Assembly (NCBI GenBank): GCA_020353235.1
Contig: CP070693.1
Span: forward strand, 836,844-900,843
DNA from: Dehalococcoidia bacterium
Lineage (GTDB): Bacteria > Chloroflexota > Dehalococcoidia > Dehalococcoidales > JAUYDJ01
Reading direction: 5' to 3'
Length of the DNA stretch: 64,000 nucleotides
Part shown: one piece after another, positions 1 to 64,000 of the stretch
Position numbering within the stretch: position 1 is the stretch's first letter
Layout of the letters: every line of letters starts with the position of its first letter
Translations under genes and position numbers: made by a program
The notes under the pieces: model-generated
What the model saw: only the letters and a program-made list of their open reading frames with translations
Databases searched by the model: none
Told to the model about the DNA's origin: nothing

Positions 1-527
1 CTGGTGTGTAGGTCAAGCATGAAGTTAATCAGGGCGCGCTGCAGGTGTGAGCCCAGCCCTTCTAAGACATAGAAGCGGCTGCCGGAGAGCTTGACCCCTC
101 TTTCAAAGTCAATGATGCCCAGCTTTTCCCCCAGCTGCCAGTGGGGTTTGGCGGTGAAGTCAAAGCTTTTCGGCTCGCCGCTGGTGCGCACCACCACATT
201 GTCGCTGTCATCCTTGCCCAGTGGCACCGAGGGGTGGGGGACATTGGGTACCTGAAGCAGCAGCTCGGCAAGCTGCTCGTCAATGTTTCTTACCTCGTCC
301 TCCAGCCCCTTTATCATCACGCGCAGGTCGCGTCCCTCTTCTACCTTGGCTCTCTTCTGGCGGGAGACCTCTTTGCGCTCCCGGCGTAGGTCTTCCAGCT
401 CAATCAGCTTGCGGCGGCGCTCGGTGTCCAGCTCCAGAATCTCGTCCAGCGGGGCGCTGTCCCGGCGCTTCTTTAACGACTCCCTGACCAGGTCCGGATT
501 CTCCCGAATAAACTTAGGGTCAAGCAT
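1..527 (-). CDS. serS: Seryl-tRNA synthetase, N-terminal part (gene runs off the left edge)
   Basis: Absent from the ORF track because no stop lies in the window. Reverse complement from the ATG at 527 reads MLDPKFIRENPDLVRESLKKRRDSAPLDEILELDTERRRKLIELEDLRRERKEVS...GEKLGIIDFERGVKLSGSRFYVLEGLGSHLQRALINFMLD. This is the SerRS N-terminal coiled-coil arm plus the start of the class II core. Confidence 0.85.
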   Translation of the reverse strand, partial: MLDPKFIRENPDLVRESLKKRRDSAPLDEILELDTERRRKLIELEDLRRERKEVSRQKRAKVEEGRDLRVMIKGLEDEVRNIDEQLAELLLQVPNVPHPSVPLGKDDSDNVVVRTSGEPKSFDFTAKPHWQLGEKLGIIDFERGVKLSGSRFYVLEGLGSHLQRALINFMLDLHT

Positions 528-536
528 TACTCTGCC

Positions 537-2018
537 TCAATCTTTCTCCTTGAGCTGGGGGAAGAGAATCACCTCGCGGATTGAGTGCTGGTTGGTGAAG
601 AGCATCACCAGCCGGTCAATGCCCACCCCCAGCCCGCCGCTGGGGGGCATACCGTGCTCCAGTGCTAACAGAAAGTCCTGGTCAATGGTCTCCACCGGCT
701 CACCCTTAGGGTGGCGTTGCTTCTGCTGCTTTAGGAAGCGCTCCCTTTGCTCGACTGGGTCGTTGAGCTCGGTAAAGGCATTGGCAATCTCCAGACCGCC
801 GGCGAAGGCTTCAAAGCGCTCCACCAGGCGGTTATCATCGGCTTTGGTCTTGGCCAGCGGCGACATCTCCACCGGGTAGTCAACAAGTATGGTCGGCTGT
901 ATCAAGTTGGGCTCAACGAAGGTGGCGATAAGCTCGTCAACCAGCCGCCCCCGGTCCTTCTGCGGGTCGACTTCTATGTCCAGCTTGAGCATCTCCGCCC
1001 GTAGTGCATCAGCATCGGGGAACTGCATAAAGTCAATGCCGCTATGCTTTTTAATTACCTCCTTCAGGCTGAGCTGCGGCCAGGGCGGCTTGAAGTTGAT
1101 TATTTCGTCGCCGAACTTAACCCGATGGGTGCCCAGAACCTGCTGGCAGACCTTGGCCACCATCTCCTCCAGCATCTTCATCACGTCGCGGTAGTCGGCG
1201 TAGGCTTCATAGCTTTCCAGCATGGTGAACTCCGGGTTGTGCTTGGTGGAAATACCCTCATTACGAAAGGTGCGCCCCAGCTCGTAGACCTTATCCAGAC
1301 CGCCGATAATCAGCCTCTTTAGGTGGAGCTCCAGGGCAATGCGCAGGTAGAAGTCCTGGTCGAGGGTGTGGTGGTGGGTGGTGAAGGGCTGGGCTAAGGC
1401 ACCGCCGGCGGCGGGTTGTAGCACCGGCGTTTCCACCTCAATAAAGCCCCGCTGGTTGAGAAAGTGGCGGACGGACGCAATCACCTGGCTGCGTATCTGG
1501 AAGATTTCCTTGATCTCGTTGTTGCTGATGAGGTCTAGATAGCGCTGGCGGAAGCGCTTGTCAATATTGCTCAGCCCGTGCCACTTCTCGGGCAGGGGCT
1601 GGAGTGACTTGGCCAGCAGGGTAAAGTCAGCTACCTCAAGGGTGGGCTCGCCGGTCTTGGTCCGGAAGAGCCACCCGCGGGCACCGATAATATCGCCGAT
1701 ATCAATTTCTTTGAACAGCTTGAGGCTAGTCTGGTCCAGGCTTTCGCGGTTGAAGTAGAGCTGAATCTTACCCGAGCTATCATGGATGTCAACGAAGGAG
1801 ATTTTACCCATCGCCCGGTTAGCCCTGACCCGCCCGGCGAGACTGACATCAGATGCTTCTTTTTGACCTGATGCCTCCTGCTGCTGAACTAGGGCTATCG
1901 CCTGCTGGGCGGTGTGGCTGCGGTGATAGCTGGCCGGGTAGGGGTTAACCCCCAGCGCCCGGATGCGTTCCAGCTTCTGCTGTCTTTGCTTGGTGATGCG
2001 TTCCAGTCTGGTTGCCAT
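537..2018 (-). CDS. lysS: Lysyl-tRNA synthetase, class II
   Basis: 493 aa with an N-terminal OB-fold anticodon-binding region and a class II core (FRNEGISTKHNPEFT, GGLGVGIDRLVM). It ends 9 nt upstream of the serS start. Confidence 0.95.
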   Translation of the reverse strand: MATRLERITKQRQQKLERIRALGVNPYPASYHRSHTAQQAIALVQQQEASGQKEASDVSLAGRVRANRAMGKISFVDIHDSSGKIQLYFNRESLDQTSLKLFKEIDIGDIIGARGWLFRTKTGEPTLEVADFTLLAKSLQPLPEKWHGLSNIDKRFRQRYLDLISNNEIKEIFQIRSQVIASVRHFLNQRGFIEVETPVLQPAAGGALAQPFTTHHHTLDQDFYLRIALELHLKRLIIGGLDKVYELGRTFRNEGISTKHNPEFTMLESYEAYADYRDVMKMLEEMVAKVCQQVLGTHRVKFGDEIINFKPPWPQLSLKEVIKKHSGIDFMQFPDADALRAEMLKLDIEVDPQKDRGRLVDELIATFVEPNLIQPTILVDYPVEMSPLAKTKADDNRLVERFEAFAGGLEIANAFTELNDPVEQRERFLKQQKQRHPKGEPVETIDQDFLLALEHGMPPSGGLGVGIDRLVMLFTNQHSIREVILFPQLKEKD

Positions 2019-2034
2019 TTCTCTAATAATATCG

Positions 2035-2064
2035 CAAAAAGGCGGGGAGTTCTATACTCCCGGC
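2035..2064 (-). terminator. Candidate intrinsic terminator after recO
   Basis: Minus-strand RNA GCCGGGAGUAUAGAACUCCCCGCCUUUUUG. It has a GC-rich stem (GGGAGU/ACUCCC, extendable with one mismatch), a 5-nt loop and a U5 tract. Confidence 0.4.
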
Positions 2065-2082
2065 ATATATTTTATCTCTGGT

Positions 2083-2865
2083 CTAGGCTGGAGTGCTCTG
2101 GCTTGATTTCAACTGGGCTAGATTATTAAGCCAGGCAGTTGACTTTATCTCCCGTTCCAGCAGGAATCGCTGGTAGTATCGCATCAATATTTCCAGCTGG
2201 TGGGACAGATCCGGGGTTAGTTTTAGCCTCTGGGCAGTGGGGTAATCGCTGGCCTGCAAAAAGCGGAGCACCTTCAGTGTTTCCGGTGATAGGGGATAGC
2301 CCAGCGGCTGGCCCGGTCGGCAGTTGGGGCAGAGCATACCGCCAGCATCAGGGCAGAAGTAGTTGGTCACCGGCTCCAGGGGTGTCTGGCAGGTGATACA
2401 CTGCTGAAGCTGGGGGCGGTAGCCGACTTTATCTAAGAGTTGCAGTTCAAAGTAGCGCAGGACTAATTCTTTATTATTTGCCTGGCAGAGCTGTTGCATT
2501 GTCTCCAAGAGCAACTGGAACAGGGGTTGGTTTTCCTCTTCGTCGGGGGTAAACTTATTGACCAGCTCGGTGAGATAGAGGGCGTAGGAAGCCAAGTCCA
2601 AGTCACTTTTGAGGGGTAGGAAGCTGTTGATGGTCTGGCTGCCAGTGATGGTATCCAGATTTCGGCCCCGGGCCAGCGAGACCAGACTGTGGGTTAAGAG
2701 CTCAAGGTGCCCGGCCAGCTTGCTGCGGGGGCGGCGCACTCCTTTGGCGAATCCCTGAATTTTGCCCAGGTGGGGGGTATAGAGGGTGAGGATTCTATCC
2801 GCTTCACCCAGCTTGGTCTTTTTAATAATAATCGCTTCGGTCTGATAATTTCTTGGCTTGGCCAT
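2083..2865 (-). CDS. recO: DNA repair protein RecO
   Basis: 260 aa. It has the N-terminal OB-fold pattern (EAIIIKKTKLGEADRILTLYTPHLGKI) and a C-terminal zinc-finger-like CxxC...CxxC (CITCQT...CPNC). Confidence 0.9.
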   Translation of the reverse strand: MAKPRNYQTEAIIIKKTKLGEADRILTLYTPHLGKIQGFAKGVRRPRSKLAGHLELLTHSLVSLARGRNLDTITGSQTINSFLPLKSDLDLASYALYLTELVNKFTPDEEENQPLFQLLLETMQQLCQANNKELVLRYFELQLLDKVGYRPQLQQCITCQTPLEPVTNYFCPDAGGMLCPNCRPGQPLGYPLSPETLKVLRFLQASDYPTAQRLKLTPDLSHQLEILMRYYQRFLLEREIKSTAWLNNLAQLKSSQSTPA

Positions 2866-2867
2866 TT

Positions 2868-4631
2868 CTATTTACGCCCGGCAAGTATCTGCTTGACCTG
2901 CTCGATTGTCTGGCGGACATATTTCTCATCCAGCACACCGACGGCTGAAGGGGTCTCAAAGATACGCTTGGGCAGGTGGTAGTCATCTAGCGAGAAGCCC
3001 TCTCTGAACTTGAAGCGATATTTTTCACTGTGAATTTCTTCGCCAAGGCGATGAAGGTCTTCGGGAGCAATATCAAAGCCGGCTATCTGGAGCGCCCTGG
3101 AGACTAAGTCTGGTTTGTATATGTCCCGTGCAAAGAAACAGATAGCCAGGCTGGTCAAAATCTGACGCCAACGCTCCTCTTTGAGCAGGGTTTCGGCAAG
3201 CTCCCTGGGGGTGAGCTTTTCTTTGACCAGAACCTTCTGGTCAACGCTGTAGCCGGCATTATCGCAGTGATGGTGTCGGGTGGCGATAAAAGCGCCGATG
3301 TGTGCCGCTGGTCCGGTGTGATAACCAGGCATTTCGTTTTTACCGAAGGCGAGAGCAAAGTCCATGCCGCCATAGATAGAGGCGGCATGCACCACTCCCC
3401 GCGCCAGTGCCTGGTAGAAGTCATTGGGCTGTTCCACAATGAGCGGTATCGCCTTCAGGTAGCTGGTGTAATCCCCCCAGCTGAGATTGATGCCAGATGT
3501 TTCCTTTTCGGAGATGAGACCTTGCTCCTGGGCTTCGGTGGCCCAGGCCAGGATTACGCCGGTACTCATCGCATCCAGAGCCACCTCATCTACCTTTTCC
3601 AGCAGCTTGAGCAGCCCTCTGGCATCGGAGATGCCGAGCATTGGCCCCATGGCATAGAGGGGCTCGTAGTCATAGGCAATCATTGAGGTTTTATAGAAGA
3701 AGTCCTCATCTCCGTAGGGCTCTCTCAATGCCGCCAGATGGATGCAGGCTACCGGACAGTGAGCACAGGCAAGTCGCCGGCCCAAATAATGTTCGGCAAA
3801 GGTTTCCCCGGAAATCTGGCTGGCACCTTCAAATTGGGCATCCTTCAGATTCCGGGTAGGCAGGGCGCCTATCTTATTCAGCGGCAGGACATTCTCCGGC
3901 GTGCCTAGGTCATGATATTTCTTCATCGCCGACGTGTTGACGGCTGCCTGGTAAATCTCATCGTATATCTTCTGGTACGATTTGGGGTCGCTTACCGGCA
4001 GGGAGCCTTTACCGGAGATGACCAGCGCCTTCAGTTTTTTGCTGCCGAAAACAGCCCCCAAGCCGAGCCGGCCAAAGTGGCGGTAGGTCTCGGTGGCAAC
4101 GCCGGCGTAGGGAATGAGCTTCTCCCCGGCTCGGCCGATACGCATAATAGTCCTGAATCCAGCAGCGGTCTCTTTACCTCTGATAACCCGGCCGGCCGTA
4201 ATCACGCTTCTCATTCCCCACAGGGCAGACGCATCCCGGAAGTGAACTTGATTGTTATCAATGGTCAGATAAAGCGGAATTTCGCTGGCGCCTCTAATCA
4301 CGATGGCGCCATAGCCGGCCAGGCGGATGGCGATGGCACTTCGCCCCCCGGCGTGGCTCTCACCTAAGTTACCGGAGTGCGGTGATTTGAATAGAGTTAT
4401 CGTTTTGGAGGCAACTGGGAACAGGCCATTCAGGGGGCCAACGGCAAGTATAATTGGATTTTGGGCACCGAGGGCATCGCACCCGTTGGGGCATTCTTCA
4501 TGGAGAAGTTGTATGCCGACACCAACGCCACCGATGTACTTGTCAAAGAGGTTTGGTCTTTTCTCAACCCAGAATTGCTTCTTGGAGAGGTCAACATATA
4601 GGACGTTAGCTAGAGTATCATCTTTTAGCAT
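2868..4631 (-). CDS. aor: Aldehyde:ferredoxin oxidoreductase family (tungstopterin enzyme)
   Basis: 587 aa. The N-terminal AOR domain pattern is present (YVDLSKKQFWVEKRPNLFDKYIGGVGVGIQLL, SPHSGNLGESHAGG), as is an internal Cys cluster region (CAHCPVAC). It overlaps the ferredoxin gene by 14 nt. Confidence 0.9.
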   Translation of the reverse strand: MLKDDTLANVLYVDLSKKQFWVEKRPNLFDKYIGGVGVGIQLLHEECPNGCDALGAQNPIILAVGPLNGLFPVASKTITLFKSPHSGNLGESHAGGRSAIAIRLAGYGAIVIRGASEIPLYLTIDNNQVHFRDASALWGMRSVITAGRVIRGKETAAGFRTIMRIGRAGEKLIPYAGVATETYRHFGRLGLGAVFGSKKLKALVISGKGSLPVSDPKSYQKIYDEIYQAAVNTSAMKKYHDLGTPENVLPLNKIGALPTRNLKDAQFEGASQISGETFAEHYLGRRLACAHCPVACIHLAALREPYGDEDFFYKTSMIAYDYEPLYAMGPMLGISDARGLLKLLEKVDEVALDAMSTGVILAWATEAQEQGLISEKETSGINLSWGDYTSYLKAIPLIVEQPNDFYQALARGVVHAASIYGGMDFALAFGKNEMPGYHTGPAAHIGAFIATRHHHCDNAGYSVDQKVLVKEKLTPRELAETLLKEERWRQILTSLAICFFARDIYKPDLVSRALQIAGFDIAPEDLHRLGEEIHSEKYRFKFREGFSLDDYHLPKRIFETPSAVGVLDEKYVRQTIEQVKQILAGRK

Positions 4632-5043
4632 GTCCCGCCTCCAATTTGGCTAATTCGAGCACCCCGTGAGGACAGTACTTGATGCAGTAGCCGCAGTGGA
4701 TGCATATCATCGGCTTATCGGCTTCATCATCCCAGAAAATTGCCCCGATGGTGCAAGCGTCCTGACAGTTGCCACAGCCGATGCATTTGGTCAGGTCAAC
4801 CCGTACCCCTTTCCCCTTTTTAGCTTTAAGGGCACCAGAAGGGCATACCTTGGCGCAGGGTGGGTCCTCACAGGCACGACAGACGATGACGACAAAGCCC
4901 CTTTCCATTCCGCCCGCTGACCTGACTCTGATGCATGTCCTGCTTAGCCCAGCCTTTCCCATCAGCCGGGAGCAGGCGAACATGCAACTCTGGCAACCAA
5001 TACACCTTTCCGTGTCAACTACGGATAGCTTCATTAGCTTCAT
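4618..5043 (-). CDS. 4Fe-4S cluster ferredoxin-type protein (AOR partner)
   Basis: 141 aa with several CxxCxxCxxxC-type motifs (CIGCQSCMFAC, CIGCGNCQDAC, CIHCGYCIKYC). It appears translationally coupled to aor. Confidence 0.8.
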   Translation of the reverse strand: MKLMKLSVVDTERCIGCQSCMFACSRLMGKAGLSRTCIRVRSAGGMERGFVVIVCRACEDPPCAKVCPSGALKAKKGKGVRVDLTKCIGCGNCQDACTIGAIFWDDEADKPMICIHCGYCIKYCPHGVLELAKLEAGHAKR

Positions 5044-5056
5044 CCTTTCTTCAGTT

Positions 5057-5105
5057 CAAAATAATATAAACCCCAGAGCGGGGGTTTAGCGGGAGAACTG
5101 GGGTT
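5057..5105 (-). terminator. Possible terminator hairpin after recR
   Basis: Minus-strand AACCCCAG...CUGGGGUU forms an 8-bp stem with a long 21-nt loop, followed by UAUAUUAUUUUG. The long loop weakens the call. Confidence 0.3.
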
Positions 5106-5132
5106 AGTATAAAAATTTTTGGGCATAGTTTA

Positions 5133-5726
5133 CTAAAATTCCTGTCTGCCTTCAATAGCCCGGCTGAGGGTAACATCATCGGCATATTCCAGTTCGGTGC
5201 CAAAGGGAAGCCCCCGGGCGAGGCGGGTAACCTTGATACCCAGGGGCGAAATAAGCTTGCTTAAATACATGGCAGTCTGCTCTCCCTCCAGATTGGGGTT
5301 GGTGGCTAAAATAACTTCGTTCACCGGGCTGTCCTTTAGTCGTGCTATTAGCTCCTTGATTCTGATGTCGTTAGCGCCGACTCCCTCGGTTGGTGAGATG
5401 GCACCATGGAGGACGTGATACCGCCCGCGGTAAATTCCGGTATGTTCAAGAGCTAGGATGTCCTGCGGTTGCTCCACGATGCAAATCTGGCTCTGGTCGC
5501 GCTGGTCGCTGCGGCATATGGGGCAGTGGTCGGCATCGGTGACATTGAAGCAGAGAGAACAGAGCTTGATCGCCTTTTTTACGGACAGGATAGCCTCGGC
5601 TAGCGGTCGGGTCTGCTCTTCTGGAGTGCGCAGAAGATAGTAGGCGAGGCGCTGGGCGCTCTTGGGGCCAACGCCGGGTAGCTTGTTGAGCTCTTGGATA
5701 AGCTTATCTATGGCTTCGGCAGTCAT
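5133..5726 (-). CDS. recR: Recombination protein RecR
   Basis: 197 aa with an HhH region ([17 protein letters not shown]), a Cys4 zinc finger (CSLCFNV...CPIC) and a Toprim region. Confidence 0.95.
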
Positions 5727-5766
5727 GATTTAGCTTGCATCTCCTCCCGGTTTATGATGACACCCC

Positions 5767-6072
5767 TTAGGTTAAGCCTGGGATTTTCAGACCGCCGGTT
5801 AGCTTGCCCAGACGCTGGGTGGTGAGTTTCTGTGACTTGGTGATGGCCTCACTTACCGCCTTGAAGACCAGCTCTTCCAGATTTTCGGCCTGGCTCGGGT
5901 CGATTACCTTGGGTGATATCTTTATTGATTTTAGTTTCTGGCGGCCGGTAATGGTAACCTTAACGGCACCCTTGCCTGACTGGGCTTCCAGAATGGTGCT
6001 ATCCAGTTCCTGTTGTGCCTTCTCCAACTTTGCCTTGAGTTGCCAGGCTTGGCTCAGCATAGATAGGTTCAT
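5767..6072 (-). CDS. ybaB: YbaB/EbfC family nucleoid-associated protein
   Basis: 101 aa with the pattern GKGAVKVTITGRQKLKSIKISPKVIDP...LEELVFKAV and a C-terminal GGLKIPG. It sits in the classic dnaX-ybaB-recR order. Confidence 0.85.
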   Translation of the reverse strand: MNLSMLSQAWQLKAKLEKAQQELDSTILEAQSGKGAVKVTITGRQKLKSIKISPKVIDPSQAENLEELVFKAVSEAITKSQKLTTQRLGKLTGGLKIPGLT

Positions 6073-7763
6073 TTTTCCTCCGTATCAACAATTTGGGCAC
6101 CCATATTTAAGGCTGCTTTAAGCAGGTGATTTGCCTCTGGCTCATAGACACAGCGTATATGACAGGGATGCCCTAGGAAGTGACCGAGAATTTTCTCGGC
6201 GGTTTGCTGGTTCTCTGGCTTCTCAATCTGCTCTTTATGATAGGCATACTTGAAGGATAAGACCACTGTGTCACCGTCGAGGCTTACTACTCTGATGCCA
6301 GCGCTTCTCAGGATGGCAATCGCCGGTGTTCTTCGGGTGTCTTCCGGGGCTTGCTCAATAATCTGCTTCCAGTTGGCGCTTATCCGCTCTATTTCACTAC
6401 TGGGTGGGGATGGTGGGGTGGTAACATCGGCTTTGGATTCAACTGGCTCGGCTTTAGCCGGTGGGGTGGTGACTTCTGCCTTGGCTTCTTCGCTAACGCC
6501 GGCTTCGGCTAGGGGGGTAGTAACCTCGGCTTTAGCTTCGACCGCTTCCGGTTTGGCGGCTCGTTTTTTTGGTTTAGCCTTGGCTTCTTCCGGCTGGGGT
6601 GGGGGGGGTGTAACCGTAGGCTCAGCGGCGGCTACCAGCGGGGGTAGTGCCTCTTCAACCTTGGGCGTCGGTAAGGTGGTGACCTCTTTTTCGGTCAGGA
6701 TGGAGTCAACCAGAGCCAGCTCCAGGGGTAGGGTGGAGTAGCTATTAAAACCAGACTCAAGCTCGCCAAAGAGCTTGACTGCGGTCAATATCTGGGGAAG
6801 GGAAGCTTTGGTGGCCAGGTCTTTTAATTCAGCTATCTCCTCGGTGGTGAAATCAAGTGCCTGGTCAGCACCGGTCTTTATTAGTAATACTCCCCGAAGG
6901 TATTCCATAAGCTCGCGGATGAATTGCCTTAAGTCCAGACCATCGCTATTGACGTCATTGATGGTAGCGATACCGGCCGAAACATCTTTATTGGCAATAT
7001 GCTTTATCACCTCTTTGGCCCGCCAGTCTCCGGTGATACCGAGAATCGCCTGCGCTTGATGAAGCCCGATTTCGGTGCCATAATAGGTGGTCAGTTGTTC
7101 CAGCAGGTTCTCGGCGTCGCGCAGGCTGCCCGTGGCGCTCTTGGCCACTAGGCGTAGCGCTTCCGGCTCGATTTTAATACCTTCCTTCTGGCAGATGCTG
7201 GTCAGTTTGGCGGTGATATCGGCCAGTGGTAGGCGGTGGAAATCAAAGCGCTGGCAGCGTGATTGGATGGTAGGCAGGACTTTGTGGGCTTCGGTAGTCG
7301 CCAGCACGAAGATGACAGTTGGGGGTGGTTCCTCAAGGGTCTTGAGCAGGGCATTAGAGGCGCTGGTGCTGAGCATATGGACTTCGTCGATAATATAGAC
7401 CTTATAGCGGGCCTGGTTGGGCGCATAATTAACCTTCTCGCGAAGATTGCGGATGTCGTCAACGCCGGTGTTGCTGGCGGCATCAATCTCAATGAAATCA
7501 ACTGCACTACCTTCGTTTATTGCCCGGCACATGGCGCAGGTATTACAGGGCTCACCCTGACCATTGGTAAGGCAGTTTACCGCTTTCGCCAAGATACGAC
7601 CGGTGCTGGTCTTGCCGGTGCCGCGTGGACCGCAGAAGAGATAGGCATGAGATACCCGGTTGCTGCTCAGGGCATTAAGCAATGTCTGGGTTATATGTTG
7701 CTGACCAACTACTTCGGCTAGGGTTTGAGGACGCCATTTGCGATAAAAGACCTGAGATGACAT
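6069..7763 (-). CDS. dnaX: DNA polymerase III subunit gamma/tau
   Basis: 564 aa with Walker A GPRGTGKTS, a zinc module CxxCxxC (CNTCAMC), DEVHML and a sensor region. A Pro/Ala/Glu-rich linker precedes the C-terminal tau domain. Confidence 0.95.
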   Translation of the reverse strand: MSSQVFYRKWRPQTLAEVVGQQHITQTLLNALSSNRVSHAYLFCGPRGTGKTSTGRILAKAVNCLTNGQGEPCNTCAMCRAINEGSAVDFIEIDAASNTGVDDIRNLREKVNYAPNQARYKVYIIDEVHMLSTSASNALLKTLEEPPPTVIFVLATTEAHKVLPTIQSRCQRFDFHRLPLADITAKLTSICQKEGIKIEPEALRLVAKSATGSLRDAENLLEQLTTYYGTEIGLHQAQAILGITGDWRAKEVIKHIANKDVSAGIATINDVNSDGLDLRQFIRELMEYLRGVLLIKTGADQALDFTTEEIAELKDLATKASLPQILTAVKLFGELESGFNSYSTLPLELALVDSILTEKEVTTLPTPKVEEALPPLVAAAEPTVTPPPPQPEEAKAKPKKRAAKPEAVEAKAEVTTPLAEAGVSEEAKAEVTTPPAKAEPVESKADVTTPPSPPSSEIERISANWKQIIEQAPEDTRRTPAIAILRSAGIRVVSLDGDTVVLSFKYAYHKEQIEKPENQQTAEKILGHFLGHPCHIRCVYEPEANHLLKAALNMGAQIVDTEEK

Positions 7764-7814
7764 CTCTTTTATTATACCTTATATTATCAAATTTCGGAAT
7801 AATTCCAACGGCAA

Positions 7815-7843
7815 TTGAAAAATTGTGAAACTAATCATACAAT
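7815..7843 (+). promoter_or_regulatory. Candidate sigma70-type promoter for the repeat-protein gene
   Basis: TTGAAA (7815-7820), a 17-nt spacer and TACAAT (7838-7843). An AGGGGAAGGG ribosome-binding site follows before the ATG at 7861. Confidence 0.4.
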
Positions 7844-7860
7844 AGGGGAAGGGTTTGGCG

Positions 7861-9567
7861 ATGGCAGATAAGGTTGAAAAATTAGACAAGGTATCTTCCC
7901 GGATTCTTGATGATATGGAAAGCGATACCGATGTTTTCGGCAAAGCGCTCGCCAGAGCTGAGGAACTCAGCCGGTTGGCTCGCGAGGCAGCCGAGGGCTC
8001 AATAAAAGTTTCCCAGGAGGCAATCCGCCGTGCTGAGATATTGAGCCAGGTAGCCAAAGAGACGGCGGAAGAGGCGAAACAGCTGTCGCTGGAAGCAGTG
8101 CGCCGGGCGGAAGAGGTAATCAAGAGCACCCGGGCGACCGCTGAGAAGGCGACCAAGGCTTCCCAGCAAGCGGTGCAGCAGGCTGAGGAAGCTATCCAAT
8201 CGACCAAGTGGGCTACCGAGGCGTTGACTAAAGCCTTTGCTGAAGCGGCGCATAAAGCTGAGGAAACTGCCCAGTCGACCAAGCAGATGGCTGAGGAGTC
8301 GATAAAAGTATCCCAGGAAGCGATCGCCCGGACTGAGGCAATCGACCAATCGGCTAAGCAGATGGCTGAGGAGTCACTCAATATATCTCAGGAGACGATG
8401 CAGCGGGCTGACGAAGTAAGCCAGATGGCGCGCAAGATTGCTAATGAAGCCAAACGGGCATCAATCGAGGCGACCACCAGAGCGGAGAAAGCAGGTCGGG
8501 CGGCTGAGGAAACCGCCAAGTCGACAGAGCGGCTCTTTGCCAAAGCAATGACCCGGGCTGAGGAAATAAGCCGGATTGCGGAGGAGACAGCCGAGAGCTC
8601 GGTCAGGGCATCAGAGGAAGTAGTCAGCCGGGCTGACGGGATAGTCCAATCACTCCGCCAGGCTACTGCTGAGGCCAAGAAAGCCTCTGAGGAAGCCCTC
8701 AATAAGGCTGATGAGGTAGGTAAGTCGGCTTGGCAGACTATTGAGGAAGCCAAAAAGGCGGCTGAGGAAACCATCAGCAAGACTGATGAGACCAGCAAGC
8801 TGGCGGAGCAGACCGTTGCCGAATCGAAGAGGGTATCGGAGGAAGCGGTAAGTCGGGCTGACGAGATTAGCAAGTCGGCGAAAGAAGCCGTGGAGACATC
8901 AGCCAAGGCGTCGCAGGCAGCTATAACTCAGGCTGAGGGAGCCAATAAACTGGCTAAAGCGGCGGCTAAAGAAGCTGCCAAGCTATCACAGGAGGCGGCT
9001 GCGGAATCAAAGAAGGTCGCTGAGGCGGCGGTAAGCCGCTCTGAGGAAGCCGGCCGGTTGGCTCAGGAAACTGCTGCCGAGGCAAAAAAGGCGTCCCAGG
9101 AAGCCATAACCAGGTCTGAGGCAGCCGGTAAATCGGCAAAAGAAGCCGCTGAGGCATCAGCCAAGGCGTCTCAGGAGGCGATGCTGCGGGCGGAGAAGGC
9201 CAGCAAGTCAGCCAAATCGGCGGCGGAAGCATCGGCTAAATCAGCCAAGGAAGCCGCCGAGCAGGCAATAGCTGCTGCCCGAGAAGCGGCCGCAGCCTCA
9301 ATCAAGGCATTTGAGCAGGCTATCGGCGGGCCAGAAGCGGTAAGCCGGCTGACCGCAGTTGCTCAGGAGGCAGCCGGCAGACCCCAGGAAGCCGCCCCGG
9401 GTAAGGCGGCCAAAGCCAAGGAAAAGAAAGAAGAAGCAACGAAGGTAGGCCGGGATATTGAGAGCCGTTTGGAGTTTTTAGCCAGAATGTTTGCCGAAAA
9501 TAAGACCAAACGAGCCAGAAAAAGGGAAAGTGAGGAAGAGAAAGAGACTGAAGAAGAGGAAGAGTAA
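7861..9567 (+). CDS. Long Ala/Glu/Lys/Ser-rich alpha-helical repeat protein (25-residue repeats), function unknown
   Basis: The track ORF starts at a TTG (7855). The ATG at 7861 with the upstream RBS is more likely. There is no signal peptide and no TM segment. The tail is RLEFLARMF followed by basic then poly-acidic residues. Confidence 0.8.
   Translation: MADKVEKLDKVSSRILDDMESDTDVFGKALARAEELSRLAREAAEGSIKVSQEAIRRAEILSQVAKETAEEAKQLSLEAVRRAEEVIKSTRATAEKATKASQQAVQQAEEAIQSTKWATEALTKAFAEAAHKAEETAQSTKQMAEESIKVSQEAIARTEAIDQSAKQMAEESLNISQETMQRADEVSQMARKIANEAKRASIEATTRAEKAGRAAEETAKSTERLFAKAMTRAEEISRIAEETAESSVRASEEVVSRADGIVQSLRQATAEAKKASEEALNKADEVGKSAWQTIEEAKKAAEETISKTDETSKLAEQTVAESKRVSEEAVSRADEISKSAKEAVETSAKASQAAITQAEGANKLAKAAAKEAAKLSQEAAAESKKVAEAAVSRSEEAGRLAQETAAEAKKASQEAITRSEAAGKSAKEAAEASAKASQEAMLRAEKASKSAKSAAEASAKSAKEAAEQAIAAAREAAAASIKAFEQAIGGPEAVSRLTAVAQEAAGRPQEAAPGKAAKAKEKKEEATKVGRDIESRLEFLARMFAENKTKRARKRESEEEKETEEEEE
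7942..9204 (+). repeat. In-frame 75-bp (25-codon) degenerate tandem periodicity inside the repeat-protein gene
   Basis: The landmark triplet (R/K/Q)-(A/T/S)-(E/D) recurs at track residues 34, 59, 84, 109, 134, 159, 184, 209, 234, 259, 284, 309, 334 and 359. It then recurs at 395, 420 and 445. Counted by hand. Confidence 0.85.
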
Positions 9568-9594
9568 CACTGAATTACGGCAATAGGTAATTAG

Positions 9595-9641
9595 GGCACA
9601 AGTACCTTGACTTTTCACGGGGCAAACCATATACTTGTGCC
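9595..9641 (+). promoter_or_regulatory. Candidate promoter bracketed by a perfect 10-bp inverted repeat
   Basis: TTGACT (9607-9612), a 17-nt spacer and TATACT (9630-9635). The inverted repeat is GGCACAAGTA (9595-9604) and TACTTGTGCC (9632-9641). The right arm overlaps the -10. Confidence 0.4.
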
Positions 9642-9682
9642 GAAAATTCGCAAGATTTCATATTAAAGGGGGGTATTTTCTT

Positions 9683-10165
9683 ATGGTAGACCCGAAAGAG
9701 CAAGCTCAGAAGGTGGAGAAGAAAACCGAGGAGCCAGTAGTGGAACCAGCGGCTGAGGTTCAAGGAGAGGCCCTGGCTGAGGCTCAGGAACAGGCCGTGG
9801 AACCCTTGGCTGAGGTTCTGAAAAGGGTAGAACATGCCTATGCTGCTTATGTTGATGCGGAGAAAGAGGTGGCTAGGGTCTACAAGTCAAATGAGCAGCA
9901 GGTGGAGAAAGCCTACAAAGAGGCTGAGCAGCAGGCCAATATCGCTTGTGAGCAGGGCGTGGAAAGAGCCGCCCGAAATCGCGAGCGGGCGGAACAGCTG
10001 GCTGAGGAAGCGTATCACCGAGCCCGGGAACAGGCTAAGAAGAATTATGAAGAAAGTGTCAAGCGGAGCCTGGAAGCCCGTAGGGAAGCTATAGAACAGG
10101 CTTGGGTGGTTCGCACCGAATCTGTAGAACGGTCCTGGAAATTCTACTCCAAAGAGAAAAGATAA
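9683..10165 (+). CDS. Charged alpha-helical protein with hendecad-spaced aromatic residues, function unknown
   Basis: The likely start is the ATG at 9683 (MVDPKEQ), preceded by AAAGGGGGG. The track start at 9635 adds an implausible leader. The composition is Glu/Ala/Lys/Arg-rich, with no TM segment. Confidence 0.7.
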   Translation: MVDPKEQAQKVEKKTEEPVVEPAAEVQGEALAEAQEQAVEPLAEVLKRVEHAYAAYVDAEKEVARVYKSNEQQVEKAYKEAEQQANIACEQGVERAARNRERAEQLAEEAYHRAREQAKKNYEESVKRSLEARREAIEQAWVVRTESVERSWKFYSKEKR

Positions 10166-10193
10166 AGAGGCAAGCTAGCTAATCTCGGGTAAG

Positions 10194-11369
10194 TTACAGT
10201 AGCGAGGGTATATCGCGGAAGGCGTCCTCGATTCCTCGGTGTTCGTACTCTATCCCTTCCCATCTCGTCTTATAGGAGGAGATATACCTAATAGCTCTGG
10301 TAAAGTACTCCATGACCTTACCGACGTTAGTAAGTTCAGATAGTATCAAAGTGACTTCTATGGCCCGTTTTTCCCGGGGATAATCACCACTCCTGATTAT
10401 GGCTTCTGTGGCCACACGTTTGAGGCAACCTCCGATTTCATTAAGCAGTGACATGTTCAGTTCATCGGGTGGTGCGGAGAGGAGATACAGAGCTCGCTTG
10501 GCATCTGAGGGACGGCACTTAAGCGACAGGTCACTTATGGCATCACTCATTGCCTGAACCCCCCGGCGGCTTTCAACCGGCTGCTTCCTGAAATCCGAGG
10601 TTCCACCAAAGGCAAGCTTGAGCATTGGTATCTGAGTCCTACCATGGCCAATTACCGTCCACCCCGACAGGGTCTGAATTATGTCTCCGGCGTCGATAAT
10701 CTTAGCACCGATGTATTTCGGCTTCTTCTCTTCACCGGCGCAGAGCAGGTTATAAAAGGGGCTGACCAACCGGGCATTAATCTTGGCCAGGTTATGCTGA
10801 AGCGAGGCATCTTTGGTAATATACCGCTGGTTGTCAATCAGAAAGACGGCATCAGCCACCAGGTAAGCCGATTTGAGGCAGGTGGCGGTGTTGTATATCG
10901 TTCTCTCCTCCACCTTCTCTTCATGCCTGAAGGGAAGGACAATAACGTTGTATATCGGCTTTTCTGGGTAGCGCTCTTTGAGGTTTTGGGTCAGTATCGA
11001 TATTGCTCCCGAACCGGTACCGCCGGCGGCGCTGGCAATGACTACGAAGGCATCGGTCTCGTGGAATCGCTTGGTGTTTTTAACCGCTTCGGAGACCTTA
11101 TCGCCATCTTCCCGGGCTATCTCAGCACCTAGTTCGTTTATTTTGCCGACACCGTGACCACCTGTCTTTTGAGCGCCGATAAGCACTCGATGTGCTTGGT
11201 CTGGCCTGATGAAGGATAGTCCGCTTAAATCAGCAATATCGGTGTTGACGGCAATAATGTTGCTGATTATATCAATGCCACGCTGACCGCGTGCTCTTCC
11301 GTTGAGACGAGCAAACTCATCGGCAATCCGACCACCACACTGTCCGCAACCAATAACTAGTAGCTTCAC
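10194..11369 (-). CDS. Tubulin/FtsZ-superfamily GTPase, CetZ/tubulin-like (paralog A)
   Basis: 391 aa with a GTG start. Motifs are MKLLVIGCGQCGGRIAD (T1 loop), GHGVGKINELGAEIARED, SAAGGTGSG (tubulin signature), FLIDNQRY, a T7-like IIDAGDIIQTL, SGDYPRE and LILSELTNV, ending in DIPSLL. Confidence 0.85.
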   Translation of the reverse strand: MKLLVIGCGQCGGRIADEFARLNGRARGQRGIDIISNIIAVNTDIADLSGLSFIRPDQAHRVLIGAQKTGGHGVGKINELGAEIAREDGDKVSEAVKNTKRFHETDAFVVIASAAGGTGSGAISILTQNLKERYPEKPIYNVIVLPFRHEEKVEERTIYNTATCLKSAYLVADAVFLIDNQRYITKDASLQHNLAKINARLVSPFYNLLCAGEEKKPKYIGAKIIDAGDIIQTLSGWTVIGHGRTQIPMLKLAFGGTSDFRKQPVESRRGVQAMSDAISDLSLKCRPSDAKRALYLLSAPPDELNMSLLNEIGGCLKRVATEAIIRSGDYPREKRAIEVTLILSELTNVGKVMEYFTRAIRYISSYKTRWEGIEYEHRGIEDAFRDIPSLL

Positions 11370-11402
11370 TTTTTACCTTGATACTAAAAACCAACTTTTT
11401 CC

Positions 11403-12578
11403 TTATAGCAATGTCGGGATGTCTTTGCCAACTTCTTCCAGGGTTCTAAGCCTGCCCGCGGTCTCTTCTTCTCTCCGTTTGAACTCGGGGATGAGAGTGG
11501 TTGATTTACTATAGTACTCCCTGACCTTCTCCACGTTGCTCAATCCAGACAGGATCAGGGTAACCTCGACATGGGTTCTCTCCCGTGGGTAGTCACCATT
11601 CCTGATGGTAGCTTCTGGAGCAATACCTCTCAGATAGTCGCCAAGTTCTTTAACCAGGTCCATATTCATTTCTTTATGCGGTGCCGCCAGGAGGTATAGT
11701 GCCCGGCTGGCATCCGAGCAATCGCAGGTAATGGAAAGCTCACTCATCGCTTCATCCATTGCCTGTATTCCCTTATGGATTTCGGTGCTCTTGGTCCTGA
11801 AGTCAGACTTGCGGGGCAGAGGTAGATTAAACAAGGGCACATCTGATTGACCGTGACCGATGGTGGTCCAACCGGTCAGTGTCTGATTGATATCGCCGGC
11901 ATCGACGGTTTTGGCACCAATGTATTTGGTTTTCTTCTCCTCACCGGCGCAGAGCAGGTCATAGAACGGCTCCACAATCATTTCATTAATCTTGGTGAGG
12001 TTATTTCTGAGGGAGAAGTCCTTTCTGATATACCGCTGGTTGTCAATCAGAAAGACGGCATCAGCCACCTGATTGACTGATTTAATGCAGAGCGCCGAGT
12101 TATAAATAGCTCTTTCTTCGGTTGACTCTTCATGCTCAAAGGGCAAGATAACCATGGCATATAGTGGTTTATCTACATAGCGTTCTTTGATGAATTTGGT
12201 TAAGACTGGCAGCGCCCCTGAGCCGGTGCCACCGCCCGAAGAGGCAATCAGTAAGAAGGCGTCTGATTCATAGAACCGCTTGGCTCCTCGGATGGCATCA
12301 ATAACTTTATCGCTATCATCTCTGGCTATCTCAGCGCCCAGCTCGTTTATTTTACCGACGCCATGGCCACCGGTCTTTCTGGTTCCAATCAGGATTCTAT
12401 GCCGGTAATCAGATTTTATGTTGGACAGCCCGCTCAGGTCAGCCGCATCGGTGTTTACGGCGAAGACACCGGGGGTTATTTCAATGCGGCGTTGGCTACG
12501 TGCCCTTTTATTTATCCGGGCGAATTGGTCGGCAATCCTGCCGCCACACTGTCCGAACCCAATCACCACTAATTTCAT
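11403..12578 (-). CDS. Tubulin/FtsZ-superfamily GTPase, CetZ/tubulin-like (paralog B)
   Basis: 391 aa, preceded by a strong RBS (GAGGTGGG). It is colinear with paralog A without gaps and matches at 70 of the first 100 residues by hand count. Motifs are GQCGG, SSGGGTGSG, FLIDNQRY, TVDAGDINQTL and NGDYPRE, ending in DIPTLL. Confidence 0.85.
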   Translation of the reverse strand: MKLVVIGFGQCGGRIADQFARINKRARSQRRIEITPGVFAVNTDAADLSGLSNIKSDYRHRILIGTRKTGGHGVGKINELGAEIARDDSDKVIDAIRGAKRFYESDAFLLIASSGGGTGSGALPVLTKFIKERYVDKPLYAMVILPFEHEESTEERAIYNSALCIKSVNQVADAVFLIDNQRYIRKDFSLRNNLTKINEMIVEPFYDLLCAGEEKKTKYIGAKTVDAGDINQTLTGWTTIGHGQSDVPLFNLPLPRKSDFRTKSTEIHKGIQAMDEAMSELSITCDCSDASRALYLLAAPHKEMNMDLVKELGDYLRGIAPEATIRNGDYPRERTHVEVTLILSGLSNVEKVREYYSKSTTLIPEFKRREEETAGRLRTLEEVGKDIPTLL

Positions 12579-12607
12579 TTCCCACCTCAGTCTTAAATAT
12601 TTTACCT

Positions 12608-12637
12608 ATTTTACTCACACAAAGGTACTGATGTCAA
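12608..12637 (-). promoter_or_regulatory. Candidate promoter for the tubulin-like gene pair
   Basis: On the minus strand: TTGACA (12637-12632), an 18-nt spacer and TAAAAT (12613-12608). It lies in the 91-nt gap downstream of gap. Confidence 0.45.
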
Positions 12638-12669
12638 TAGCCGATAAGTAACGGGGGTGTAGTCACTAT

Positions 12670-15503
<2,834 letters not shown>

Positions 15504-15532
15504 TTTTTGATAAGAGTTCTGGCTTATATGAA

Positions 15533-15562
15533 ATTATATCACCTAAATCTAAGTATTAGCAA
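15533..15562 (-). promoter_or_regulatory. Candidate promoter upstream of the LOG-eno-gap string
   Basis: On the minus strand: TTGCTA, an 18-nt spacer ending in TGA, then a perfect TATAAT. Confidence 0.4.
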
Positions 15563-15566
15563 AAGA

Positions 15567-18205
<2,639 letters not shown>

Positions 18206-18323
18206 CTAATCGGGTTGCTTAAAGTATAGCACAGCCTCAGGCTAGGCAAAAGCAGAGCGTTTATGCTAAATTCAATCTTAAATAAGCTTTCTTTGCTAAA
18301 TAAAGATAAACGGGGGTCAGGCA

Positions 18324-19034
18324 ATGAAGGGACTGAAAGAATTGTTTCTGGTAGTGGGGATACTGGGGATAATATGCCTCGGCGGCTATATTGTTTACCA
18401 GATAGCCCATGCCGGCGGGGAGGTGGTGGGCTATGAGCGCGGCTATGTGGTGGGGGAGGGGGCGGGCTACAGCGTCGGTAAGCAGGACGGCTATCAGCAG
18501 GGCTATACGGTGGGCGAGACGGCTGGCTTTGATACTGGCTATGACGAAGGCAAAGACGTGGGCAAAGCCGAAGGCTATGACGAAGGCTATTCATCAGGGC
18601 AGACCGATGGCTACGACCAGGGCTATGAGATAGGCGTGGCTGATAGTCTGGGTCACGGCTATACTCTGAGAGACCCCACTTATAAAGAGGTGCTCAGCTT
18701 TCTCCGGCAGGATAAGACCGACGAAAATGAGTATATTGAGGACACCTACGGCGTCTATGTATGCAGTCACTTTGCCCGCGACGTGGGCAATAATGCCGAG
18801 GAGGCGGGATTGCGCGCCGCCTTTATCGAGTTGCGTTATCTGGATGGAGGACACGCCATAATTGCCTTTGATACCGTTGATGAGGGGCTGGTCTACTTTG
18901 ATCCGCGCACCGATGATAGGGCAAGACCAGTGGTGGGCAAGCGTTATTATGAGTGTGTTGAGCCCAGGCCCGGTCTCTCTTACGCGGAGCCTGATTTTGA
19001 CGACACCATAATGGACATTCTGGTTATCTGGTAA
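18324..19034 (+). CDS. Single-pass membrane protein with a long Gx3 (GYxxGYxxGxxx) repeat and a C-terminal putative Cys-His-Asp (transglutaminase/papain-like) domain
   Basis: 236 aa. The N-terminal TM segment is LFLVVGILGIICLGGYIVYQI. Glycines fall at every 4th residue from 32 to 104. The C-terminal region has C147 (YVCSHF), H177 (GGHAII) and D193 (YFDPRTD). Confidence 0.6.
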   Translation: MKGLKELFLVVGILGIICLGGYIVYQIAHAGGEVVGYERGYVVGEGAGYSVGKQDGYQQGYTVGETAGFDTGYDEGKDVGKAEGYDEGYSSGQTDGYDQGYEIGVADSLGHGYTLRDPTYKEVLSFLRQDKTDENEYIEDTYGVYVCSHFARDVGNNAEEAGLRAAFIELRYLDGGHAIIAFDTVDEGLVYFDPRTDDRARPVVGKRYYECVEPRPGLSYAEPDFDDTIMDILVIW

Positions 19035-19118
19035 AAAACTTGTCTCAGTTGGGGGCAATACGGTAAACTGAGTAATTAGCGGATTTCTCTTTATTTTTCA
19101 GGAAAGGGAACAGCAAGA

Positions 19119-20429
19119 GTGGCTGAGGTTCAACCATTTCGCGGCGTTCGTTATAACCAGCAACTGGTTAAAGATTTGGCCTCGGTTATCTGTCCCCCCT
19201 ACGACATAATACCCCCCCAGATGGAGCAGGAACTCTACCTCAGCAGTGACTATAACTTTGTCCGTTTGGAAGCGGCTCGGGAGTTACCCCAGGATATGGG
19301 TGAAGACAACAAATATACCCGTGCCGCGGCTACCCTGAAACAGTGGCTGGAACAGGGGGTGCTTCAGGTTGATGGAGTGCCCGCCATCTACCTTCACCAT
19401 CACCATTTTACCCACTCAGGAAAAGAGTACTGGCGCCGGGGCATGCTGCTCAGGGTCAGGCTGGAGGAATGGGACCGGATGGTGGTCCGCCCTCATGAGG
19501 GCACACTGAGCAAACCCAAGGCTGACCGCGTAAGTCTGCTGTGGGCGCTTCAAGCCAATACCAGCCCGATTTGGGCACTGTTTCAGGATGAGCAAAAACG
19601 GGTAGCTCAGGTGCTAACCGAAGAGGAGAAAAAAGAGCCGGTCATTAACTTTGCCGGTCATGGTGGGGAGAAGCACGTTGTCTGGGCGGTCAGTGACACT
19701 GCCGCCATTAACCAGATAGAACGCAGTCTGGCCCGGCAACCCATTTACATTGCCGATGGGCACCACCGTTATGAGAGTGCCCTTACCTACCGGCGGGAGA
19801 GGTTAACTCTGGCTGAGGCTTCATCTGAAGATGAAGCCTTTAATTTTGTCCTGATGATGCTGGTTGATTTCGCTGACCCCGGTCTGGTTATCCTGCCACC
19901 GCACCGCCTGATTCGGGGTATTTCCAGATTAACTCTGGATGAGATGGTCACCAGGTTGAGGTTATTCTTTGCCGTGGAAGAACTGCCCTTGAGTGCTGGT
20001 GTCTGGCAGCAGGTCGACCGACTGCTGGCTACCGAGGTAGACCAGCCCAAGGTGGTCCTTTTTGGGCTGTCCACCGAGAAACTTATGGTATTGAAGCTGC
20101 GTGACTTTGCCTCAGCCAGCCAGATGATGCCCTATTTCCATTCCGAGCTATACAAGCGGCTGGATGTGAGTGTGGTTGACCATATCATACTGGAGAAGGT
20201 GCTGGAACTCAGCAGCGAGCGGGAAGAGGTCACCCTCAGTTATAGCCATACTCGGCAGGATGCGGTGGATAAAGTTTTGAGTGGCGAATACCAGCTGGCG
20301 TTTCTGTTAAGCCCGGTCAGGGTGGAGACCATCAAAGCTATCGCTGATATTGGCGACCGGATGCCCCGCAAATCAACCTACTTTTACCCCAAAGCCCCGG
20401 CGGGACTGGTTTTCTATCGGCTGGGCTAG
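19119..20429 (+). CDS. DUF1015 family protein
   Basis: 436 aa with a GTG start. The N-terminus MAEVQPFRGVRYN...VICPPYDIIPP and the internal IADGHHRYESAL match my recollection of the DUF1015 (COG4198) family. Confidence 0.7.
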   Translation: MAEVQPFRGVRYNQQLVKDLASVICPPYDIIPPQMEQELYLSSDYNFVRLEAARELPQDMGEDNKYTRAAATLKQWLEQGVLQVDGVPAIYLHHHHFTHSGKEYWRRGMLLRVRLEEWDRMVVRPHEGTLSKPKADRVSLLWALQANTSPIWALFQDEQKRVAQVLTEEEKKEPVINFAGHGGEKHVVWAVSDTAAINQIERSLARQPIYIADGHHRYESALTYRRERLTLAEASSEDEAFNFVLMMLVDFADPGLVILPPHRLIRGISRLTLDEMVTRLRLFFAVEELPLSAGVWQQVDRLLATEVDQPKVVLFGLSTEKLMVLKLRDFASASQMMPYFHSELYKRLDVSVVDHIILEKVLELSSEREEVTLSYSHTRQDAVDKVLSGEYQLAFLLSPVRVETIKAIADIGDRMPRKSTYFYPKAPAGLVFYRLG

Positions 20430-20437
20430 GTTTTCAG

Positions 20438-22015
20438 TTAAAGCTTTACCACTTTGGCGCTATCGACATTGGGGATAGCCAGTATTTTCTTTTTCTGGGC
20501 CTCGGTCAGGGGTTCGTCCAGGGCTAATACCATCAGGGCTTTTCCCCGCGGCTTGAGGCGGCTGACATGCATGGCGCTGATATTAATATCGGCATCGCCG
20601 GTTACCTTGCCCACGGCACCAATAAGACCGGGACGGTCTAGATGGTCAGCGAACAGGAAGTAACCCCTGGTGGGCACAATGTCCATCCAGTAGTTATTGA
20701 CCTGGACGATGTGTGGCTCGTTGCGGATTACCGTCCCCGCCACGGTGGTAGTCCCGGCGCTGGTAGTAGCCTCTGCGGTCACTAGGCTGGCGTAGTTTTC
20801 GCAGGTTGCCTCACTCTTTTCCACCACTTTTAGACCGCGGCGGGAGGCTACCAAATCGGCGTTGACCAGGGTAACCCTTTCCTCACTTACATTCTCTAGT
20901 AAGCCGCCTAGCACGGCGGCCTTCAAAACATTGGTATCACACTCCGAGACCTCGCCATCATAGCTTATCTTGATGGCTTTCATCTGCCCCTCAGCCAGCT
21001 GGCTGACCAGTCTGCCTATCAGCGAGGCTACATTCATCAGGGGAGCCAGTACCGAGAGCATTTCGGGCGGGATAAAGGCGGCATTGACCGCGTAGCGGGG
21101 TAGCTTGCCCTGGGCAACATCAATAATCTGTTCGGCAATATCAGTGGATGCCAGCACCTGAGCCTCAGTGGTGGAAGCACCCAGATGGGGGGTGACAATG
21201 ATATTATCCACACCGAAGAGGGGGCTTTCGGTAGCCGGTTCCTTGGGGAAGACGTCTACGGCGGCACCGGCTATCTTTTTCTCTTTGACGGCGTTGGCCA
21301 GCACCTCTTCATCAATCAGTGCCCCCCGGGCGGTATTGATGATGCGCGCCGTCGGTTTGATAAGCGCCAGTTCTTTGGCACCGATGAGCCCCTTAGTTTG
21401 CGGTGTAAGGGGGAGGTGAAGCGAGATAAAATCGGACGCTTTGAGCAATTGCTCCATCGGGACCAGCTCTACCTGAAGCTTTTTGGCATACTCATCGGAG
21501 ACAAATGGGTCATGGCCGATGAGCTTCATTTCCAGGCCCCGGACGCGTCGGGCCACTTCTGAGCCGACATTGCCCAGCCCAATCAGCCCCAGCGTCTTAC
21601 CCCTTAGCTCGGTGCCCATAAATTCGCTTCGCCGCCATTCCCCGCCTTTGAGTGAGGTGTTGGCGCGGGGAATGTTGCGGGCGAGGGCAAACATCAGGGC
21701 AATGGCGTGTTCCGCCGCCGAGACGGTGTTGCCGGTGGGGGCATTGACGACAATGATACCCTGCTGGGTAGCCGCTTCCACATCAATATTATCAATACCG
21801 ACCCCGGCCCGGCCGATAATCTGCAGCTTCTGGCCGGCTTTGATGACCTCGGCGGTGACCTGTGTCTGACTGCGCACCGCCAGGGCATCATAATCGCCGA
21901 TTATTGGGATAAGTTCCTCAGGTTTGAGCCCGGTCTTAACATCCACCTCGGCATGCTCGCGCAGCCTTTTTACAGCTTCTTCCGAAAGGGGGTCACTAAC
22001 TAATACTTTCATCAT
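20438..22015 (-). CDS. serA: D-3-phosphoglycerate dehydrogenase (long form with ASB and ACT domains)
   Basis: 525 aa with NAD-binding GLIGLGNVGSEVA and the catalytic region of the 2-hydroxyacid dehydrogenases. The C-terminus is ACT-like. Confidence 0.9.
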   Translation of the reverse strand: MMKVLVSDPLSEEAVKRLREHAEVDVKTGLKPEELIPIIGDYDALAVRSQTQVTAEVIKAGQKLQIIGRAGVGIDNIDVEAATQQGIIVVNAPTGNTVSAAEHAIALMFALARNIPRANTSLKGGEWRRSEFMGTELRGKTLGLIGLGNVGSEVARRVRGLEMKLIGHDPFVSDEYAKKLQVELVPMEQLLKASDFISLHLPLTPQTKGLIGAKELALIKPTARIINTARGALIDEEVLANAVKEKKIAGAAVDVFPKEPATESPLFGVDNIIVTPHLGASTTEAQVLASTDIAEQIIDVAQGKLPRYAVNAAFIPPEMLSVLAPLMNVASLIGRLVSQLAEGQMKAIKISYDGEVSECDTNVLKAAVLGGLLENVSEERVTLVNADLVASRRGLKVVEKSEATCENYASLVTAEATTSAGTTTVAGTVIRNEPHIVQVNNYWMDIVPTRGYFLFADHLDRPGLIGAVGKVTGDADINISAMHVSRLKPRGKALMVLALDEPLTEAQKKKILAIPNVDSAKVVKL

Positions 22016-23106
22016 TAGCCTCCTGCAAAGCCGGCCTGGGGTAGGGCCACTTTTAGCGCTGATATTACTCCGGCGATATCCTTTTCGTTAACCCAGCCAA
22101 GGTGACCGATGCGGAATATCTTACCGCTCAGGTCCTGCTGGCCACCGGCCAGTACTACTTGGTGCTCCTCTCTTAGAATCTTAAGTAGGGCTTTGACATC
22201 CAGCCTGTCGGGGGCCACTACCGGGGTGACGGTCTCGGAGACATATCTCTCGTCGGCAAACAGGGACAGCCCCAGTGATTTGATGCCATCCCGAGCCGCT
22301 TTAGCCACCCGGATGTGGCGGGCGAAGACGTTGGCCAGACCCTCTTTCAGTATCATGTCCAGGGCTACGTTGAGGGCGAAGACAATAGAAACGGCCGGTG
22401 TCCACGGTGTCTGCCCCTTTTCCAGGTAGCTCTTGGCTTTGCTGAAATCAAAGTAGAAGCGGGGCATTTTAGCCTCAGCATGGGCCTTCCAGGCTTCTTC
22501 ACTGACGCTGACCATGGTCAAACCCGGCGGGACCATCCAGGCTTTCTGGGAGCCGGTGACGGTAACATCGCAGTGCCACTTGTCTACCGGCAGGTCAATG
22601 GCACCAAGGCCGCTGATGGCATCAACCAGCAGCAGCTTGTCAAACTCTTTGACCACCGGGCAGATTGCCGCCATGTCATTGGTAACCCCGGTGGAGGTCT
22701 CGTTCTGGGTGACCAGTACCGCCTTGATTTTGGGGTCAGCCTGGAGCGCCTTGCGGATGGCGTCAGCATCGGCGGCCTTACCCCACTCAAAGGTAAGGGG
22801 GGTGACATCGGCGCCATAGGTCTGGGCGATTTTGGTGAAGCGGTCACCGAAGACACCAATTGAGGTGGCTAAGACTTTATCCCCCGGCGATAGCGTATTA
22901 ACGATAGCCGCTTCCAAACCACCGGTTCCGGCGGCGGTAAGGGTAAGCACATCGTTCTTGGTCTGAAACACGGTTTTCAGTTTGGCGGTCACGTCATTCA
23001 TGAGTTCCTTAAATTCAGGACCACGGTGGTTTATCATCTGCATGGCCATTGCCTTGAGAACTTCATCAGGTACCGGAGTCGGTCCCGGAATACGTAGGTT
23101 TGTCAT
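22015..23106 (-). CDS. Class V aminotransferase (serine-pyruvate / phosphoserine aminotransferase type)
   Basis: 363 aa with IPGPTPVPDEVLKAM...NHRGPEFKEL and a PLP lysine region (TGSQKAWMVPPG). It overlaps the serA start by 1 nt. Confidence 0.8.
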   Translation of the reverse strand: MTNLRIPGPTPVPDEVLKAMAMQMINHRGPEFKELMNDVTAKLKTVFQTKNDVLTLTAAGTGGLEAAIVNTLSPGDKVLATSIGVFGDRFTKIAQTYGADVTPLTFEWGKAADADAIRKALQADPKIKAVLVTQNETSTGVTNDMAAICPVVKEFDKLLLVDAISGLGAIDLPVDKWHCDVTVTGSQKAWMVPPGLTMVSVSEEAWKAHAEAKMPRFYFDFSKAKSYLEKGQTPWTPAVSIVFALNVALDMILKEGLANVFARHIRVAKAARDGIKSLGLSLFADERYVSETVTPVVAPDRLDVKALLKILREEHQVVLAGGQQDLSGKIFRIGHLGWVNEKDIAGVISALKVALPQAGFAGG

Positions 23107-23183
23107 TTACTTTTCCCCCTTCATTTTTTGCTATGTAGTAATAATTAATTTGCAAAGTGGGATTAGAAAACAAGGCGGCGACG

Positions 23184-24362
23184 TTAAGTGAGTTTAAGAT
23201 AACGTCGCTTACCCACTTTTATTATACTACCTTTGGGGACAATTTCATAGGCATTGATTACCCTCTGACCATTAACGCTGACCGAACCCGCTTGAATTAA
23301 GCGGTGGGCTTCGCTGCCACTTTCGGTTGTGCCCGATTTTACCAGTAGCTGGGTGATGGGCATGTCCCCCGGCTGAACAAACTCGGGTATTTCTTCGGGC
23401 AGCTCCCTCTTCTGAAAAACCCTGGTGAAACTATTTTCGGCTTCAGTGGCTGCTTTCGGGTCATAGAGCTGGCCGACAATCTCATGTGCCAGCCGCTTCT
23501 TGGCTGTCATCGGGTTCAGATGCTCGCTTTTTACCCCCTGCTTCAGTTCTGCCAGCTCTTTGTCGGGAACATCGGTCACCAGTTCAAAGTAGTCCCAGAT
23601 GAGGCTATCGGGGAGGGACATCACCTTGCCGTATATTTCATCGGGTGGTTCAGCCACGCTGATGTAGTTGCCCAGGCTCTTGCTCATCTTCTGGCTGCCG
23701 TCGGTGCCGATGAGCAGGGGGGTCATAAAGCACTGCTGGGGGGTTTGCCCCAGCATGGTCTGGAGCTCTCGGCCGGTGAGCAGATTGAATTTCTGGTCAA
23801 TACCGCCGAACTCCACATCTGCTTTTATCTCTACCGAATCGTAGGCCTGGAGCAGCGGGTAGAGGAATTCAGTGAGCGCAATCGGTCGCCCGGCGTCATA
23901 GCGGCTGCTGAAGTCCTCACGGGCCATCAGTTGGGCGATGGTAAAGCGGCTGGTGAGCTTGATGACATCACTGAGGGTGAACTTGCCGAACCACTCGCTC
24001 TGCCACCTTACCTCTGTTTTTTGCCGGTCAACCACTTTGAAGAACTGCTTCATATAGGTTTCGGCATTAGCTTTGACTTCGGTGGCGGAAAGCATTGGGC
24101 GGGTAATGGAAACACCGCTCGGGTCACCAATTTGAGCCGTCCAGTCGCCAACAATGAGGACAACCTGGTGCCCCAGTTCCTGAAACTGGCGCAGTTTTCT
24201 CAAGGCGACCATATGCCCCAGGTGAATATCGGGGAAACTGGGGTCAAAGCCTTCTTTCAGGCGCAGTTTACGCTTTGAGCTCAGCAGCTTCATCATCTCG
24301 TCTGCGACGATGATTTCGGCTACCCCTCGCTTTAGCAGGTAACTAAATTGTTGATTGCTCAT
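23184..24362 (-). CDS. tyrS: Tyrosyl-tRNA synthetase
   Basis: 392 aa with class I motifs HLGH (DIHLGHMV) and KMSKS, plus a C-terminal S4-like domain. Confidence 0.95.
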   Translation of the reverse strand: MSNQQFSYLLKRGVAEIIVADEMMKLLSSKRKLRLKEGFDPSFPDIHLGHMVALRKLRQFQELGHQVVLIVGDWTAQIGDPSGVSITRPMLSATEVKANAETYMKQFFKVVDRQKTEVRWQSEWFGKFTLSDVIKLTSRFTIAQLMAREDFSSRYDAGRPIALTEFLYPLLQAYDSVEIKADVEFGGIDQKFNLLTGRELQTMLGQTPQQCFMTPLLIGTDGSQKMSKSLGNYISVAEPPDEIYGKVMSLPDSLIWDYFELVTDVPDKELAELKQGVKSEHLNPMTAKKRLAHEIVGQLYDPKAATEAENSFTRVFQKRELPEEIPEFVQPGDMPITQLLVKSGTTESGSEAHRLIQAGSVSVNGQRVINAYEIVPKGSIIKVGKRRYLKLT

Positions 24363-24369
24363 AATTACC

Positions 24370-25296
24370 TCAACAATCCAATATCGCCCGGCTCAGTTTT
24401 ATGTCCTCGGCGATCTGTTTTTTCAGCTGGTCGGGGCTGTCAAATTGCTTTTCCGGGCGGAGCCGCTTGATAACGTCAATTTTTAGCTCACACCCATATA
24501 GCTCACTACCGTAGTCCAGAATATGGACTTCAATAGTACGTTTGTTTCGGCCAAAAGTAGGGCGCTGGCCAATGTTGGTCACCGATTTATACGCTTGGCC
24601 GTTTATGTAGGCACGGGTGACGTAAACACCATCGGTGGGCAGGGCTTGCCGGGGGTCTATCTCTATATTGGCGGTGGGAAAACCAATCTCTCGCCCGGCG
24701 CCAGTGGCCACGCGTCCGTGCAGGCTGAAGGGGCGCCCGGTTAGATTGAGCACCCTCTCCATGTTTCCCTTAGCCAGGGCCTGGCGAATAGCGGTGCTGC
24801 TTACCACGGCGCCATCGAGCACAATATGGGGGACGACGATAACATCAAAGTTCATATCCCTGCCTAGTTTATGCAGGGCATTGCAGTCGGTTTCCTGGTT
24901 CCGGCCAAGGGTAAAGTCAGGCCCGACCAAGAGGGCGCGCATTCTGAGGTATTTCTGGAGCAGGCTGATGAACTCCCCGGCGCCCAGCTGGGCTAATTCG
25001 GTGGTGAAAGATAAAGTAACGATGGCGTCAATGCCTTCCGCTTTGAGGAGACCGGTCCGGGTGGGGAGGTCGGTCAGGAAAGCCAACCCGGTTGGGGATG
25101 GCAGCACCTCCAGGGGGTGCTGGCGGAAGGTGACCACTCCGCTGAGCAGGTTCTGCTGCCGGGCGTGTTCTTTTAGCTGGGAAAGCAGGTATTTATGACC
25201 GAGATGGACTCCGTCAAAGACGCCAATGGTCAGCATAGTATCTTTCTCGGCGGAGAATCCAGCTAGCTCTTCCTCTACCTTCATCATTTTTACCAA
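24370..25296 (-). CDS. ribF: Bifunctional riboflavin kinase / FMN adenylyltransferase
   Basis: 308 aa with IGVFDGVHLGHKYL in the N-terminal FAD synthetase part and GFPTANI...GVY in the riboflavin kinase part. The true start may be one of the nearby internal Met codons. Confidence 0.9.
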   Translation of the reverse strand: MVKMMKVEEELAGFSAEKDTMLTIGVFDGVHLGHKYLLSQLKEHARQQNLLSGVVTFRQHPLEVLPSPTGLAFLTDLPTRTGLLKAEGIDAIVTLSFTTELAQLGAGEFISLLQKYLRMRALLVGPDFTLGRNQETDCNALHKLGRDMNFDVIVVPHIVLDGAVVSSTAIRQALAKGNMERVLNLTGRPFSLHGRVATGAGREIGFPTANIEIDPRQALPTDGVYVTRAYINGQAYKSVTNIGQRPTFGRNKRTIEVHILDYGSELYGCELKIDVIKRLRPEKQFDSPDQLKKQIAEDIKLSRAILDC

Positions 25297-25416
25297 GCAA
25301 GCTATAGGTTTAAGGGTGTATCATATTGAGGAGGGGAGTTAGCCTATACTAGCATAAGCCCGTTTTTAGCGTCAAATGGTTTTATGCTATACTACTATAC
25401 TAAGCCAGCAGCCGTT

Positions 25417-25488
25417 GCCAGCGTAGCTCAGGGGTGGAGCAGCGGTTTCGTAAACCGCCGGTCGTCGGTTCGAATCCGACCGCTGGCT
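25417..25488 (+). tRNA. tRNA-Thr (anticodon CGT)
   Basis: The hand-folded cloverleaf has acceptor GCCAGCG/CGCTGGC, D stem GCTC/GAGC, anticodon stem GCGGT/ACCGC with loop TTCGTAA, T stem GTCGG/CCGAC with TTCGAAT, and discriminator T. CCA is not encoded. Confidence 0.9.
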
Positions 25489-25508
25489 TTTTCTGTATGG
25501 TGGTGAGC

Positions 25509-26534
25509 ATGAAAGCCCAGGTTTTGACCCGGATTGCTCCGGTTGAAAGTAGGCCACTCAAGCTGATGGAGCTGCCCCTCCCCCAGCCGGAGCAGGGGAA
25601 GGTTCTGGTAAAGGTCTCCGCCTGCGGGGTCTGCCACACCGAGCTGGATGAAATCGAGGGCAGGCTGCCTCCCAAACTGCCCATAGTTCTGGGTCATGAG
25701 GTGGTGGGCGTGGTGGCTGGCCTGGGGGCGGGGGTTACCCAGCTTAAGGTGGGTGACCGGGTCGGTATTGCCTGGATACACTCTGCCTGCGGCAGGTGCC
25801 ATTTCTGTAAAAAAGGCCAGGAGAACCTGTGCCCCGATTTTGTGGGCACTGGCTGTCAGGCTAACGGCGGCTATGCCGAGTACACCATCGTGCCGGCTGA
25901 TTTTGCCTACCCAATTCCGGAACACTTCACTGATTCCCAGGCAGCGCCCCTGCTCTGTGCTGGCGCCATTGGCTACCGTGCCTTGAGGCTGAGCAACCTT
26001 AAAGATAATCAGGTTCTGGGGCTGTTCGGTTTTGGCGCTTCGGCTCACATTGTTATCCAGCTGGCCAAGCATAAATATCCCCATTGCCGGGTATTTGTCT
26101 TTACCCGCGCCGGGCAGAAAGAGCACCAGGAGCTGGCTTTGAAGCTGGGTGCCGATTGGGTGGGGGCCACCGGAGAGACCCCGCCCGACAGGCTCAGTTG
26201 TGCCATTGATACCACCCCCGTCTGGCGGCCGATTGTGGAGGCATTAAAAGTTATCGATAAAGGGGGCAGGGTGGTCATCAACGCCATTCGCAAAGAGGAA
26301 ATTGACAAGCCGTCTCTCCTGGAGCTGGACTATTGCACTCATCTCTGGCAGGAAAAAGAAATAAAGAGCGTGGCCAACATTACCCGCCGGGACGCGCAGG
26401 AGTTCCTGCCCCTGGCGGCGGAGATTCCGATTGTCCCTGAAATTCAGGAGTTCAACCTGGCTGAGGCGAATGAAGTCCTGCTCCGGCTCAAGCGGGGTAA
26501 AATCCAGGGAGCCGCCGTTCTCAAGATAAGCTAG
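25509..26534 (+). CDS. Zinc-dependent alcohol dehydrogenase family protein
   Basis: The start is trimmed to MKAQVLTR because the track ORF runs through the tRNA. Motifs are GVCHTELD, GHEVVGVV, the structural zinc CGRCHFCKKGQENLC and GLFGFGASAH. Confidence 0.85.
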   Translation: MKAQVLTRIAPVESRPLKLMELPLPQPEQGKVLVKVSACGVCHTELDEIEGRLPPKLPIVLGHEVVGVVAGLGAGVTQLKVGDRVGIAWIHSACGRCHFCKKGQENLCPDFVGTGCQANGGYAEYTIVPADFAYPIPEHFTDSQAAPLLCAGAIGYRALRLSNLKDNQVLGLFGFGASAHIVIQLAKHKYPHCRVFVFTRAGQKEHQELALKLGADWVGATGETPPDRLSCAIDTTPVWRPIVEALKVIDKGGRVVINAIRKEEIDKPSLLELDYCTHLWQEKEIKSVANITRRDAQEFLPLAAEIPIVPEIQEFNLAEANEVLLRLKRGKIQGAAVLKIS

Positions 26535-26543
26535 ATTGAAGGA

Positions 26544-26700
26544 CTAGGCTCCGTTAGCCTTCTGAAATAGATAGCCGACCCCCGGTTCGGTGATAACATA
26601 TTTGGGCAGTGGCAACGGCTCTCAATCTGGTGGCTCCATCCTGGCTGGTTTGGGGGTAGCCGGTGTCGCTTATCTCTTCATCTGATATAATCCGGCTCAT
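26544..26700 (-). pseudogene. Remnant of an OmpR/KdpE-type response-regulator gene (C-terminal winged-helix end only, frame-disrupted)
   Basis: One minus-strand frame reads (stop)EPLPLPKYVITEPGVGYLFQKANGA(stop), which matches the characteristic ...P.YI.T..GVGY.F C-terminus. An adjacent frame reads ...ATRLRAVATAQ. No receiver domain is present. Confidence 0.45.
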
Positions 26701-26852
26701 TTCTCTCCTTTCTCGTTTTCTGCTGAAGTCACAATTTCATTCTAGGCAAGCCGGATTAATTGCCCATAAAAATGGTGTTATAACGGCATTAAAATATGAC
26801 AGTTGTCCGCTTAATTGACGGGGAGGGGGTGAATTAGCTGAGGGGCGATAGC

Positions 26853-27413
26853 CTAGCTCAGCTCTTTTAGCGCTAGGCAGTAGCCTTCATAGGCTCGGGG
26901 ATAGAAGAGCACGAAGACCACCTCTTTCAGTGAGGTGGTCTCTTCCTTGAGAAACGAAGCCACTGTGGTAACGGCAAGCCGGGCGGCTTCATCCAGTGGG
27001 TAGCCGAAGGCACCGGTGCTTATTGACGGGAAGGAAATGCTGGTCAGTTGGTGCTCGGTGGCTACCTTGAGGCTCTCCCAATAGGCACTGGCCAGGAGCG
27101 CTGCTTCTCCCTTATCACCACCGTGCCAGACCGGGCCTACGGTGTGGATGACGTATTTTGCCTTCAGATTGCCGCCGCCGGTTATCACTGCCTGGCCGGT
27201 GGGCAGGCGGCCCTGCTGGGCCACGATTTGTCGGCACTCTTCTCGGATAGCCGGTCCGCCGGCGTGGTGGATGGCACCGTCCACCCCGCCACCACCTATC
27301 AAGCCGGGGTTGGCGGCGTTAACGATGGCCCCGGTAGCCTGCCGGGTAATGTCGCCCAGTATTATAGACAGCCTGGTCGGCCCGATGAGTATCTCGGTTG
27401 GTTTTTTAGCCAT
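26853..27413 (-). CDS. Macro domain protein (ADP-ribose / O-acetyl-ADP-ribose binding or hydrolase)
   Basis: 186 aa with GDITRQATGAIVNAANPGLIGGGGVDGAIHHAGG and SISFPSISTGAFGYP. Confidence 0.85.
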   Translation of the reverse strand: MAKKPTEILIGPTRLSIILGDITRQATGAIVNAANPGLIGGGGVDGAIHHAGGPAIREECRQIVAQQGRLPTGQAVITGGGNLKAKYVIHTVGPVWHGGDKGEAALLASAYWESLKVATEHQLTSISFPSISTGAFGYPLDEAARLAVTTVASFLKEETTSLKEVVFVLFYPRAYEGYCLALKELS

Positions 27414-27507
27414 CAGTCAGTCCTTTTCCGGTTGTCCCGTAATATATTCTAGCACCAGGGGGCGCTGAATTGAATTCCCGGCGCATTTCTTCTATAATTT
27501 TTCACTA

Positions 27508-28305
27508 ATGAGCAAGTTTATCGACCGGCTCAATCAGGTATCGCGGGTGGCGCCCCAAACGATGGGGTTCAGGGCGGGAGCATCACTGTTCGCCAAACCC
27601 AAAATGCTGCTGGTAGCCAGCCTGGTGGGGGCTGATGTTGCCCAACTGGCTAAACGGGTGGCTGGGGCTGATGCCGGGCTGATTGCCATTGCCAAGGCAA
27701 GTCTAGCCGCTAAAACCTTCACCAAAATTACTCAGGCGGCGCCCAAGATAATATGGGGTGGCTGGCTGAAGGACATTGCCGTCAAAGATGTGGCGCCGGT
27801 GGCTAAAGCCGGTGCTGATTTCATTGTCTTTCCGGCAGCGACCACGCCGATAAGCATTGCCCAGAACAAGGGGCTGGGCAAGGTACTGGAGGTAGAGGCA
27901 TCACTGGGCGAGGGCTTGCTCCGGGCGGCGGGCGAGCTGCCGGTGGATGCGGTGCTTATCAATGGTAGCCAGAAGGACAGCCTTACCTGGCATAATCTGA
28001 TGCTCTTCCAGCGCTTTGCCGAATTACTAGCCAAACCCATGCTGGTCTCGGTACCGGCTGAAGTAACCGCCGGGGAGTTTCAGTCCCTGTGGGAGGTGGG
28101 GGTGGATGCGGTGGTCGTGGAAGTGGGGGCGGGGCAGGCTATGGACAGGGTAAAAAATCTGCGGGGGATAATTGACAAGCTGACTTTTCCGCCCCAGCGC
28201 AAGCGCAAGAAAACTGAGGCATTACTGCCCCGTGTCGTTCCCGCCGCCGAAGCCGCGGCTGAAGAGGAAGAAGAGGAAGACGAAGAGTCGGATAGACTCG
28301 ACTAG
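27508..28305 (+). CDS. Hypothetical protein, alternating beta/alpha pattern (possibly TIM-barrel-like) with a basic-then-polyacidic tail
   Basis: 265 aa. About eight short hydrophobic strand-like segments (LLVASL, GLIAI, IIWGG, FIVF, VLEV, AVLIN, MLVSV, AVVVEV) alternate with helical stretches. The tail is QRKRKKTE...AAEEEEEEDEESDRLD. Confidence 0.5.
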   Translation: MSKFIDRLNQVSRVAPQTMGFRAGASLFAKPKMLLVASLVGADVAQLAKRVAGADAGLIAIAKASLAAKTFTKITQAAPKIIWGGWLKDIAVKDVAPVAKAGADFIVFPAATTPISIAQNKGLGKVLEVEASLGEGLLRAAGELPVDAVLINGSQKDSLTWHNLMLFQRFAELLAKPMLVSVPAEVTAGEFQSLWEVGVDAVVVEVGAGQAMDRVKNLRGIIDKLTFPPQRKRKKTEALLPRVVPAAEAAAEEEEEEDEESDRLD

Positions 28306-28310
28306 TCCCG

Positions 28311-29555
28311 TTATTTCCCCACCAGGCTCTTTATCAGGCGGAGCTCGTCCCTTAGCAGTCGGGTCATGAGGAAGTTCTGTCTGACGGTTTCCTTGCCTTC
28401 TTTACCCAGGCGACGCGCTACCGCCGGGTTTTGCAGCAGATAGACTATTTTGTCGGCGCATTCCTCCACGCTGTTGACCAGGTAATTGCTCAGCTCACCG
28501 GGCATTTGCAGTGGAATGCCGCCGGCATTACCGGCCACCACCAGGGTTTCTTTCCACAACGCCTCGGCGACCACCAGCCCGAATCCCTCCCTGATTGACT
28601 TCTGAATAATCAAATCAGAGGCTCTCTGGAAGGCATTGACCTCCATATTGCCGACACCGGTCAGGTTGGAGAAGACGAAGATATCATCATCCTTGATGGC
28701 TTCAGCGTTAATGGCGGCGTGCATATCCCAGGACTCGGGGTCGTCGGGGGCAAAACTGCCCACCATGGCGAGCTGAAGCCCGGGCACCTTTTCTTTAGCC
28801 AGGCGGTAGGCAGCCATGGTGCCGAAGGGGTCTTTCCAGCGGTCAAAGCGGGAGACCTGGGTGATGATAAGGCGGTTGATGTCAAAGCCCAGGTTGTCCA
28901 GCATTTCACGGCAGACGTGTTTTTTGATGTACATGTTCTTGGAACTGAAGGGGCAGATAGCCGGTGCCATGGTGGCGATATTGGTGATATTAAGGCTCTG
29001 GGGGATAAACTTCTCAGTGGTAAAAATGGCGGCGTCGTGCTGCTCAATATAGGGGCGCAGGAAGTCCCACACCGCTTCATCCGGCTGGGAACTATCAACA
29101 TGGCAGCGCCAGATCCATTTGGCGTTATTTTCGGACAGATAGTGGCGCAGGGCGGCGGGCTGGGGGTCATTGACGATGAAAACATCGTAATTGGTATCCA
29201 GCTCACGGGCGTTGGCCAGGTTGTGGTTCTGATATTCCCGTCTCGTCTTCGGTTGCTCAATGGCGGCGAACGAGGCACCCTGCAGAGCATTGTGCAGGGC
29301 TTTGGTGATGGTGAAGAAGCGGCGGTCACCACGGATGACCTGCCAGTCGGCGCAAATACCCAACGAGCGCATCAGTGGAATATAAGAGACCAGGAGCTCA
29401 GCCACCCCGCCACCGAAGGGGGTGGAATTGATGTGGCACAGCCTCAGCCCCTTGAGGTCATTACCCAGACTGACAACTTCATCAACAATGTCCTCGGCTT
29501 CTACCCAGCGGTATTTGTTGATGTCAGCGGTGCCCAAGGAGACCTTCTGAAGCAT
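28311..29555 (-). CDS. treT: Trehalose synthase TreT-like glycosyltransferase (GT4)
   Basis: The start is trimmed to MLQKVSLG (ATG at 29555). Long stretches match my recollection of Thermococcus TreT: HINSTPFGGGVAELL, FFTITKALHNALQG, NDPQPAAL, WIWRCHVD, ITQVSRFDRWKDP, VNAFQRASDLIIQKSIREGFGLVVAEALWK. Confidence 0.8.
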   Translation of the reverse strand: MLQKVSLGTADINKYRWVEAEDIVDEVVSLGNDLKGLRLCHINSTPFGGGVAELLVSYIPLMRSLGICADWQVIRGDRRFFTITKALHNALQGASFAAIEQPKTRREYQNHNLANARELDTNYDVFIVNDPQPAALRHYLSENNAKWIWRCHVDSSQPDEAVWDFLRPYIEQHDAAIFTTEKFIPQSLNITNIATMAPAICPFSSKNMYIKKHVCREMLDNLGFDINRLIITQVSRFDRWKDPFGTMAAYRLAKEKVPGLQLAMVGSFAPDDPESWDMHAAINAEAIKDDDIFVFSNLTGVGNMEVNAFQRASDLIIQKSIREGFGLVVAEALWKETLVVAGNAGGIPLQMPGELSNYLVNSVEECADKIVYLLQNPAVARRLGKEGKETVRQNFLMTRLLRDELRLIKSLVGK

Positions 29556-29556
29556 G

Positions 29557-30705
29557 TTAACTTCCCTTAAGAGCCGATAGCTGCCATATCTTGCCTTCGG
29601 TAACAATAGATGGCGCGATTACCATCTCAACTTTTTGCATCTCGGGAATGGTAGTCACCCCGCAGACACCCATCGCGGTGCGCAGGGCACCGGCCAGGTT
29701 TTCTCGGCCATCGGTAACCGAGGTCGGGCCGAAGAGGATTTGCTCTAGTGAACTGCTGGTGCCCACTTTTATGCGTGTCCCCCGCGGAAGTGCCGGGTGG
29801 GGGTGGGACATACCCCAGTGGTAGCCGTGACCGGGGGCTTCCTTGGCTTTGGCGAAGAGGGAGCCAATCATGACCGCATCAGCGCCGGCAACAACCGCTT
29901 TACATACGTCACTGCCCTTGGTGAAGCCGCCATCGGTAATAATGGGCACATAGCGGCCTGATTCTTTCTTATATTGCTCTCGGGCGGCGGCGCAGTCCAT
30001 AGTGGCGGTTATCTGGGGGACGCCGACGCCGAGGACTTCCCGGGTGGTGCAGGCGGCACCGGGGCCGACCCCGACCAATACACCGGAAACACCGGTCCGC
30101 ATTAACTCGAGACAGGCGCTGTAGCTGACGCAGTTACCGACCACTACCGGCATCGGTATGGATTGGCACAGTTCGGCGAAGACCAGTCCGCGGTAGCTTT
30201 TGGAGACATGGCGGGCGGTGGTAACTGTGGACTGGACGAACAGAATATCGGCTTTGGCTTCCGCCGTCAGGGGGGCGAAGCGTTTGGTATTGGCGGGCGT
30301 AACCGAAGCGGCACAGGTTGCCTTGGCCTTCTTGACGGCCTGTATCCGCTCGCCGATGAGGTTTTCCTTGATTGGCGCTGAGTATATCTTCTGTAGTAGT
30401 GCCGTGACCTGGCTGTCGGAGGCTTGGGCGATTTCAGCGTATATCTCTTCGGGGTTATCGTAGCGGGTCTGTATCCCCTCCAGATGGAGCAGCGCCAGAC
30501 CGCCTAGCTGGCTCATTAAGATGGCCATCTTGACATCGGTGACCGCGTCCATGGCGGCGGCTAGAATGGGGATGGAGAAGGTAATCTTGCCTATCTTGAA
30601 GTCAATGTTGGTCTGGTCGGGATTGACGGTAACATCGCCGGGCACAATAGCCACTTCGTCAAATCCGTAGGCAGGCCGGAGCTGCTTAAATTGGGGTATC
30701 GCCAT
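29557..30705 (-). CDS. IMP dehydrogenase-related protein (GuaB3-like, no CBS pair)
   Basis: 382 aa with [12 protein letters not shown]...[13 protein letters not shown] and an IMPDH/GMPR TIM-barrel pattern. The region includes [18 protein letters not shown]. Confidence 0.7.
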
Positions 30706-30788
30706 TCATTCCTCCTTAAATATTAAGATATTATCACCAGCATCGGGAGCCAGCTGGGAGTGCCGGTAAACTCGTCACCAGAGTGACT

Positions 30789-31745
30789 TCACCCCTGTTT
30801 TCTGAGTTCTACCAGCTTGCCGGTTGAGTCCCTGAGCATATTACGCACTTCCTGGGCGCTGTAGGTCGGCTTATAGTCGAGCAGGCGCTTTGCCTTGCTG
30901 ATATCCAGGCTGCATTCAAAGGGCAGGGTGGTGTCCATGGTGATGCTCGGGTCGCCTTGCCATTTATCCGCCGGTATAATCTCCAGCTTTGACGAAGAGG
31001 CGGTCAGCTCAAGGACGACTCTGGCTAAGTCCAGCCAGGTGAGATAGGCACCGCTGGTCAGGTTAAAGACCTGTCCAAAGCCCTTTTCGTTCAGGGTGGC
31101 GGTGAGAAAGCCGCGGACAGTATCCTCATTGAGGATAAAGTCCCCACCACCCTTGTCGGGGAGTTTGATTACCTCCCCTTTGAGGGCATTGTCAATCATG
31201 GCTTTGAGCACCTTTCCCTGCATTGGCTGGGTAGGGTCAATGGAATACCACCACCTGAGCACGGTAAAGGGCAGCCTGTGTTCCCGCCAGTAGGTGAGGC
31301 CAATCTGCTCTCTGGTCAGTTTGGAGAGGGAATACAGCGGGCGCCGCGACTCTTCGGGGTGGAGGGGGTGCTCCTCGTCCATGGGGGCATATCTAGGTTT
31401 GCCATAAACCCGATGGGTGCTGGCGAAGAGGAAATGCTTGACCTTATTGGCAACAGCTGCTTCCAGGAGGTTGACCAAGCCTTTAATGTCAACATCAACT
31501 ACCTCGTAGGGGTCGGAGGAAAATGTCTCTGCCAGGTGGTAGATGACATCGGCACCTTTGACGGCCAGCTTGATCTTTGCCCGGTCTTCAATACCGCCTT
31601 CAATCAGCTCGACAGCTGGACTCTTCATTTCGGCAAGATTGGCCATGTTTTTATCCAGTACCTTGACCTTATCACCGCGGGCCAGCAGTTCATTTATCAG
31701 CTTTTTGCCGGTAAAACCAGCCCCACCAGTAATTAAAGCATTCAT
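30789..31745 (-). CDS. NAD-dependent epimerase/dehydratase (extended SDR)
   Basis: The start is trimmed to MNALITGGAGFTGKKL (ATG at 31745, with a GGAGG RBS upstream). The YxxxK region is YSLSK. Confidence 0.8.
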   Translation of the reverse strand: MNALITGGAGFTGKKLINELLARGDKVKVLDKNMANLAEMKSPAVELIEGGIEDRAKIKLAVKGADVIYHLAETFSSDPYEVVDVDIKGLVNLLEAAVANKVKHFLFASTHRVYGKPRYAPMDEEHPLHPEESRRPLYSLSKLTREQIGLTYWREHRLPFTVLRWWYSIDPTQPMQGKVLKAMIDNALKGEVIKLPDKGGGDFILNEDTVRGFLTATLNEKGFGQVFNLTSGAYLTWLDLARVVLELTASSSKLEIIPADKWQGDPSITMDTTLPFECSLDISKAKRLLDYKPTYSAQEVRNMLRDSTGKLVELRKQG

Positions 31746-31897
31746 CAATGCACCTCCTCTCGGGGAAAGTTGACCATGCGGTTTCAGATATAATGGAATT
31801 ATAAGCAAAGGCTTTTGGGGTGTCAATAACGCCCCAGTCAGGCTGAGGTAGACGGAGGGTGTTTTATCCATTATAATAGCTCAGGATACAGACGGTT

Positions 31898-32713
31898 ATG
31901 TCCACGCTTTATGTGGTGGCTACCCCGATTGGCAATCTGGAAGATGTGACACTACGTGCCCTGCGCTGTTTACGTGAGGTGAAGCTGATTATCGCTGAGG
32001 ACACTCGCAAGACCAAACGGCTGCTCACTACCTACGACATCAAGACCCCCCTGACCAGTTATCACGAGTATAGTCGGCAGGCCAAGCTTGATTACCTGCT
32101 GCGCCGGCTTGAAGAGGGGGACGCGGCGCTGGTCTCAGAAGCGGGGACGCCGGGTATCTCTGACCCGGGCTACGACTTGGTCGTGGCCGCCAGCGAACGG
32201 GGCATTGCGGTGGTGCCCATTCCCGGTCCTTCGGTGGTTATCAGTGCCCTGGTCATCTCCGGACTACCCACCGACCGCTTTAGCTATCTTGGCTTTCTGC
32301 CCCATCGGGCTGGGGAGCGGCGGCGCCGGCTGGAATCGGTAGCCGCTGAAAAGGGCACCGTAGTGGCACTGGAGTCCCCCCACCGCCTGCTGGCTGCCCT
32401 GAAGGACATACAGGCTGTCCTGGGCGACCGTCGGATAGCGGTCTGCCGTGAATTGACCAAAATCCATGAGGAGGTCTTTCGGGGGAAGGTAAGCCAGGCC
32501 ATCGCCCATTTTACCGAGCCGAGGGGGGAGTTTGCCCTGGTTATTGAAGGTAGGCGTGAGGCAGGTAAGCCTCAGCTAACGGAAGATATCGCCCGGAAGT
32601 TACAGGAGATGCACCGGTCGGGGATACCGGCGAAAGAAGCTATAGCACAGGTCGCCAGGGATACCGGTTTAGCCAAGCGAGAGCTGTATCGGGCCTGGCT
32701 TAAGAAAGATTGA
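31898..32713 (+). CDS. rsmI: 16S rRNA (cytidine1402-2'-O)-methyltransferase
   Basis: 271 aa with LYVVATPIGNLEDVTLRAL...IAEDTRKTKRLL, the tetrapyrrole-methylase-fold RsmI pattern. Confidence 0.9.
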   Translation: MSTLYVVATPIGNLEDVTLRALRCLREVKLIIAEDTRKTKRLLTTYDIKTPLTSYHEYSRQAKLDYLLRRLEEGDAALVSEAGTPGISDPGYDLVVAASERGIAVVPIPGPSVVISALVISGLPTDRFSYLGFLPHRAGERRRRLESVAAEKGTVVALESPHRLLAALKDIQAVLGDRRIAVCRELTKIHEEVFRGKVSQAIAHFTEPRGEFALVIEGRREAGKPQLTEDIARKLQEMHRSGIPAKEAIAQVARDTGLAKRELYRAWLKKD

Positions 32714-32745
32714 TAGATAACTCACTAGAGATGGGAGGGTTAGCC

Positions 32746-33024
32746 ATGAGACGGGGTTCTATCTCTTTAGGACAGATAAAGTGCGATGATTGTCAGGGTA
32801 TTATACCGCATCCAGAGCGTTACCTCGCCATTGAGAAGGAAGATGGCACCACCGAGCGCCTCTGCGTTGACTGTGCCCTGAAGAGGGGCTGTGCTCACTA
32901 TAAAATGGAGCGCGGGGAGCTGGTGTTGACCTTTATGGAGGAAGAGGTGGGGCAAAAAGGGGAAGCGAAAGGCGAGGAACAAGAGGCAGAGAAAAAGGAA
33001 GCAACCGGGGAAGAGGAAGAGTAG
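32746..33024 (+). CDS. Small zinc-ribbon protein with acidic tail, function unknown
   Basis: The likely start is MRRGSISL, with a GGGAGGG RBS 7 nt upstream. The Cys motif is CDDC...CVDC and the tail is GEEQEAEKKEATGEEEE. Confidence 0.55.
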   Translation: MRRGSISLGQIKCDDCQGIIPHPERYLAIEKEDGTTERLCVDCALKRGCAHYKMERGELVLTFMEEEVGQKGEAKGEEQEAEKKEATGEEEE

Positions 33025-33033
33025 ACGACAGCG

Positions 33034-34725
33034 ATGAGTGAGCGGATTTTTATTGGGGTAGCCTGGCCCTATGCCGATGGCCCGCTGCATCTGGGGCACA
33101 TCGCCGGGGCGTATTTGCCGGCGGATATCTTTGCCCGCTACCACCGGGCCAGGGGCAACCAGGTATTGATGGTATCCGGTTCTGACCAGCACGGCACGCC
33201 GATAACCATCAAGGCGGAGCAGGCGGGGAAAACCCCGGCCGAGATAGCCACCCGCTATCACCAGCAGTTTCTTGAGTCCTGGCAGAAGCTGGGTATTTCC
33301 TTTGACTTGTTTACCGCTACCGGTACCGAAAATCATGCCCAGGTAACCCAGGACATCTTCCTTACCCTGCTTAATAAAGGCTATATCTATCGTAATACCG
33401 TTTCCCAGCCCTTCTGCCCCCAGTGTAAACGGTTTCTGGCTGACCGCTATGTTGAGGGCACCTGCCCTTACTGCCGGGCGGCTGGCGCCCGTGGCGACCA
33501 GTGTGATGCCTGCGGCAAGCCGCTTAATGCCGCCGAGCTGATTGACTATCAGTGCCGTCTCTGTGGAACGACGCCCCAGTTCCAGGACTCAGAGCACTTC
33601 TTTTTGAAGCTGAGCGCCTTTGAAGACCAACTGCTAGCCTGGGTGAAGGATAAGAACTACTGGCGTCAGAATGTGCTTAACTTTACCCGGCGCTATCTGG
33701 AGGAGGGGCTGAGGGACCGGGCGATTACCCGTGATATAGACTGGGGGATACCGATACCGGTCAAGGGTTTCGAGAAAAAGCGCATCTATGTCTGGTTTGA
33801 GGCGGTTATCGGCTACCTTTCGGCGAGCAAGGAATGGGCTAAGTCCAGCGGCGATGAAGACGGGTGGCGTAAGTTCTGGCAGGAGGAGGTAAAGAGCTAT
33901 TACTTCATCGGCAAGGATAATATTCCCTTTCATACCATTATCTGGCCGGCAATGCTGATGGGCTATGATGACAAGCTTAATCTGCCTTATGATGTACCGG
34001 CCAATGAATTCCTGACCATTGAGGGCAGCAAGCTTTCCACCAGCCGCAACTGGGCAGTCTGGGTGCCCGATTATCTCTCCCGCTATGACCCTGACCCGCT
34101 GCGCTATCTTCTTTCTATAAATATGCCGGAGACGGGGGATGCCGATTTTTCCTGGCGCGAGTTCATCCGCCGCAACAACGACGAGCTGGTGGCAACCTAT
34201 GGCAATCTGGTCAACCGGGTGCTTACCTTTGTCTATCGTAACTTTGACGGTTGTGTGCCCGCCTATGATGAAATAGACGGCAGGGGTAATGAATTAATCA
34301 ACATGGCTGATTCGGTATTTAATACTATATTCGCCGATAACGGGCTTCTTTATAACTGCAATTTCAAGCAGGCATTGAAAATGGCGATGACCGTCGCTCA
34401 GGAAACAAACCGTTATCTTGATGAAAAATCGCCCTGGAAAATAATTAAAGAGGACAAACAGGCGGCGGCTGACTCACTGTACGTAGCTCTGGGCATAATT
34501 TCCCGCCTGAAAACGATGCTGTATCCCTTCTTGCCCTTCAGTTCGCAGAAGGTGCATGAGTATCTCGGTTTTGAGGGCAAAGTGGAGGACTATGCTCAGA
34601 AGAAAGCGCTGAAGCCTCTGCCCGAGCCGGGGCAGAGATTACAGAAGCCCCAGCCTCTGTTTTCGAAATTAGATGAGGCACTGGTTGAGGAAGAGACCGT
34701 TCGCTTGGGTTCAGCTGGTAATTAA
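33034..34725 (+). CDS. metG: Methionyl-tRNA synthetase
   Basis: 563 aa with PLHLGHIAGAYLPADIFARYHR, a zinc knuckle region (CPQC...CPYC, CDAC...CRLC) and the KMSKS-equivalent SKLSTSRN. Confidence 0.95.
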   Translation: MSERIFIGVAWPYADGPLHLGHIAGAYLPADIFARYHRARGNQVLMVSGSDQHGTPITIKAEQAGKTPAEIATRYHQQFLESWQKLGISFDLFTATGTENHAQVTQDIFLTLLNKGYIYRNTVSQPFCPQCKRFLADRYVEGTCPYCRAAGARGDQCDACGKPLNAAELIDYQCRLCGTTPQFQDSEHFFLKLSAFEDQLLAWVKDKNYWRQNVLNFTRRYLEEGLRDRAITRDIDWGIPIPVKGFEKKRIYVWFEAVIGYLSASKEWAKSSGDEDGWRKFWQEEVKSYYFIGKDNIPFHTIIWPAMLMGYDDKLNLPYDVPANEFLTIEGSKLSTSRNWAVWVPDYLSRYDPDPLRYLLSINMPETGDADFSWREFIRRNNDELVATYGNLVNRVLTFVYRNFDGCVPAYDEIDGRGNELINMADSVFNTIFADNGLLYNCNFKQALKMAMTVAQETNRYLDEKSPWKIIKEDKQAAADSLYVALGIISRLKTMLYPFLPFSSQKVHEYLGFEGKVEDYAQKKALKPLPEPGQRLQKPQPLFSKLDEALVEEETVRLGSAGN

Positions 34726-34736
34726 GCGGGGAGACC

Positions 34737-35702
34737 TTGAAGCTAAACAAAATCTATAAACCGATTCAGCAGGAGCTGGTTAGGGCAGAAGAAAGCCTGG
34801 CGTCGGTCACTAGGGTTGAGCCTAACTGGCTGGCTAAAATGCTGGACTATAGCCTGAGCGGTGGGGGCAAGCGAATCCGCCCCGCCCTGGCGCTGCTATC
34901 GGGTAAGCTCTATGACTATAACCTTGACTACTTGTTGCCGATGGCGGTGGCAGTTGAGCTGATGCACACTGCTACGCTGGTTCATGATGATGCCATTGAC
35001 AACTCGCTGGTGCGCCGGAGCAAGCCGACGATTAACAGCGTCTGGGGTGAGGAAAAAGCGGTACTGCTGGGGGACTATCTGTTTGCCCGCTCTGGAGAGT
35101 TTGCCGCTGATACTCAGAACCTGCGGGTGGTCAGGCTGTTCAGCCAGACGCTGGCGATCATTTCTACCGGGGAACTGGAACAGACCTTCACCGCTTTCAA
35201 TACGGACCAGAGCTGGCAGGACTACCTCAAGCGAATTTCCCATAAAACAGCCTCTCTCTTCTCGCTAGCGACGGAATCAGGGGCTATCCTGAGCCAGGCG
35301 CCGGAGAAGTCAATCGAGATTCTAAAAGATTACGGCTATAATCTGGGTATTGCCTTTCAGATAGTGGATGACATTCTGGACTTTATCGGCACTGAAGAGG
35401 AACTGGGCAAGCCGGTAGGCTCTGATTTGTCTCAGGGCACTCTTACTTTACCGGCGATACTCCTCTTGGAGCAGTATCCTGATGATAATCCGATAAAGAA
35501 GTCATTTAGTGATGCGGACAGGCCGAAGAATATCGAACTAGCCTTAAATATGGTTCGAGACTCATCAATTCCGGAGGCATGCTATCAGGTCGCCGCTGAT
35601 TATTGCGCCAAGGCCTGCCGCAATCTCAATCTTCTGCCTGATAATGACAGCCTGCAGTCGCTAATACAGCTGGCTGGCTTTATTGCTGAAAGAAGAGAAT
35701 AA
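34737..35702 (+). CDS. Polyprenyl diphosphate synthase (trans-IPPS, long-chain type)
   Basis: 321 aa with a TTG start after GGGGAG. First Asp-rich motif is LVHDDAIDNS and the second is FQIVDDILD. Confidence 0.85.
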   Translation: MKLNKIYKPIQQELVRAEESLASVTRVEPNWLAKMLDYSLSGGGKRIRPALALLSGKLYDYNLDYLLPMAVAVELMHTATLVHDDAIDNSLVRRSKPTINSVWGEEKAVLLGDYLFARSGEFAADTQNLRVVRLFSQTLAIISTGELEQTFTAFNTDQSWQDYLKRISHKTASLFSLATESGAILSQAPEKSIEILKDYGYNLGIAFQIVDDILDFIGTEEELGKPVGSDLSQGTLTLPAILLLEQYPDDNPIKKSFSDADRPKNIELALNMVRDSSIPEACYQVAADYCAKACRNLNLLPDNDSLQSLIQLAGFIAERRE

Positions 35703-35706
35703 CTGC

Positions 35707-36114
35707 TTATCTCTTCTCAATGGCAAAGCTGCCGTCCAAGTAGGTCTCTTTTTTCCGGGTGGGCATTTTTTCCTTAAATTGGTCGATGGCGTACTGGCAA
35801 GCAGCAAAGCTGTCCTGGCGGTGGGCGGAAGCCAGGGCAATGACCAGATTGACATCGCCTACTTTCAGTTTGCCAACCCGGTGGTATATGGCGATGTTAT
35901 TCAGCTCCCATTTCTGTTTAACTTCGCTGGCTATCTGGCACAGGGTATTTTCCGCAGTACCATCAACATCTTCATATTCTACAGAGAGCACCGCTTTGTG
36001 GTGGGAAGAGTCGCGAATCAAGCCGATATAGAGTACCACACAGCCGCTACTACTGGTCTTGACCCGGGCGGCCACGCTTAGGGGAGAGATGGGCTTATCG
36101 GTAATCTTGATCAT
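35707..36114 (-). CDS. moaE: Molybdopterin synthase catalytic subunit MoaE
   Basis: 135 aa with the family pattern G.VV.Y.G..RD...HKAV..L.YE and IAIYHRVGKLKVGDVNLVIALASAHR. Confidence 0.75.
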   Translation of the reverse strand: MIKITDKPISPLSVAARVKTSSSGCVVLYIGLIRDSSHHKAVLSVEYEDVDGTAENTLCQIASEVKQKWELNNIAIYHRVGKLKVGDVNLVIALASAHRQDSFAACQYAIDQFKEKMPTRKKETYLDGSFAIEKR

Positions 36115-36122
36115 GCCGTCTT

Positions 36123-38066
36123 TTAATCAGGGGTAGCCGGAGTCTGTTTCGGGACAAGGCGGGGTACTGCAGGAGCTTCACTGGGTTTGGCGGCCGGTTC
36201 TTTTTCGGCTACTGGTTCGACGGGAACCGGGGTCGGTTTTACTCTGGCTTTGCGGGCGCGTTTGCCGCCTTTGCTCAGCAGTGCTTCTAGGTCTTCGCCC
36301 TCAAGCGTCTCCTCGGCGATAAGCTTTTCGGCTATGAGAATCAGCTTTGATTTATTATCGGTTAAAATCTTGCGAGCCGTTTCGTGAGCATCCCGAATAG
36401 CCTTGTTGACTTCCTCATCAATGGCGTCAGCTATCTTGTCGCCGTAGTCTTTTTGTTCTGATATCTCACGACCGAGGAAGACTAGTTCCTGTTTGTCACC
36501 AAAGGTGCGCGGCCCCAGTTTGTCGCTCATGCCGAAGTCAGTTACCATCTTGCGAGCCAGCGCGGTAGCCCGTTTGATGTCATCATAAGCGCCGGTGGTT
36601 ACGTCATTAAAGATTAGTTCTTCCGCGGCGTGACCGCCGAGGAAGGTGGCCACCATATCTTTGATTTGAGAGCGTGAGGTAAGGTAGCGGTCTTCAACCG
36701 GCAGTTGTTTGGTGTGACCAAGAGACATACCCCGGGCCACGATGGATATCTTGTGTACCGGGTCAGCGTTAGGCAGCATTTTAGCCACCAGAGCATGCCC
36801 GGACTCGTGGTAGGCGATAATCTCTTTCTCTTTAGGGTTTATCTTGCGGCTCTTCCGCTCCGGACCGGCGATTACCCGGTCAATTGACTCCTCAAGCTCT
36901 TCCATGCTGATTATCTTTTTGTTCCGTCTCGCCGCTAGAATGGCTGCTTCATTAAGCAGATTAGCCAGGTCGGCGCCACTGAAACCAACCGTTCCTTTGG
37001 CCAATACGGCTAAGTCAACTCTCTTATCCAGGGGCTTGCCTTTGGCGTGGACCTTGAGAATGGCAGTTCGGCCATTGATATCGGGCTGGTCCAGGACAAC
37101 CCGGCGGTCAAAGCGCCCGGGGCGAAGCAGGGCCGGGTCGAGAATATCGGGGCGGTTGGTCGCCGCCATGACAATGACGCCGGCATTGGTGTCAAAGCCG
37201 TCCATTTCGGTCAGAATCTGATTGAGGGTTTGCTCCCTCTCGTCGTGGCTGCCACCCAGACCGGCACCGCGCTGGCGGCCCACGGCATCAATCTCGTCAA
37301 TGAAGATGATGCAGGGGGTATTGCGCTTGGCTTGGTCAAAGAGGTCACGCACTCGGGAGGCACCAACGCCGACGAACATCTCGACAAATTCGCTGCCGCT
37401 GATGGAAAAGAAGGGAACTCCAGCCTGGCCAGCCACTGCTCTGGCCAGCAGTGTTTTGCCGGTACCAGGCGGACCGACTAGCAGTACCCCTCGGGGGATA
37501 CGGGCGCCCAGGCTCTGGAACTTCTCCCTTGATTTGAGAAAATCTACCACTTCTGCTAATTCTTGTTTGGCTTCCTCAACCCCAGCGACGTCGTCAAAAG
37601 TTACCGTAGGCGTATCGGCTGGGAAGAGGCGGGCGCGGCTGCGGCCAAAGCTGAGTGCTTGGCTATTAGCCCCGCGTGCCTGCCGGAAGATAAAGAATAG
37701 CAAGCCGACTAAAATAATGAGGGGGATGAAGTTAATCAGCAGTGCCCCCCAGTCAATTCCAGACGAGTCCTTGACCTCGACCACTACCCCTTCCAGGTTA
37801 AGCCCGGCAATATCATGCAGGCTGTCGTTACCTTCTTTGAAGGCGACCATCTCAATGCCATCAACGGTGGTCAGCAGTAGCTTGTCACCCTCTACCAGAA
37901 TCTCGGCTATCTGGCCCTTTTGTGACATGGCTACCAGCTGGCTTTGCGGAATTGTCTCCGGTTTTTGCATATTGGTCATAATATGTGTGAACAGGAGGAC
38001 AGCGGTAATGAGCAGGGCGATATAGATTAAGCCACTACCTTTCCAGAAAGGCTTCATTATTCGCAT
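36123..38066 (-). CDS. ftsH: ATP-dependent zinc metalloprotease FtsH
   Basis: 647 aa with two N-terminal TM segments, Walker A GPPGTGKT, an SRH region and the zinc site HESGHAL. The start may be the Met at 38057. Confidence 0.95.
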
Positions 38067-38169
38067 TCACCTCGACTTATATTTAACTTCTTATATTATA
38101 GCAGAGATGACAAGTCAACAAAAATTAGTCTCTTTTAACGGGGTGGGGATAATAAGACGGGGCTATCTT

Positions 38170-38997
38170 CTAGAGGCTCATATAGGCTTCTTTGAGCAGC
38201 AAGGCATCCCTTTCCAGATTGGGGCTTTCGCAGATGATTACCCCCCCCACTTGGTAATCACGCAGCGCTTTGACTAGCTCGGGGTACTGAAAGTCCGAGT
38301 CCTTGAGGTCAAGGTGGCTTATCTCCCCCTTCCAGCCATACCTGATGCCGGAGACATGGACATGAATGTTGTCCAGGGCGGCCCTGCCCAGACGCTCCTC
38401 AACCTGTCGCAGGATGGCGGTAAACTCGGGGTAAGAGTTAGACTTGCCATCGCGGGCATGCCAGTGGGCAAAGTCAATACACGGCGCCAGCCCCTCCAGC
38501 TCGGTGCACAGCTTGAGCACCTCGTCGATAGTGCCGAACGCGCTTGGTTTACCCATGATTTCCGGCCTGATGCAGACCGGATTATGTTCCCGTTTGAGCT
38601 GGTCAAGCACTTCCGCAAGGTGCTGCTTGACATTCTGGTAGGCTTTTTGGGACGGGTCGCCGAGGTAAAAAGCGGGGTGGAAAACAATGCTTTCGGCACC
38701 ACACAATCCTCCGATGCGGGCGGTCTGGAGCAGCCTGTCCTGACTGGCCCTTATCTTTTCTGGCTCGCGGGCGTTAAGGTTTAGGTAGTAGGGGGCGTGG
38801 GCGGATAGCTTTATCCCCTCTTTAAGGGCGGTCTGGGCAACTAGGCGGGCTCCCGCCTCACCCATTTTTACTCCCTGGACAAACTCTATCTCCATAGCGC
38901 CGAGTCTAAGCTCGGCAATACGCCTGATGCCATCAATAGTTGTCTTGGGCCAGGCACTGCGGGGAACGCCAGCGGTGCCGAAAAGCAGCTCGGCCAT
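38170..38997 (-). CDS. Xylose isomerase-like TIM-barrel protein (AP endonuclease family 2 / Nfo-like)
   Basis: The start is trimmed to MAELLFGTAGVP (ATG at 38997); the 50-aa leader in the track ORF looks spurious. The pattern is SAHAPYYLNL...IVFHP...CIDFAHWHA...HVHVSG. Confidence 0.6.
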   Translation of the reverse strand: MAELLFGTAGVPRSAWPKTTIDGIRRIAELRLGAMEIEFVQGVKMGEAGARLVAQTALKEGIKLSAHAPYYLNLNAREPEKIRASQDRLLQTARIGGLCGAESIVFHPAFYLGDPSQKAYQNVKQHLAEVLDQLKREHNPVCIRPEIMGKPSAFGTIDEVLKLCTELEGLAPCIDFAHWHARDGKSNSYPEFTAILRQVEERLGRAALDNIHVHVSGIRYGWKGEISHLDLKDSDFQYPELVKALRDYQVGGVIICESPNLERDALLLKEAYMSL

Positions 38998-39103
38998 TTT
39001 GTTTTTCCTTATTTTTAGTGTAGCATAGCCATCCAGACCAGCCAAATTTTTGACTTGACCTTTTCTTCTGGCTTGGCTACAATTTTTAGTAGCCCGATGT
39101 TTC

Positions 39104-39466
39104 ATGACTGGGAGCGGTAGGCTGGAAGCAATAGAGGTTGCCCGCAAGGCAGTAGAAGCGGCTAGCGATAAGCAGGCTAGTGATATTTTGCTTTTGGATA
39201 CCCGCCAGGTATGTGGTTTTGCTGACTATTTTGTCATCTGCAGCGGCGACTCCGGCCGGCAGATTCAGGCGATTTATGATGAAGTCGGTCATTCCCTGAA
39301 GAAAAGTGGCATTCGGCCGCACCATGCTGAGGGTGCCTTGGACTCAGGCTGGCTCCTGCTTGATTTTGGCGATGTAATTGTGCACATTTTTGCCCTCGAC
39401 GAGCGGGATTATTATCAACTGGATAAGCTGTGGAGCCAAGCAGTCCCGGTACTCCGGGTTCAGTAG
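39104..39466 (+). CDS. rsfS: Ribosome silencing factor RsfS (iojap)
   Basis: 120 aa with DILLLDTRQVCGFADYFVICSGDSGRQIQAI and WLLLDFGDVIVHIF. Confidence 0.9.
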   Translation: MTGSGRLEAIEVARKAVEAASDKQASDILLLDTRQVCGFADYFVICSGDSGRQIQAIYDEVGHSLKKSGIRPHHAEGALDSGWLLLDFGDVIVHIFALDERDYYQLDKLWSQAVPVLRVQ

Positions 39467-39879
39467 TCCCCGATTTCATCCTCATTGAAGAAGAGCCCGA
39501 TTTCCTTCCCGGCAGTCTCAACTGAGTCCGAACCATGAACGGCGTTGTGTTCAATATTTAGGCCGAAATCAGCCCTGATGGTGCCGGCTTCAGCCTTGGC
39601 CGGGTCAGTTGCCCCCATTGCCTTTCTGATTACGGCGATGGCATTTTCCCCGGCAAAAACGGCGGCCACAATTGGCGCCGAGCTGATGTAATCTACCAGA
39701 CCCTGAAAGAAGGGCTTGTCCTTATGGATGGCATAGTGTTTTTGGGCCAGGGCTTTATCCATCTGAAGCCTCTTGAAGGCGACCAGCTTAAGCCCCTCCC
39801 CCTCCAGGCGGGCGATAATAGCGCTGTCTAACCCCCGCTGCATGGCATCCGGCTTGATGAGAACTAAAGACCTCTCCAT
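39460..39879 (-). CDS. ndk: Nucleoside diphosphate kinase
   Basis: 139 aa with MERSLVLIKPDAMQRGL and NAVHGSDS (active-site His). Confidence 0.95.
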   Translation of the reverse strand: MERSLVLIKPDAMQRGLDSAIIARLEGEGLKLVAFKRLQMDKALAQKHYAIHKDKPFFQGLVDYISSAPIVAAVFAGENAIAVIRKAMGATDPAKAEAGTIRADFGLNIEHNAVHGSDSVETAGKEIGLFFNEDEIGDY

Positions 39880-39909
39880 TTAAAGCTCCTGTTATTTAAT
39901 TAATAAGCC

Positions 39910-40617
39910 TCAATTTGTTTCCGGCTCACTTATTATTCTTTGCCGCTTCTTCGGCTGGGTAATCGGTGGTCGCCTGAGATAAAGGGGTTGCAGGGTGGTC
40001 AGGTCATCATACTGGCCAGCCTTAAGCCGTTTCAGTCCCAGCTCAGCTAAAGAAACCGCCCGGCACAGGGTGGGGGCAGGGGATATTAGTATCGCTTTGG
40101 ACTTGAGCCGGCTTCTTATCTGCCGGGCAGTGTCGGGGGTTATTTCGCCGCAAAATATAGTTTGGCTGTTTATTAGGGCACCTAGCGCTTCAGTGGTGGT
40201 GATGTGCTCGGCAACCAGCTGGCACCACTGCTGGCGCTGCTGGTACAGGGCGGTGGCAATCTCGCCCCGCCCGGCATTAAATACGGGGCAGACGGGCAGG
40301 CCGGTCTCGGCGTGGGGATAGGCGGCGGCCTCTAAAGTGCTGATGCCGATAATGGGACATCCCAGGCTGAAGGCTAGCCCCTTGGTAGTGCTGATGCCCG
40401 CCCGCAGCCCGTTGAAGCTGCCCGGTCCTTTAGCGACAATAATGGCGCTGACCATCTCTAGCCTCGCTTCAACCTGAGTGAGCAGCTGGAACAGGTGGGG
40501 CAGCAGTTCGGTGGTATGGCTCAGCTGGCACTGCCAGCTGAGTTCGGCCAGCACCCGGCTATCCTGAACGATAGCAATACTGGCGGTTTCGGTTGAGGTG
40601 TCTATGGCCAGTTGCAT
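39910..40617 (-). CDS. tsaB: tRNA t6A37 biosynthesis protein TsaB
   Basis: 235 aa with LAIDTSTETASIAIV...VAKGPGSFNGLRAGISTTKGLA. Confidence 0.85.
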   Translation of the reverse strand: MQLAIDTSTETASIAIVQDSRVLAELSWQCQLSHTTELLPHLFQLLTQVEARLEMVSAIIVAKGPGSFNGLRAGISTTKGLAFSLGCPIIGISTLEAAAYPHAETGLPVCPVFNAGRGEIATALYQQRQQWCQLVAEHITTTEALGALINSQTIFCGEITPDTARQIRSRLKSKAILISPAPTLCRAVSLAELGLKRLKAGQYDDLTTLQPLYLRRPPITQPKKRQRIISEPETN

Positions 40618-41096
40618 TAGTTTTGCCTTCCCAGAGAGCGTTTTAGCTGGGCGAGCATATCCCGGTAGCGCCTGCCGTCGGGTTTGAAGTTGAGGCAGCG
40701 CTCGGTATCAGCAAGGTAGTCAATTTCAATCAGCAGGTATTCGGTGGGCAGTTCACTGAACCCCTTCTCGGCCCATTCCACGACACAGACGCCCTTTCCG
40801 TAGAGGTATTCATCCAGCCCCAGCTCGGCAATCTCGGCGGTCTGGTCAAGGCGATAGAGGTCAATGTGGTAAAGCGGCAGTCTGCCGTAAAGCTCCCTGA
40901 CGATAACGAAAGAGGGGCTGAGCACGTAGTCCTTGATATCCAGCCCGCGGGCAATGCCCTGGGTGAAGCAGGTCTTGCCGCTGCCCAGTTTGCCGACCAG
41001 AAGCAAGATATCACCGGCTAGGGCCAGCCTTCCGAGGTGAACGCCAAGCTCCTGGGTCTGCTCCGGGCTATGACTGATTAACTCGAGGTGGCTCAT
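40617..41096 (-). CDS. tsaE: tRNA t6A37 biosynthesis ATPase TsaE
   Basis: 159 aa with P-loop GKLGSGKTCFTQGIARGL, then SPSFVIV..Y and HIDLYRL. Confidence 0.9.
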   Translation of the reverse strand: MSHLELISHSPEQTQELGVHLGRLALAGDILLLVGKLGSGKTCFTQGIARGLDIKDYVLSPSFVIVRELYGRLPLYHIDLYRLDQTAEIAELGLDEYLYGKGVCVVEWAEKGFSELPTEYLLIEIDYLADTERCLNFKPDGRRYRDMLAQLKRSLGRQN

Positions 41097-41130
41097 ATCT
41101 TTTCCCGGTGATGGATTGGGTGGCTATTCT

Positions 41131-42141
41131 CTATCGGGCGGCAAAGTGGTCCCAGCCGGTTTTGCCCAGGTCAAAGGGCCTGTCCTGGCTATCAATCAGG
41201 GCTATCTCCGTCTTGCCGGCCACGATTTCACCAATTATAGTTACCGGGCAGGCAATAGCCTGTTTTACCCTGGCTATAACCTCACTGCTGGCGGTAAAGA
41301 GCAGTTCGTAGTCCTCGCCGCCGGCCAGGGCCAGTTTAAGTGCCTGGTCACTGAGGTTATCGCTGACCAAGGGCAGAATCGGCACATGGTCAATCTCTAC
41401 GTGTGCCCCGACCCGGCTGGCCTGGCAGATATGATTTAAATCGGAAAGCAGGCCATCGCTGATATCGATGGCGGTCTTAACCCCATTTGCCACCAGCGTC
41501 TGTCCTTCGGCGATGCGGGGGTTGGGCTGGCGGAAGGCTCTGGTTAGGATAGCGCTGGCTTCAGCCTCAGCCTGAGCCTGCCCCTTGAGTATGGCCAAAC
41601 CGGCAGCGGCAGTGCCGAGGTAGCCGGTAACGGCTATTTTCTCACCGGGCCTGGCGGTGGCGCGGGTGAGTATATGCTTGGCCTGGCCTGAGGCGCTGCC
41701 GAGGACGGTAATATTAATCATTACCTGGGGGGCATTGGTGACATTGCCGCCGACAATGGCAACCTTGAACTTCTCGGCGAGCTCAATCATTCCCTGGTAC
41801 ATGAGAGAGACATCGTCAACTTCGGTAGTCCCGGGCAGGGCGAGGGATACCAGGACATATCTGGGTATTCCACCCATAGCGGCGATGTCACTCAGGTTGA
41901 CTGCGAGCGCCTTCCAGCCCGTTTCCCGCCAGGGAAGCAGACCGGCGGGAAAGTGAACCCCCTCAATAAGAGAGTCAACCGTGGCCAGCTGTATTGAGGT
42001 GTCGCCCTGCCAGGCAGTGGCATCATCGCCGATATCAACGATGAGCTTTTGCCCGGGGGCAGACGCCTTGCTCCGGGAATGGGTAACCATTTCCGCCATG
42101 AGGTCAATCAGCCCGAACTCTCCCAGTTCCGAGACCTTCAT
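41131..42141 (-). CDS. thiL: Thiamine-monophosphate kinase
   Basis: 336 aa with GEFGLID, IGDDAT, an AIR-synthase-like fold pattern and DISDGLLSDL. Confidence 0.9.
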   Translation of the reverse strand: MKVSELGEFGLIDLMAEMVTHSRSKASAPGQKLIVDIGDDATAWQGDTSIQLATVDSLIEGVHFPAGLLPWRETGWKALAVNLSDIAAMGGIPRYVLVSLALPGTTEVDDVSLMYQGMIELAEKFKVAIVGGNVTNAPQVMINITVLGSASGQAKHILTRATARPGEKIAVTGYLGTAAAGLAILKGQAQAEAEASAILTRAFRQPNPRIAEGQTLVANGVKTAIDISDGLLSDLNHICQASRVGAHVEIDHVPILPLVSDNLSDQALKLALAGGEDYELLFTASSEVIARVKQAIACPVTIIGEIVAGKTEIALIDSQDRPFDLGKTGWDHFAAR

Positions 42142-42224
42142 CGCAGGGTTGATTATAGCACGCCCTTCATTTGGCTCACAACTTGACTCTAGCCATAAAA
42201 AAGCAAAGGTGTTATAGTCAATAG

Positions 42225-42959
42225 GTGCGTTATGCCTTGATGGCTGATATTCACTCTAACCTGGCCGCCTTCCAGTCAGTGCTGGGTGATGTTGCCGTGA
42301 GGGGTGGGGTGGCTGAAATCTGGTGCCTGGGGGACGTGGTCGGCTACGGCCCTGACCCCGGCCAGTGTATCGAGCTGCTTGGTCAATATGAGCACGTCTG
42401 TGTTGCCGGCAACCATGACTGGGCGGCGATAAACAAGCTGGATACCGCCTACTTCAATCCCCCCGCCGCCGCTGCCTGTCACTGGACGGCACAGCAGCTA
42501 ACTGATGAGGATAGGGACTATCTTGCCCATCTGCCCCTAACTATCAAGAAGGGTGATTTTACGCTGGTGCACGGCAGCCCCCGCGAGCCTATCTGGGAAT
42601 ACCTGCTGTCAGTGGGGGAGGCTGAGGAAAACCGGGCTCGCTTCAAGACGAAGTTCTGTCTGGTGGGACATTCCCATGTGCCGCTGGTCTTCAAGTATAG
42701 TGAAGGCAGCCGTTGCTCCCTCAGTCCGCTGTCGGATGGGGAAGAGGTAGTGCTGGGTGAAGCTCGACTGATTATCAACCCAGGTGGGGTGGGGCAACCC
42801 CGCGATGGCGACCCCAGGGCCAGCTATGCCATCTATGACGAGGAGACCAGAATGGTAACGCTGCACCGGGTTGCCTATGATATTAAGGCTACCCAGAAAA
42901 AGATGATAAAGCAGGGCTTGCCCATGCCTCTGGTGACCCGTTTGAGCTACGGGATGTAA
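42225..42959 (+). CDS. Metallophosphoesterase (calcineurin-like, YfcE/MJ0936-type)
   Basis: 244 aa with a GTG start. Motifs are DIHSN, GDVVGYGPDP, GNHD and GHSH. Confidence 0.8.
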   Translation: MRYALMADIHSNLAAFQSVLGDVAVRGGVAEIWCLGDVVGYGPDPGQCIELLGQYEHVCVAGNHDWAAINKLDTAYFNPPAAAACHWTAQQLTDEDRDYLAHLPLTIKKGDFTLVHGSPREPIWEYLLSVGEAEENRARFKTKFCLVGHSHVPLVFKYSEGSRCSLSPLSDGEEVVLGEARLIINPGGVGQPRDGDPRASYAIYDEETRMVTLHRVAYDIKATQKKMIKQGLPMPLVTRLSYGM

Positions 42960-42962
42960 CCG

Positions 42963-43835
42963 ATGACCAAGAAGCCAGTCCGCAGAGTATTACCGGAGGA
43001 GTCGCTTTTACCGCAGACTAGGCGGTTGCTGCGCCGCTTTGGCCTTCAGGCGAGAAAGGGGCTGGGGCAGCACTTTCTCATTGATGAAGAGGTGCTCAAG
43101 CGCATTGTTGCCTCGGCCGAGCTTTCCGCCGGTGATGTTGTCCTGGAGATAGGCCCCGGTCTGGGGATGCTGACCGGAGAGCTGGCCAGTAAAGCGAGGC
43201 GGGTGGTGGCTATTGAGCTGGATAATAAATTGGCCGCCGTATTAAAAAAAATGCTGGCTTCTTTCAATAATGTGGCTATCGTCAACGCCGATATCCTTGA
43301 CCTTGACCCGGCGCAGCTGATACCGAAACAAACTGGCTACAAGGTTGTCGCCAATCTGCCTTACTATATTGCCTCGGCGGTGTTGCGCCATTTTCTGGAG
43401 GCTTCGCTCAAACCGAAAACAATGGTGGTTATGGTGCAGAAAGAAGTAGCCGAGGCGATTGCGGCTAAACCCGGCCGTATGAGCCTGCTCAGTGTCAGTG
43501 TGCAGTTCTACGGGCAGCCGGAGATAGTAGACTATGTGCCGGCGCACTGTTTCTACCCCCCGCCGGAGGTAGACTCGGCGGTACTGCGCATTGACCTTTA
43601 TCCCCGGCCGGCGGTAGCGGTAGCTGATGAAAAGGGCTTTTTTGAGCTGGTGCGGGCTGGCTTTACTGCTTCCCGCAAGCAGATAGGCAACTCTCTGGCT
43701 CAGGGGCTGGATATGCCCAAGACCGAGGTCTTATCTCTATTGGCAAAAGCCAATATTATATCCCAGCGGCGGGCGGAGACACTGAATCTGGAGGAGTGGG
43801 GCGTATTATGGCGGGTATTCAAGGCGGGGAAATAA
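42963..43835 (+). CDS. rsmA: 16S rRNA (adenine1518/1519-N6)-dimethyltransferase
   Basis: 290 aa with GQHFLIDEEVL, EIGPGLGMLT and NLPYYI. Confidence 0.95.
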   Translation: MTKKPVRRVLPEESLLPQTRRLLRRFGLQARKGLGQHFLIDEEVLKRIVASAELSAGDVVLEIGPGLGMLTGELASKARRVVAIELDNKLAAVLKKMLASFNNVAIVNADILDLDPAQLIPKQTGYKVVANLPYYIASAVLRHFLEASLKPKTMVVMVQKEVAEAIAAKPGRMSLLSVSVQFYGQPEIVDYVPAHCFYPPPEVDSAVLRIDLYPRPAVAVADEKGFFELVRAGFTASRKQIGNSLAQGLDMPKTEVLSLLAKANIISQRRAETLNLEEWGVLWRVFKAGK

Positions 43836-43836
43836 T

Positions 43837-44700
43837 ATGCTGACAGTTCCAGCACCAGCCAAGATAAACCTGACCCTTGAGGTCCTGGCTGAGCGGGGGG
43901 ATGGCTTCCACGAAATCCGCAGTGTGATGCAGGCGGTGAGCCTGTGTGATAAGCTCCACTTCCGCCCCAGTCGGGAAGTCGGCTTAAAGAGTGATATGCC
44001 CGGCTGGGTTGTCCAGGAGAGCCTGGTGGCCAAAGCTGTCGATTTGGTAAGAGAGACCACCGGGTGCGGTAAATGGGTTGAGATAGATATTGAAAAACAC
44101 ATTCCCCTGTTGTCGGGGCTGGGTGGGGATAGCAGCGATGCCGCCGCTGTCTTGCGCGGGCTCAACCAGCTCTGGGGGCTGGGTCTATCTCAAAGTGAAC
44201 TGGTTGAGATGGCGACCCGGCTGGGTTCTGATGTTGCCTTCTTTCTCTACGGGGGCACGGTGCTGGTCGGAGGCAGGGGAGAGATGGTAACCCCGCTGCC
44301 TCCCTTACCTCGTAGCCGGGTTGTCTTAGTGCTGCCCTCGGTAGCCAGACCGCCGCGGAAGACAGCACAGCTTTACGCTAACCTTAAAACCAGTGATTAC
44401 AGCGACGGGCAGATTACGCAGAGACTGGTGGCGGTGCTGAAGGCGGGGAGGGCACTTGAAGCGGCACGGCTGTTCAATGTCTTTGACCGTATCGCCCCGG
44501 CCCAGTTTGCCGGGCTGGATAAATACCGGGAGCAGATGATGAGTCTCGGTGCCACCGATGTTCACCTGGCCGGTTCCGGGCCAGCCCTGTTTACTCTGCT
44601 AGAAGATAAAGCTCGGGCGGAAGAGCTATATCACTATTTCCAGCAGCAGGGATGGGAGGCTTATTTGGCCGAGACCGTGGCTGAAATAGACAATATATAG
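43837..44700 (+). CDS. ispE: 4-diphosphocytidyl-2-C-methyl-D-erythritol kinase
   Basis: 287 aa with PAKINLTLEV and the GHMP motif GLGGDSSDAAA. Confidence 0.9.
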   Translation: MLTVPAPAKINLTLEVLAERGDGFHEIRSVMQAVSLCDKLHFRPSREVGLKSDMPGWVVQESLVAKAVDLVRETTGCGKWVEIDIEKHIPLLSGLGGDSSDAAAVLRGLNQLWGLGLSQSELVEMATRLGSDVAFFLYGGTVLVGGRGEMVTPLPPLPRSRVVLVLPSVARPPRKTAQLYANLKTSDYSDGQITQRLVAVLKAGRALEAARLFNVFDRIAPAQFAGLDKYREQMMSLGATDVHLAGSGPALFTLLEDKARAEELYHYFQQQGWEAYLAETVAEIDNI

Positions 44701-44752
44701 CTCAAAAACCTATAATGATTTCAGTGAGTCTTGCTAGCAGCGGAGGTGTTTA

Positions 44753-45256
44753 ATGGGAAACACTCAGGATAATTTACAGGCTACTTTTGCCGGCGAGAGC
44801 CAGGCTAACCGCCGTTATCTTTTCTTTGCCGAAAAGGCGGAAGAAGAAGGCCAGCCCCAGGTAGCTAAATTATTCCGGGCGGTGGCGGAGGCGGAAACGG
44901 TTCATGCCCGCAACCACCTGAAGGTTATGGGTGAGGTAAAGTCAACCCAAGAGAACCTGGCGGAAGCCATCAGCGGGGAGAACTATGAATTCAGCCAGAT
45001 GTACCCCGCTTTTATTGAGCAGGCTACCGCCGAGCAAAATAAGGACGCCCGCATTAGTTTCAGCTATGCCAATAAAGTGGAGAAGATTCATCACGGGCTA
45101 TATCAAGAGGCACTGGATGCGGTTAAGTCAGGTCAAAAGCTGACTGATGCGCCTTACTTTGTCTGTCAGGTCTGTGGCTATACCGTGGTCGGGGAAGCCC
45201 CCGGCTCCTGCCCCGTCTGCGGCGCCTCCAGCGAAGAGTTCAAGTGGGTGGACTAG
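44753..45256 (+). CDS. rbr: Rubrerythrin
   Basis: 167 aa with a diiron four-helix-bundle region (E..A...Y, EAETVHA) and a C-terminal rubredoxin-like CQVCG...CPVCG. Confidence 0.9.
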   Translation: MGNTQDNLQATFAGESQANRRYLFFAEKAEEEGQPQVAKLFRAVAEAETVHARNHLKVMGEVKSTQENLAEAISGENYEFSQMYPAFIEQATAEQNKDARISFSYANKVEKIHHGLYQEALDAVKSGQKLTDAPYFVCQVCGYTVVGEAPGSCPVCGASSEEFKWVD

Positions 45257-46511
45257 GAGAACCTTTTAGACACCCCTTGACCAAGTCTATCTCCCCCTGT
45301 TTAGAGGCTACTTTGCCATCCAGGCTTGCCTCGTGGAGGTGGTGCAGAATCTCTTTGATTTTCGGTCCCGGGGGGATGCCCATTTTCAGTAGGTCGTCGC
45401 CGGTGAGGGCAGACTTGACATAACGCAATTTGTCCCGGAATAGCTGGAGATGCTGGCGGGGGATAGGGGCTTCACTAGCCAGCCAGTTGGCGGTAAGAGC
45501 TACTGGAGAAAAGCCATGAAGCAGCCAGTAAATACGGCTTGGCTTGAGCCCGGGGTCAGCCAGAGAATCAAGCCCGGCTTTGAGTTTAATCGTATCGCTG
45601 AGGGGCTGGGCGACCCGCTTGGGCAGGCGGAGATAATAAACCAGCCCTTCAATTTCGGCTGAATTCAGGTGGTAAAACCATAGCGACAGATAGAGGGCGA
45701 TTGGTGGCAAATCGGGAGCACTGCTTTGTCGTGCCTCTCTGAACTTTTCCGCCAGCCCGCCATCGCCCCTGAGCGATGGCTGCAATCTGGCTAATGCGCC
45801 CAGCTCTTCCGCCCGGCGCAGCACTTTCTCCGGTAGTTCTTCCTTGAAGATACACTCCAGCTCACAGCGGATGCGGTCGCCGCTGATGGTGGCCAGCATG
45901 GATATGTCTCGCTTAAGCAGTTTCAGGGTAGCTGCTTCCAGATGGAAGTCCAGTCTCTGCTCGTAGCGCAACCCGCGCCAGATGCGGGTGGCGTCATCAC
46001 TAAAGCTCTTCTCGTGTAGAATGCGGATGAGCTTGTGTTCAAGATCGTCTTTACCATCATATAAGTCAACCAGTTCGCCATAGTGGGTGGGGTTAAGGTG
46101 AACCGCCATGGCGTTAATGGTGAAGTCGCGCCGGAAGAGGTCGCTTTCGATAGAGCCCGGCTTCACACGGGGTAGGGCACCGGGTTGGGGATAGGTCTCG
46201 GAGCGGGCGGTGGTTAAATCAACACTCCATCGGTCCCACTGGAGCTTGGCGGTGCCGAAGTGGGGGTGGGTGGTCAGTTTCATTGCCTCAGGCTGGTGTA
46301 GTTGCTTGGCCAGATTGATGGCATTGCCCTCCAGCACCAGGTCAAGGTCAAAGTTGGCTTTTGCCAGGAGTAGGTCGCGGACCACACCACCAACAAGATA
46401 TAGGTTTTGCCCCTGACTAGCGGCAATTTTGCCCGCCGCCTGCATGAAGTTGACCAGCTCAGCCGGTAGCTGTTGCTTAATTTGACCGGATAGCTTAATT
46501 TTGTTGACCAT
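45240..46511 (-). CDS. cca: CCA-adding enzyme / poly(A) polymerase-family tRNA nucleotidyltransferase
   Basis: 423 aa with head-domain motif YLVGGVVRDLLL...DLDLV and RRDFTINAMA. Confidence 0.8.
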   Translation of the reverse strand: MVNKIKLSGQIKQQLPAELVNFMQAAGKIAASQGQNLYLVGGVVRDLLLAKANFDLDLVLEGNAINLAKQLHQPEAMKLTTHPHFGTAKLQWDRWSVDLTTARSETYPQPGALPRVKPGSIESDLFRRDFTINAMAVHLNPTHYGELVDLYDGKDDLEHKLIRILHEKSFSDDATRIWRGLRYEQRLDFHLEAATLKLLKRDISMLATISGDRIRCELECIFKEELPEKVLRRAEELGALARLQPSLRGDGGLAEKFREARQSSAPDLPPIALYLSLWFYHLNSAEIEGLVYYLRLPKRVAQPLSDTIKLKAGLDSLADPGLKPSRIYWLLHGFSPVALTANWLASEAPIPRQHLQLFRDKLRYVKSALTGDDLLKMGIPPGPKIKEILHHLHEASLDGKVASKQGEIDLVKGCLKGSPSPPT

Positions 46512-46634
46512 TTTATAGTAAATCGGTTATAGATTTGCCCGAATTATAGCACAGGTTGATATTGAGTTCACCACAGCTTTAGCCATTGTTATTTGCTGGC
46601 TATTTTCTTATAATTAACCCAATCTAGGTGGCTA

Positions 46635-47180
46635 ATGATGAAGGTGATCTCAATCGTGGGCATGGCCGGCGCCGGTAAAACCGAGGTGGCCAGTGTATTT
46701 GAGAAGCACGGCTTTAAACGAATAAGATTTGGTGATATTACCGACGAGGAGATAAAAAAGCGGGGTTTGACCCTCAACGAAGCTAGTGAGTGTCTGGTCA
46801 GAGAGCAGTTGAGACAGGAACAAGGGATGGACGCCTATGCCAAGCTGAATCTAGCCAGAATTGATGAAGCCCTAAAATATGCTGATGTGGCTATTGACGG
46901 ACTCTACTCTTGGGAGGAGTATATTTTTCTGAAAGAGTATTATGGCCCGAATTTTTATGTGGTCGCTGTTTGGTCAACGCCGGAGACAAGATATGCCCGG
47001 CTCACTGGTCGGCAGAACCGCAGCCTGACCTTAGAAGAGGCTATAAGTAGAGATAGGGAAGAAATAGAGGAAATAAAAAAGGGTGGGCCGATCGCTATGG
47101 CGGACTTTACTATTATAAACGAGTCCTCTCTGCAGGAATTAAGGAAACAGACGGAGAAAGTTATAGCCGGGTTAAAATGA
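46635..47180 (+). CDS. P-loop nucleotide/nucleoside kinase-like protein (CoaE/UPF0200-like)
   Basis: 181 aa with Walker A GMAGAGKT. Its stop overlaps the dCMP deaminase start (ATGA at 47177-47180). Confidence 0.6.
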   Translation: MMKVISIVGMAGAGKTEVASVFEKHGFKRIRFGDITDEEIKKRGLTLNEASECLVREQLRQEQGMDAYAKLNLARIDEALKYADVAIDGLYSWEEYIFLKEYYGPNFYVVAVWSTPETRYARLTGRQNRSLTLEEAISRDREEIEEIKKGGPIAMADFTIINESSLQELRKQTEKVIAGLK

Positions 47181-47659
47181 AGCAAGTAACCAGACCGGAT
47201 ACCGATGAGTATTTTCTGAAGATAGCCCTGGTGGTGGCGGAGCGCTCCACCTGCCGGCGGCATCATGTGGGCGCGGTGGCGGTGAAGAACAAGCATATCC
47301 TGGCTACGGGCTATAACGGTGCCCCCGCTGGGCTTAAAGATTGCCTGGAGCTGGGCTGTCTGCGCAATGAGATGAACATACCCTCGGGGACAAGGCATGA
47401 AATATGCCGCGGTATCCATGCCGAACAGAATGTAATCATACAGGCCTCCCTTCATGGCGTCAGCCTTGAGGGGAGCACTATTTATTGTACTCACACCCCA
47501 TGCAATTTATGTGCTAAAATGCTGGTAAATGCCAAGATAGGGCGTCTGGTCAGCTTTGGCGAATATGATGACAGCGCCTTTATCGATCTGTTCCAGCAGG
47601 CGGACATTAAAGTTGACATAAAGAAAAGACCACGATTGCAAATCAGCTATCTGGATTAA
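47177..47659 (+). CDS. Deoxycytidylate (dCMP) deaminase, ComEB-type
   Basis: 160 aa with zinc motifs HAEQN and TPCNLCAKML. Confidence 0.9.
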   Translation: MKQVTRPDTDEYFLKIALVVAERSTCRRHHVGAVAVKNKHILATGYNGAPAGLKDCLELGCLRNEMNIPSGTRHEICRGIHAEQNVIIQASLHGVSLEGSTIYCTHTPCNLCAKMLVNAKIGRLVSFGEYDDSAFIDLFQQADIKVDIKKRPRLQISYLD

Positions 47660-47692
47660 GCGCCGGGCTTAAGAGTGGAGAGGGGGTGGCTA

Positions 47693-48604
47693 ATGGTAAA
47701 GCCGCAGGTTAAGGTAATTATTAATCCGGCGGCAGGCGCCTACTCAACGCGCCGCAAGTGGCCTCGTATCAATCGGTGGTTAAGAAAAGTCGGTTTATTA
47801 TTTGACCAGGTGTTCACTGAGGAAATGGGGCATGCCATGGAGCTGGCCAAGGCAGCGGTCAGCAATGGTTACCGCCGCATTGTGGCCGTCGGTGGCGACG
47901 GCACGGTAAATGAAGTAGTCAACGGGGTGCTTGCCTCCGGCGCAAGCGGGGTGGCTATCGGGGTGATCAGCACCGGCACCGGCAGTGATTTTATCCGTTC
48001 TGTCGGAATTCCCCGTGATTATAACGATGCCTGCGCCTGCCTGATCGGTCAGCGCAGCCTGCAGATTGACATCGGGGTGGTTGAGTATCAGAGCCAGGGG
48101 CAGATGATGCGGCGCTTTTTTGTCAATGCCGCCGGGGTTGGCTTTGATGCTGCGGTGGTGGCAGCCACGGAGCGCTTCCCTAAGTATATGGGTGGTACCA
48201 TTCCCTATCTGGCCGGACTGTTCGGCTGCCTCTTCAGCTACCGGAATAAGCTGGTAAAGCTCCGCCTTGAAGATGTGGTTGAGGCAAGGCGCGTCTTAGC
48301 GGTGGTAGTTGCCAACGGGGGCTATTTGGGTGGTGGCATGCACATTGCCCCTCTGGCTAAGATTGACGATGGCTTGCTCGATGTGGTCACGATTGACGAT
48401 ATCGGCAAGTTTGAGCTGCTCAAAGAGCTGCCGAGGGTATATAAGGGCACTCACCTTAGCCATCCTAAAGTCAGCCTGTCAAGGACGAAGCACATCACCA
48501 TTGAATCTCCGGAGACGGTTTTAGTCCACGCTGATGGCGAGCTTCTGGGCACATGCCCGGCTTCCTTCTGGCTGGAGCCGGTGGCGCTGAACATCCTGGT
48601 CTAA
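47693..48604 (+). CDS. Diacylglycerol kinase-family lipid kinase (YegS/DagK-like)
   Basis: The start is trimmed to MVKPQVKVIINPAAG, with a GAGGGGGTGG RBS upstream. The signature is VAVGGDGTVNEVVNG. Confidence 0.85.
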   Translation: MVKPQVKVIINPAAGAYSTRRKWPRINRWLRKVGLLFDQVFTEEMGHAMELAKAAVSNGYRRIVAVGGDGTVNEVVNGVLASGASGVAIGVISTGTGSDFIRSVGIPRDYNDACACLIGQRSLQIDIGVVEYQSQGQMMRRFFVNAAGVGFDAAVVAATERFPKYMGGTIPYLAGLFGCLFSYRNKLVKLRLEDVVEARRVLAVVVANGGYLGGGMHIAPLAKIDDGLLDVVTIDDIGKFELLKELPRVYKGTHLSHPKVSLSRTKHITIESPETVLVHADGELLGTCPASFWLEPVALNILV

Positions 48605-48610
48605 AGAGAC

Positions 48611-49123
48611 CTAGATATTCTCCCTCTGATAAGCACCCTGGTAGCCGGCGGTCTTTTGAGTTAATTTCAGGAAAACCAGTTGCACAATCCGGGCGTTGCG
48701 TTGCAGGCGGAAACCCTGCGGGTTATAGACCACCATCAGCGACTGGGCACGACCATGATAGCCGGCATCCCATACCGCGGTGTATATGTTGACACTGCAG
48801 CGGAGCAGGCTTGAGCGGGGGAAAGCCAATGCCATGATGTTATCGGGTAGGTGGACAATCTCATTATAGGTGATAACATAGGCGCCGGGCACCAGTTGGA
48901 TAAAATCAAGCCCGTCAAACATCAGCGGCGCCAAATCGGGCACCAGTCGCTGGGTATCTTTAACCGCTATCCGGCCCGATGCTTGGGGCAGGGCTATCTC
49001 ACGCAGGGTGAGGTCGATGCCATTGGGCTGAAGCTGCTCTTTCAGATTAAAATACTCCTCGATTAGGGGAGGTTTTTGCTTCAGTAGCTTTTGGATATCG
49101 GCCCTGGCCAGAATAACTGTCAT
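48611..49123 (-). CDS. dCTP deaminase / dUTPase family protein (Dcd-Dut trimeric fold)
   Basis: 170 aa with NGIDLTL, AFPRSSLLRCSV....AVWDAGYHGR and RIVQLVF. The deaminase versus dUTPase activity cannot be decided by eye. Confidence 0.75.
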   Translation of the reverse strand: MTVILARADIQKLLKQKPPLIEEYFNLKEQLQPNGIDLTLREIALPQASGRIAVKDTQRLVPDLAPLMFDGLDFIQLVPGAYVITYNEIVHLPDNIMALAFPRSSLLRCSVNIYTAVWDAGYHGRAQSLMVVYNPQGFRLQRNARIVQLVFLKLTQKTAGYQGAYQRENI

Positions 49124-49243
49124 TTCTAATCAAGCATTTTACCATACTGGTAATAACCGTTGTATTGACAAAATGTGTGGATGCTTTATACTTATATCAA
49201 TTGTTTGCTGGCTTCAAACCGACTTGATAAAGAGGAGAGACTA

Positions 49244-50083
49244 ATGGCAGTAAAAATAGTCACCGACAGCAGTGCTGATTTAAGTCCTCAGCAAATTGAG
49301 GAGCTAGGGATTACTGTGGTGCCACTATATGTGCGTTTCGGGGATGAAGTATTACGTGACCAGATAGATATCACCGCCGATGAGTTTTACCAAAGGTTAC
49401 AGCATGACCCCATTCACCCCAGCACCACTCAGCCCACCCCACAGGACTTTGCCAATGCCTATCAGAAGGTAGCTCCGGAAGCGGATGGTATTGTTTCAGT
49501 CCACCTCTCGGCTAAGTTGAGCGGCACCTGTAATTCGGCAATTCAGGGCCAGAATATGACCGCCGGGAAGTGCCCGATTGAGGTGATTGACTCAGAAACA
49601 CTGACCATGGGTCTGGGCATTATATGTATTGCCGCGGCTAAAGTGGCTAATGCCGGGGGGAGCATGGAGAAGGTGGTGGATGAGGTAAAAAAGATGATTC
49701 CTCGGATACATCTGCTCTTTACTCTTGATACCCTCAAATACCTGGCTCTCGGCGGGCGTATCGGTAAGGCGAAAGCGCTACTGGGCTCGGTGTTGAATGT
49801 GAAACCGATACTGGCCATTAAAGACGGGGAGGTATTGCCGGGGGGTCAAGTCCGCAGCCGTTCTAAAAGTATAGACCGGTTGGTTGAGTTTGCCCAGGGT
49901 GCGAAAAATATTCAGGATTTAGCCGTCATATATAACACCACTCCCGATGAGGCACAGGCGCTGGTTGAGCGTGCAGCCTCCTTCTTTACTAAAGGGAAGA
50001 TTATGACGGTCAGATTGGGCCCGATGTTGGGGGTACATGCCGGTCCGAGGGCACTGGCGGTGGCCTATTCCGAAAAAGAATAA
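49244..50083 (+). CDS. DegV family fatty-acid-binding protein
   Basis: The start is trimmed to MAVKIVTDSSADL; the track ORF has a 23-aa leader. The pattern is typical of DegV, including SAKLSGT. Confidence 0.85.
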   Translation: MAVKIVTDSSADLSPQQIEELGITVVPLYVRFGDEVLRDQIDITADEFYQRLQHDPIHPSTTQPTPQDFANAYQKVAPEADGIVSVHLSAKLSGTCNSAIQGQNMTAGKCPIEVIDSETLTMGLGIICIAAAKVANAGGSMEKVVDEVKKMIPRIHLLFTLDTLKYLALGGRIGKAKALLGSVLNVKPILAIKDGEVLPGGQVRSRSKSIDRLVEFAQGAKNIQDLAVIYNTTPDEAQALVERAASFFTKGKIMTVRLGPMLGVHAGPRALAVAYSEKE

Positions 50084-50100
50084 GCTGAGATTATCTCAGC
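50084..50100. terminator. Perfect 7-bp hairpin between convergent genes (possible bidirectional terminator)
   Basis: GCTGAGA-TTA-TCTCAGC lies immediately after the DegV stop codon. The U tracts are weak on both strands. Confidence 0.35.
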
Positions 50101-50130
50101 CTACTTTAAGGTCTCCAGTAGCGGCGATAG

Positions 50131-50394
50131 CTACGACTGATAGCTTATAACTAACTCCGCCCCTTCGGCATCAAGGGTTACTCCCTTGAGATTCTGGGCC
50201 AGGTTGGCTTCCACGACCAGAACGGTGGTGCCCTCATGTTTCACCAGTCTATCACCGGGCATCTCTATGTCTATGCCTAAGCCTAGCTTGCCTTGGCCCC
50301 GGTCCATGAGCCGCAGGCGCCCCTGTGGCATATCTATGTGAGCATTAAGCAATTTTCTTAATGCCTGTTTGGCTGGCTTGGTAACATTTATCAT
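50131..50394 (-). CDS. Hypothetical small protein (possible IscA/HesB-like fold but lacking the Cys ligands)
   Basis: 87 aa. INVTKPAKQALRKLL...RLRLM...LGLGIDIEMPGDRLVKHEGTTVLVV loosely resembles the HesB/IscA layout. No conserved cysteines are present. Confidence 0.35.
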   Translation of the reverse strand: MINVTKPAKQALRKLLNAHIDMPQGRLRLMDRGQGKLGLGIDIEMPGDRLVKHEGTTVLVVEANLAQNLKGVTLDAEGAELVISYQS

Positions 50395-50610
50395 TTTGTC
50401 TTATCCGGCATTAAGGCTTACGCCTTTTCACCGTAGCTATTTTAACATGAAATACAACCACTGTGTATATTACTTTAGTCGCATTACTGACGATGCCAGA
50501 ACTAGTAACCGCTGCAATGGCTTGACTAATTATTCACCTACTTAAGTTTAACATAAATTGTCAGGTCAAGCAAATTGTTGGGTTGTCGGGTGGGTAGGGA
50601 GTCACAGTTG

Positions 50611-50898
50611 TTAAGTATCCTCAGTTGAGTCTTCTTCAATTGCCTCGGGCGCTTCTGCAGTTTCCTCAGCAGAGAGCGGCTCTTCTTTTACTTCAGCCTT
50701 AGCAAGCCTCACTTTGACTGCCGCTGGACGACCATCTCGCCCCTGGCCCTTCTCAAACTCTACTTCCTGCCCTTCCCTAAGGCTATTAAATTCCACTCCT
50801 TCAAGCTCGTTGCGATGGAAGAAGAGGTCTGTGCCCTCCGCTGTCTGGATGAAACCAAACCCTCGGTCTGTGAGTCGTCTGATTGTTCCCTTAGCCAT
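50611..50898 (-). CDS. Cold-shock domain protein with acidic C-terminal extension
   Basis: The start is trimmed to MAKGTIRRLTDRGFGFI (ATG at 50898, with AAGGAG upstream). RNP1-like GFGFI is present. The tail is EEPLSAEETAEAPEAIEEDSTEDT. Confidence 0.8.
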   Translation of the reverse strand: MAKGTIRRLTDRGFGFIQTAEGTDLFFHRNELEGVEFNSLREGQEVEFEKGQGRDGRPAAVKVRLAKAEVKEEPLSAEETAEAPEAIEEDSTEDT

Positions 50899-50920
50899 AT
50901 GATACTCCTTTTTGAACTTG

Positions 50921-50949
50921 AGTTTAGTCCTAGTTAACGGGTTTGTCAA
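50921..50949 (-). promoter_or_regulatory. Candidate promoter of the cold-shock-domain gene
   Basis: On the minus strand: TTGACA, a 17-nt spacer and TAAACT, about 25 nt upstream of the start codon. Confidence 0.4.
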
Positions 50950-51077
50950 TAAAACCCCCACGAACCCCATTGAAGGTGATATAGAGTAGTATAATTAAGG
51001 TGGGTTTAGATTTGTAAAAAGGGGGCTAATTAGCTATAAAACACTGCCTACTTTCTACACGCTCTAAAAAAGGACTA

Positions 51078-51707
51078 TTAACCCCTTGCTTTCCTGAATA
51101 GCACAGCCAGCAGAATGACGGGGACAATGAATGTAATAGTCCACAGACCAGCGATATTGACAAGTTCTGGCCAATATATTTGCAGGAGAATGGGAAATAC
51201 TAAAATCCCGTTCGCGATGAAGAGGTAACGAATCCAGCGTTGTAGCTTACCATCTGTGAAGGCGAAAGCTACAAATAATGTTGCTAGGCTCTGGAATCCG
51301 TATCCGAGAACATCAATTGCGAATAAGAAAGAGCCGTGTTCGAAAATTAGCACCGCAATTTCTTCTGTTTGACCGCGTATCATATTTGGTATTGCTATCC
51401 CAAGTTGGACGTAGTAAGCGATACATACCAGAACTGCGTATATTATGGCAAACGAGAGTCCAGTAAGGCTCCAGATTTTGCGTTCATCCCGAACGAATTG
51501 GTGTATGCTGACCATGAGAACAACAAACGACGGAGCCAGAAAAAGCGATGGAGTCATAAGCCATGTTAGTTCCCAATGCTTTGCTGGAGTAAAAAATAAC
51601 ATAGAGATAATCTGGGGAGTAATAAACCCTATGCTGAATAGCGCTGTTAGAATAGCCGCCCAGAACCCAAGTCGGGATACTGATTTTTTATTAATATTAG
51701 CCACCAA
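51078..51707 (-). CDS. Polytopic membrane protein (about 6 TM segments), function unknown
   Basis: 209 aa and strongly hydrophobic, with regularly spaced TM-length segments. GC is visibly lower and codons are more A/T-ending than in neighbouring genes. Confidence 0.6.
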   Translation of the reverse strand: MVANINKKSVSRLGFWAAILTALFSIGFITPQIISMLFFTPAKHWELTWLMTPSLFLAPSFVVLMVSIHQFVRDERKIWSLTGLSFAIIYAVLVCIAYYVQLGIAIPNMIRGQTEEIAVLIFEHGSFLFAIDVLGYGFQSLATLFVAFAFTDGKLQRWIRYLFIANGILVFPILLQIYWPELVNIAGLWTITFIVPVILLAVLFRKARG

Positions 51708-52055
51708 TCCTACCCTTTCTAGTTTAGCGTTGTATTAACAATCAAAAGGTTTGCTAGTGCCTTAATTAACCTAGACGGACTCAGCTATCCCCTTTCGAAC
51801 AGCAGGTAGTGGATAATATTTGTCCCATAACCTGTAGCCTGATAGGTATGTAGATGCCATCCCTCCATAATGTGCTTCTGTATCACCTCAGCAATTTTAT
51901 TGTGATGGTTTACTTGAACACACTTATATTCCTTCATCGTGTCTCTAACTCCTTTTTAGATAATAAACCCAGACTGATTATACCACCGGCTTTAAATATC
52001 AAATTAAGTAGAGGACTGCTAGTCCCTTGGTCTTCTACGGCTCTAAATGAAAAAG

Positions 52056-52127
<72 letters not shown>

Positions 52128-52255
52128 ACGAAGGTTTATTGTAGCTAATCATAGTCTCAGTGTCAAGGAATCTATGCTTGCGGTTCTCTATGGTAATAAG
52201 TCTGCCAATAGCCGCTGTTTGTCAGAAAACTTGGGTTGAACCGCAGTCGGTTGAT

Positions 52256-53845
52256 TCAATGCCAGAAAGTCTGCGTCAGGTTTAGTATCGCTATGGCGGG
52301 TTTGACTAATATCTCTCTAACTAATGTTCTTAGCAATTCATTCTCGGCGATGAATTCAGCTATCGGTGGGCTAACCGCATAGTACCCGGCTACAATCTGG
52401 GCGCCCCAGTAGTTGGGCAATAAAACTCTATCCCGGAAGTCTCTCAGGACGCCTATTTCCGGTGCGGTGTCAGTCCCGTAGGCGGCGGTGGCGATAAAAC
52501 AGCCTTCATCTTCCTCAGGTTCTGGTGCTGGCTCTGTTGCTGGTGCTGGCTCTACAGCCGGCGCTGACTCCGGTGCTGGTGCCGCCTCTGGTTCCTCAGC
52601 TGGCTCTTCGGTAGTAGCTGTGGCTACCACGGTAATATAATTAGTGGAAGTGGTGGCCATGTTCCATACATTATCGTAGCCTCTGGCCTTACAGGTAATC
52701 TCACCCGCCGGGTAGGGGCCCCCGATGTAGATGCAGCGGGAGCCAAGGCAGGTCTTTACTAGGGAGCTGTTGACCCATATCTGTAAACCTCCGATGCCGC
52801 TGGCATCTTTAGCGTAGGCAGTAAAGGTGATGTTATCCGTGATAGTGGGGTTTATCGGTGAATAGGTCATGCTCACAAAGGGTGGTGTGGTATCCTGGGC
52901 CGCCTTTTCCACGATAAGGTAGAGGGTATCGGTTGATTGCTCATTGCCCAATTTATCCCAGGCCCTGACCTTATAGGTAACCATACCCACCGAGTAGGGC
53001 CCGATTACATAGGTGCAGGGGGAAATGGTACAGGTCACCGGCACCACAGCGCCGGTGACCCATAGTTGTACACCTCCGATGCCGCTAGCATCTTCCGCGG
53101 TGACCGTAAAGGTGAGTATATCATCGCTGGTGGGATTCATGGGAGAATAGGTTATACTTATTGAGGGTGGGGTGGTATCTTCAAAAATCGGCTTTTCAAC
53201 GTTAAGGTAGAGGGTACCGGTTAATTGCTCATTACCCGCTTTATCTCGTGCCTTGGCCTGATAAGTAACCTTACCCTGAGGGTAAGGTCCCCCGGTGTAG
53301 GTGCAGTAGGCGGTGGTGCACATCCTTACCCACTCGTCGTTGACACGTATCCAGACGGTGTCGATGCCGCTAGCATCTTCCGCGGTGGCGGTAAAGGTAA
53401 TCCTGTCATCGGTGGTGGGATTCGTTGGCGAATAGGTTATGTTCACCGAGGGTGGGGTGGTATCCTGGGGGGTCTCTCCGACGGTAAGGTAGAGGGTGTA
53501 AGTGGATTGCTCATTACCCGCTTTATCCCGTGCCTTGGCCTGATAAGTAATCGTGCCCTCAGGGTAAGGTCCCCCAGTGTAGGTGCAGTAGTCACCAGAG
53601 CAGCTCTTTACCCAATCGCCGTTGACACGTATCCAGATGATATGGATGCCACTGGCATCCTCAGCATAGGCAGTAAAGGTAATCTTGTCCACTGCCGTCG
53701 GATTTGGCGGGGTATAGAATATGCTTACCGTGGGCGGTATGGTATCATCCGCGGATACTATGCTGGTGGGCACTATCATTGAGATGGCAAATACCAGCAT
53801 TAGTGCCATCACAACGGTAATAATCTTTTTACTACCTGTGCCCAT
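52256..53845 (-). CDS. Secreted/cell-surface protein: signal peptide, four Ig-like repeats of about 95 aa, Pro/Ala/Glu linker, C-terminal CFIATAAYG-box domain
   Basis: 529 aa. The N-terminal signal-like segment is KKIITVVMALMLVFAISMIVPTSIVSA. Four units begin D(D/T)T(I/P)PP. The linker is TTEEPAEEPEAAPAPESAPAVEPAPATEPAPEPEEDEG, followed by CFIATAAYGTDTAPEIGVLRDFRDRVLL. Confidence 0.8.
   Translation of the reverse strand: MGTGSKKIITVVMALMLVFAISMIVPTSIVSADDTIPPTVSIFYTPPNPTAVDKITFTAYAEDASGIHIIWIRVNGDWVKSCSGDYCTYTGGPYPEGTITYQAKARDKAGNEQSTYTLYLTVGETPQDTTPPSVNITYSPTNPTTDDRITFTATAEDASGIDTVWIRVNDEWVRMCTTAYCTYTGGPYPQGKVTYQAKARDKAGNEQLTGTLYLNVEKPIFEDTTPPSISITYSPMNPTSDDILTFTVTAEDASGIGGVQLWVTGAVVPVTCTISPCTYVIGPYSVGMVTYKVRAWDKLGNEQSTDTLYLIVEKAAQDTTPPFVSMTYSPINPTITDNITFTAYAKDASGIGGLQIWVNSSLVKTCLGSRCIYIGGPYPAGEITCKARGYDNVWNMATTSTNYITVVATATTEEPAEEPEAAPAPESAPAVEPAPATEPAPEPEEDEGCFIATAAYGTDTAPEIGVLRDFRDRVLLPNYWGAQIVAGYYAVSPPIAEFIAENELLRTLVREILVKPAIAILNLTQTFWH
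52610..53749 (-). repeat. Four in-frame tandem repeats of about 285 bp (coding)
   Basis: Each unit has the pattern DTTPPxVxITYSPxNPTxxDxITFTAxAEDASGIxxxWIxVN...C....C.YxGGPYPxGxxTYxAKARDKAGNEQxTxTLYLxV. The fourth copy is the most diverged. Confidence 0.85.
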
Positions 53846-53899
53846 GTCCTTCCCTTTAGCGAAAACAACCCAAATAAAGCTATCTTACGAAACGATTTG

Positions 53900-53928
53900 A
53901 GTCTAGCCCTATGGAGTGGGGTTGTCAA
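53900..53928 (-). promoter_or_regulatory. Candidate promoter of the surface-protein gene
   Basis: On the minus strand: TTGACA, a 17-nt spacer and TAGACT. Confidence 0.4.
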
Positions 53929-53995
53929 TATTTGGCGTAAAGGGGCAAATTACGGGGAATTTTTAGCTTGCGGCGGGGCAGGATTCGACCATTCA

Positions 53996-54118
53996 TTAGC
54001 CAAGGACAGTGTTTACGAATAAACCAATGGCAAAACCAGCGGCGATTACTTCTACGAAGAACAGGATAGCGAGAAGCAATATTATTCTGGCTAAGGCATT
54101 GGCTATTTCTTGCTGCAT
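53996..54118 (-). CDS. Candidate 40-aa hydrophobic micro-protein
   Basis: Below the track size cutoff. The sequence is MQQEIANALARIILLLAILFFVEVIAAGFAIGLFVNTVLG, preceded by GGAGGGCGAG directly upstream of the ATG. Confidence 0.4.
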   Translation of the reverse strand: MQQEIANALARIILLLAILFFVEVIAAGFAIGLFVNTVLG

Positions 54119-54232
54119 CTCGCCCTCCTTATTCCAATTTATTCCGGTATGCGGTTTATAGTTTATTTAAGCTCTCTTTGGGTTGAAAAACAATCACCCG
54201 TTTATATGATTGTTGTCGCCGAAAAGAGTGAT

Positions 54233-55312
54233 TTAGCCCCTTTTCAGGACATGGACAGCGGTAGCCTTGAAGGTGGCATAAAGCGGTTTGTCTTTGGTCA
54301 GGTCCATTTCCTGGGCGGACTGGGTGGTGACCACGGTGATTAAGGAGAAACCGCAGTCTATCTCAATCCGGGTGAGCGCCCCGACCGTGGTCAGCCGGGT
54401 TATTCGGCCCCGAAACGAGTTTCGGGCGCTGCTCGGCGCCGATGATGGGGACAGGGTAATATCTTCGGGGCGGATACAGGCGTAGACCCTGGCTCCAGCC
54501 GGGTAATCGGAGAGCGCTTCGATAGATTTGCCGTTAATATCTAGGCTAACCAAGCCGGCTTCGCTGGCAGCAACCACCCCGTCGATGATGTTTTCCATGC
54601 CGACAAACCGGGCAACCTCCTTGTTTTCCGGCGAGGTGAAGAGCTCGGTTGCCGCCCCGATCTGGTGGACTTCGCCGTTTATCAGCACACCCATCCGGTC
54701 AGCCAGCCGTTGCCCCTGGGCGATATCGTGGGTGGCCATTATTATGGTGGTGTTGTGCTGCTGGATAATATCGCTGACCAGCTCCTCAATTCTGGCGGTG
54801 GAGTTCGGGTCGAGGTTTGCTGTCGGCTCATCAAGCAACAGCAGCTCTGGTTCGGTGGCGATTGCCCGGGCGATGGCTACTCTCTGGGCTTCACCACCGG
54901 ACAGGGTGCGGGCGTTTCTATCCTTACCATTGGAGAGGCCGACCATGTCCAGAATACGGTGGACTCTCTGCTGAAGGCTGCTTCTGGCTAAGCCCCGCCA
55001 TTTTAGACCATAGGCGATATTGTCATACACGCTGGTGTTGAAGACCACCGGTTTCTGCAGAACGAAGGACATTCGGCGGCGTATCTTCAGCCTCAGCTTG
55101 TCGGAGCGACTAGCTTCCAGCCCGTCAAAATAGATACTGCCCGAGGCCGGCGTATCCAAGAGGTCCAGCAGACGCAGCAAAGTGGTCTTACCGGCACCAG
55201 TCGGGCCGATGAGGGCAAAGACCTCACCCCGTGCCACCTCCAGGTTGATGTCTTTCAGGATATCTCGGTCTTCATATCTCTGGCATAAAGCCACTGTTTT
55301 AACTAAAGACAT
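54233..55312 (-). CDS. tupC: ABC transporter ATP-binding protein with C-terminal TOBE/Mop-like domain (tungstate/molybdate type)
   Basis: 359 aa with Walker A GPTGAGKTT, signature LSGGEAQR and Walker B LLLLDEP. The C-terminal half is an oxyanion-binding-like beta domain. Confidence 0.75.
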   Translation of the reverse strand: MSLVKTVALCQRYEDRDILKDINLEVARGEVFALIGPTGAGKTTLLRLLDLLDTPASGSIYFDGLEASRSDKLRLKIRRRMSFVLQKPVVFNTSVYDNIAYGLKWRGLARSSLQQRVHRILDMVGLSNGKDRNARTLSGGEAQRVAIARAIATEPELLLLDEPTANLDPNSTARIEELVSDIIQQHNTTIIMATHDIAQGQRLADRMGVLINGEVHQIGAATELFTSPENKEVARFVGMENIIDGVVAASEAGLVSLDINGKSIEALSDYPAGARVYACIRPEDITLSPSSAPSSARNSFRGRITRLTTVGALTRIEIDCGFSLITVVTTQSAQEMDLTKDKPLYATFKATAVHVLKRG

Positions 55313-55314
55313 AT

Positions 55315-55998
55315 TTACCTCTGCTGAATACGGTTCAGGACGAGGTTAACGAGTAGGGCAATAGTGATAAGAATTATGCCCAGGGCGATGGACAGTTCCA
55401 GGTCGCCCTTAGATGTTTCCAGGGATATGGCAGTGGTGATGACCCGGGTGAAGCCCTTGATGTTGCCGCCGACCATAAGCGCCACGCCCACCTCGGATAT
55501 AGCGCGGCCAAAGCCCATAATAACCGCCGCCACAACGGCAAACCTTGCCTCTCGGAGAACAACGGTTGCCGTCTGGAGCTGGCTGGCACCGAGGGAACGA
55601 GCCGTATCGGGAATTGCCTTATCAATGCCGCTGAGGGCGGAGATGGTCAGGCCGAGCAGTATTGGGGTAATCAGTATCATTTGGCCAATTACCATAACCG
55701 TCGGCGTGAACAGCAGGTTCAGCCCGCCCATCGGCCCTGCCCGGGAGAAGAGGATAAAAACGAAAAGCCCGATGGCGACAGTAGGGATACTGAAGAAGGT
55801 CTGAATCAAATTGATTAAAGCCCGCTTGCCGGGGAAATGGCTGAAATAGATGAGGCTGGCCAGCGGCAGGCAAATCAGCGAAGCCAGCACGGTTGCCGCC
55901 ACTGAAATCTGGAGCGACCGGCCAGCTATCTCCATCACCTCCGGGTCAAGGGAGATGATGAGCTCGATGGCTTTAATCAGCCCGTGCCATAGTTCCAT
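55315..55998 (-). CDS. tupB: ABC transporter permease (tungstate/molybdate type)
   Basis: 227 aa with about 5-6 TM segments and an EAA-like loop region (ARSLGASQLQTATVVLREARF). Confidence 0.75.
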   Translation of the reverse strand: MELWHGLIKAIELIISLDPEVMEIAGRSLQISVAATVLASLICLPLASLIYFSHFPGKRALINLIQTFFSIPTVAIGLFVFILFSRAGPMGGLNLLFTPTVMVIGQMILITPILLGLTISALSGIDKAIPDTARSLGASQLQTATVVLREARFAVVAAVIMGFGRAISEVGVALMVGGNIKGFTRVITTAISLETSKGDLELSIALGIILITIALLVNLVLNRIQQR

Positions 55999-56009
55999 AC
56001 TATGCTAGC

Positions 56010-56141
56010 CTACTTCTTGGGGCGAATCTCATACCTGCCCTCGCAGGCAATCTGGTCACCGCAGTTAGGGCAGAACTTCCAGTCTGATCTTATCTCGTAA
56101 CCACACTTCTTGCACTTGACCACCATAGCGATAACTGGCAT
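56010..56141 (-). CDS. Candidate 43-aa zinc-ribbon micro-protein inside the transporter operon
   Basis: Not in the track. The sequence is MPVIAMVVKCKKCGYEIRSDWKFCPNCGDQIACEGRYEIRPKK, with an AGGAGGTG RBS 4 nt upstream of the ATG. It fills the tupA-tupB gap exactly. The track ORF 56065..56277 is in a different frame. Confidence 0.55.
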   Translation of the reverse strand: MPVIAMVVKCKKCGYEIRSDWKFCPNCGDQIACEGRYEIRPKK

Positions 56142-56170
56142 ATGGCACCTCCTTTAATTTTAGTAGTTTA

Positions 56171-57043
56171 TTATTTCGGCTCCGCCCCGGCACAGGGGGT
56201 GAAAAGCTGCCTTCCGTACTCTTCAACCCCGTAGCTGCCGATAAGCTCCTGTATCTGGGGCGAAGTGAGAAAAGCAATCAGATTATGAGCCATATCAACT
56301 TTCGTTTTGGGGTTCGCTGCCGGATTTACTGCAATTGCCGAGTAGACATTGAGCAGTATATCACCCTTATCTACTATCGGTACCAACTCCAGCTTGCCCT
56401 TATAGGCAAGGTAAGTGCCCATATCAGTCAGGGTATAGGCCTGTTTTTCACTGGCCATCATCAGTGTTGGCCCCATGCCGCTGCCGGCTTCAATATACCA
56501 GCTGCCCGCCTTTCTGACCGCTTCATAGGCATAACCGGCAGCCTGCCATATTTTCTTCTCTTTAGCGTGTGTTCCCGAATCATCACCCCGGGAAACAAAG
56601 CTCGCTTTAGCTGAATCCATTAGCCTCTGGAGAGCTTCCTCCGGGCTCAAACCCTTGATGCCGGCCGGGTCAGCCGGCGGGCCCAAGATGAGGAAATAGT
56701 TGTAGGCAAAGGGGACTCGCTCGACCCCGTAGCCCTCAGCGATGAATTCCTCCTCACGGGCTTTGGAATGCACGGTGATAACATCCACATCCCCTCGTAT
56801 CCCGTACTCCAGAGCCTTGCCGGTGCCGGCATACATAACATCCAGCTCAACGTTGTATTTTTGCTCAAACATAGGCTCAAGGTATCCCCAGAGACCGGTA
56901 TCGTAGAGGCTGGTGGTGGTCGCCACGCGCAATCTCGGCTGGGGCGGCATTGCTTCGGCTCCCGGGGCAGCGCAGCCTAAACTGCTCAGCAACAGGCTGG
57001 CAAGCACCAATATAACTAACGAATAAAGAAATGTCTTTTTCAA
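56171..57043 (-). CDS. tupA: Tungstate-type ABC substrate-binding lipoprotein (TupA-like)
   Basis: 290 aa with a TTG start. The lipoprotein signal is LLLSSLGC. RVATTTSLYDTGL matches the TTTS motif I associate with TupA-type binding proteins. Confidence 0.7.
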   Translation of the reverse strand: MKKTFLYSLVILVLASLLLSSLGCAAPGAEAMPPQPRLRVATTTSLYDTGLWGYLEPMFEQKYNVELDVMYAGTGKALEYGIRGDVDVITVHSKAREEEFIAEGYGVERVPFAYNYFLILGPPADPAGIKGLSPEEALQRLMDSAKASFVSRGDDSGTHAKEKKIWQAAGYAYEAVRKAGSWYIEAGSGMGPTLMMASEKQAYTLTDMGTYLAYKGKLELVPIVDKGDILLNVYSAIAVNPAANPKTKVDMAHNLIAFLTSPQIQELIGSYGVEEYGRQLFTPCAGAEPK

Positions 57044-57071
57044 TGTTTCATCTTTCTAATTTTAGCTGCCG

Positions 57072-57100
57072 ATAATAGAAAAGCACCTCAAGGAGGTGCT
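57072..57100 (-). terminator. Intrinsic terminator forming the expression platform of the riboswitch
   Basis: Minus-strand AGCACCUC-CUU-GAGGUGCU is a perfect 8-bp stem, followed by UUUCUAUUAU. It sits between the aptamer and the tupA start. Confidence 0.7.
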
Positions 57101-57120
57101 CGGCATAATAAATGCACTGC

Positions 57121-57222
57121 CAGCTCTCCTTTCCAAACACGGGAGGCAATGCCGTTTCCAGTATTACCCTTTCGGCCAATCTCCATAGCGTTGCCTTCAG
57201 GAGAATTGGCTCGGAGAGGTAT
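57121..57222 (-). promoter_or_regulatory. Molybdenum/tungsten cofactor (Moco RNA motif) riboswitch aptamer
   Basis: The minus-strand RNA is CCUCUCCGAGCCAAUUCUCC...GGAGAUUGGCCGAAAGGGUAAUACUGGAAACGGCAUUGCCUCCCGUGUUUGGAAAGGAGAG. It has the conserved UCCGAGCC, GGCC, GCCUCCC and GGAAAGGAG blocks. P1 is closed by CUCUCC/GGAGAG. Confidence 0.75.
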
Positions 57223-57235
57223 TTAATTTAAACCC

Positions 57236-57263
57236 ATTTTATCATATCTTGGCTAAAGGTCAA
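57236..57263 (-). promoter_or_regulatory. Candidate promoter driving the riboswitch-tup operon
   Basis: On the minus strand: TTGACC, a 16-nt spacer and TAAAAT, about 15-20 nt upstream of the aptamer. Confidence 0.4.
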
Positions 57264-57325
57264 GCTATTCTGGAAGGGACTTGGGCAGGTGTGCTAAAAT
57301 CGGACGGTGGAAAGGAGACAAAAGG

Positions 57326-58525
57326 GTGTCTATTTCTGACAAGATTCGCCGGAGCATGACCGAAGGGTCATGGATTCGGCGTATGTTTGAGGAGGGGGCT
57401 GTCCTCAAGCAGCGCTATGGTGACGAAAACGTCTTTGACCTTTCGCTGGGTAATCCGGTGATGGAACCCCCGCCTGGGTTCAAGCAGGAGCTGAAAAGAC
57501 TGGCCGAACATCCCTTGCCCGGCATGCATCGTTATATGGAGAACGCCGGCTATGCGAAGACGAGGGTGGCGGTAGCCAAGCAGCTCTCGCTGGAGACTGG
57601 TATTAAATTTACCGAGCAGAATGTGGTCATGACCTGTGGGGCGGCGGCGGCGCTGAACGTGGTGCTGAAAGCAATACTTAATCCTGGTGATGAAGTCATT
57701 ATATTCGCTCCTTACTTTGTGGAGTACGGCCACTATATTGACAATCACAACGGGGTGGCTAGAGTCCTGCCCAGCGATGAGCATTTTATCCCCCAGCTTG
57801 ATGCCCTTGAAGCAGCCATTGGTGCTAAAACCAAAGCGGTAATCATCAATTCCCCCAATAATCCCACCGGCGTGGTGTATAGTGAAGGCTTTATCCGTAA
57901 ACTGGGCGGGCTGCTGGCGAAAAAGGAAGCCGAGTACGGGACGTATGTCTATCTCATCAGTGATGAAGCCTACCGCAAGATTATCTACGATGGCTTGAAA
58001 TACCCCTTTGTTTTTTCCCATTACCCCCAGAGCATAGTGGTCACCTCCCACTCCAAAGATTTAGCATTGCCCGGCGAGCGCATTGGCTATGTTGCGGTGC
58101 ATCCCGATTGCCACCAGCCGGAAGAGTTGGTGAACGGCTTAATCCTGTGCAACCGGATACTGGGCTATGTCAATGCCCCGGCATTGATGCAGCGTATTGT
58201 ACGGCATTTGCAGGCGGTGACCGTCTCGGTGGCTGAGTACCAGCGGAAACGGGACTTTCTCTATGACCGTCTGGTCAGGATGGGCTACCAGGTGGTCAAA
58301 CCGCAGGGTGCCTTCTATATGTTCCCCAAATCTCCACTGGAAGATGATGTTGCCTTTGTGGCTGAGCTGCAGAAATTGAGGGTGCTGACCGTGCCCGGTA
58401 GCGGCTTTGGCACACCGGGCTATTTTCGTCTGTCCTATTGCGTTACCGACCAGACCATTGCGGGCTCTCTAGCCGGGTTGGAGAAGGCTATTTCCCCCGC
58501 TTTTCGTAGTCGGGGCACCAGGTAG
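57326..58525 (+). CDS. Class I/II PLP-dependent aminotransferase (AspC/AlaT-like)
   Basis: The likely start is the GTG at 57326 (VSISDKIRRSMTEGSWIRRMFEEG), after GGAGA. The PLP lysine motif is SHSKDLALPGERIGY, with INSPNNPTG also present. Confidence 0.85.
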   Translation: MSISDKIRRSMTEGSWIRRMFEEGAVLKQRYGDENVFDLSLGNPVMEPPPGFKQELKRLAEHPLPGMHRYMENAGYAKTRVAVAKQLSLETGIKFTEQNVVMTCGAAAALNVVLKAILNPGDEVIIFAPYFVEYGHYIDNHNGVARVLPSDEHFIPQLDALEAAIGAKTKAVIINSPNNPTGVVYSEGFIRKLGGLLAKKEAEYGTYVYLISDEAYRKIIYDGLKYPFVFSHYPQSIVVTSHSKDLALPGERIGYVAVHPDCHQPEELVNGLILCNRILGYVNAPALMQRIVRHLQAVTVSVAEYQRKRDFLYDRLVRMGYQVVKPQGAFYMFPKSPLEDDVAFVAELQKLRVLTVPGSGFGTPGYFRLSYCVTDQTIAGSLAGLEKAISPAFRSRGTR

Positions 58526-58664
58526 CGTTGGGGCGCTCGGGGTAGTGGCAGGTGGTGCGCCAGTTCCACTTGCAGGTATCACACAGGAAGATATTCATGC
58601 CCAAGGCTTTCTTCAGTCTGAGCTTGATATTGTGTGTCCAAGGTGGCTTCATCCGGTAGTTCAT
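58488..58664 (-). CDS. Candidate 58-aa Cys-containing micro-protein
   Basis: Below the track cutoff. The sequence is MNYRMKPPWTHNIKLRLKKALGMNIFLCDTCKWNWRTTCHYPERPNATWCPDYEKRGK. Its 3' end overlaps the convergent aminotransferase gene by 38 nt. Confidence 0.35.
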   Translation of the reverse strand: MNYRMKPPWTHNIKLRLKKALGMNIFLCDTCKWNWRTTCHYPERPNATWCPDYEKRGK

Positions 58665-58744
58665 TGCTAACTAACCAATCTGGAGTAAAGGGCTTTTCAG
58701 TATATCAGGTTGGGTGCTATCCAGCAATAAGTAAACATAAGTAG

Positions 58745-58773
58745 TTCCCACTGCCACATAATTGTGGTAGAAT
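58745..58773 (+). promoter_or_regulatory. Candidate promoter of corA
   Basis: TTCCCA, a 17-nt spacer ending in TGG (extended -10-like), then TAGAAT, about 40 nt upstream of the corA ATG. Confidence 0.3.
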
Positions 58774-58812
58774 ATGGCGGGTTTTACCGAAAAAGTGAAC
58801 GGGTAGTTTATC

Positions 58813-59775
58813 ATGAATGTACCAAAGGCGGGACCGGGAAAACAGCTAAATCTGGAGCAGGTTACTTGGGGTGACCTGACCTGGATTAATATTGAGAACC
58901 CAACGGCACGGGAGACGGAGTATCTCACGGAGAACTACTCTTTCCATCCCCTGGACCTGGATGATTGTCTCAGCCGGCAACAGCGCCCCAAGATAGACGA
59001 ATATAAAGAATACCTTTTTATCGTCTGCCACTTTCCCGTTTTTGATAAGGAAGCCCGCAAGACCAATCCCAGCCAGCTATCGGTATTCATTGGCGAGAAC
59101 TATCTGATCACCCTGCATAAGGGGGAGCTCAAGCCCCTGGTCAAGCTGTTCAAAGAATGCCAGCTTGATGAGGAATCACAGCAGGAATATTTGGGTCCGG
59201 GCTCCGTCTTTCTGCTCTACCGCATCGTGGATAGACTGGTTGACTCCAGTTTCCCCATCCTGGCTAAGGTCTTTGACAATATTGAGGCGGTTGAGGATGA
59301 AATCTTCGCCGATAGGCGAAGCGGTATGATAAAAGAGATCTCTATCCTCAGGCGCGATGTCATTGCCTTCCGCCGCATTATCTGGCCGATGAGAGCAGTT
59401 ATCGGCAGCCTACAGAACAAGCTGAGGCGCTTTGTTAAAGACGATACCGCCAAGCAGGATTTAGAGGTCTACTTCGGCGATATGACCGACCATGTGGACA
59501 AAATCTGGGATACCCTCGATGAGTCTAAAGAAATCATTGAAGGGTTAAATGATACCTATGATTCTCTGGCCAGCAACCGCACCAACGAGGTCATGAGAAT
59601 CCTGACCATCATTGGTACCGTACTTCTGCCCCTGGTTGTCGTCGCCAGTGTCTACGGAATGAACATCCCCTTGCCCTTCCAGAGTTCCCATTATGCCCTG
59701 CTGCTGGTGTTCGTGGTCACGCTGGTTATCGTTGGCGGCATGCTCCTCTTCTTCCGGCGTCAGCGCTGGATTTGA
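58813..59775 (+). CDS. corA: Magnesium/cobalt transporter CorA
   Basis: 320 aa with a cytoplasmic N-domain, two C-terminal TM helices and the YGMN signature (VYGMNIP). Confidence 0.9.
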   Translation: MNVPKAGPGKQLNLEQVTWGDLTWINIENPTARETEYLTENYSFHPLDLDDCLSRQQRPKIDEYKEYLFIVCHFPVFDKEARKTNPSQLSVFIGENYLITLHKGELKPLVKLFKECQLDEESQQEYLGPGSVFLLYRIVDRLVDSSFPILAKVFDNIEAVEDEIFADRRSGMIKEISILRRDVIAFRRIIWPMRAVIGSLQNKLRRFVKDDTAKQDLEVYFGDMTDHVDKIWDTLDESKEIIEGLNDTYDSLASNRTNEVMRILTIIGTVLLPLVVVASVYGMNIPLPFQSSHYALLLVFVVTLVIVGGMLLFFRRQRWI

Positions 59776-59801
59776 TTCCTTAGGGTATAATAAGCCTGAA
59801 G

Positions 59802-60467
59802 ATGATTATTTCTCACCGACTGGTGTTTGTCGCGGCTCTCTTTATCACCTGCTTAATCACGGCTAATATCATTGCCGTCAAGGTAATCAGCCTTGGTCTT
59901 CTTATCCTGCCCGCCGCCATCGTTATTTTCCCCCTGAGTTACATCTTCGGTGATATTCTCACCGAGGTCTACGGCTATCGCTGGGCAAGAAAGGTCATCT
60001 GGCTCGGCTTTCTGTGTAACCTCATCTTTGTTGTCTTTGCCTGGGTTGGGCAAATGCTGCCCCCCGCCCCCTTCTGGGAAGGGCAGGGGGCTTATGAGAG
60101 CATATTAGGCTACACGCCGAGGCTGCTTATCGCCTCTTTCAGCGGCTACCTGGTGGGCGAGTTTGCCAACTCCTTTGTCTTGGCCAGGATGAAAATTCTG
60201 ACCGAGGGGCGCTGGCTGTGGAGCCGGACGATCGGCTCCACGGTAGTCGGGCAGGGGCTGGACACTTCAGTATTTATTACCCTAGCTTATATTGGCACCG
60301 CATCTTTTGCGCCGGTAATGATTCTATACCACTGGCTGGCGAAGACGCTTATTGAAGCGGCGGCTACGCCACTGACCTATGCTGTGGTAAACTTCTTGAA
60401 GAGAAAAGAAGCGATTGATACCTACGACCACCAGACCAGTTTTAACCCGTTTCGCATCTTTGATTAG
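59802..60467 (+). CDS. yhhQ: Queuosine precursor transporter (YhhQ/DUF165, VUT family)
   Basis: 221 aa and polytopic, with FPLSYIFGDILTEVYGY and GYLVGEFANSFVLARMK, both typical of the family. Confidence 0.8.
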   Translation: MIISHRLVFVAALFITCLITANIIAVKVISLGLLILPAAIVIFPLSYIFGDILTEVYGYRWARKVIWLGFLCNLIFVVFAWVGQMLPPAPFWEGQGAYESILGYTPRLLIASFSGYLVGEFANSFVLARMKILTEGRWLWSRTIGSTVVGQGLDTSVFITLAYIGTASFAPVMILYHWLAKTLIEAAATPLTYAVVNFLKRKEAIDTYDHQTSFNPFRIFD

Positions 60468-60492
60468 GCATTATTGAGGCCGGGAGGAAACA

Positions 60493-61263
60493 ATGGAAAT
60501 CCGGTTCCTGGGGGCGCATAACTGCGAATCAGAGAGCACCAGATACACCAGCCTGCTCATTGACGATATTTTAGCTATAGATGCCGGTGGGCTTACCTCA
60601 AGCCTTTCTTTTGCCGCCCAGCAGCAGCTCAAGGCAGTCCTGCTCACTCATCAGCACTATGACCATATCCGGGATATTCCGGCGATTGCCATGAATCTAT
60701 TTCTGCACGAGACCACGGTCAGTGTTTACGCCATCCGGCCGGTATATGATGCCTTGGCCAATCATTTCTTTGGCAGCAAGCTCTACCCCAATTTTCTGGC
60801 TGAGCCGGCGGGGAACCCCACCATCAAGTTCACCGTAATCGAGCCCGATAAGACAGAACAGATTGCCGGCTATGGTATCCTGGCGGTTGAAGTGGACCAC
60901 TCGGTGCCGTCGGTCGGCTACCAGGTCACCTCAGCGGATGGTAAAATAGTGTTCTATAGCGGAGATGTCGGGCCGGGGCTGGCTAAGTGTTGGCCGAAGG
61001 TCTCCCCGCAGCTGATTATTACCGAGGTCACCGCCCCCGATATATACGAGGAATTTGGCCGGACATCAAAGCATTTCACGCCGAGCCTGCTCAAGCCGGA
61101 GCTAATCAGCTTCCGGGAGCTTAAGGGGTATCTCCCCGAGGTGGTGGTCGTCCACATGAATCCTAGGCTGGAGAAAGAAATAACCTCGGAGATTAAAGCG
61201 GTTGCCCAGGAACTAAAGAGCCCGGTTAGACTGGCTTATGAGGGGATGCGCATTAATTTATAA
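60493..61263 (+). CDS. MBL-fold metallo-hydrolase
   Basis: 256 aa with the HxHxDH motif (THQHYDHI) and downstream His/Asp ligand positions. Confidence 0.8.
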   Translation: MEIRFLGAHNCESESTRYTSLLIDDILAIDAGGLTSSLSFAAQQQLKAVLLTHQHYDHIRDIPAIAMNLFLHETTVSVYAIRPVYDALANHFFGSKLYPNFLAEPAGNPTIKFTVIEPDKTEQIAGYGILAVEVDHSVPSVGYQVTSADGKIVFYSGDVGPGLAKCWPKVSPQLIITEVTAPDIYEEFGRTSKHFTPSLLKPELISFRELKGYLPEVVVVHMNPRLEKEITSEIKAVAQELKSPVRLAYEGMRINL

Positions 61264-61274
61264 GAGACTGGCTG

Positions 61275-61766
61275 ATGGAAGGCTGGAAGTTTATCGTTGA
61301 CCATAATGTCGGTAAGCTCGCCAAGTGGCTGAGGATGATGGGTTACGATAGCCTGTTTTTCAACGGCAGCGACGACTCAAGCATGGTGAGGACGGCACTG
61401 AAAGAGGGCAGGGTGATACTGACTAGGGACACCCAGATCATGAAAAGGGGACTGGTGACCAGCGGGCGGCTCAAAGCCGTCCTGATTGGCAGTGACAGGC
61501 CCCGCTTACAGATGAGTCAGGTGATAAGAGAGTTGAAACTGGACTGCCAGTTCAAACCCTTCAGCCTCTGTCTGGAGTGCAACCAGCCCCTGTTAAAAAG
61601 AAGTAAGGCTGAGGTGGAGGGGTGGGTGCCGCCCTATGTTTTCCAGACGCAGGAGCAGTATGTGGAGTGCCCTGCCTGCCACCGCATCTACTGGAAGGGC
61701 ACCCACTGGCAGGCAATGACCCGAAAGCTTGAACAGTTTGGGGAATACCCCGAGGAGGAAACATAA
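61275..61766 (+). CDS. Mut7-C RNase domain (DUF82, PIN-like plus zinc ribbon) protein
   Basis: 163 aa with FIVDHNVGKLAKWLRMMGYD, ILTRDT, and zinc ribbon CLECNQPL...CPACHRIYWKGTHW. Confidence 0.75.
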   Translation: MEGWKFIVDHNVGKLAKWLRMMGYDSLFFNGSDDSSMVRTALKEGRVILTRDTQIMKRGLVTSGRLKAVLIGSDRPRLQMSQVIRELKLDCQFKPFSLCLECNQPLLKRSKAEVEGWVPPYVFQTQEQYVECPACHRIYWKGTHWQAMTRKLEQFGEYPEEET

Positions 61767-62365
61767 TGGATATCTATCAGACGGCTACCCAGCGGCGCTC
61801 CATAAGGGAGTTCAAGGATAAAGCCGTGCCCTATGAAATTCTGGAGAAGTGTGTCAATGCCGCCCGGCTGGCGCCGAGCGCCGCCAACCGCCAGCTCATT
61901 GAGTATGTCATCGTGGATGACGAAAAGCTGATGCCCAGCATGTTTGATGCCGTGGCCAGCTGGTTTGGCGTGTCCCGACCGAAAGAGGGCTGGCCGCCGG
62001 GGCGCCGGCCGAAAGCCTATATTGTCAGCCTGATTGACCTTGAGGCTGAGGCAGAGCGGGGGGTGGGCAGGACCAACGCCCTCTTTGATGTGGGCATGGC
62101 GGCGGAGAATATAGTACTGGTCGCCGAGGAGGCGGGGCTGGGCAGCTGTGCCATTACCGGGTTCAGCCCGAACCGGCTGCGGCAGGTGCTTAATGTCCCC
62201 GCTAAATACGAGACCGCCCTGATGCTGGCGCTGGGTTATCCCGATGAGAGCCCGGTCGTTGAGGTAGCCACCGATTCCATTGAGCGCTATATGGACGACA
62301 AAGGGGTGCGGCATATCCCCAAGCGGGAACTGAAGGATATCCTCCACCGCAACCGCTTCCCCTAG
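61766..62365 (+). CDS. Nitroreductase family protein
   Basis: 199 aa with RRSIREFKDKAVPYEILEKCVNAARLAPSAANRQ. The start overlaps the preceding stop (ATAATGG). Confidence 0.85.
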   Translation: MDIYQTATQRRSIREFKDKAVPYEILEKCVNAARLAPSAANRQLIEYVIVDDEKLMPSMFDAVASWFGVSRPKEGWPPGRRPKAYIVSLIDLEAEAERGVGRTNALFDVGMAAENIVLVAEEAGLGSCAITGFSPNRLRQVLNVPAKYETALMLALGYPDESPVVEVATDSIERYMDDKGVRHIPKRELKDILHRNRFP

Positions 62366-62432
62366 GGACAAGGTTGACCTCAGGTGGGGATGCTGTTACA
62401 CTCAAATCAATATAGTCTTTGAGTGAAAACCG

Positions 62433-63995
62433 ATGAAAGTAGTCACCACCGATGAGATGCAGCGGATAGAGCAGGCGTGTGTCCAGATGGGCATAACCAC
62501 TGACATACTTATGGAGAACGCGGGCCGGGCGGTAGCCGAAGAGGTCAGGCGAATCCTGGGTAAGATTGACAAGCAGCCAATCCTGTTTCTCATCGGTCCG
62601 GGTAATAACGGCGGCGATGGACTGGTGGCAGCCCGTTATCTTGGTGAGTGGGGGGCCAAGGTTAGCCTTTACCTGCTCAGCAAGCGAGCACCGGATGACC
62701 CGAACCTCAAGCCGGTTCGGGAGCGTGGCTTGAATTGTGTTGACGCCGCCAAGAGTCTGGATGGGCTGGAGGAATCGCTGGCTTCATCTGGTGCTGTCGT
62801 TGATGCCCTGTTTGGCACTGGCAAGGGCCGACCACTGGAGGGCCTCTTCCGGGAGGCTCTGGAAAAAGTGAGTCAGGCCAAAAAGGAGCACCCGGCGTTG
62901 CATGTTTTTGCCCTTGATTTGCCCTCCGGGCTTGATGCTGACACCGGTAAGGCTGACCCGGCCTGCCTTTATGCCGACGACACTATTACCCTGGGCTTTC
63001 CCAAGCCGGGCCTGTTCAGCGCCTCCGGGGTGGAGAGAGCCGGCAGAATAAAGGTGGTTGACATCGGTATACCGGCTCACCTCGCCGGGCCGGTAAGTAA
63101 CGAGCTTATGACTGGCGAGTGGGCTCAGTCGGCTTTACCCCGACGCCCGCTTGAAGCCAATAAGGGGAGCTTCGGCCGGATACTGGTGGTGGCTGGTTCC
63201 ATAAACTATATCGGCGCTGCCTATCTGGCCTGTAGTGGCGCCATGCGGGTGGGGGCGGGGCTGGTCACTTTGGCGACGGCTGCCAGCCTGCAGCCCATTC
63301 TGGCGTCAAAGCTGACCGAGGTAACCTATTTGCCCCTGCCTGAGTCCAGTCCGGGCATTGTCGCTCCGGAGGCGGTCAGTGTAATCCAATCGGAGCTGGA
63401 GCGTTATCAGGTTTTGCTTTTCGGTTGCGGACTGGGGCAGAGCCCGTCCGCCATAGACTTTACCAAATCTCTGCTGCTGGAGAAAAAGGCAGCGCTGCCG
63501 GCGCTGATTCTGGATGCTGATGCCCTTAACATTCTGGCCGGGATTCCCGACTGGTGGCAGAAGCTGGCGGCCGATGCCATAATCACCCCCCACCCCGGTG
63601 AAATGGCCCGGCTGGCCAAGTCATCGATTGATGAGGTGCAGGCGGATAGAAGTGGGGTGGCTACCCAGAAGGCGGCCGAGTGGCGCAAAACAGTCGTCCT
63701 CAAGGGCGCCTATACCGTTGTTGCCGCGCCGGCGGGGAGGTCCCGAGTTAGCCCCTTTGCCAACCCCGGGCTGGCCTCAGCCGGAACCGGCGATGTCCTG
63801 GCCGGGGCAATCGCCGGGCTGGTGGCGCAGGGGTTGTCCCTCTTTGACGGGGCCGCCCTGGGTGTCTATCTCCACGGCAAAGCCGGCGATATCGTCAAGG
63901 CGGTAATGGGCGACACCGGCATGACGGCGGGTGACCTTTTACCGGTGCTGCCCCTGGCGATTAAAAGATTGAAGGGGAGTGCTCAGCCACTTTAG
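62433..63995 (+). CDS. nnr: Bifunctional NAD(P)H-hydrate repair enzyme (epimerase + ADP-dependent dehydratase)
   Basis: 520 aa with an N-terminal YjeF_N domain (GPGNNGGDG) and a C-terminal carbohydrate-kinase-like domain (GSFGRILVVAGS...GTGDVLAG). Confidence 0.9.
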   Translation: MKVVTTDEMQRIEQACVQMGITTDILMENAGRAVAEEVRRILGKIDKQPILFLIGPGNNGGDGLVAARYLGEWGAKVSLYLLSKRAPDDPNLKPVRERGLNCVDAAKSLDGLEESLASSGAVVDALFGTGKGRPLEGLFREALEKVSQAKKEHPALHVFALDLPSGLDADTGKADPACLYADDTITLGFPKPGLFSASGVERAGRIKVVDIGIPAHLAGPVSNELMTGEWAQSALPRRPLEANKGSFGRILVVAGSINYIGAAYLACSGAMRVGAGLVTLATAASLQPILASKLTEVTYLPLPESSPGIVAPEAVSVIQSELERYQVLLFGCGLGQSPSAIDFTKSLLLEKKAALPALILDADALNILAGIPDWWQKLAADAIITPHPGEMARLAKSSIDEVQADRSGVATQKAAEWRKTVVLKGAYTVVAAPAGRSRVSPFANPGLASAGTGDVLAGAIAGLVAQGLSLFDGAALGVYLHGKAGDIVKAVMGDTGMTAGDLLPVLPLAIKRLKGSAQPL

Positions 63996-64000
63996 CTTGA

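Follow-up and report, generated by a model that had tools for sequence, protein, structure and literature searches.

Linkage of a CetZ-like tubulin gene to two coiled-coil genes points to a candidate cytoskeletal module in Dehalococcoidales

Dehalococcoidales are an environmentally important, organohalide-respiring and wall-less lineage, the cells of which are disc-shaped and have neither peptidoglycan nor MreB. In a 64,000-nt stretch of DNA from a Dehalococcoidia MAG (the window), four genes, termed here CC1, CC2, TubB and TubA, lie between dnaX and gap, and a preliminary description had proposed that they form a self-contained cytoskeletal module in which two helical-repeat proteins serve two tubulin-like GTPases. 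Do these genes belong together and, if so, which of them, and in what capacity?

Layout of the dnaX-gap region

All four genes were found where the preliminary description had placed them, with CC2 and TubB meeting tail-to-tail across 28 bp between their stop codons (Table 1). CC1 likely starts at the ATG at 7861, downstream of AGGGGAAGGG, and CC2 at the ATG at 9683, downstream of AAGGGGGG, the latter in agreement with the N-termini of its orthologues (MVDPKEQ). The only element in the 33-bp spacer between TubA and TubB is a ribosome-binding site.

Table 1. Features of the dnaX-gap region, in positions of the window
Feature	Position	Strand	Remarks
dnaX	6069-7763	-	Flank, NCBIfam match
Promoter-like site for CC1, TTGAAA-17-TACAAT	7815-7843	+	10/12 match
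CC1, 568 aa	7861-9567 (ORF 7855-9567)	+	
CC1 array, ~18 in-register 25-residue repeats	7936-9285	+	Residues 26 to ~475
CC1 conserved C-terminal amphipathic helix, RDIESRLEFLARMFAEN	9451-9501	+	
CC2 promoter region with inverted repeat	9595-9641	+	TTGACT-17-TATACT at 9607-9635, 10/12 match
CC2, 160 aa	9683-10165 (ORF 9635-10165)	+	
Tail-to-tail convergence zone, 28 bp	10166-10193		
TubB, CetZ-like tubulin-superfamily GTPase, 391 aa	10194-11369	-	
TubB C-terminal peptide DIPSLL	10197-10214	-	
TubA, CetZ-like GTPase, 391 aa	11403-12578	-	
TubA C-terminal peptide DIPTLL	11406-11423	-	
Promoter-like site for TubA-TubB, TTGACA-18-TAAAAT	12608-12637	-	11/12 match
gap	12670-13683	-	Flank, NCBIfam match

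The three near-consensus promoters noticed earlier are all among the four top-scoring sites of a promoter scan, the remaining one being ATGACA-17-TATATT at 7757-7785 (+), likewise a 10/12 match. Shuffled sequences contain 3.5 ± 2.1 promoter-like sites and the region contains 7, so that their number is by itself weak evidence. The hexamers of the CC2 promoter recur unchanged in 16 of the 33 orthologous spacers between CC1 and CC2, and a perfect 10-nt inverted repeat (9595-9604 / 9632-9641) brackets this promoter. The convergence zone, in which no convincing terminator had been seen, yielded no terminator-like site at 10166-10193 in our scan, and folding of 10120-10240 on either strand was not better than that of shuffles (z = +0.38 and -0.17); the equivalent stop-to-stop gap in loci anchored on CC2 spans ~19-87 bp, with a median of 68.

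Family of the two GTPases

The label "tubulin-like" can be sharpened to CetZ-like, on the strength of both Pfam and the best PDB relatives. The Tubulin and CetZ_C families match TubB at 3.3e-34 and 3.8e-15, and TubA at 1.8e-36 and 2.9e-17; the Tubulin domain (PF00091) scores 119.3 and 126.7 bits in the two proteins (cut-off 33), and CetZ_C (PF21011) scores 56.2 and 63.1 bits (cut-off 21.6) with nearly the whole model covered. The best PDB match of TubA is Haloferax CetZ1 (4b46; 8.7e-48), with which TubA aligns over its full length (residues 1-380), followed by the CetZ2 structure 4b45 at 1.3e-30, the best FtsZ at ~1e-10 and the best tubulin at ~1e-6. In contrast, the FtsZ equivalog TIGR00065 reaches just 53.3 and 73.7 bits where 295.2 are required, and neither ftsA nor ftsZ occurs in the window, so TubA and TubB lie outside a dcw/ftsA neighbourhood; in relatives, canonical ftsA and ftsZ lie paired at other loci, and this pair has a C-terminal peptide of its own.

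TubA and TubB share 61% identity, and the positions that distinguish the two classes are confined to the C-terminal domain and tail. Both retain a nucleotide-binding signature of the form [SAG]GGTG[SA]G (GGGTGSG in TubA, AGGTGSG in TubB), and among aligned relatives neither GGTGSG nor the acidic T7-loop residues (D226 and D229) vary, nor do P388, L390 and L391 of the tail. This tail, DIP(S/T)LL, resembles the local FtsZ peptides (LDVPSFLRKP, LSIPAFMRQRR), but it sits at the extreme C-terminus and is devoid of the aromatic and basic residues of the FtsZ peptide (D/E-[IV]-P-x-[FY]-[LM]-[RK]).

The 80 listed loci all belong to Dehalococcoidia/Chloroflexota MAGs, except two labelled Deltaproteobacteria, and the archaeal (euryarchaeal) host that would mark CetZ proper is not among them; relatives of TubA number more than 533 in GTDB species genomes. 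Such bacterial relatives have been treated as paraphyletic "CetZ-like" proteins, with a passing mention of those of Dehalococcoidia (PMC9871819). Compared with Haloferax volcanii CetZ1 and CetZ2, the proteins share the Tubulin plus CetZ_C architecture, GGTGSG and the acidic T7 residues, as well as a wall-less, S-layered host cell (PMC10608941), but differ in their bacterial host (Dehalococcoidales), in their terminal DIP(S/T)LL and in the genetic link of one paralogue to a dedicated pair of coiled-coil genes; archaeal CetZ genes are reported to lack a conserved genomic context (PMC9871819).

Linkage across genomes and the coiled-coil proteins

The preliminary description had staked its case on conserved linkage of the four genes, and this holds strongly for CC1, CC2 and TubB but leaves TubA outside the unit. 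Each scan covered the best 80 of several hundred matches, from loci that are phylogenetically non-independent. Among these matches, all 33 TubB loci with enough flanking sequence carry CC2 and CC1 in the same CC1>CC2> <TubB geometry, and all 21 complete gap-TubA-dnaX loci are without CC1, CC2 and TubB. Anchoring the scan on CC2 (again on its best 80 matches) recovered a convergent tubulin gene within 400 bp in 51 of 61 evaluable loci, 46 of the 51 with CC1 upstream; of the 10 that have no convergent tubulin gene, 5 represent a CC2-like paralogue beside secreted proteins.

Order and orientation of the block are kept in three arrangements at gap/dnaX and in about eight unrelated contexts, including sites far from TubA. 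Between gap and dnaX, TubA may be accompanied by the other three genes or not, and it also occurs alone; in three close relatives of module-bearing genomes (L029, L066 and L072) the block is absent from the gap/dnaX locus. TubB sequences form a monophyletic clade, with a tree that mirrors the TubA tree. Because the flanking housekeeping genes are equally syntenic (the orders recR-ybaB-dnaX and gap-eno are as well conserved around the locus), adjacency by itself is weak evidence, and the case for linkage is built on the covariation of presence and absence and on the moves of the block to other sites. The conserved unit is thus three genes, CC1, CC2 and TubB, and not four, co-inherited with a fixed geometry, and the ancestral, widespread one of the two tubulin copies is TubA. 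Purifying selection acts on each of the four genes, with dN/dS between 0.06 and 0.31 (0.18-0.20 for CC1, 0.10-0.31 for CC2). That the module is "self-contained", as first suggested, is doubtful, since both tubulins bear a C-terminal peptide that resembles that of FtsZ, relatives possess FtsA and FtsZ, and the CC2-like paralogue exists without any tubulin gene.

Neither Pfam, NCBIfam, PADLOC nor PHROG assigns CC1 to a family, and the first two give no match to it at E <= 0.1; for CC2, Pfam likewise yielded nothing and NCBIfam only two unrelated matches below threshold. No TM segment was found in either protein, nor a TPR family match in Pfam, nor any PDB relatives beyond designed helical bundles. 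The periodicities read from the two sequences at the outset are real: at lag 25, CC1 is 42% identical to itself, and its hydrophobic residues recur with a period of 3.57 (= 25/7); for CC2, the best lag is 11 and the period 3.66. In a set of 34 CC1 sequences (33 complete orthologues plus the copy in the window; 556-911 aa), 25 is the top lag in 33, and the repeat follows the consensus S-x-E-A-[IV]-x-R-A-E-E-x-S-x-x-A-x-E-x-A-E-x-x-x-K-x. The motif [KR]-[IM]-E-x-R-L-x-[FS]-L-[AS]-[RK]-M-[YF] is present in all 34 (in P0121 as a near-variant), and the C-terminal helix stands after a variable Lys-rich linker and before an acidic tail. The AF2 model of CC1, of low confidence (pLDDT 67, pTM 0.30), is all-helical, with helices at 2-245 and 253-487. 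In CC2, a disordered, acidic N-terminus leads into a single long helix of 11 hendecads, which AF2 places at residues 27-159 with pLDDT > 95; most orthologues have 12 hendecads, and an 11-residue indel, one hendecad long, distinguishes them. Periodicities of 25/7 and 11/3, termini that are conserved and an indel one hendecad long all speak for CC1 and CC2 as coiled-coil rods.

The same 25-residue repeat fills the spacer between the PAS and HisKA domains of sensor histidine kinases. This spacer has the geometry of a parallel dimer, and the 25-mer must therefore form a parallel dimer there.

Function of the unit and its alternatives

The linkage of TubB to two unannotated coiled-coil genes points to an undescribed bacterial cytoskeletal module, and we consider it probable that CC1, CC2 and TubB make up such a module, conserved in Dehalococcoidales and added to an older, stand-alone CetZ-like TubA. 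The best reading of gene linkage and protein architecture, the two grounds for this assignment, is that CC1 and CC2 may be a scaffold or adaptor pair specific to TubB. Polymerisation, physical contact, oligomeric state and cellular role we infer as follows: TubA and TubB, in which the nucleotide-binding signature and the acidic T7-loop residues are preserved, would form filaments in a GTP-dependent manner, and the DIP(S/T)LL peptide of each would probably serve to dock these filaments to an adaptor. CC1 probably dimerises in parallel into a coiled-coil rod of ~70 nm, to which its conserved C-terminal helix is tethered, and CC2 is a predicted hendecad coiled coil of ~18-20 nm; as TubB-specific accessories, the two may bundle, space, anchor or regulate filaments, in parallel to Zap, EzrA and SepF for FtsZ or BtubC for BtubAB.

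Each of these systems offers a partial match. FtsZ and its partners (ZapA/ZapB, EzrA, SepF and the FtsA anchor) likewise combine a tubulin-superfamily GTPase bearing a short, conserved C-terminal peptide, a putative docking peptide in TubA and TubB, with small and large helical accessories, but the present locus differs in its TIGR00065 scores, its non-dcw position, the placement of CC1 and CC2 outside the partner families and the separate FtsA-FtsZ of relatives. BtubA/BtubB-BtubC of Prosthecobacter is, similarly, a bacterial operon of two tubulin paralogues and a dedicated, non-enzymatic helical-repeat accessory. However, the Btub proteins are eukaryote-type tubulins, the match to which is just E = 2.3e-6 (2btq_B of 2btq), and BtubC is a TPR protein, unlike the coiled coils with 25/7 and 11/3 periodicity found here; moreover, tubulin pairing is not obligate here, because TubA occurs alone. 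Crescentin, FilP/Scy and Ccrp are also long, rod-like proteins without enzymatic domains that are implicated in shape, but have no sequence relationship to CC1 and CC2, which are non-heptad and tubulin-linked. A further long, rod-like comparison for CC1 and CC2 is provided by the haloarchaeal shape factors that act with CetZ1.

By analogy with the shape role of archaeal CetZ1 in haloarchaea, the TubB module would probably serve cell-shape or envelope organisation rather than primary division. Such a role appears likeliest because the host group is without peptidoglycan, is S-layered and has, in its relatives, a separate division machinery in the canonical FtsA-FtsZ pair (PMC10608941). An indirect correlation comes from proteomic data on D. 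mccartyi BTF08: in co-cultures whose cells turn from discs into barrels, a tubulin/FtsZ GTPase drops together with a hypothetical protein encoded nearby (PMC8163811).

A role in cytokinesis of the wall-less cell, in which TubA and TubB would compete or co-operate with FtsZ for FtsA through their FtsZ-like peptides and CC1 and CC2 would organise the ring much as Zap or EzrA do, is unlikely, although D. mccartyi papers count these genes among division proteins (PMC5102406, PMC8163811). Besides the resemblance of the tails to local FtsZ peptides, gene order speaks for it: one locus (L055) reads mraZ-rsmH-ftsA-ftsZ-CetZ-like, with the paralogue directly after ftsA-ftsZ, and in another (L070), 2 kb separate a CetZ-like gene from ftsZ-ftsA. 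However, the paralogue adjacent to ftsA-ftsZ falls in the TubA group, not with TubB, and has no CC genes beside it; it is not evident why a second tubulin would be required for division, given that canonical FtsZ has been kept; and CC1 and CC2 have no profile match to the ZapA, ZapB, EzrA, SepF or ZipA families in Pfam and NCBIfam. Archaeal CetZ1, too, is reportedly not a division protein, a point attributed to Duggin et al. 2015 that counts against this role.

It is less probable still that CC1 and CC2 protect against stress or coat membranes as amphipathic-helix proteins (akin to LEA-3, apolipoprotein or PspA) that stand beside TubB for regulatory or historical reasons and do not bind it. 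Their 11- and 25-residue periodicities with Ala-rich faces would fit, as would the CC2-like paralogue adjoining genes for large secreted or surface proteins; in addition, the hypotheticals DET0586-0588 of D. mccartyi, neighbours of its "FtsZ" gene (DET0589), show co-expression and respond to solvent toxicity by induction (PMC4340931, PMC5102406), which would bear on CC1 and CC2 only if DET0587 and DET0588 are their orthologues. Nevertheless, without a shared function it is hard to see why the genes should be so strictly co-inherited with TubB, and in a fixed geometry, in about eight contexts. The 11/3 periodicity of LEA-3 and apolipoprotein is present, but no Pfam profile of these, and no LEA or PspA family in Pfam or NCBIfam, is matched; the 25-mer is a dimeric coiled-coil spacer in kinases, and an acidic tail follows the C-terminal helix of CC1.

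That four functionally unrelated genes have merely inherited their synteny in small, stable genomes is very improbable: the equally conserved order of the flanking genes would agree with it, but the three genes are present or absent together, relocate together and keep their convergent geometry as flanks change. A TubZRC- or PhuZ-like DNA-segregation system, to which the neighbouring replication genes dnaX and recR and weak PHROG matches to PhuZ might point, is scarcely credible given Tubulin_2 (PF13809) scores of 24.6 and 17.2 bits against a cut-off of 27, a PhuZ match of just E = 0.0028, no DNA-binding/HTH (TubR) partner in Pfam or NCBIfam, no iterons in the spacers, and a locus that is chromosomal in every relative with no phage or defence family matched.

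The reading of CC1, CC2 and TubB as a cytoskeletal module can be carried further, tentatively and with a good deal of doubt: together with TubA, they could constitute an undescribed tubulin cytoskeleton that shapes the flattened, wall-less, S-layered cells of Dehalococcoidales, in which CC1, as a dimeric rod, would set filament-filament or filament-membrane spacing through its species-specific repeat number (roughly 65-120 nm over the observed size range), and CC2 would be the adaptor that couples this rod to the TubB-specific C-terminal region.

To our knowledge, CetZ is the sole branch of the tubulin superfamily known to control cell shape in prokaryotes; it has, as far as we know, been studied only in haloarchaea, and we know of no dedicated, gene-linked partners there. 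The locus described here would be a bacterial counterpart of CetZ with two candidate partners pointed out by gene linkage, and the clean, long 25/7 and 11/3 periodicities make CC1 and CC2 attractive structural models. Three small genes thus make testable the membrane attachment and organisation of CetZ-type filaments and the way in which a disc-shaped cell keeps its form. If the further, more doubtful reading of the module as a shape-giving cytoskeleton is true, bacteria would possess an archaeal-type tubulin system for cell shape, complete with dedicated partner proteins.

Gene order and transcription between dnaX and gap

The four-gene block is flanked on one side by dnaX, ybaB and recR, and on the other by gap, eno and a gene of the TIGR00725 family. 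The preliminary description had placed all four open reading frames, three promoter-like sites and a 28-bp tail-to-tail gap correctly, and a promoter scan ranked its three promoters within the top four scoring sites between 7600 and 12800. Because the 33-bp spacer between TubA and TubB contains only a ribosome-binding site, these two genes are probably transcribed together. Across deep divergence, 16 of 33 orthologous CC1-CC2 spacers share the hexamers of the CC2 promoter unchanged; these hexamers are missing from a clade with spacers of only 57-77 bp, in which CC1 and CC2 are probably co-transcribed. In the window, this promoter is flanked on both sides by the arms of a perfect 10-nt inverted repeat (GGCACAAGTA / TACTTGTGCC), which may serve as an operator or form an RNA hairpin between the two genes.

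The convergence zone had been described as lacking a convincing terminator, and a terminator scan agreed: it returned no terminator-like hairpin there, and folding of 10120-10240 on each strand gave nothing better than shuffled sequence. With both analyses null, we rejected the idea that the 28 bp hold a terminator or a conserved RNA structure; an Rfam search of the locus likewise gave no match. As a rule, loci anchored on CC2 converge across a short gap (about 19-87 bp), and antisense transcription by read-through is possible. Three antisense open reading frames within CC1 were rejected as genes, since they are by-products of a repetitive, purine-rich coding strand (AT skew is +0.36 and GC skew +0.19 over 8001-10000).

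Features of the locus and of the rest of the window
Feature	Position	Strand	Remark
Antisense ORF	7779-8381	-	rejected
CC1	7861-9567	+	probable start ATG 7861, good Shine-Dalgarno ahead
Antisense ORF	8388-8906	-	rejected
Antisense ORF	8966-9232	-	rejected
Inverted repeat	9595-9641
CC2	9683-10165	+	probable start ATG 9683, good Shine-Dalgarno ahead, agreeing with orthologue N-termini
Tandem repeat	9751-9800		24 bp, 2.1 copies, in CC2 acidic N-terminal region
Convergence gap	10166-10193
TubB	10194-11369	-	391 aa
TubA	11403-12578	-	391 aa
TubA-TubB promoter (probable)	12637-12608	-
tRNA gene	25417-25488	+
tRNA gene	52056-52127	-
Molybdenum-cofactor riboswitch	57110-57228	-	78.9 bits

The CetZ-like GTPases

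The earlier label "tubulin-like" holds for TubA and TubB (61% identical to each other) and can be narrowed: both pass the thresholds of Pfam Tubulin and of the CetZ-specific C-terminal domain CetZ_C, and both fall short of the canonical FtsZ equivalog (53-74 bits, cut-off 295). The best-matching solved structures are Haloferax CetZ1 (4b46, E = 8.7e-48, residues 1-380 aligned) and CetZ2; in the same PDB comparison, FtsZ structures match at ~1e-10 and tubulins at ~1e-6. On these grounds, the two are bacterial GTPases of the CetZ-like kind. The window derives from a Dehalococcoidia MAG; TubA is 100% identical to an NCBI protein named 'cell division protein FtsZ [Dehalococcoidia bacterium]', and an exact-sequence search of contigs recovered TubA from a single 1.7-kb contig and TubB from none. 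By neighbour-joining, TubB forms a single clade nested within the TubA radiation, with a branching order that mirrors the TubA of the same genomes. It evolves somewhat faster (mean pairwise identity 74%, versus 79% for TubA), and the only positions consistently separating the two (317, 327, 356 and 372) are confined to the C-terminal domain and tail. Purifying selection acts on each of the four genes (dN/dS 0.06-0.31).

Nearly all TubA and TubB orthologues carry [DN]-[IVL]-P-[ST]-L-[LFI] at the C-terminus or within one residue of it. Canonical FtsZ found in relatives, encoded next to ftsA, carries the classical peptide (LDVPSFLRKP, LSIPAFMRQRR), and this likeness suggests that CetZ-like filaments would dock onto an adaptor via the tail, with FtsA and also CC1/CC2 as candidates. 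Dehalococcoidales retain mraZ-mraW-ftsA-ftsZ and lack both the remaining dcw cluster and peptidoglycan (PMC10608941). The main rival to a role in shape or envelope organization, namely that the CC1-CC2-TubB block is a division accessory, draws on this resemblance of the tails.

Additional CetZ-like genes occur among the relatives. MAG ARS1330 encodes mraZ-rsmH-ftsA-ftsZ followed directly by a TubA-type paralogue (391 aa, ending NIPTLL) and nrdR (L055:5811-11986), and additionally carries gap-TubA-dnaX on another locus, L061. Elsewhere, ftsZ-ftsA has a CetZ-like gene 2 kb away (L070:549-6170), and in two MAGs a third, divergent paralogue (47% identity, tail ELPTLD) sits between gap and TubA (L049:8764-9939, L062:8761-9933).

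The helical proteins CC1 and CC2

Neither CC1 nor CC2 has a meaningful family in Pfam, NCBIfam, PADLOC, PHROGs or PDB (CC2 drew only two unrelated NCBIfam matches, far under threshold), nothing meaningful came from defence and phage libraries, and neither protein has a transmembrane segment. Because both are of low complexity, word-indexed searches failed, yielding five matches each and missing the self-match; orthologues were instead drawn from the fetched loci.

The 25-residue repeat first noticed in CC1 is borne out by 42% identity at lag 25: The protein consists of ~18 in-register repeats with a hydrophobic period of 3.57 (25/7), and lag 25 is the top periodicity in 33 of 34 CC1 sequences, whose lengths of 556-911 aa indicate that repeat number varies. 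Its N-terminus bears a conserved motif (FEKAVARAExLSRAAR), and its C-terminus comprises a Lys-rich linker, a conserved amphipathic helix ([KR]-[IM]-E-x-R-L-x-[FS]-L-[AS]-[RK]-M-[YF]) and an acidic tail. AF2 models both CC1 and CC2 as plain long helices, CC1 as helix only and at low confidence. The same 25-mer fills the ~330-residue PAS-HisKA spacer of sensor histidine kinases (P0122-P0125), a segment in which two parallel strands form a coiled coil that runs on into the dimerization helix; by analogy, the simplest inference is that CC1 would be a parallel dimeric rod of ~70 nm.

CC2 is, as proposed, a hendecad protein: An acidic, disordered N-terminus precedes one helix (residues 27-159, AF2 pLDDT >95) of 11-12 hendecads that keep register throughout; Ala, Tyr or Trp, and Ile or Val occupy the a/d/e/h-type positions, and indels among orthologues measure exactly 11 residues. 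The family is small (192 representatives among 1.84 billion proteins), and nearly all members are stand-alone proteins of 100-230 aa. One protein, P0247, fuses a CC2-like domain to DUF4062 and PAS; P0225 was noted alongside it and the kinases. Two apparent fusions, an in-frame ORF on a 1-kb Logan contig in which tubulin residues 1-115 run into the C-terminal portion of CC2 (P0126) and an open reading frame combining Fer2, RACo_linker and CetZ_C and ending DIPLLL (L113:2015-2830, minus strand), were set aside as probable assembly chimeras or remnants on account of their short contigs and truncated GTPase domain.

Our literature search found no description of a CC1-CC2-TubB module. D. mccartyi possesses FtsA/FtsZ (DET0342/0343) and two more genes annotated 'FtsZ', DET0589 and DET0636; the hypotheticals DET0586-0588, candidate CC1/CC2 orthologues, adjoin DET0589 and are expressed together and upregulated under solvent toxicity (PMC5102406, PMC4340931), one of the observations behind a weaker rival, that CC1 and CC2 are stress proteins. 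Pure cultures of strain BTF08 contain abundant 'FtsZ/tubulin GTPase' btf_0551 and an abundant hypothetical encoded nearby, btf_0548, and both are low in co-cultures with a disc-to-barrel cell change (PMC8163811). The BTF08 genes btf_0548-0550 are likewise candidate orthologues of CC1/CC2.

Linkage and likely role of the module

We scanned one genome per GTDB species for the tubulin, obtaining more than 533 relatives, and mapped the window proteins onto the best 80 loci, nearly all labelled as Dehalococcoidales, Dehalococcoidia or Chloroflexota MAGs; the loci compared in this and the CC2-anchored scan are phylogenetically related to one another. Four arrangements emerged: gap>TubA>dnaX alone (21 complete loci), gap>TubB> <CC2 <CC1 TubA>dnaX (21 complete and ~8 truncated), the order of the window, gap>TubA>TubB> <CC2 <CC1 dnaX (three), and, in L075, CC1>CC2> <TubB 1.6 kb downstream of TubA. 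The proposed four-gene linkage thus stands for three genes, CC2 and CC1 adjoining TubB in the same geometry in all 33 of these loci with TubB and adequate flank, but not for TubA, which also occurs alone: None of its 21 complete solitary loci contains CC1 or CC2. In L029, L066 and L072, which lack CC1, CC2 and TubB, TubA is close to that of module-bearing genomes, which suggests that the block was recently lost or relocated; in L066 and L072, trp genes occupy the position upstream of TubA.

Testing in the opposite direction, we scanned metagenomes with a CC2 profile and analysed the best 80 loci. A convergent tubulin gene lay within 400 bp in 51 of the 61 loci that extend 500 bp or more downstream, and CC1 lay upstream in 46 of 51 with adequate upstream sequence. 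Ten loci are exceptions to the tubulin linkage. In five of these (L133:5923-8287, L141:343-4391, L152:199-3796, L143, L155), a CC2-like paralogue ending ...WKIFQGEGK, with neither tubulin nor CC1 nearby, immediately precedes the gene of a signal-peptide protein of 950-1182 aa, for which Pfam gives either no family or Big_5 alone; this paralogue may provide a connection to the S-layer or cell surface. Three more are interrupted by a methylase, transposase or integrase (L111, L136, L148). In L142 the tubulin still adjoins CC2 co-directionally, and L130 has no tubulin within its ~0.9 kb of downstream sequence; a near-identical CC2 lies directly downstream of a co-directional tubulin in L131.

The flanking housekeeping genes keep their order just as well as the module, so that proximity by itself proves little, and loci in unrelated contexts matter more. 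Nine (L108, L109, L115, L119, L122, L127, L138, L140, L147) have CC1>CC2> <TubB amid unrelated genes, and TubA, gap and dnaX are absent from the vicinity of the block. This distribution argues that the module is gained or lost, and moved, as one unit, which disfavours mere synteny. A DNA-partition system of the TubZRC type is rejected: there are no iterons and no DNA-binding partner, and Tubulin_2 is below threshold.

The best-supported reading of these sequences is that the CC1 rod and the short CC2 coiled coil would be a TubB-specific accessory pair that joined an older CetZ-like tubulin, the hosts being wall-less bacteria with an S-layer. By analogy with CetZ1, the likeliest function of the module would be in shape or envelope organization.

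Follow-up and report, generated by a model that had tools for sequence, protein, structure and literature searches.

Close to two tubulin-like genes, the window (the whole stretch of 64,000 nucleotides of Dehalococcoidia DNA that was analysed) carries a gene for a long repetitive protein, here called REP. The locus raises the question of whether this frame encodes a real protein, what structure its repeat would adopt, and what it has to do with the neighbouring tubulins. An earlier note, made from the letters of the window, had counted 14 consecutive in-register copies of a 25-residue unit and about 17 in total, and had read them as a helical rod belonging to no family that it recognised. In a literature search, no relevant match was found for a 25-residue coiled-coil repeat or for a cytoskeleton of Dehalococcoidia. 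The features of the locus are collected in Table 1.

Table 1. Features of REP and of the neighbouring genes (coordinates are those of the window)
Feature	Residues	Coordinates	Strand	Basis or remark
Promoter-like site TTGAAA-17-TACAAT		7815..7843	+	Consensus scan, 10/12 matches; pattern match only
REP coding sequence, 568 aa and stop, ATG start		7861..9567	+	Open reading frame list
N-terminal leader	1-25	7861..7935	+	Acidic, variable in the family; N-termini of 36 members compared
14 in-register 25-residue units	26-375	7936..8985	+	HMM parse, landmark positions, lag-25 z = 22
11-residue insertion (partial unit), single 36-residue step	376-386	8986..9018	+	HMM parse
Three more 25-residue units	387-461	9019..9243	+	Match to the HMM of units 1-14, E 5e-7 to 7e-9
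Degenerate end of the helical rod	462-485	9244..9315	+	Weak partial unit matches; AlphaFold helix to 487
Gly/Pro/Lys-rich linker	486-532	9316..9456	+	Length and sequence vary among family members (alignment)
Conserved C-terminal amphipathic helix IESRLEFLARMFAENK	533-548	9457..9504	+	Alignments of 22 and 31 homologues
Basic patch KTKRARKR, then acidic tail ESEEEKETEEEEE	548-568	9502..9564	+	Sequence
cc176, ~160 aa, disordered at the N-terminus, then a single long helix of 11-residue repeats		9683..10165	+	3' of REP
TubB, CetZ-like tubulin paralogue		10194..11369	-	Pfam Tubulin 3e-34, CetZ_C 4e-15
TubA, CetZ-like tubulin, the copy also occurring alone in relatives		11403..12578	-	Pfam Tubulin 2e-36, CetZ_C 3e-17

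The REP gene and its relatives

REP is a real gene under purifying selection. Gap-free alignment with orthologues of 92% identity gave a dN/dS of 0.18-0.20, and more than 110 loci contain orthologues with the full-length frame. Outside these sister genomes the sampled homologues share 31-56% identity, while the N-terminal unit, the C-terminal motif and the gene order are conserved. The start M-A-D-K is common to REP and the relatives whose N-termini were compared; an in-frame TTG at 7855 is an alternative start giving two more residues. The "good promoter" of the earlier note is upheld as far as a consensus match goes, but it is a pattern match only. That REP might be a non-functional, low-complexity frame or an annotation artefact could be suspected from its biased composition, from the strong GC and AT skew of the region and from the long antisense frames present there; these frames, however, are short shadows of the repeat, and a dN/dS of about 0.19, together with the conservation described above, makes such an artefact scarcely credible and effectively refutes the idea.

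Neither Pfam nor NCBIfam gave a match to the window REP at E <= 1, in agreement with the earlier note, which did not recognise the repeat, and an exact-sequence look-up with the ATG and the TTG start returned no record. The locus has no match in the phage library PHROGs or the defence library PADLOC. An exhaustive phmmer search of 1.84 billion representative proteins yielded 46 weak matches, mostly fragments, and a word-indexed search yielded 5. Full-length relatives are mostly hidden by the correction for composition bias, and retrieval by synteny performed far better. Every member stems from an uncultured genome or a metagenome; among the carriers of the module are sediment samples such as the SMTZ and Ga0209978 data sets. 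Judged by these searches, REP founds an unannotated family.

A strictly periodic array

The landmark [RKQ][ATS][ED] ends at residues 34, 59, 84, 109, 134, 159, 184, 209, 234, 259, 284, 309, 334, 359, 395, 420 and 445 and at no other position of REP, which reproduces all 17 positions reported before, including the single step of 36 residues (25 + 11). The repeat HMM was seeded with the 14 in-register units, whose placement at residues 26-375 is thus true by construction; that they are spaced in register is shown by the landmark positions and by the autocorrelation at lag 25. The three units beyond the insertion, which bring the count to the 17 of the earlier note, were absent from the seed. In BLOSUM62 autocorrelation, REP scores 1.78 at lag 25 (40% identity), against -0.01 +/- 0.08 for shuffled sequences, with secondary lags at 11, 14, 36 and 50. 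The Fourier spectrum of hydrophobicity over residues 26-485 contains a single peak, at 3.57 residues (= 25/7), with a power of 627 against a shuffle maximum of 54 +/- 11, so that the Fourier-type check proposed in the earlier note gave the expected period.

No DNA-level repeat was found in the gene by TRF, indicating that the periodicity is upheld at the level of the protein. Where a step in the homologues departs from a multiple of 25, it is mostly of the form 25 + 11n (36, 47, 58 and 69), which preserves the helical phase, as expected if an amphipathic stripe must stay continuous. The length of the rod varies widely, with stop-to-stop frames of ~470-915 aa, which would imply no fixed geometry.

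A helical rod

Twenty-five residues correspond to seven helical turns (7 + 7 + 11), and the amphipathic stripe of REP is coherent over ~460 residues, or ~68 nm if these form a single straight helix. On a 25/7 helical wheel of 365 family units, a charge-free arc of ~160 degrees is seen; its centre is occupied by Ala/Ser/Gly, seams of Ile/Val run at unit positions 5, 11 and 23, and its edges are marked by the conserved residues Arg7 and Lys/Arg16. The first Pro is residue 491 and only eight Gly precede residue 489, which agrees with the near absence of both noted earlier. The highest Kyte-Doolittle mean over 19 residues is 0.67, in keeping with the reported lack of a signal peptide and a transmembrane segment. 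A low-confidence AlphaFold model (pLDDT 67, pTM 0.30) comprises helices 2-245 and 253-487 with a single break at 246-252, where the rod is folded back at a site without a helix breaker. The coherent stripe, the all-helical prediction and the phase-preserving insertions in multiples of 11 residues all bear out the reading of the period as seven turns of a helical rod.

REP thus combines a sustained periodicity of 3.57 residues with a helix free of breakers, as coiled coils and helical bundles do, and its unbroken array of 17 repeats would be an unusually clean natural 25/7 coiled coil. Since the apolar stripe could be buried only by pairing with other helices, the rod most likely homo-oligomerises into a weakly supercoiled coiled coil. 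The breadth of the Ala-rich face is likewise compatible with an antiparallel or multi-helix bundle.

A 25-residue unit with a hydrophobic period of 3.58 also occurs in the histidine kinases P0002-P0005 (REC-PAS-[array]-HisKA-HATPase), whose consensus SQEAIARAEEEARLAREEAEAxKxA closely resembles SQEAISRAEEISKEAKEAAEASxKA of REP (phmmer E 6e-10 to 2e-4). Unlike REP, their array lies inside a signalling protein, as a 350-residue linker between PAS and HisKA, in a type IV pilus-like gene cluster, and it is accompanied by neither a C-terminal RLExLAxMY motif nor tubulin neighbours. The PAS-HisKA linker of histidine kinases is a parallel dimeric coiled coil; by analogy with these arrays, and only by it, a parallel REP dimer is hinted at. 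In the PDB, the family profile best matched 6xr1, 4tql, 4uos and 2ch7 (E 3e-12 to 5e-6), the best natural match being 2ch7, an antiparallel chemoreceptor hairpin (E 5e-6). Bundles designed de novo and the chemoreceptor cytoplasmic domain resemble REP in having idealised helices of Ala/Glu/Lys/Arg that assemble into bundles, but they fold back via loops, whereas REP has no loop over 460 residues. What they have in common with REP is a design principle and a composition rather than ancestry.

A tethered C-terminal helix

The rod is followed by a linker that contains Pro at 491, 508 and 513 and Gly at 489, 490, 506, 514 and 530, and the lowest pLDDT of the model falls within it, at 504-511. In the helix beyond, R536, L537, L540 and M543 are invariant and Y/F544 is nearly so among the 22 and 31 aligned homologues. 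The family consensus reads xIExRLExLA+MY, and the motif RL[ED]xL[AS][RK]M[YF] alone retrieved 147 relatives from metagenomes. The tail described earlier as RLEFLARMF followed by basic and then polyacidic residues was found at 536-568; most homologues have an acidic tail as well, although its sequence is not conserved. As an invariant Arg lies within the apolar face of the helix, a protein-docking peptide would fit better than a membrane anchor.

Linkage to a second tubulin

The domain matches of both tubulins, and a closest solved relative of TubA in 4b46 (E 9e-48), show that TubA and TubB are bona fide CetZ relatives. In public records the tubulin genes are labelled "cell division protein FtsZ" and the named cc176 relatives "hypothetical protein", labels that leave the module invisible to routine annotation.

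REP does converge on the tubulin-like genes, as had been stated, but a small gene (~9683-10165) stands in between. This gene, cc176, has the Shine-Dalgarno-like sequence AAAGGGGGG upstream of its ATG at 9683. Its product shows autocorrelation at lag 11 and a hydrophobic period of 3.65, indels among its homologues are exactly 11 residues long, and AlphaFold predicts a single helix at 42-159 with a pLDDT of ~98. For a stem-loop in the intergenic region from REP to cc176, stability did not significantly exceed that of shuffled sequences (z = -1.7).

Among Dehalococcoidia the locus eno-gapdh-[tubulin]-dnaX-recR exists in two states, with one CetZ-like tubulin or with two plus REP and cc176. The complete module was found in 22 of 41 fully flanked loci, and the other 19 have TubA only and no REP. 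In a scan anchored on the tubulins, the second tubulin was always accompanied by REP and cc176. A convergent tubulin follows REP in all 33 tubulin-anchored loci and, within 2.5 kb, in all 50 REP-anchored loci; cc176 is present in 33/33 and 44/50 of these, respectively, a few lineages being without it. The order REP > cc176 > < tubB also occurs apart from gapdh, dnaX and tubA (L119, L139, L153 and L160), which indicates that the trio moves as a unit, and the window shares this order, the 25-residue array and the C-terminal motif. The suspected tie to tubulins is therefore not one to the tubulin family in general, as the 19 loci with TubA only show, but it is strict for the TubB paralogue and cc176; no relative carrying the tubulin pair was seen to lack REP or to have it unlinked, and every two-tubulin locus contains it. 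Such linkage would speak for a shared function, not for physical binding.

A search with the cc176 profile returned no protein of Dehalococcoides mccartyi, so btf_0548 of this species is not claimed as a REP, and the species may be one of those with a single tubulin. A type III partition system like TubZRC was also considered for the locus and rejected: the intergenic regions are without iterons or centromere-like repeats, neither REP nor cc176 has an HTH or other DNA-binding domain, and the tubulins are of the CetZ and not the TubZ type in a chromosomal, syntenic locus.

Function of REP

We lean, with moderate confidence, towards REP being a coiled-coil scaffold or accessory protein of the CetZ-like tubulin cytoskeleton of Dehalococcoidia that docks through its C-terminal helix. 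TubA, TubB, REP and cc176 make up a four-part gene module of Dehalococcoidia. In this proposal REP would be a cytoplasmic, all-alpha-helical rod whose uninterrupted 25-residue/7-turn amphipathic stripe is buried in a coiled-coil oligomer, and the flexible linker would tether the short conserved amphipathic helix and the acidic tail. It would work with TubB/TubA filaments as a filament-associated scaffold, with the C-terminal helix docking on a partner in the module; TubB or cc176 would be the likeliest partner, as both are co-inherited with REP. The long rod may then bundle filaments, space them, or tie them to another structure. REP would resemble ZapA/ZapB, EzrA, SepF, TubY and eukaryotic MAPs such as PRC1, which are accessory to polymers of the FtsZ/tubulin family, in being a coiled-coil protein that is encoded with a tubulin-superfamily polymer and, judged by this linkage, presumably acts on it; its sequence also suggests a modular combination of a rod with a short docking element. 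On the other hand, REP has no homology to ZapA/ZapB, EzrA, SepF, TubY of TubZRC or PRC1, the polymer at its locus is CetZ-like, and centromere-like DNA repeats and a DNA-binding gene, which would be part of a TubZRC locus, are absent.

REP might instead form filaments itself, as an intermediate filament-like scaffold of the crescentin/FilP/Scy type, with the tubulins being functionally related rather than direct partners. Crescentin, FilP, Scy and DivIVA-type proteins are, like REP, long alpha-helical cytoplasmic rods with non-heptad phase shifts (stutters) in a cytoskeletal context; the rod of REP is likewise long, uninterrupted and of coiled-coil type with short non-helical ends, it is linked to cytoskeletal genes, and uncharacterised coiled-coil genes are common beside archaeal tubulin-like genes (PMC9871819). 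REP differs from these proteins in its period of 25 (7 + 7 + 11) of near-crystalline regularity, in its tethered conserved C-terminal peptide and in being genetically locked to a tubulin paralogue. FilP and Scy have an unusual long repeat of 51 residues, for which a literature search gave no relevant match. No sequence relation to crescentin, FilP, Scy, DivIVA or any other family is detectable, and Pfam Filament or related models matched neither the window REP (E <= 1) nor the 31 homologues. As the conserved peptide points to docking on a partner, and as REP is strictly co-inherited with one tubulin paralogue, this alternative is considered unlikely, although it is compatible with the scaffold explanation and does not exclude it. 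A ruler matched to the lattice of a tubulin protofilament, with one repeat per subunit like tropomyosin or nebulin on actin, might be expected from 17 near-identical units of exact period linked to polymer-forming GTPases. The subunit spacing of FtsZ/tubulin-type polymers is ~4.0-4.4 nm, whereas 25 helical residues span ~3.7 nm (0.148 nm per residue), and the homologues mix steps of 25, 36, 47, 58 and 69 over a roughly two-fold range of total length, which is incompatible with a fixed lattice; this very improbable arrangement was rejected on spacing and variable steps.

The amphipathic stripe raises the further idea, still less likely than self-assembly into filaments, that REP coats a hydrophobic or membrane surface in the manner of phasins, LEA proteins or apolipoproteins, the tubulin link being indirect, for instance through a membrane tether. 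Phasin_2 (PF09361), LEA_4, apolipoproteins and apolipophorin-III share with REP Ala/Glu/Lys-rich amphipathic helices and an 11-residue sub-period; REP consists of 24% Ala, 17% Glu, 11% Lys and 10% Ser, and basic residues line its apolar face at the edges, an arrangement known from class A amphipathic helices. Phasin_2 was matched at E <= 0.01 by 8 of 31 homologues but not even at E <= 1 by the window REP, and 3 of 10 individually scanned homologues passed its cut-off of 24.9 bits (44.5, 41.9 and 30.6). In the best-scoring homologue and in that with 30.6 bits, however, no single stretch passes and the score is summed over repeats, as would be typical of compositional similarity. LEA_4 and Apolipoprotein models matched neither the window REP nor the 31 homologues; one homologue matches ApoLp-III (E 0.002), and a weak apolipophorin-III match (E 7e-3) points in the same direction. 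Assignment to the LEA_4/apolipoprotein 11-mer class was rejected, since the repeat unit measures 25 residues, 11 being no more than a sub-period. REP is moreover 5-9 times longer than a phasin domain, with a 25-residue super-period, a small-residue core and a cytoskeletal gene context; the Ala/Ser/Gly centre of the apolar face would suit packing between helices better than insertion into lipid, anionic membranes would repel the acidic tail, and the conserved neighbourhood eno-gapdh-tubulins-dnaX-recR contains no PHA synthesis genes.

Implications

To our knowledge, cultured Dehalococcoidia have no peptidoglycan wall. The CetZ relatives of Dehalococcoidia have been mentioned only in passing (PMC9871819). 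CetZ tubulins govern cell shape in haloarchaea. In Haloferax this role belongs to CetZ1 (cited in PMC10869688). No binding partner of CetZ-type tubulins was found in a literature search. It is possible, though somewhat doubtful, that many uncultured Dehalococcoidia possess an archaeal-style cytoskeleton of four components, in which a pair of CetZ-like tubulins is joined by a pair of dedicated coiled-coil proteins, that REP is the first dedicated CetZ partner to be described, acting as a MAP-like cross-linker or tether, and that the 25/7 array is a portable, nearly untwisted block that histidine kinases also employ as an extended helix for signalling. The REP family, always co-inherited with one CetZ paralogue, provides a concrete and testable candidate partner, and the polymorphism between loci with one tubulin and loci with two tubulins and two coiled-coil proteins offers a natural comparative experiment.

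REP as a constrained gene with an exact 25-residue period

The helical repeat protein REP consists largely of Ala (24%), Glu (17%), Lys (11%) and Ser (10%), and from residue 26 onward its alignment in rows of 25 residues is visible by eye. The landmark [RKQ][ATS][ED] ends at residues 34, 59 and so on in steps of 25 up to 359, and then at 395, 420 and 445, exactly where the earlier note had placed it, and is absent elsewhere in the protein. A unit profile seeded with the first 14 units assigns these to residues 26–375 with each step equal to 25, followed by a partial unit of 11 residues (376–386) and by three extra units outside the seed (387–461, E 5e-7 to 7e-9), after which the matches decay up to about residue 485. 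BLOSUM autocorrelation at lag 25 is 1.78 with 40% identity (shuffles -0.01 +/- 0.08; z = 22), and it is also raised at sub-lags 11 and 14 and at the composite lag 36. Kyte-Doolittle Fourier analysis of residues 26–485 gives one dominant peak, at 3.57 residues, which corresponds to the seventh harmonic of 25; its power is 627, the maximum in shuffles being 54 +/- 11. The strict 25-residue phasing proposed earlier is thus confirmed by landmark, autocorrelation and Fourier peak. A search of the gene DNA for tandem repeats found none at the DNA level. The first Pro is at residue 491 and the hydrophobicity of every 19-residue window is too low for a membrane segment, so that the claims of a Pro-free rod and of no transmembrane segment also hold. 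The REP gene gives positions 8001–10000 the strongest coding-strand purine skew of the window (GC skew 0.19, AT skew 0.36) because GCN, GAR and AAR codons dominate, and two long antisense shadow ORFs, which have a 25-residue period too, arise from this codon bias.

Two genomes that are 97% related (L003, L004) have orthologues to which all 568 codons align with zero gaps. The dN/dS of 0.18–0.20 indicates a constraint weaker than that of the tubulins (0.06–0.08) and similar to that of dnaX (0.12–0.13). REP is a real, selected gene that founds a family; an artefactual origin is refuted by this conservation. The window REP has no match in Pfam and NCBIfam at E <= 1, nor in PHROGs and PADLOC. Sequence searches are crippled by composition: an indexed search returned 5 matches, and an exhaustive search of 1.84 billion representative proteins returned 46, mostly fragments. 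Relatives were collected via synteny instead.

Family anatomy and predicted structure

The genome scan gave 36 homologues (stop-to-stop ORFs of 444–915 aa, a few truncated at a contig end) sharing a plan of leader, array, linker, C-terminal helix and tail. A short variable acidic leader precedes a conserved first unit, FEKAVARAExLSRAAREAA, and the array contains 8–19 recognisable units. Its steps are of 25 residues in 348 cases, and those that are not multiples of 25 are mostly 25+11n (36, 47, 58, 69); insertions are therefore nearly always whole three-turn blocks, which keep the amphipathic stripe in phase. The variable linker is rich in Gly, Pro, Lys and Glu, the C-terminal helix carries the motif [KR]-[IM]-E-x-R-L-[ED]-x-L-[AS]-[RK]-M-[YF]-E-x-K-K with R536, L537, L540 and M543 (REP numbering) invariant, and the tail differs among homologues and is mostly acidic.

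The units share the consensus S-Q-E-A-I-S-R-A-E-E-I-S-K-E-A-K-E-A-A-E-A-S-x-K-A. When 365 units are plotted on a 25/7 wheel, twelve positions form an arc of about 160 degrees without any charged residue, with Ala, Ser or Gly in its middle and Arg7 (92% basic) and Lys/Arg16 (89% basic) at its edges; Ile/Val seams lie at positions 5, 11 and 23, and on the face opposite the arc Glu alternates with Lys/Arg. Judged from sequence, this pattern is the signature of a helix that would bury a wide small-residue face against other helices.

The AlphaFold model of REP from a single sequence is of low confidence (pLDDT 67, pTM 0.30), with helices at 2–245, 253–487, 491–509 and 513–567, and its sole rod break falls at a Gly/Pro-free site; the only conclusion taken from it is that REP is predicted to be all helical. 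With a rise of 0.148 nm per residue, the length of a 460-residue rod would be about 68 nm. Canonical left-handed coiled coils have a period of 3.5 and a free helix one of roughly 3.6. The hydrophobic period of 3.571 lies between these values and the supercoil should therefore be weak, in agreement with the nearly untwisted supercoil envisaged in the earlier note. In PDB searches, the window REP matches designed helical bundles only, and weakly. The best matches of the family profile are de novo designed helical bundles and repeat proteins (E 3e-12 to 1e-8). Next come 2ch7, the cytoplasmic hairpin of a chemoreceptor (E 5e-6), and, as a weak match, apolipophorin-III. All of these resemble REP by design and are not related to it.

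The sole full-length non-REP matches in the indexed search are four histidine kinases (P0002–P0005; L163:5263-7815) of the architecture REC-PAS-[array]-HisKA-HATPase, in which the array forms a linker of about 350 residues. Their arrays have a best lag of 25, a hydrophobic period of 3.58–3.59 and a consensus in register with that of REP, most clearly over the first eleven residues (SQEAIARAEEE). The helix leading into HisKA in histidine kinases is a parallel homodimeric coiled coil, and this linker, the best available clue, hints by analogy that the 25-residue array may form a parallel dimer. The gene for P0003 is part of a cluster of type IV pilus-like genes (pilin-like N_methyl, T2SSE, T2SSF, PilM_2, HTH_17).

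Neighbouring genes

The window is chromosomal DNA of Dehalococcoidales (Chloroflexota), and its best related loci are Dehalococcoidales MAGs; an identical tubulin protein is recorded from a Dehalococcoidia MAG. REP is flanked on one side by lysS, recO, an aldehyde:ferredoxin oxidoreductase gene, recR and dnaX, and on the other by gapdh, eno, pth and ligA, with cc176 and then two tubulin-family genes separating it from gapdh. The two tubulins are 61% identical to each other. Their closest solved relative is 4b46 (full-length match, E 9e-48), which we take to be Haloferax volcanii CetZ1; its PDB record is titled 'cell division protein FtsZ', a label that public records also give to such CetZ-like bacterial tubulin genes. 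Both tubulins end in KDIP[ST]LL, which recalls the C-terminal (docking) peptide of FtsZ. CetZ-like sequences of Chloroflexota-Dehalococcoidia have received a passing mention only (PMC9871819).

Features of the REP locus and other window elements
Feature	Position	Strand	Description
REP ORF	7861–9567	+	568 aa counted from ATG
cc176	9683–10165	+	conserved, ~160 aa; follows REP in the same direction in almost every related locus
TubB, tubulin paralogue	10194–11369	-	391 aa; Pfam Tubulin + CetZ_C
TubA, tubulin paralogue	11403–12578	-	391 aa; Pfam Tubulin + CetZ_C
Shadow ORF	7779–8381	-	antisense to REP
Shadow ORF	8388–8906	-	antisense to REP
Stem-loop	9594–9641	+	perfect 10-bp inverted repeat
Promoter-like element	9607–9635		TTGACT-17-TATACT
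Moco riboswitch (molybdenum cofactor)	57110–57228	-	Rfam RF01055, 78.9 bits

The true start of cc176 is probably ATG 9683, preceded by a Shine-Dalgarno-like AAAGGGGGG. An acidic, disordered N-terminus is followed by a conserved domain in which homologues differ by indels of exactly 11 residues; the best lags are 11, 22 and 33, the hydrophobic period is 3.65, and AlphaFold with a 14-sequence alignment predicts a single continuous helix of 118 residues (42–159, pLDDT ~98). A profile search found 35 relatives only; the source-named ones are almost all 'hypothetical protein', and the sole organism named is a Dehalococcoidia bacterium. REP, with its 25-residue period, and cc176, with its 11-residue one, thus give the module two coiled-coil proteins that differ in periodicity, alongside the two tubulins. 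On a 1-kb Logan contig, the 254-aa called protein P0170 joins tubulin residues 1–115 (CetZ-like) in frame with a cc176 domain, and is probably an assembly chimera of the convergent tubulin and cc176 genes. The stem-loop that lies after the REP stop and before the start of cc176 (GGCACAAGTA ... TACTTGTGCC) is without a U-run, its folding energy is not significantly below that of shuffles (z = -1.7), and the promoter-like element overlaps it.

Linkage of REP, cc176 and TubB

A tubulin-anchored genome scan returned 80 Dehalococcoidia loci with a conserved eno-gapdh-[...]-dnaX-recR backbone, the bracket occurring in two states (for example L010 vs L011, among L003–L082). Among the 41 loci with both flanks visible, to which the count was restricted, 19 have one tubulin only (TubA), most with a gapdh-dnaX gap of just 1.35–1.7 kb, and 22 have TubA, TubB, cc176 and a long 25-residue-periodic ORF. 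The commonest four-gene order is gapdh > tubB > < cc176 < REP tubA > dnaX >; tubA is relocated beside tubB in the window and its closest relatives (L003–L005), L072 has a third arrangement, and the sub-unit REP > cc176 > < tubB is intact in all three. Both a convergent tubulin and cc176 accompany REP in 33/33 cases of this set. In a second, independent scan of metagenome contigs, anchored on the REP C-terminal motif, a convergent tubulin lies within 2.5 kb in 50/50 REP genes that are followed by 1.8 kb or more of sequence, and cc176 lies between the two in 44 of them. Several contigs (L119, L139, L153, L160) carry the trio without nearby gapdh, dnaX or tubA; the trio therefore travels as a unit. 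REP is inherited solely together with TubB, and almost always also with cc176. The link to the tubulin-like genes suggested earlier clearly withstands the check for pair-carrying relatives in which REP is absent or unlinked.

Some loci depart from these arrangements. One lineage (L097, L106, L113, L117, L118) is without cc176, and its 716-aa REP stops about 80 bp from the convergent tubB. At L102:2-1875, a distant (34%) tubulin-like ORF lies downstream of a REP C-terminus, in the same direction. A different second tubulin, 47% identical to TubA, lies directly upstream of tubA at L049:8731-9936 and L061:8731-9936, where neither REP nor cc176 accompanies the tandem pair. P0001 (L001:1577-2593) is a short REP-like protein of 338 aa with steps mainly of 36 residues and a C-terminal RLESLAQMY, located on a 2.7-kb contig behind an HTH_17 gene and an uncharacterised gene of 209 aa; no tubulin is visible on this contig, which ends 157 bp downstream.

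Possible function

REP is under selection and is a cytoplasmic rod of amphipathic helix to which a conserved peptide is tethered. The rod would self-associate into a weakly twisted coiled coil, and the C-terminal helix would serve for docking, not for anchoring in a membrane, because an invariant Arg lies within its apolar face and an acidic tail follows it. The docking target is probably a module component, with TubB and cc176 as first candidates because many genomes have TubA but no REP. In this role, REP would bundle or space the CetZ-like filaments or anchor them. The FtsZ C-terminus consists of a linker, a conserved peptide and a variable tail, and the rod-linker-peptide-tail layout of REP resembles it.

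An autonomous intermediate-filament-like scaffold, which would be compatible with this docking model, is a less likely reading. Still less likely is a phasin- or LEA-like surface coat: Phasin_2 matches occur in 8 of 31 REP homologues, and those checked individually include whole-protein scores above the gathering cut-off of 24.9 bits (44.5, 41.9 and 30.6 bits for L011:7500-9761, L012:7679-9811 and L021:6073-8256), but the best scores are sums of repeats that are each sub-threshold, the window REP has no Phasin_2 match whatsoever, and the gene context contains no PHA genes. Weak matches to the BORCS6 C-terminal helix are seen in 10 of the 31 homologues and not in the window REP. A function as a lattice ruler is disfavoured by the 3.7-nm unit and by step sizes that vary among homologues. 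TubZRC-like DNA partition was rejected, as the REP locus has no DNA-binding protein and no iterons.

The literature search found no description of the REP family or of a 25-residue coiled-coil repeat, and no reported partners for bacterial CetZ-like tubulins. To our knowledge, cultured Dehalococcoidia have no peptidoglycan wall. Rod shape in Haloferax depends on CetZ1, according to work cited in PMC10869688. With these two points, a shape-related cytoskeleton is plausible but unproven. Unknown coiled-coil genes often adjoin archaeal tubulin-like genes (PMC9871819), and the theme of a coiled-coil gene beside a tubulin-like gene is thus already known. We infer that REP is to be classified as a coiled-coil accessory of a tubulin-superfamily cytoskeleton, in a family that is unannotated and whose exact 25/7 architecture is unusual. 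REP is a testable first candidate partner for CetZ-type tubulins, and the one-gene versus four-gene state of the locus is a natural polymorphism for comparison.

Follow-up and report, generated by a model that had tools for sequence, protein, structure and literature searches.

CetZ proteins are described as an archaea-specific cytoskeleton (PMC9856176), and the systems closest to the locus reported here are CetZ1 and CetZ2 of Haloferax volcanii (PDB entries 4b46 and 4b45). In CetZ1, E218A is reported as a GTPase-blocked mutant, and rods fail to form when the C-terminal tail LESLF is replaced by AESGG (bioRxiv 10.1101/2024.04.08.588506). No CetZ partner proteins are described in the literature surveyed. 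For bacteria, CetZ-like sequences of Chloroflexota-Dehalococcoidia are the subject of one sentence in Santana-Molina et al. 2023 (PMC9871819); the literature search found neither a functional study of the Dehalococcoidia CetZ-like proteins nor experiments on any bacterial member of this clade. The statement in the initial annotation that such proteins are little characterised in bacteria therefore holds for their function, but not for the sequences, which had already been mentioned. The Dehalococcoidales are without dcw and peptidoglycan genes and retain mraZ-mraW-ftsA-ftsZ (PMC10608941).

The window, which is the whole 64-kb stretch of DNA analysed, belongs to a 1.12 Mb contig of a Dehalococcoidia MAG. 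It encodes two CetZ-like paralogs, A and B, together with two coiled-coil proteins, cc176 and cc570. A matches a protein of an NCBI Dehalococcoidia MAG at 100% identity. The features are as follows.

7855..9567, plus strand: cc570, ORF of a long repetitive Ala/Glu/Lys/Ser-rich protein, divergent from dnaX
9683..10165, plus strand: cc176, ORF of a small conserved alpha-helical/coiled-coil protein, 160 aa from Met17 (mechanical ORF start 9635)
10194..11369, minus strand: CetZ-like paralog B, ORF of 391 aa with GTG start, accessory copy
10197..10214, minus strand: codons of the C-terminal peptide of B, D-I-P-S-L-L, residues 386-391
10683-10694, minus strand: T7-loop DAGD of B, the same motif as in A
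11007-11027, minus strand: tubulin signature of B, AGGTGSG, equivalent of GGGTGSG in A
11403..12578, minus strand: CetZ-like paralog A, ORF of 391 aa with ATG start, core copy
11406..11423, minus strand: codons of the C-terminal peptide of A, D-I-P-T-L-L, residues 386-391, directly before the stop
11892..11903, minus strand: T7-loop acidic pair of A, D226-A-G-D229, from the alignment to 4b46
12216..12236, minus strand: tubulin signature (T4 loop) of A, GGGTGSG, residues 115-121
12608..12637, minus strand: predicted promoter-like site upstream of A, TTGACA-18-TAAAAT, 11/12 matches in a consensus scan

A and B are separated by 33 bp and align without gaps at 238/391 identities (61%, BLASTP E 4e-174). 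Identity falls from 70/100 in the first 100 residues to 64/100, 61/100 and finally 43/91. The initial annotation had described an adjacent, gapless pair of 391-aa ORFs and had counted 70 identities in the first 100 residues by hand, with less toward the C-terminus; both are borne out, the count exactly, and the minus strand is added here. Every motif that it quoted is present in A and in B, namely the T1 loop VIG(F/C)GQCGGRIAD from residue 5, FLIDNQRY from residue 176, DAGDI(N/I)QTL from residue 226, GDYPRE from residue 328 and LILS(G/E)L(S/T)NV from residue 341, besides the tubulin signature.

The profile matches of A and B to the tubulin and CetZ_C families are far beyond chance. Pfam Tubulin PF00091 matches A with E 1.8e-36 and B with E 3.3e-34, and CetZ_C PF21011, aligned over profile positions 3-179 of 180, scores 63.1 and 56.2 bits where the cut-off is 21.6; this is the two-domain architecture of CetZ1 and CetZ2. 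Among PDB sequences, the best matches were CetZ1 (4b46, E 8.7e-48 over the full length) and CetZ2 (4b45, E 1e-30), followed by the Methanosaeta CetZ (3zid, E 1e-14), while the best FtsZ entry (E 9e-11) ranked behind all three, and tubulin and BtubB reached about E 1e-6 (BtubB E 2e-6). A alone was modelled with AF2 (pLDDT 93.1, pTM 0.91), and Foldseek placed CetZ1, CetZ2 and the Methanosaeta CetZ at ranks 1-3, with TM 0.91 and rmsd 2.3-2.6 for 4b46 and 4b45, so that a CetZ fold is predicted for A with high confidence. The placement in the CetZ family rather than with FtsZ, TubZ or tubulin, as first proposed from motifs, is supported by profiles of Pfam and NCBIfam, PDB matches and fold comparison alike.

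Alignment shows the GTP-binding site of both proteins to be complete and the catalytic acid of the T7 loop to be retained. When A is aligned to 4b46, D229 corresponds to the catalytic E218 of Haloferax CetZ1 and G119 to G108. The T7 acidic motif is present in 81/81 A-type and 33/33 B-type proteins, 114/114 of the locus-derived homologues, and the GTP-binding residues are kept in all of them; their loss, which the initial annotation had named as fatal to its reading, was looked for and is not seen. G7, G9, G12, G116, G119 and S120 are invariant in a 16-sequence alignment; across 52 sequences G116 and G119 remain invariant and G7, G9 and G12 are conserved at >=90%. The T1, T4 and T7 residues are the same as in CetZ1 and CetZ2, but the T1 loop reads GQCGG in A and B and GQAGG in CetZ. 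Another difference lies in the M-loop (PLFNLPL in A, PMLKLAF in B), which is about 10 residues shorter than in CetZ1 and without the LLSRL tip. The pLDDT of the A model drops below 50 at residues 251-253. Note that a long hydrophobic M-loop is a trait of the CetZ1 subfamily, not of all CetZ.

As in CetZ1 and CetZ2, a long C-terminal helix is followed by a short hydrophobic tail. The tail comes directly after the helix in A and B, and the long disordered linker that precedes it in FtsZ is absent. D-[IL]-P-[ST]-L-L ends 117/120 close homologues, DIPSL[LI] ends 33/33 B-type proteins, and divergent members of the bacterial clade keep D-[IL]-P-[ST]-L-L as well. With its Pro, this tail differs from LESLF of CetZ1 and resembles the FtsZ pattern D-[IV]-P-x-[FL]-L, as seen in D-V-P-S-F-L of the host-type FtsZ (read from locus L054) and DIPAFL of E. 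coli. However, the family-wide CetZ tail [DE]x[PS]L[FL] is also similar, so the likeness to FtsZ may be ancestral and need not mean FtsA binding.

A genome scan with a 5-sequence alignment revealed at least 516 stretches encoding a relative of A and B among GTDB species genomes, one per species, and the best 80 of these are all Dehalococcoidia-type. The backbone ligA-pth-TIGR00725-eno-gap-[CetZ-like]-dnaX-recR is common to these 80 loci. Dozens of species have the gap-[CetZ-like]-dnaX slot, one of them on a closed 1.73 Mb chromosome, and independent assemblies (L002-L004) show the junctions gap-A and B-cc176-cc570-dnaX again. This fixed slot between gap and dnaX sets A and B apart from CetZ1 and CetZ2. 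The presence of the same genes in the same housekeeping slot across dozens of Dehalococcoidia genomes means that the contig is truly bacterial and non-chimeric, and it rules out an archaeal or chimeric origin of the contig, which the initial annotation had listed among the findings that would refute its reading. The bacterial neighbours named there (NAD-dependent ligA, dnaX, recO, recR, pth, tsaB, tsaE and rsmI) all score above NCBIfam cut-offs, and so do lysS, type I gap and eno. The host is a Dehalococcoidia bacterium of Dehalococcoidales type and not an archaeon, which is a taxonomic trait rather than a molecular one.

In a neighbour-joining tree of 79 sequences with a single FtsZ as outgroup, the bacterial CetZ-like proteins form a monophyletic clade (99% bootstrap) separate from CetZ1 and CetZ2, to which identity is about 30-33%. 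The clade falls among CetZ and CetZ-like lineages, with 23% support for its sister group and 23-41% for its placement relative to canonical CetZ1/CetZ2 and the 'Nitrososphaerales' group. Neighbour-joining trees are weak at deep nodes, and no claim is made on donor lineage or transfer direction; acquisition from archaea, as raised by the initial annotation, is plausible, with the sister group at 23% only. A and B themselves are no recent import and no oddity: they are encoded on the chromosome, are inherited vertically and belong to the CetZ branch of the tubulin/FtsZ superfamily.

In the paralog tree, A groups with single-copy and dnaX-side genes and B falls in a separate group. The core copy is A, an orthologue of the lone CetZ-like gene between gap and dnaX of other Dehalococcoidales and itself single in about half of the related species; B is an old duplicate confined to loci with both coiled-coil genes. 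The presence of several paralogs per genome is a feature shared with CetZ1 and CetZ2. A total of 38 loci hold the full gap-dnaX interval, and the distribution of the coiled-coil genes was determined by tblastn against the fetched loci. B, cc176 and cc570 occur together in 19 of the 38; the other 19 have no B-type copy and neither coiled-coil gene, 18 of them with A alone and one (L048) with A and a divergent third paralog. Each coiled-coil gene was found in 19/19 loci with B and 0/19 without it, and 33/33 members of the B group adjoin such genes. The unit is therefore a four-gene module (A, B, cc176 and cc570), not a tandem pair. The pair put forward in the initial annotation is adjacent here, but its adjacency is confined to the window, L002-L004 and L062; in most genomes with A and B, the two flank the coiled-coil genes.

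cc176 is convergent with B and has a promoter-like site at 9607-9635. Its orthologues share the start MV(D/N)PKEQ, the core and the C-terminus in alignment, and its homologue search returned 5 matches, one of them a probable assembly chimera. cc570 is composed of 24% Ala and 17% Glu in repeats of about 25 residues (40% self-identity at lag 25), with motifs conserved at both ends, the C-terminal one (RDIESRLEFLARMFAE) being amphipathic and leading into an acidic tail; its orthologues range from 488 to 911 aa and conserve the termini. Neither protein has a Pfam, NCBIfam or PDB sequence match. The tie of B to two coiled-coil genes is unlike the CetZ gene neighbourhoods described in the literature. 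Upstream of A, the promoter-like site is followed by GAGGTGGG before the ATG, which points to a transcription start for A and B that is separate from that of gap.

A comparable bacterial case is BtubA/BtubB of Prosthecobacter. There too, adjacent tubulin-superfamily paralogs of a family typical of another domain occur in a bacterium with a non-GTPase partner gene alongside; the partner BtubC is a TPR protein, and those of A and B are coiled-coil proteins. Unlike A and B, BtubA/BtubB belong to the tubulin branch, were acquired by horizontal transfer and are restricted to one genus. An obligate alpha/beta-like heteropolymer of A and B, as the initial annotation had entertained, finds no support, because A occurs without B in many species and both keep the T7 Asp.

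We consider it fairly probable that A and B form filaments which are driven by GTP, associate with the envelope and give shape or order to cells without peptidoglycan, with B, cc176 and cc570 as an optional layer; polymerisation, localisation and phenotype are all drawn by analogy from archaeal CetZ. With GTP, the subunits of each protein would join head to tail as dynamic protofilaments, in which Asp229 of one subunit would set off hydrolysis in its neighbour. Such filaments would lie at the cytoplasmic membrane of cells with an S-layer and without peptidoglycan, order-level traits that the Dehalococcoidales share with CetZ hosts; for this host, the absence of peptidoglycan is presumed from the literature on its order. 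The role of the filaments would be like that of CetZ1 and CetZ2 in Haloferax, namely to establish or alter the shape of the cell and the organisation of its envelope. The C-terminal peptide may be a docking site for a membrane adaptor or for the neighbouring subunit, as proposed for CetZ1, and since it resembles the host FtsZ tail DVPSFL, FtsA is the obvious adaptor candidate. B, cc176 and cc570 may constitute a regulatory or bundling layer, in which cc570 with its 25-residue repeats could be a filament-associated spacer or cross-linker. Note that the long hydrophobic M-loop essential in CetZ1 is shorter here, which counts against this reading.

Proteomics of Dehalococcoides mccartyi provides a circumstantial link of A/B-type genes to cell shape. 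In strain BTF08, disc-shaped cells of pure culture are rich in an 'FtsZ/Tubulin GTPase' and in a hypothetical protein encoded nearby, both of which are low or absent in barrel-shaped cells of co-culture (PMC8163811). D. mccartyi appears to carry the same locus as DET0586-DET0590, judging by annotation and locus-tag position alone.

The same barrel-shaped cells have a ring-shaped septum, and the coincidence of down-regulation with this form (PMC8163811) can also be read in favour of division, in which A and B would co-assemble with or assist the FtsZ ring like FtsZ1/FtsZ2 of archaea and plastids, anchored to FtsA by the FtsZ-like tail, and so make up for the lost peptidoglycan machinery of the septum. 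Public records annotate these proteins as FtsZ, and A and B share with bacterial FtsZ the GTPase fold of the superfamily and, as read from sequence, the T7-dependent polymerisation logic. An extra A-type copy lies directly downstream of mraZ-rsmH-ftsA-ftsZ in L054, an arrangement that fits a role in division at least as well as one in shape, and the division cluster is within about 10 kb of the CetZ-like gene in L042 and L073. However, A and B are not canonical FtsZ: NCBIfam TIGR00065 gives them 53.3 and 73.7 bits, more than 200 short of the equivalog cut-off of 295.2, and aligns with the N-terminal half alone, and both sequence and fold are closer to CetZ. Their usual place is beside gap and dnaX and not in the division cluster, with no ftsA or ftsZ within the 64-kb window, and the genomes keep a separate canonical FtsZ, a 376-aa protein adjoining FtsA in L054 and L042. 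Archaeal CetZ1, moreover, was reportedly found by Duggin et al. in 2015 to be dispensable for division. On balance we regard the division role as rather unlikely.

A far weaker case, and a very improbable one, is an intracellular scaffold for metabolic enzymes, a function that Brown and Duggin 2023 speculated on for CetZs (PMC9856176). It would be reflected in the eno-gap-[CetZ-like] order conserved in nearly all loci, but ligA, pth, dnaX and recR make the backbone an ordinary run of housekeeping genes, and the linkage to gap and eno may reflect no more than a stable insertion site. The strong promoter-like site between A and gap, the extra copies in unrelated contexts (L012, L080) and the fact that coiled-coil proteins, not enzymes, co-vary with B all argue against it.

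A chromosome-resident DNA-segregation system of a mobile element, of the TubZ/PhuZ type, is scarcely credible. TubZ and PhuZ are likewise divergent bacterial tubulin-superfamily GTPases, and a sister subclade within the bacterial clade, P0150 (L082, L083), is surrounded by mobile-element genes (resolvases, IS elements, a group II intron) and has a conserved downstream partner ORF. The window genes, in contrast, are chromosomal and syntenic in a slot fixed across species, Pfam PF13809 Tubulin_2 stays below its cut-off of 27 bits (24.6 and 17.2), and no TubR-like DNA-binding gene adjoins A or B, whose neighbours are coiled-coil proteins and housekeeping genes. No homologues were found on phages or bacterial plasmids, the plasmid matches being CetZs of haloarchaeal megaplasmids (32-34%). 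That A and B stem from archaeal DNA placed in a bacterial contig by faulty assembly or binning, as the otherwise archaeal family and a GC3 of 0.55-0.56 somewhat lower than the 0.57-0.70 of the neighbours might hint, is effectively refuted by the synteny across independent genomes, with a contig of megabase length and an unremarkable overall GC (0.50 against 0.54 for the window).

The reading as envelope-associated filaments can be extended, though in this form we hold it to be doubtful. The four genes would then be a self-contained archaeal-type tubulin cytoskeleton that took over shape control in Dehalococcoidia after peptidoglycan loss and was joined to FtsA through an FtsZ-mimicking tail; cc570 and cc176 would be the first known dedicated partners of CetZ filaments, and a cross-domain transfer would have become core to the order. 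If true, this would be a bacterial counterpart of a tubulin-plus-MAP system.

New in this study are A as the core copy, the strict association of B with cc176 and cc570, the lineage-specific adjacency of A and B, the shared tail and the separate ftsA-ftsZ. The public label 'cell division protein FtsZ' for these genes is misleading. Since no CetZ partners are described in the literature surveyed, the linkage of B, cc176 and cc570 is a lead for the whole CetZ family. A large, environmentally important bacterial order, one that combines loss of the peptidoglycan wall with an archaeal-like S-layer, has a CetZ-type gene in its conserved, syntenic core, and cultured relatives of the host exist, e.g. 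D. mccartyi. The core filament protein A, the accessory paralog B, the partners cc176 and cc570 and the putative docking peptide are candidates that bear on disc shape and division, and the constant company of B and the two coiled-coil genes points to a cytoskeleton, so far unstudied, within a large group of bacteria.

The two CetZ-like tubulin-superfamily paralogs of the window, the core copy A and the accessory copy B, are encoded on the minus strand. Two coiled-coil genes, cc176 and cc570, accompany B on the plus strand.

7855-9567, plus strand: cc570, protein with 24% Ala, 17% Glu and a 25-residue repeat
9683-10165, plus strand: cc176, conserved helical protein of 160 aa counted from Met17
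10194-11369, minus strand: B, 391 aa, GTG start
11403-12578, minus strand: A, 391 aa, ATG start

A and B are separated by 33 bp and share 61% identity over their full length with no gaps; 70 of the first 100 residues match, but only 43 of the final 91. The two 391-aa ORFs of the initial annotation and its hand count of their identity agree with these values, and all of the motifs that it quoted were located in both proteins. With 0.50-0.51, the GC content of A and B differs little from the window average of 0.54. Between gap and A a strong promoter-like site, TTGACA-18-TAAAAT, is predicted, and a second one upstream of cc176.

The assignment of the pair to the CetZ type is borne out by several comparisons. 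The paralogs match the Pfam Tubulin model with E values of 3e-34 and 2e-36, and the CetZ-specific C-terminal domain PF21011 with 56 and 63 bits (cut-off 21.6). Both fall under the cut-off of the TubZ-type model Tubulin_2 and reach only 53-74 bits with the NCBIfam FtsZ equivalog, for which the cut-off is 295. Among all PDB sequences, the top match is Haloferax CetZ1 (4b46; E 9e-48, full length), with CetZ2 (4b45) and Methanosaeta CetZ (3zid) also leading and followed by the best FtsZ (about 1e-10) and tubulins (about 1e-6). A confident AlphaFold2 model of A (pLDDT 93.1, pTM 0.91), built from a 52-sequence alignment, finds its best fold matches in CetZ1 and CetZ2 (TM 0.91, rmsd 2.3-2.6 Å), and FtsZ ranks lower. 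The GTP-binding and T7 residues also hold up: G119 aligns with G108 in the T4 loop of CetZ1, and D229 with the T7 catalytic residue E218, whose substitution in CetZ1 E218A is described as GTPase-blocking (bioRxiv 10.1101/2024.04.08.588506). These correspondences suggest that A and B are active GTPases able to polymerise.

The C-terminal residues are KDIPTLL in A and RDIPSLL in B. Of 120 close homologues, 117 terminate in D-[IL]-P-[ST]-L-L. The peptide lies at the end or at most one residue from it in nearly all 81 A-type and in 33/33 B-type proteins of the compared loci, and most of the divergent proteins in the bacterial clade keep it too. It resembles the conserved tail of FtsZ, which ends in DVPSFLRK in the canonical protein of a related genome (locus L054) and reads DIPAFLRK in E. 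coli. The tails of archaeal CetZs are related but Pro-poor (IDPLF, IESLL, and LESLF in CetZ1). Since the peptide is conserved, archaeal CetZ tails are related to it, and mutation of the CetZ1 tail abolishes rod formation (bioRxiv 10.1101/2024.04.08.588506), it appears to be a family-wide functional tail, most like the host FtsZ tail in the bacterial clade. We hypothesize that this DIPxLL tail may bind FtsA or SepF.

Scanning one genome per GTDB species returned at least 516 stretches encoding a relative. The best 80 of these belong to Dehalococcoidia, Dehalococcoidales or Dehalococcoidaceae, except for two bins labelled Deltaproteobacteria, which keep the same synteny. When the window proteins were compared with the loci of relatives by tblastn, the backbone ligA-pth-TIGR00725-eno-gap-[CetZ-like]-dnaX-recR was found to be kept. 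Three layouts occur within it: (i) gap, A as the one CetZ-like gene, and dnaX; (ii) gap, B, then cc176 and cc570 in the opposite orientation, A and dnaX, which is the usual two-paralog form; and (iii), in the window, gap, A, B, the inverted cc176 and cc570, and dnaX. Because layout (iii) is limited to the closest relatives of the window (L002-L004, probably L062), the A-B tandem is a lineage-specific rearrangement. The pair reported in the initial annotation is therefore adjacent in this lineage, but the usual two-paralog layout places cc176 and cc570 between A and B.

A complete gap-dnaX interval was available for 38 loci, which share kinship and do not represent 38 independent events. Two paralogs occur with both coiled-coil genes in 19 of them and one paralog with neither in 18; the remaining locus (L048) carries a divergent third paralog and lacks both coiled-coil genes. 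The association has no exceptions. In the paralog tree, the deep nodes of which are weak (30-36%), all 33 gap-side genes adjoining coiled-coil genes group with B, and every single-copy and dnaX-side gene groups with A. The third paralog (8764-9933 in L048 and L060) lies directly upstream of A, is 47% identical to it and has no coiled-coil genes near; in the tree it falls outside both the A and the B group, at 100% support.

Neither cc176 nor cc570 has a match in Pfam, NCBIfam or PDB. The repeat of cc570 gives 40% self-identity at lag 25, and its orthologues range from 488 to 911 aa. They conserve an N-terminal motif, FEKAVARAE.LSRAAREAAE, and a C-terminal amphipathic motif, IE[AS]RL[ED][FS]LA[RK]MYE.KK, followed by an acidic tail. 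One 254-aa protein (P0330, from a Logan contig of 1026 bp) joins CetZ-like residues 1-116 in frame with most of a cc176-like protein. Because the CetZ-like and cc176 genes are convergent in genomes, an assembly chimera is more probable here than a real fusion.

The window is bacterial, and the neighbourhood claimed earlier was verified by matches to bacterial models for lysS, recO, recR, dnaX, type I gap, eno, pth, NAD-dependent ligA, rsmI, metG, ftsH, tsaB, tsaE, thiL, rsmA and ispE. An NCBI entry 100% identical to A, labelled 'cell division protein FtsZ', comes from a 1.12 Mb contig of a Dehalococcoidia MAG. Other features were noted in the window. A tungsten enzyme, aldehyde:ferredoxin oxidoreductase (AFOR_N and AFOR_C; 2868-4631, minus strand), is inserted between recO and recR. 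It may relate to an ABC transporter encoded further along (54233-57043, minus strand), downstream of a Moco/tungsten riboswitch (57110-57228, minus strand; Rfam RF01055, 78.9 bits). The three transporter genes, for a periplasmic binding protein, a permease and a TOBE-domain ATPase, form a typical molybdate or tungstate uptake operon. A 236-aa ORF between ligA and a DUF1015 gene (18324-19034, plus strand), with weak repeat-like FliH and Yae1_N matches, may encode another Glu-rich helical protein. GC falls to 0.446 at 50001-52200 beside a tRNA-Met gene (52055-52127, minus strand); this stretch, whose ORF at 51078-51707 has no Pfam match, may be a small insertion at the tRNA gene.

An exhaustive search of 1.84 billion representatives gave only 308 clusters at E ≤ 1e-10. 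In a neighbour-joining tree of 79 full-length representatives, to which CetZ1, CetZ2 and E. coli FtsZ were added, a clade of 28 members with 99% bootstrap unites A and B with all the proteins named Dehalococcoidia. The nearest archaeal groups ('Nitrososphaerales' MAG proteins and euryarchaeal CetZs) join this bacterial clade without support. The initial annotation had raised a possible acquisition from archaea, for which one ancient transfer would be the parsimonious account. Known plasmids carry haloarchaeal CetZs only (32-34% identity), and the phage search found no relatives. Within the clade, the genes around representative P0138 are bacterial and include MacB, an RND adaptor and two FtsH genes. 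The P0150/P0304 subclade comprises a 418-aa CetZ-like protein, which occurs on 9 contigs. Its surroundings (L082, 10001-12305; L083, 10001-12296; ENA ERZ25072076) hold resolvases, IS66, IS605/TnpB and the reverse transcriptase of a group II intron. A conserved ORF of 324-327 aa without a Pfam match lies directly 3' of the gene, and the two look like a CetZ-like gene and partner carried by a mobile element.

Dehalococcoidales and SAR202 are reported to have lost peptidoglycan (dcw) genes and to retain mraZ-mraW-ftsA-ftsZ (PMC10608941). At L054 (NZBQ01000018, Dehalococcoidales ARS1330; 5811-11986), an extra A-type gene lies directly 3' of mraZ-rsmH-ftsA-ftsZ and upstream of nrdR, and the same genome holds a gap-A-dnaX locus of the usual kind (L059). 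Two loci, L073 and L080, are also present on the closed chromosome CP070645.1; in L073 an mraZ start lies at the end, about 10 kb from A. Both ftsA and ftsZ are also present in L042. Since ftsA-ftsZ is kept separately (L054, L042; PMC10608941), the CetZ-like proteins are additional to FtsZ and not its replacement. A direct division role alongside FtsZ and FtsA is the main rival to a cell-shaping function, and a rather doubtful one.

In D. mccartyi strain 195, gap (DET0590) adjoins DET0589, annotated as FtsZ; a second FtsZ-annotated gene is DET0636, and canonical DET0343 lies beside ftsA DET0342. The hypotheticals DET0586-0588, adjacent to DET0589, are co-regulated and tied to solvent stress (PMC5102406, PMC4340931). 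In strain BTF08, disc-shaped cells of the pure culture contain abundant btf_0551 ('FtsZ/Tubulin GTPase'), btf_0595 ('FtsZ') and btf_0548, a hypothetical protein encoded nearby. In the barrel-shaped cells of the co-culture these proteins are scarce or escape detection (PMC8163811). By annotation and position only, DET0586-DET0590 and btf_0548-0551 look like the module of the window.

The presence of CetZ-like sequences in Dehalococcoidia was already mentioned in passing by Santana-Molina et al. 2023 (PMC9871819). In Brown and Duggin 2023 (PMC9856176), CetZ is still regarded as specific to archaea. The bacterial pair is thus not wholly undescribed, but no functional study of these proteins was found in the literature searched. 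As far as our searches show, what is new is the paralog structure, the strict association with two coiled-coil genes without database matches, the resemblance of the tail to that of FtsZ, the fixed position on the chromosome and the wide spread within the order. The observation made in the initial annotation is confirmed, and its interpretation is supported in part. Metabolic scaffolding, DNA segregation and an assembly artefact are unlikely explanations. We moderately favour GTP-dependent, envelope-associated filaments that would shape or organise these wall-less cells. In this reading A would supply the core polymer, B would add an optional modulating layer together with cc176 and cc570, and the DIPxLL tail would serve as a docking element.
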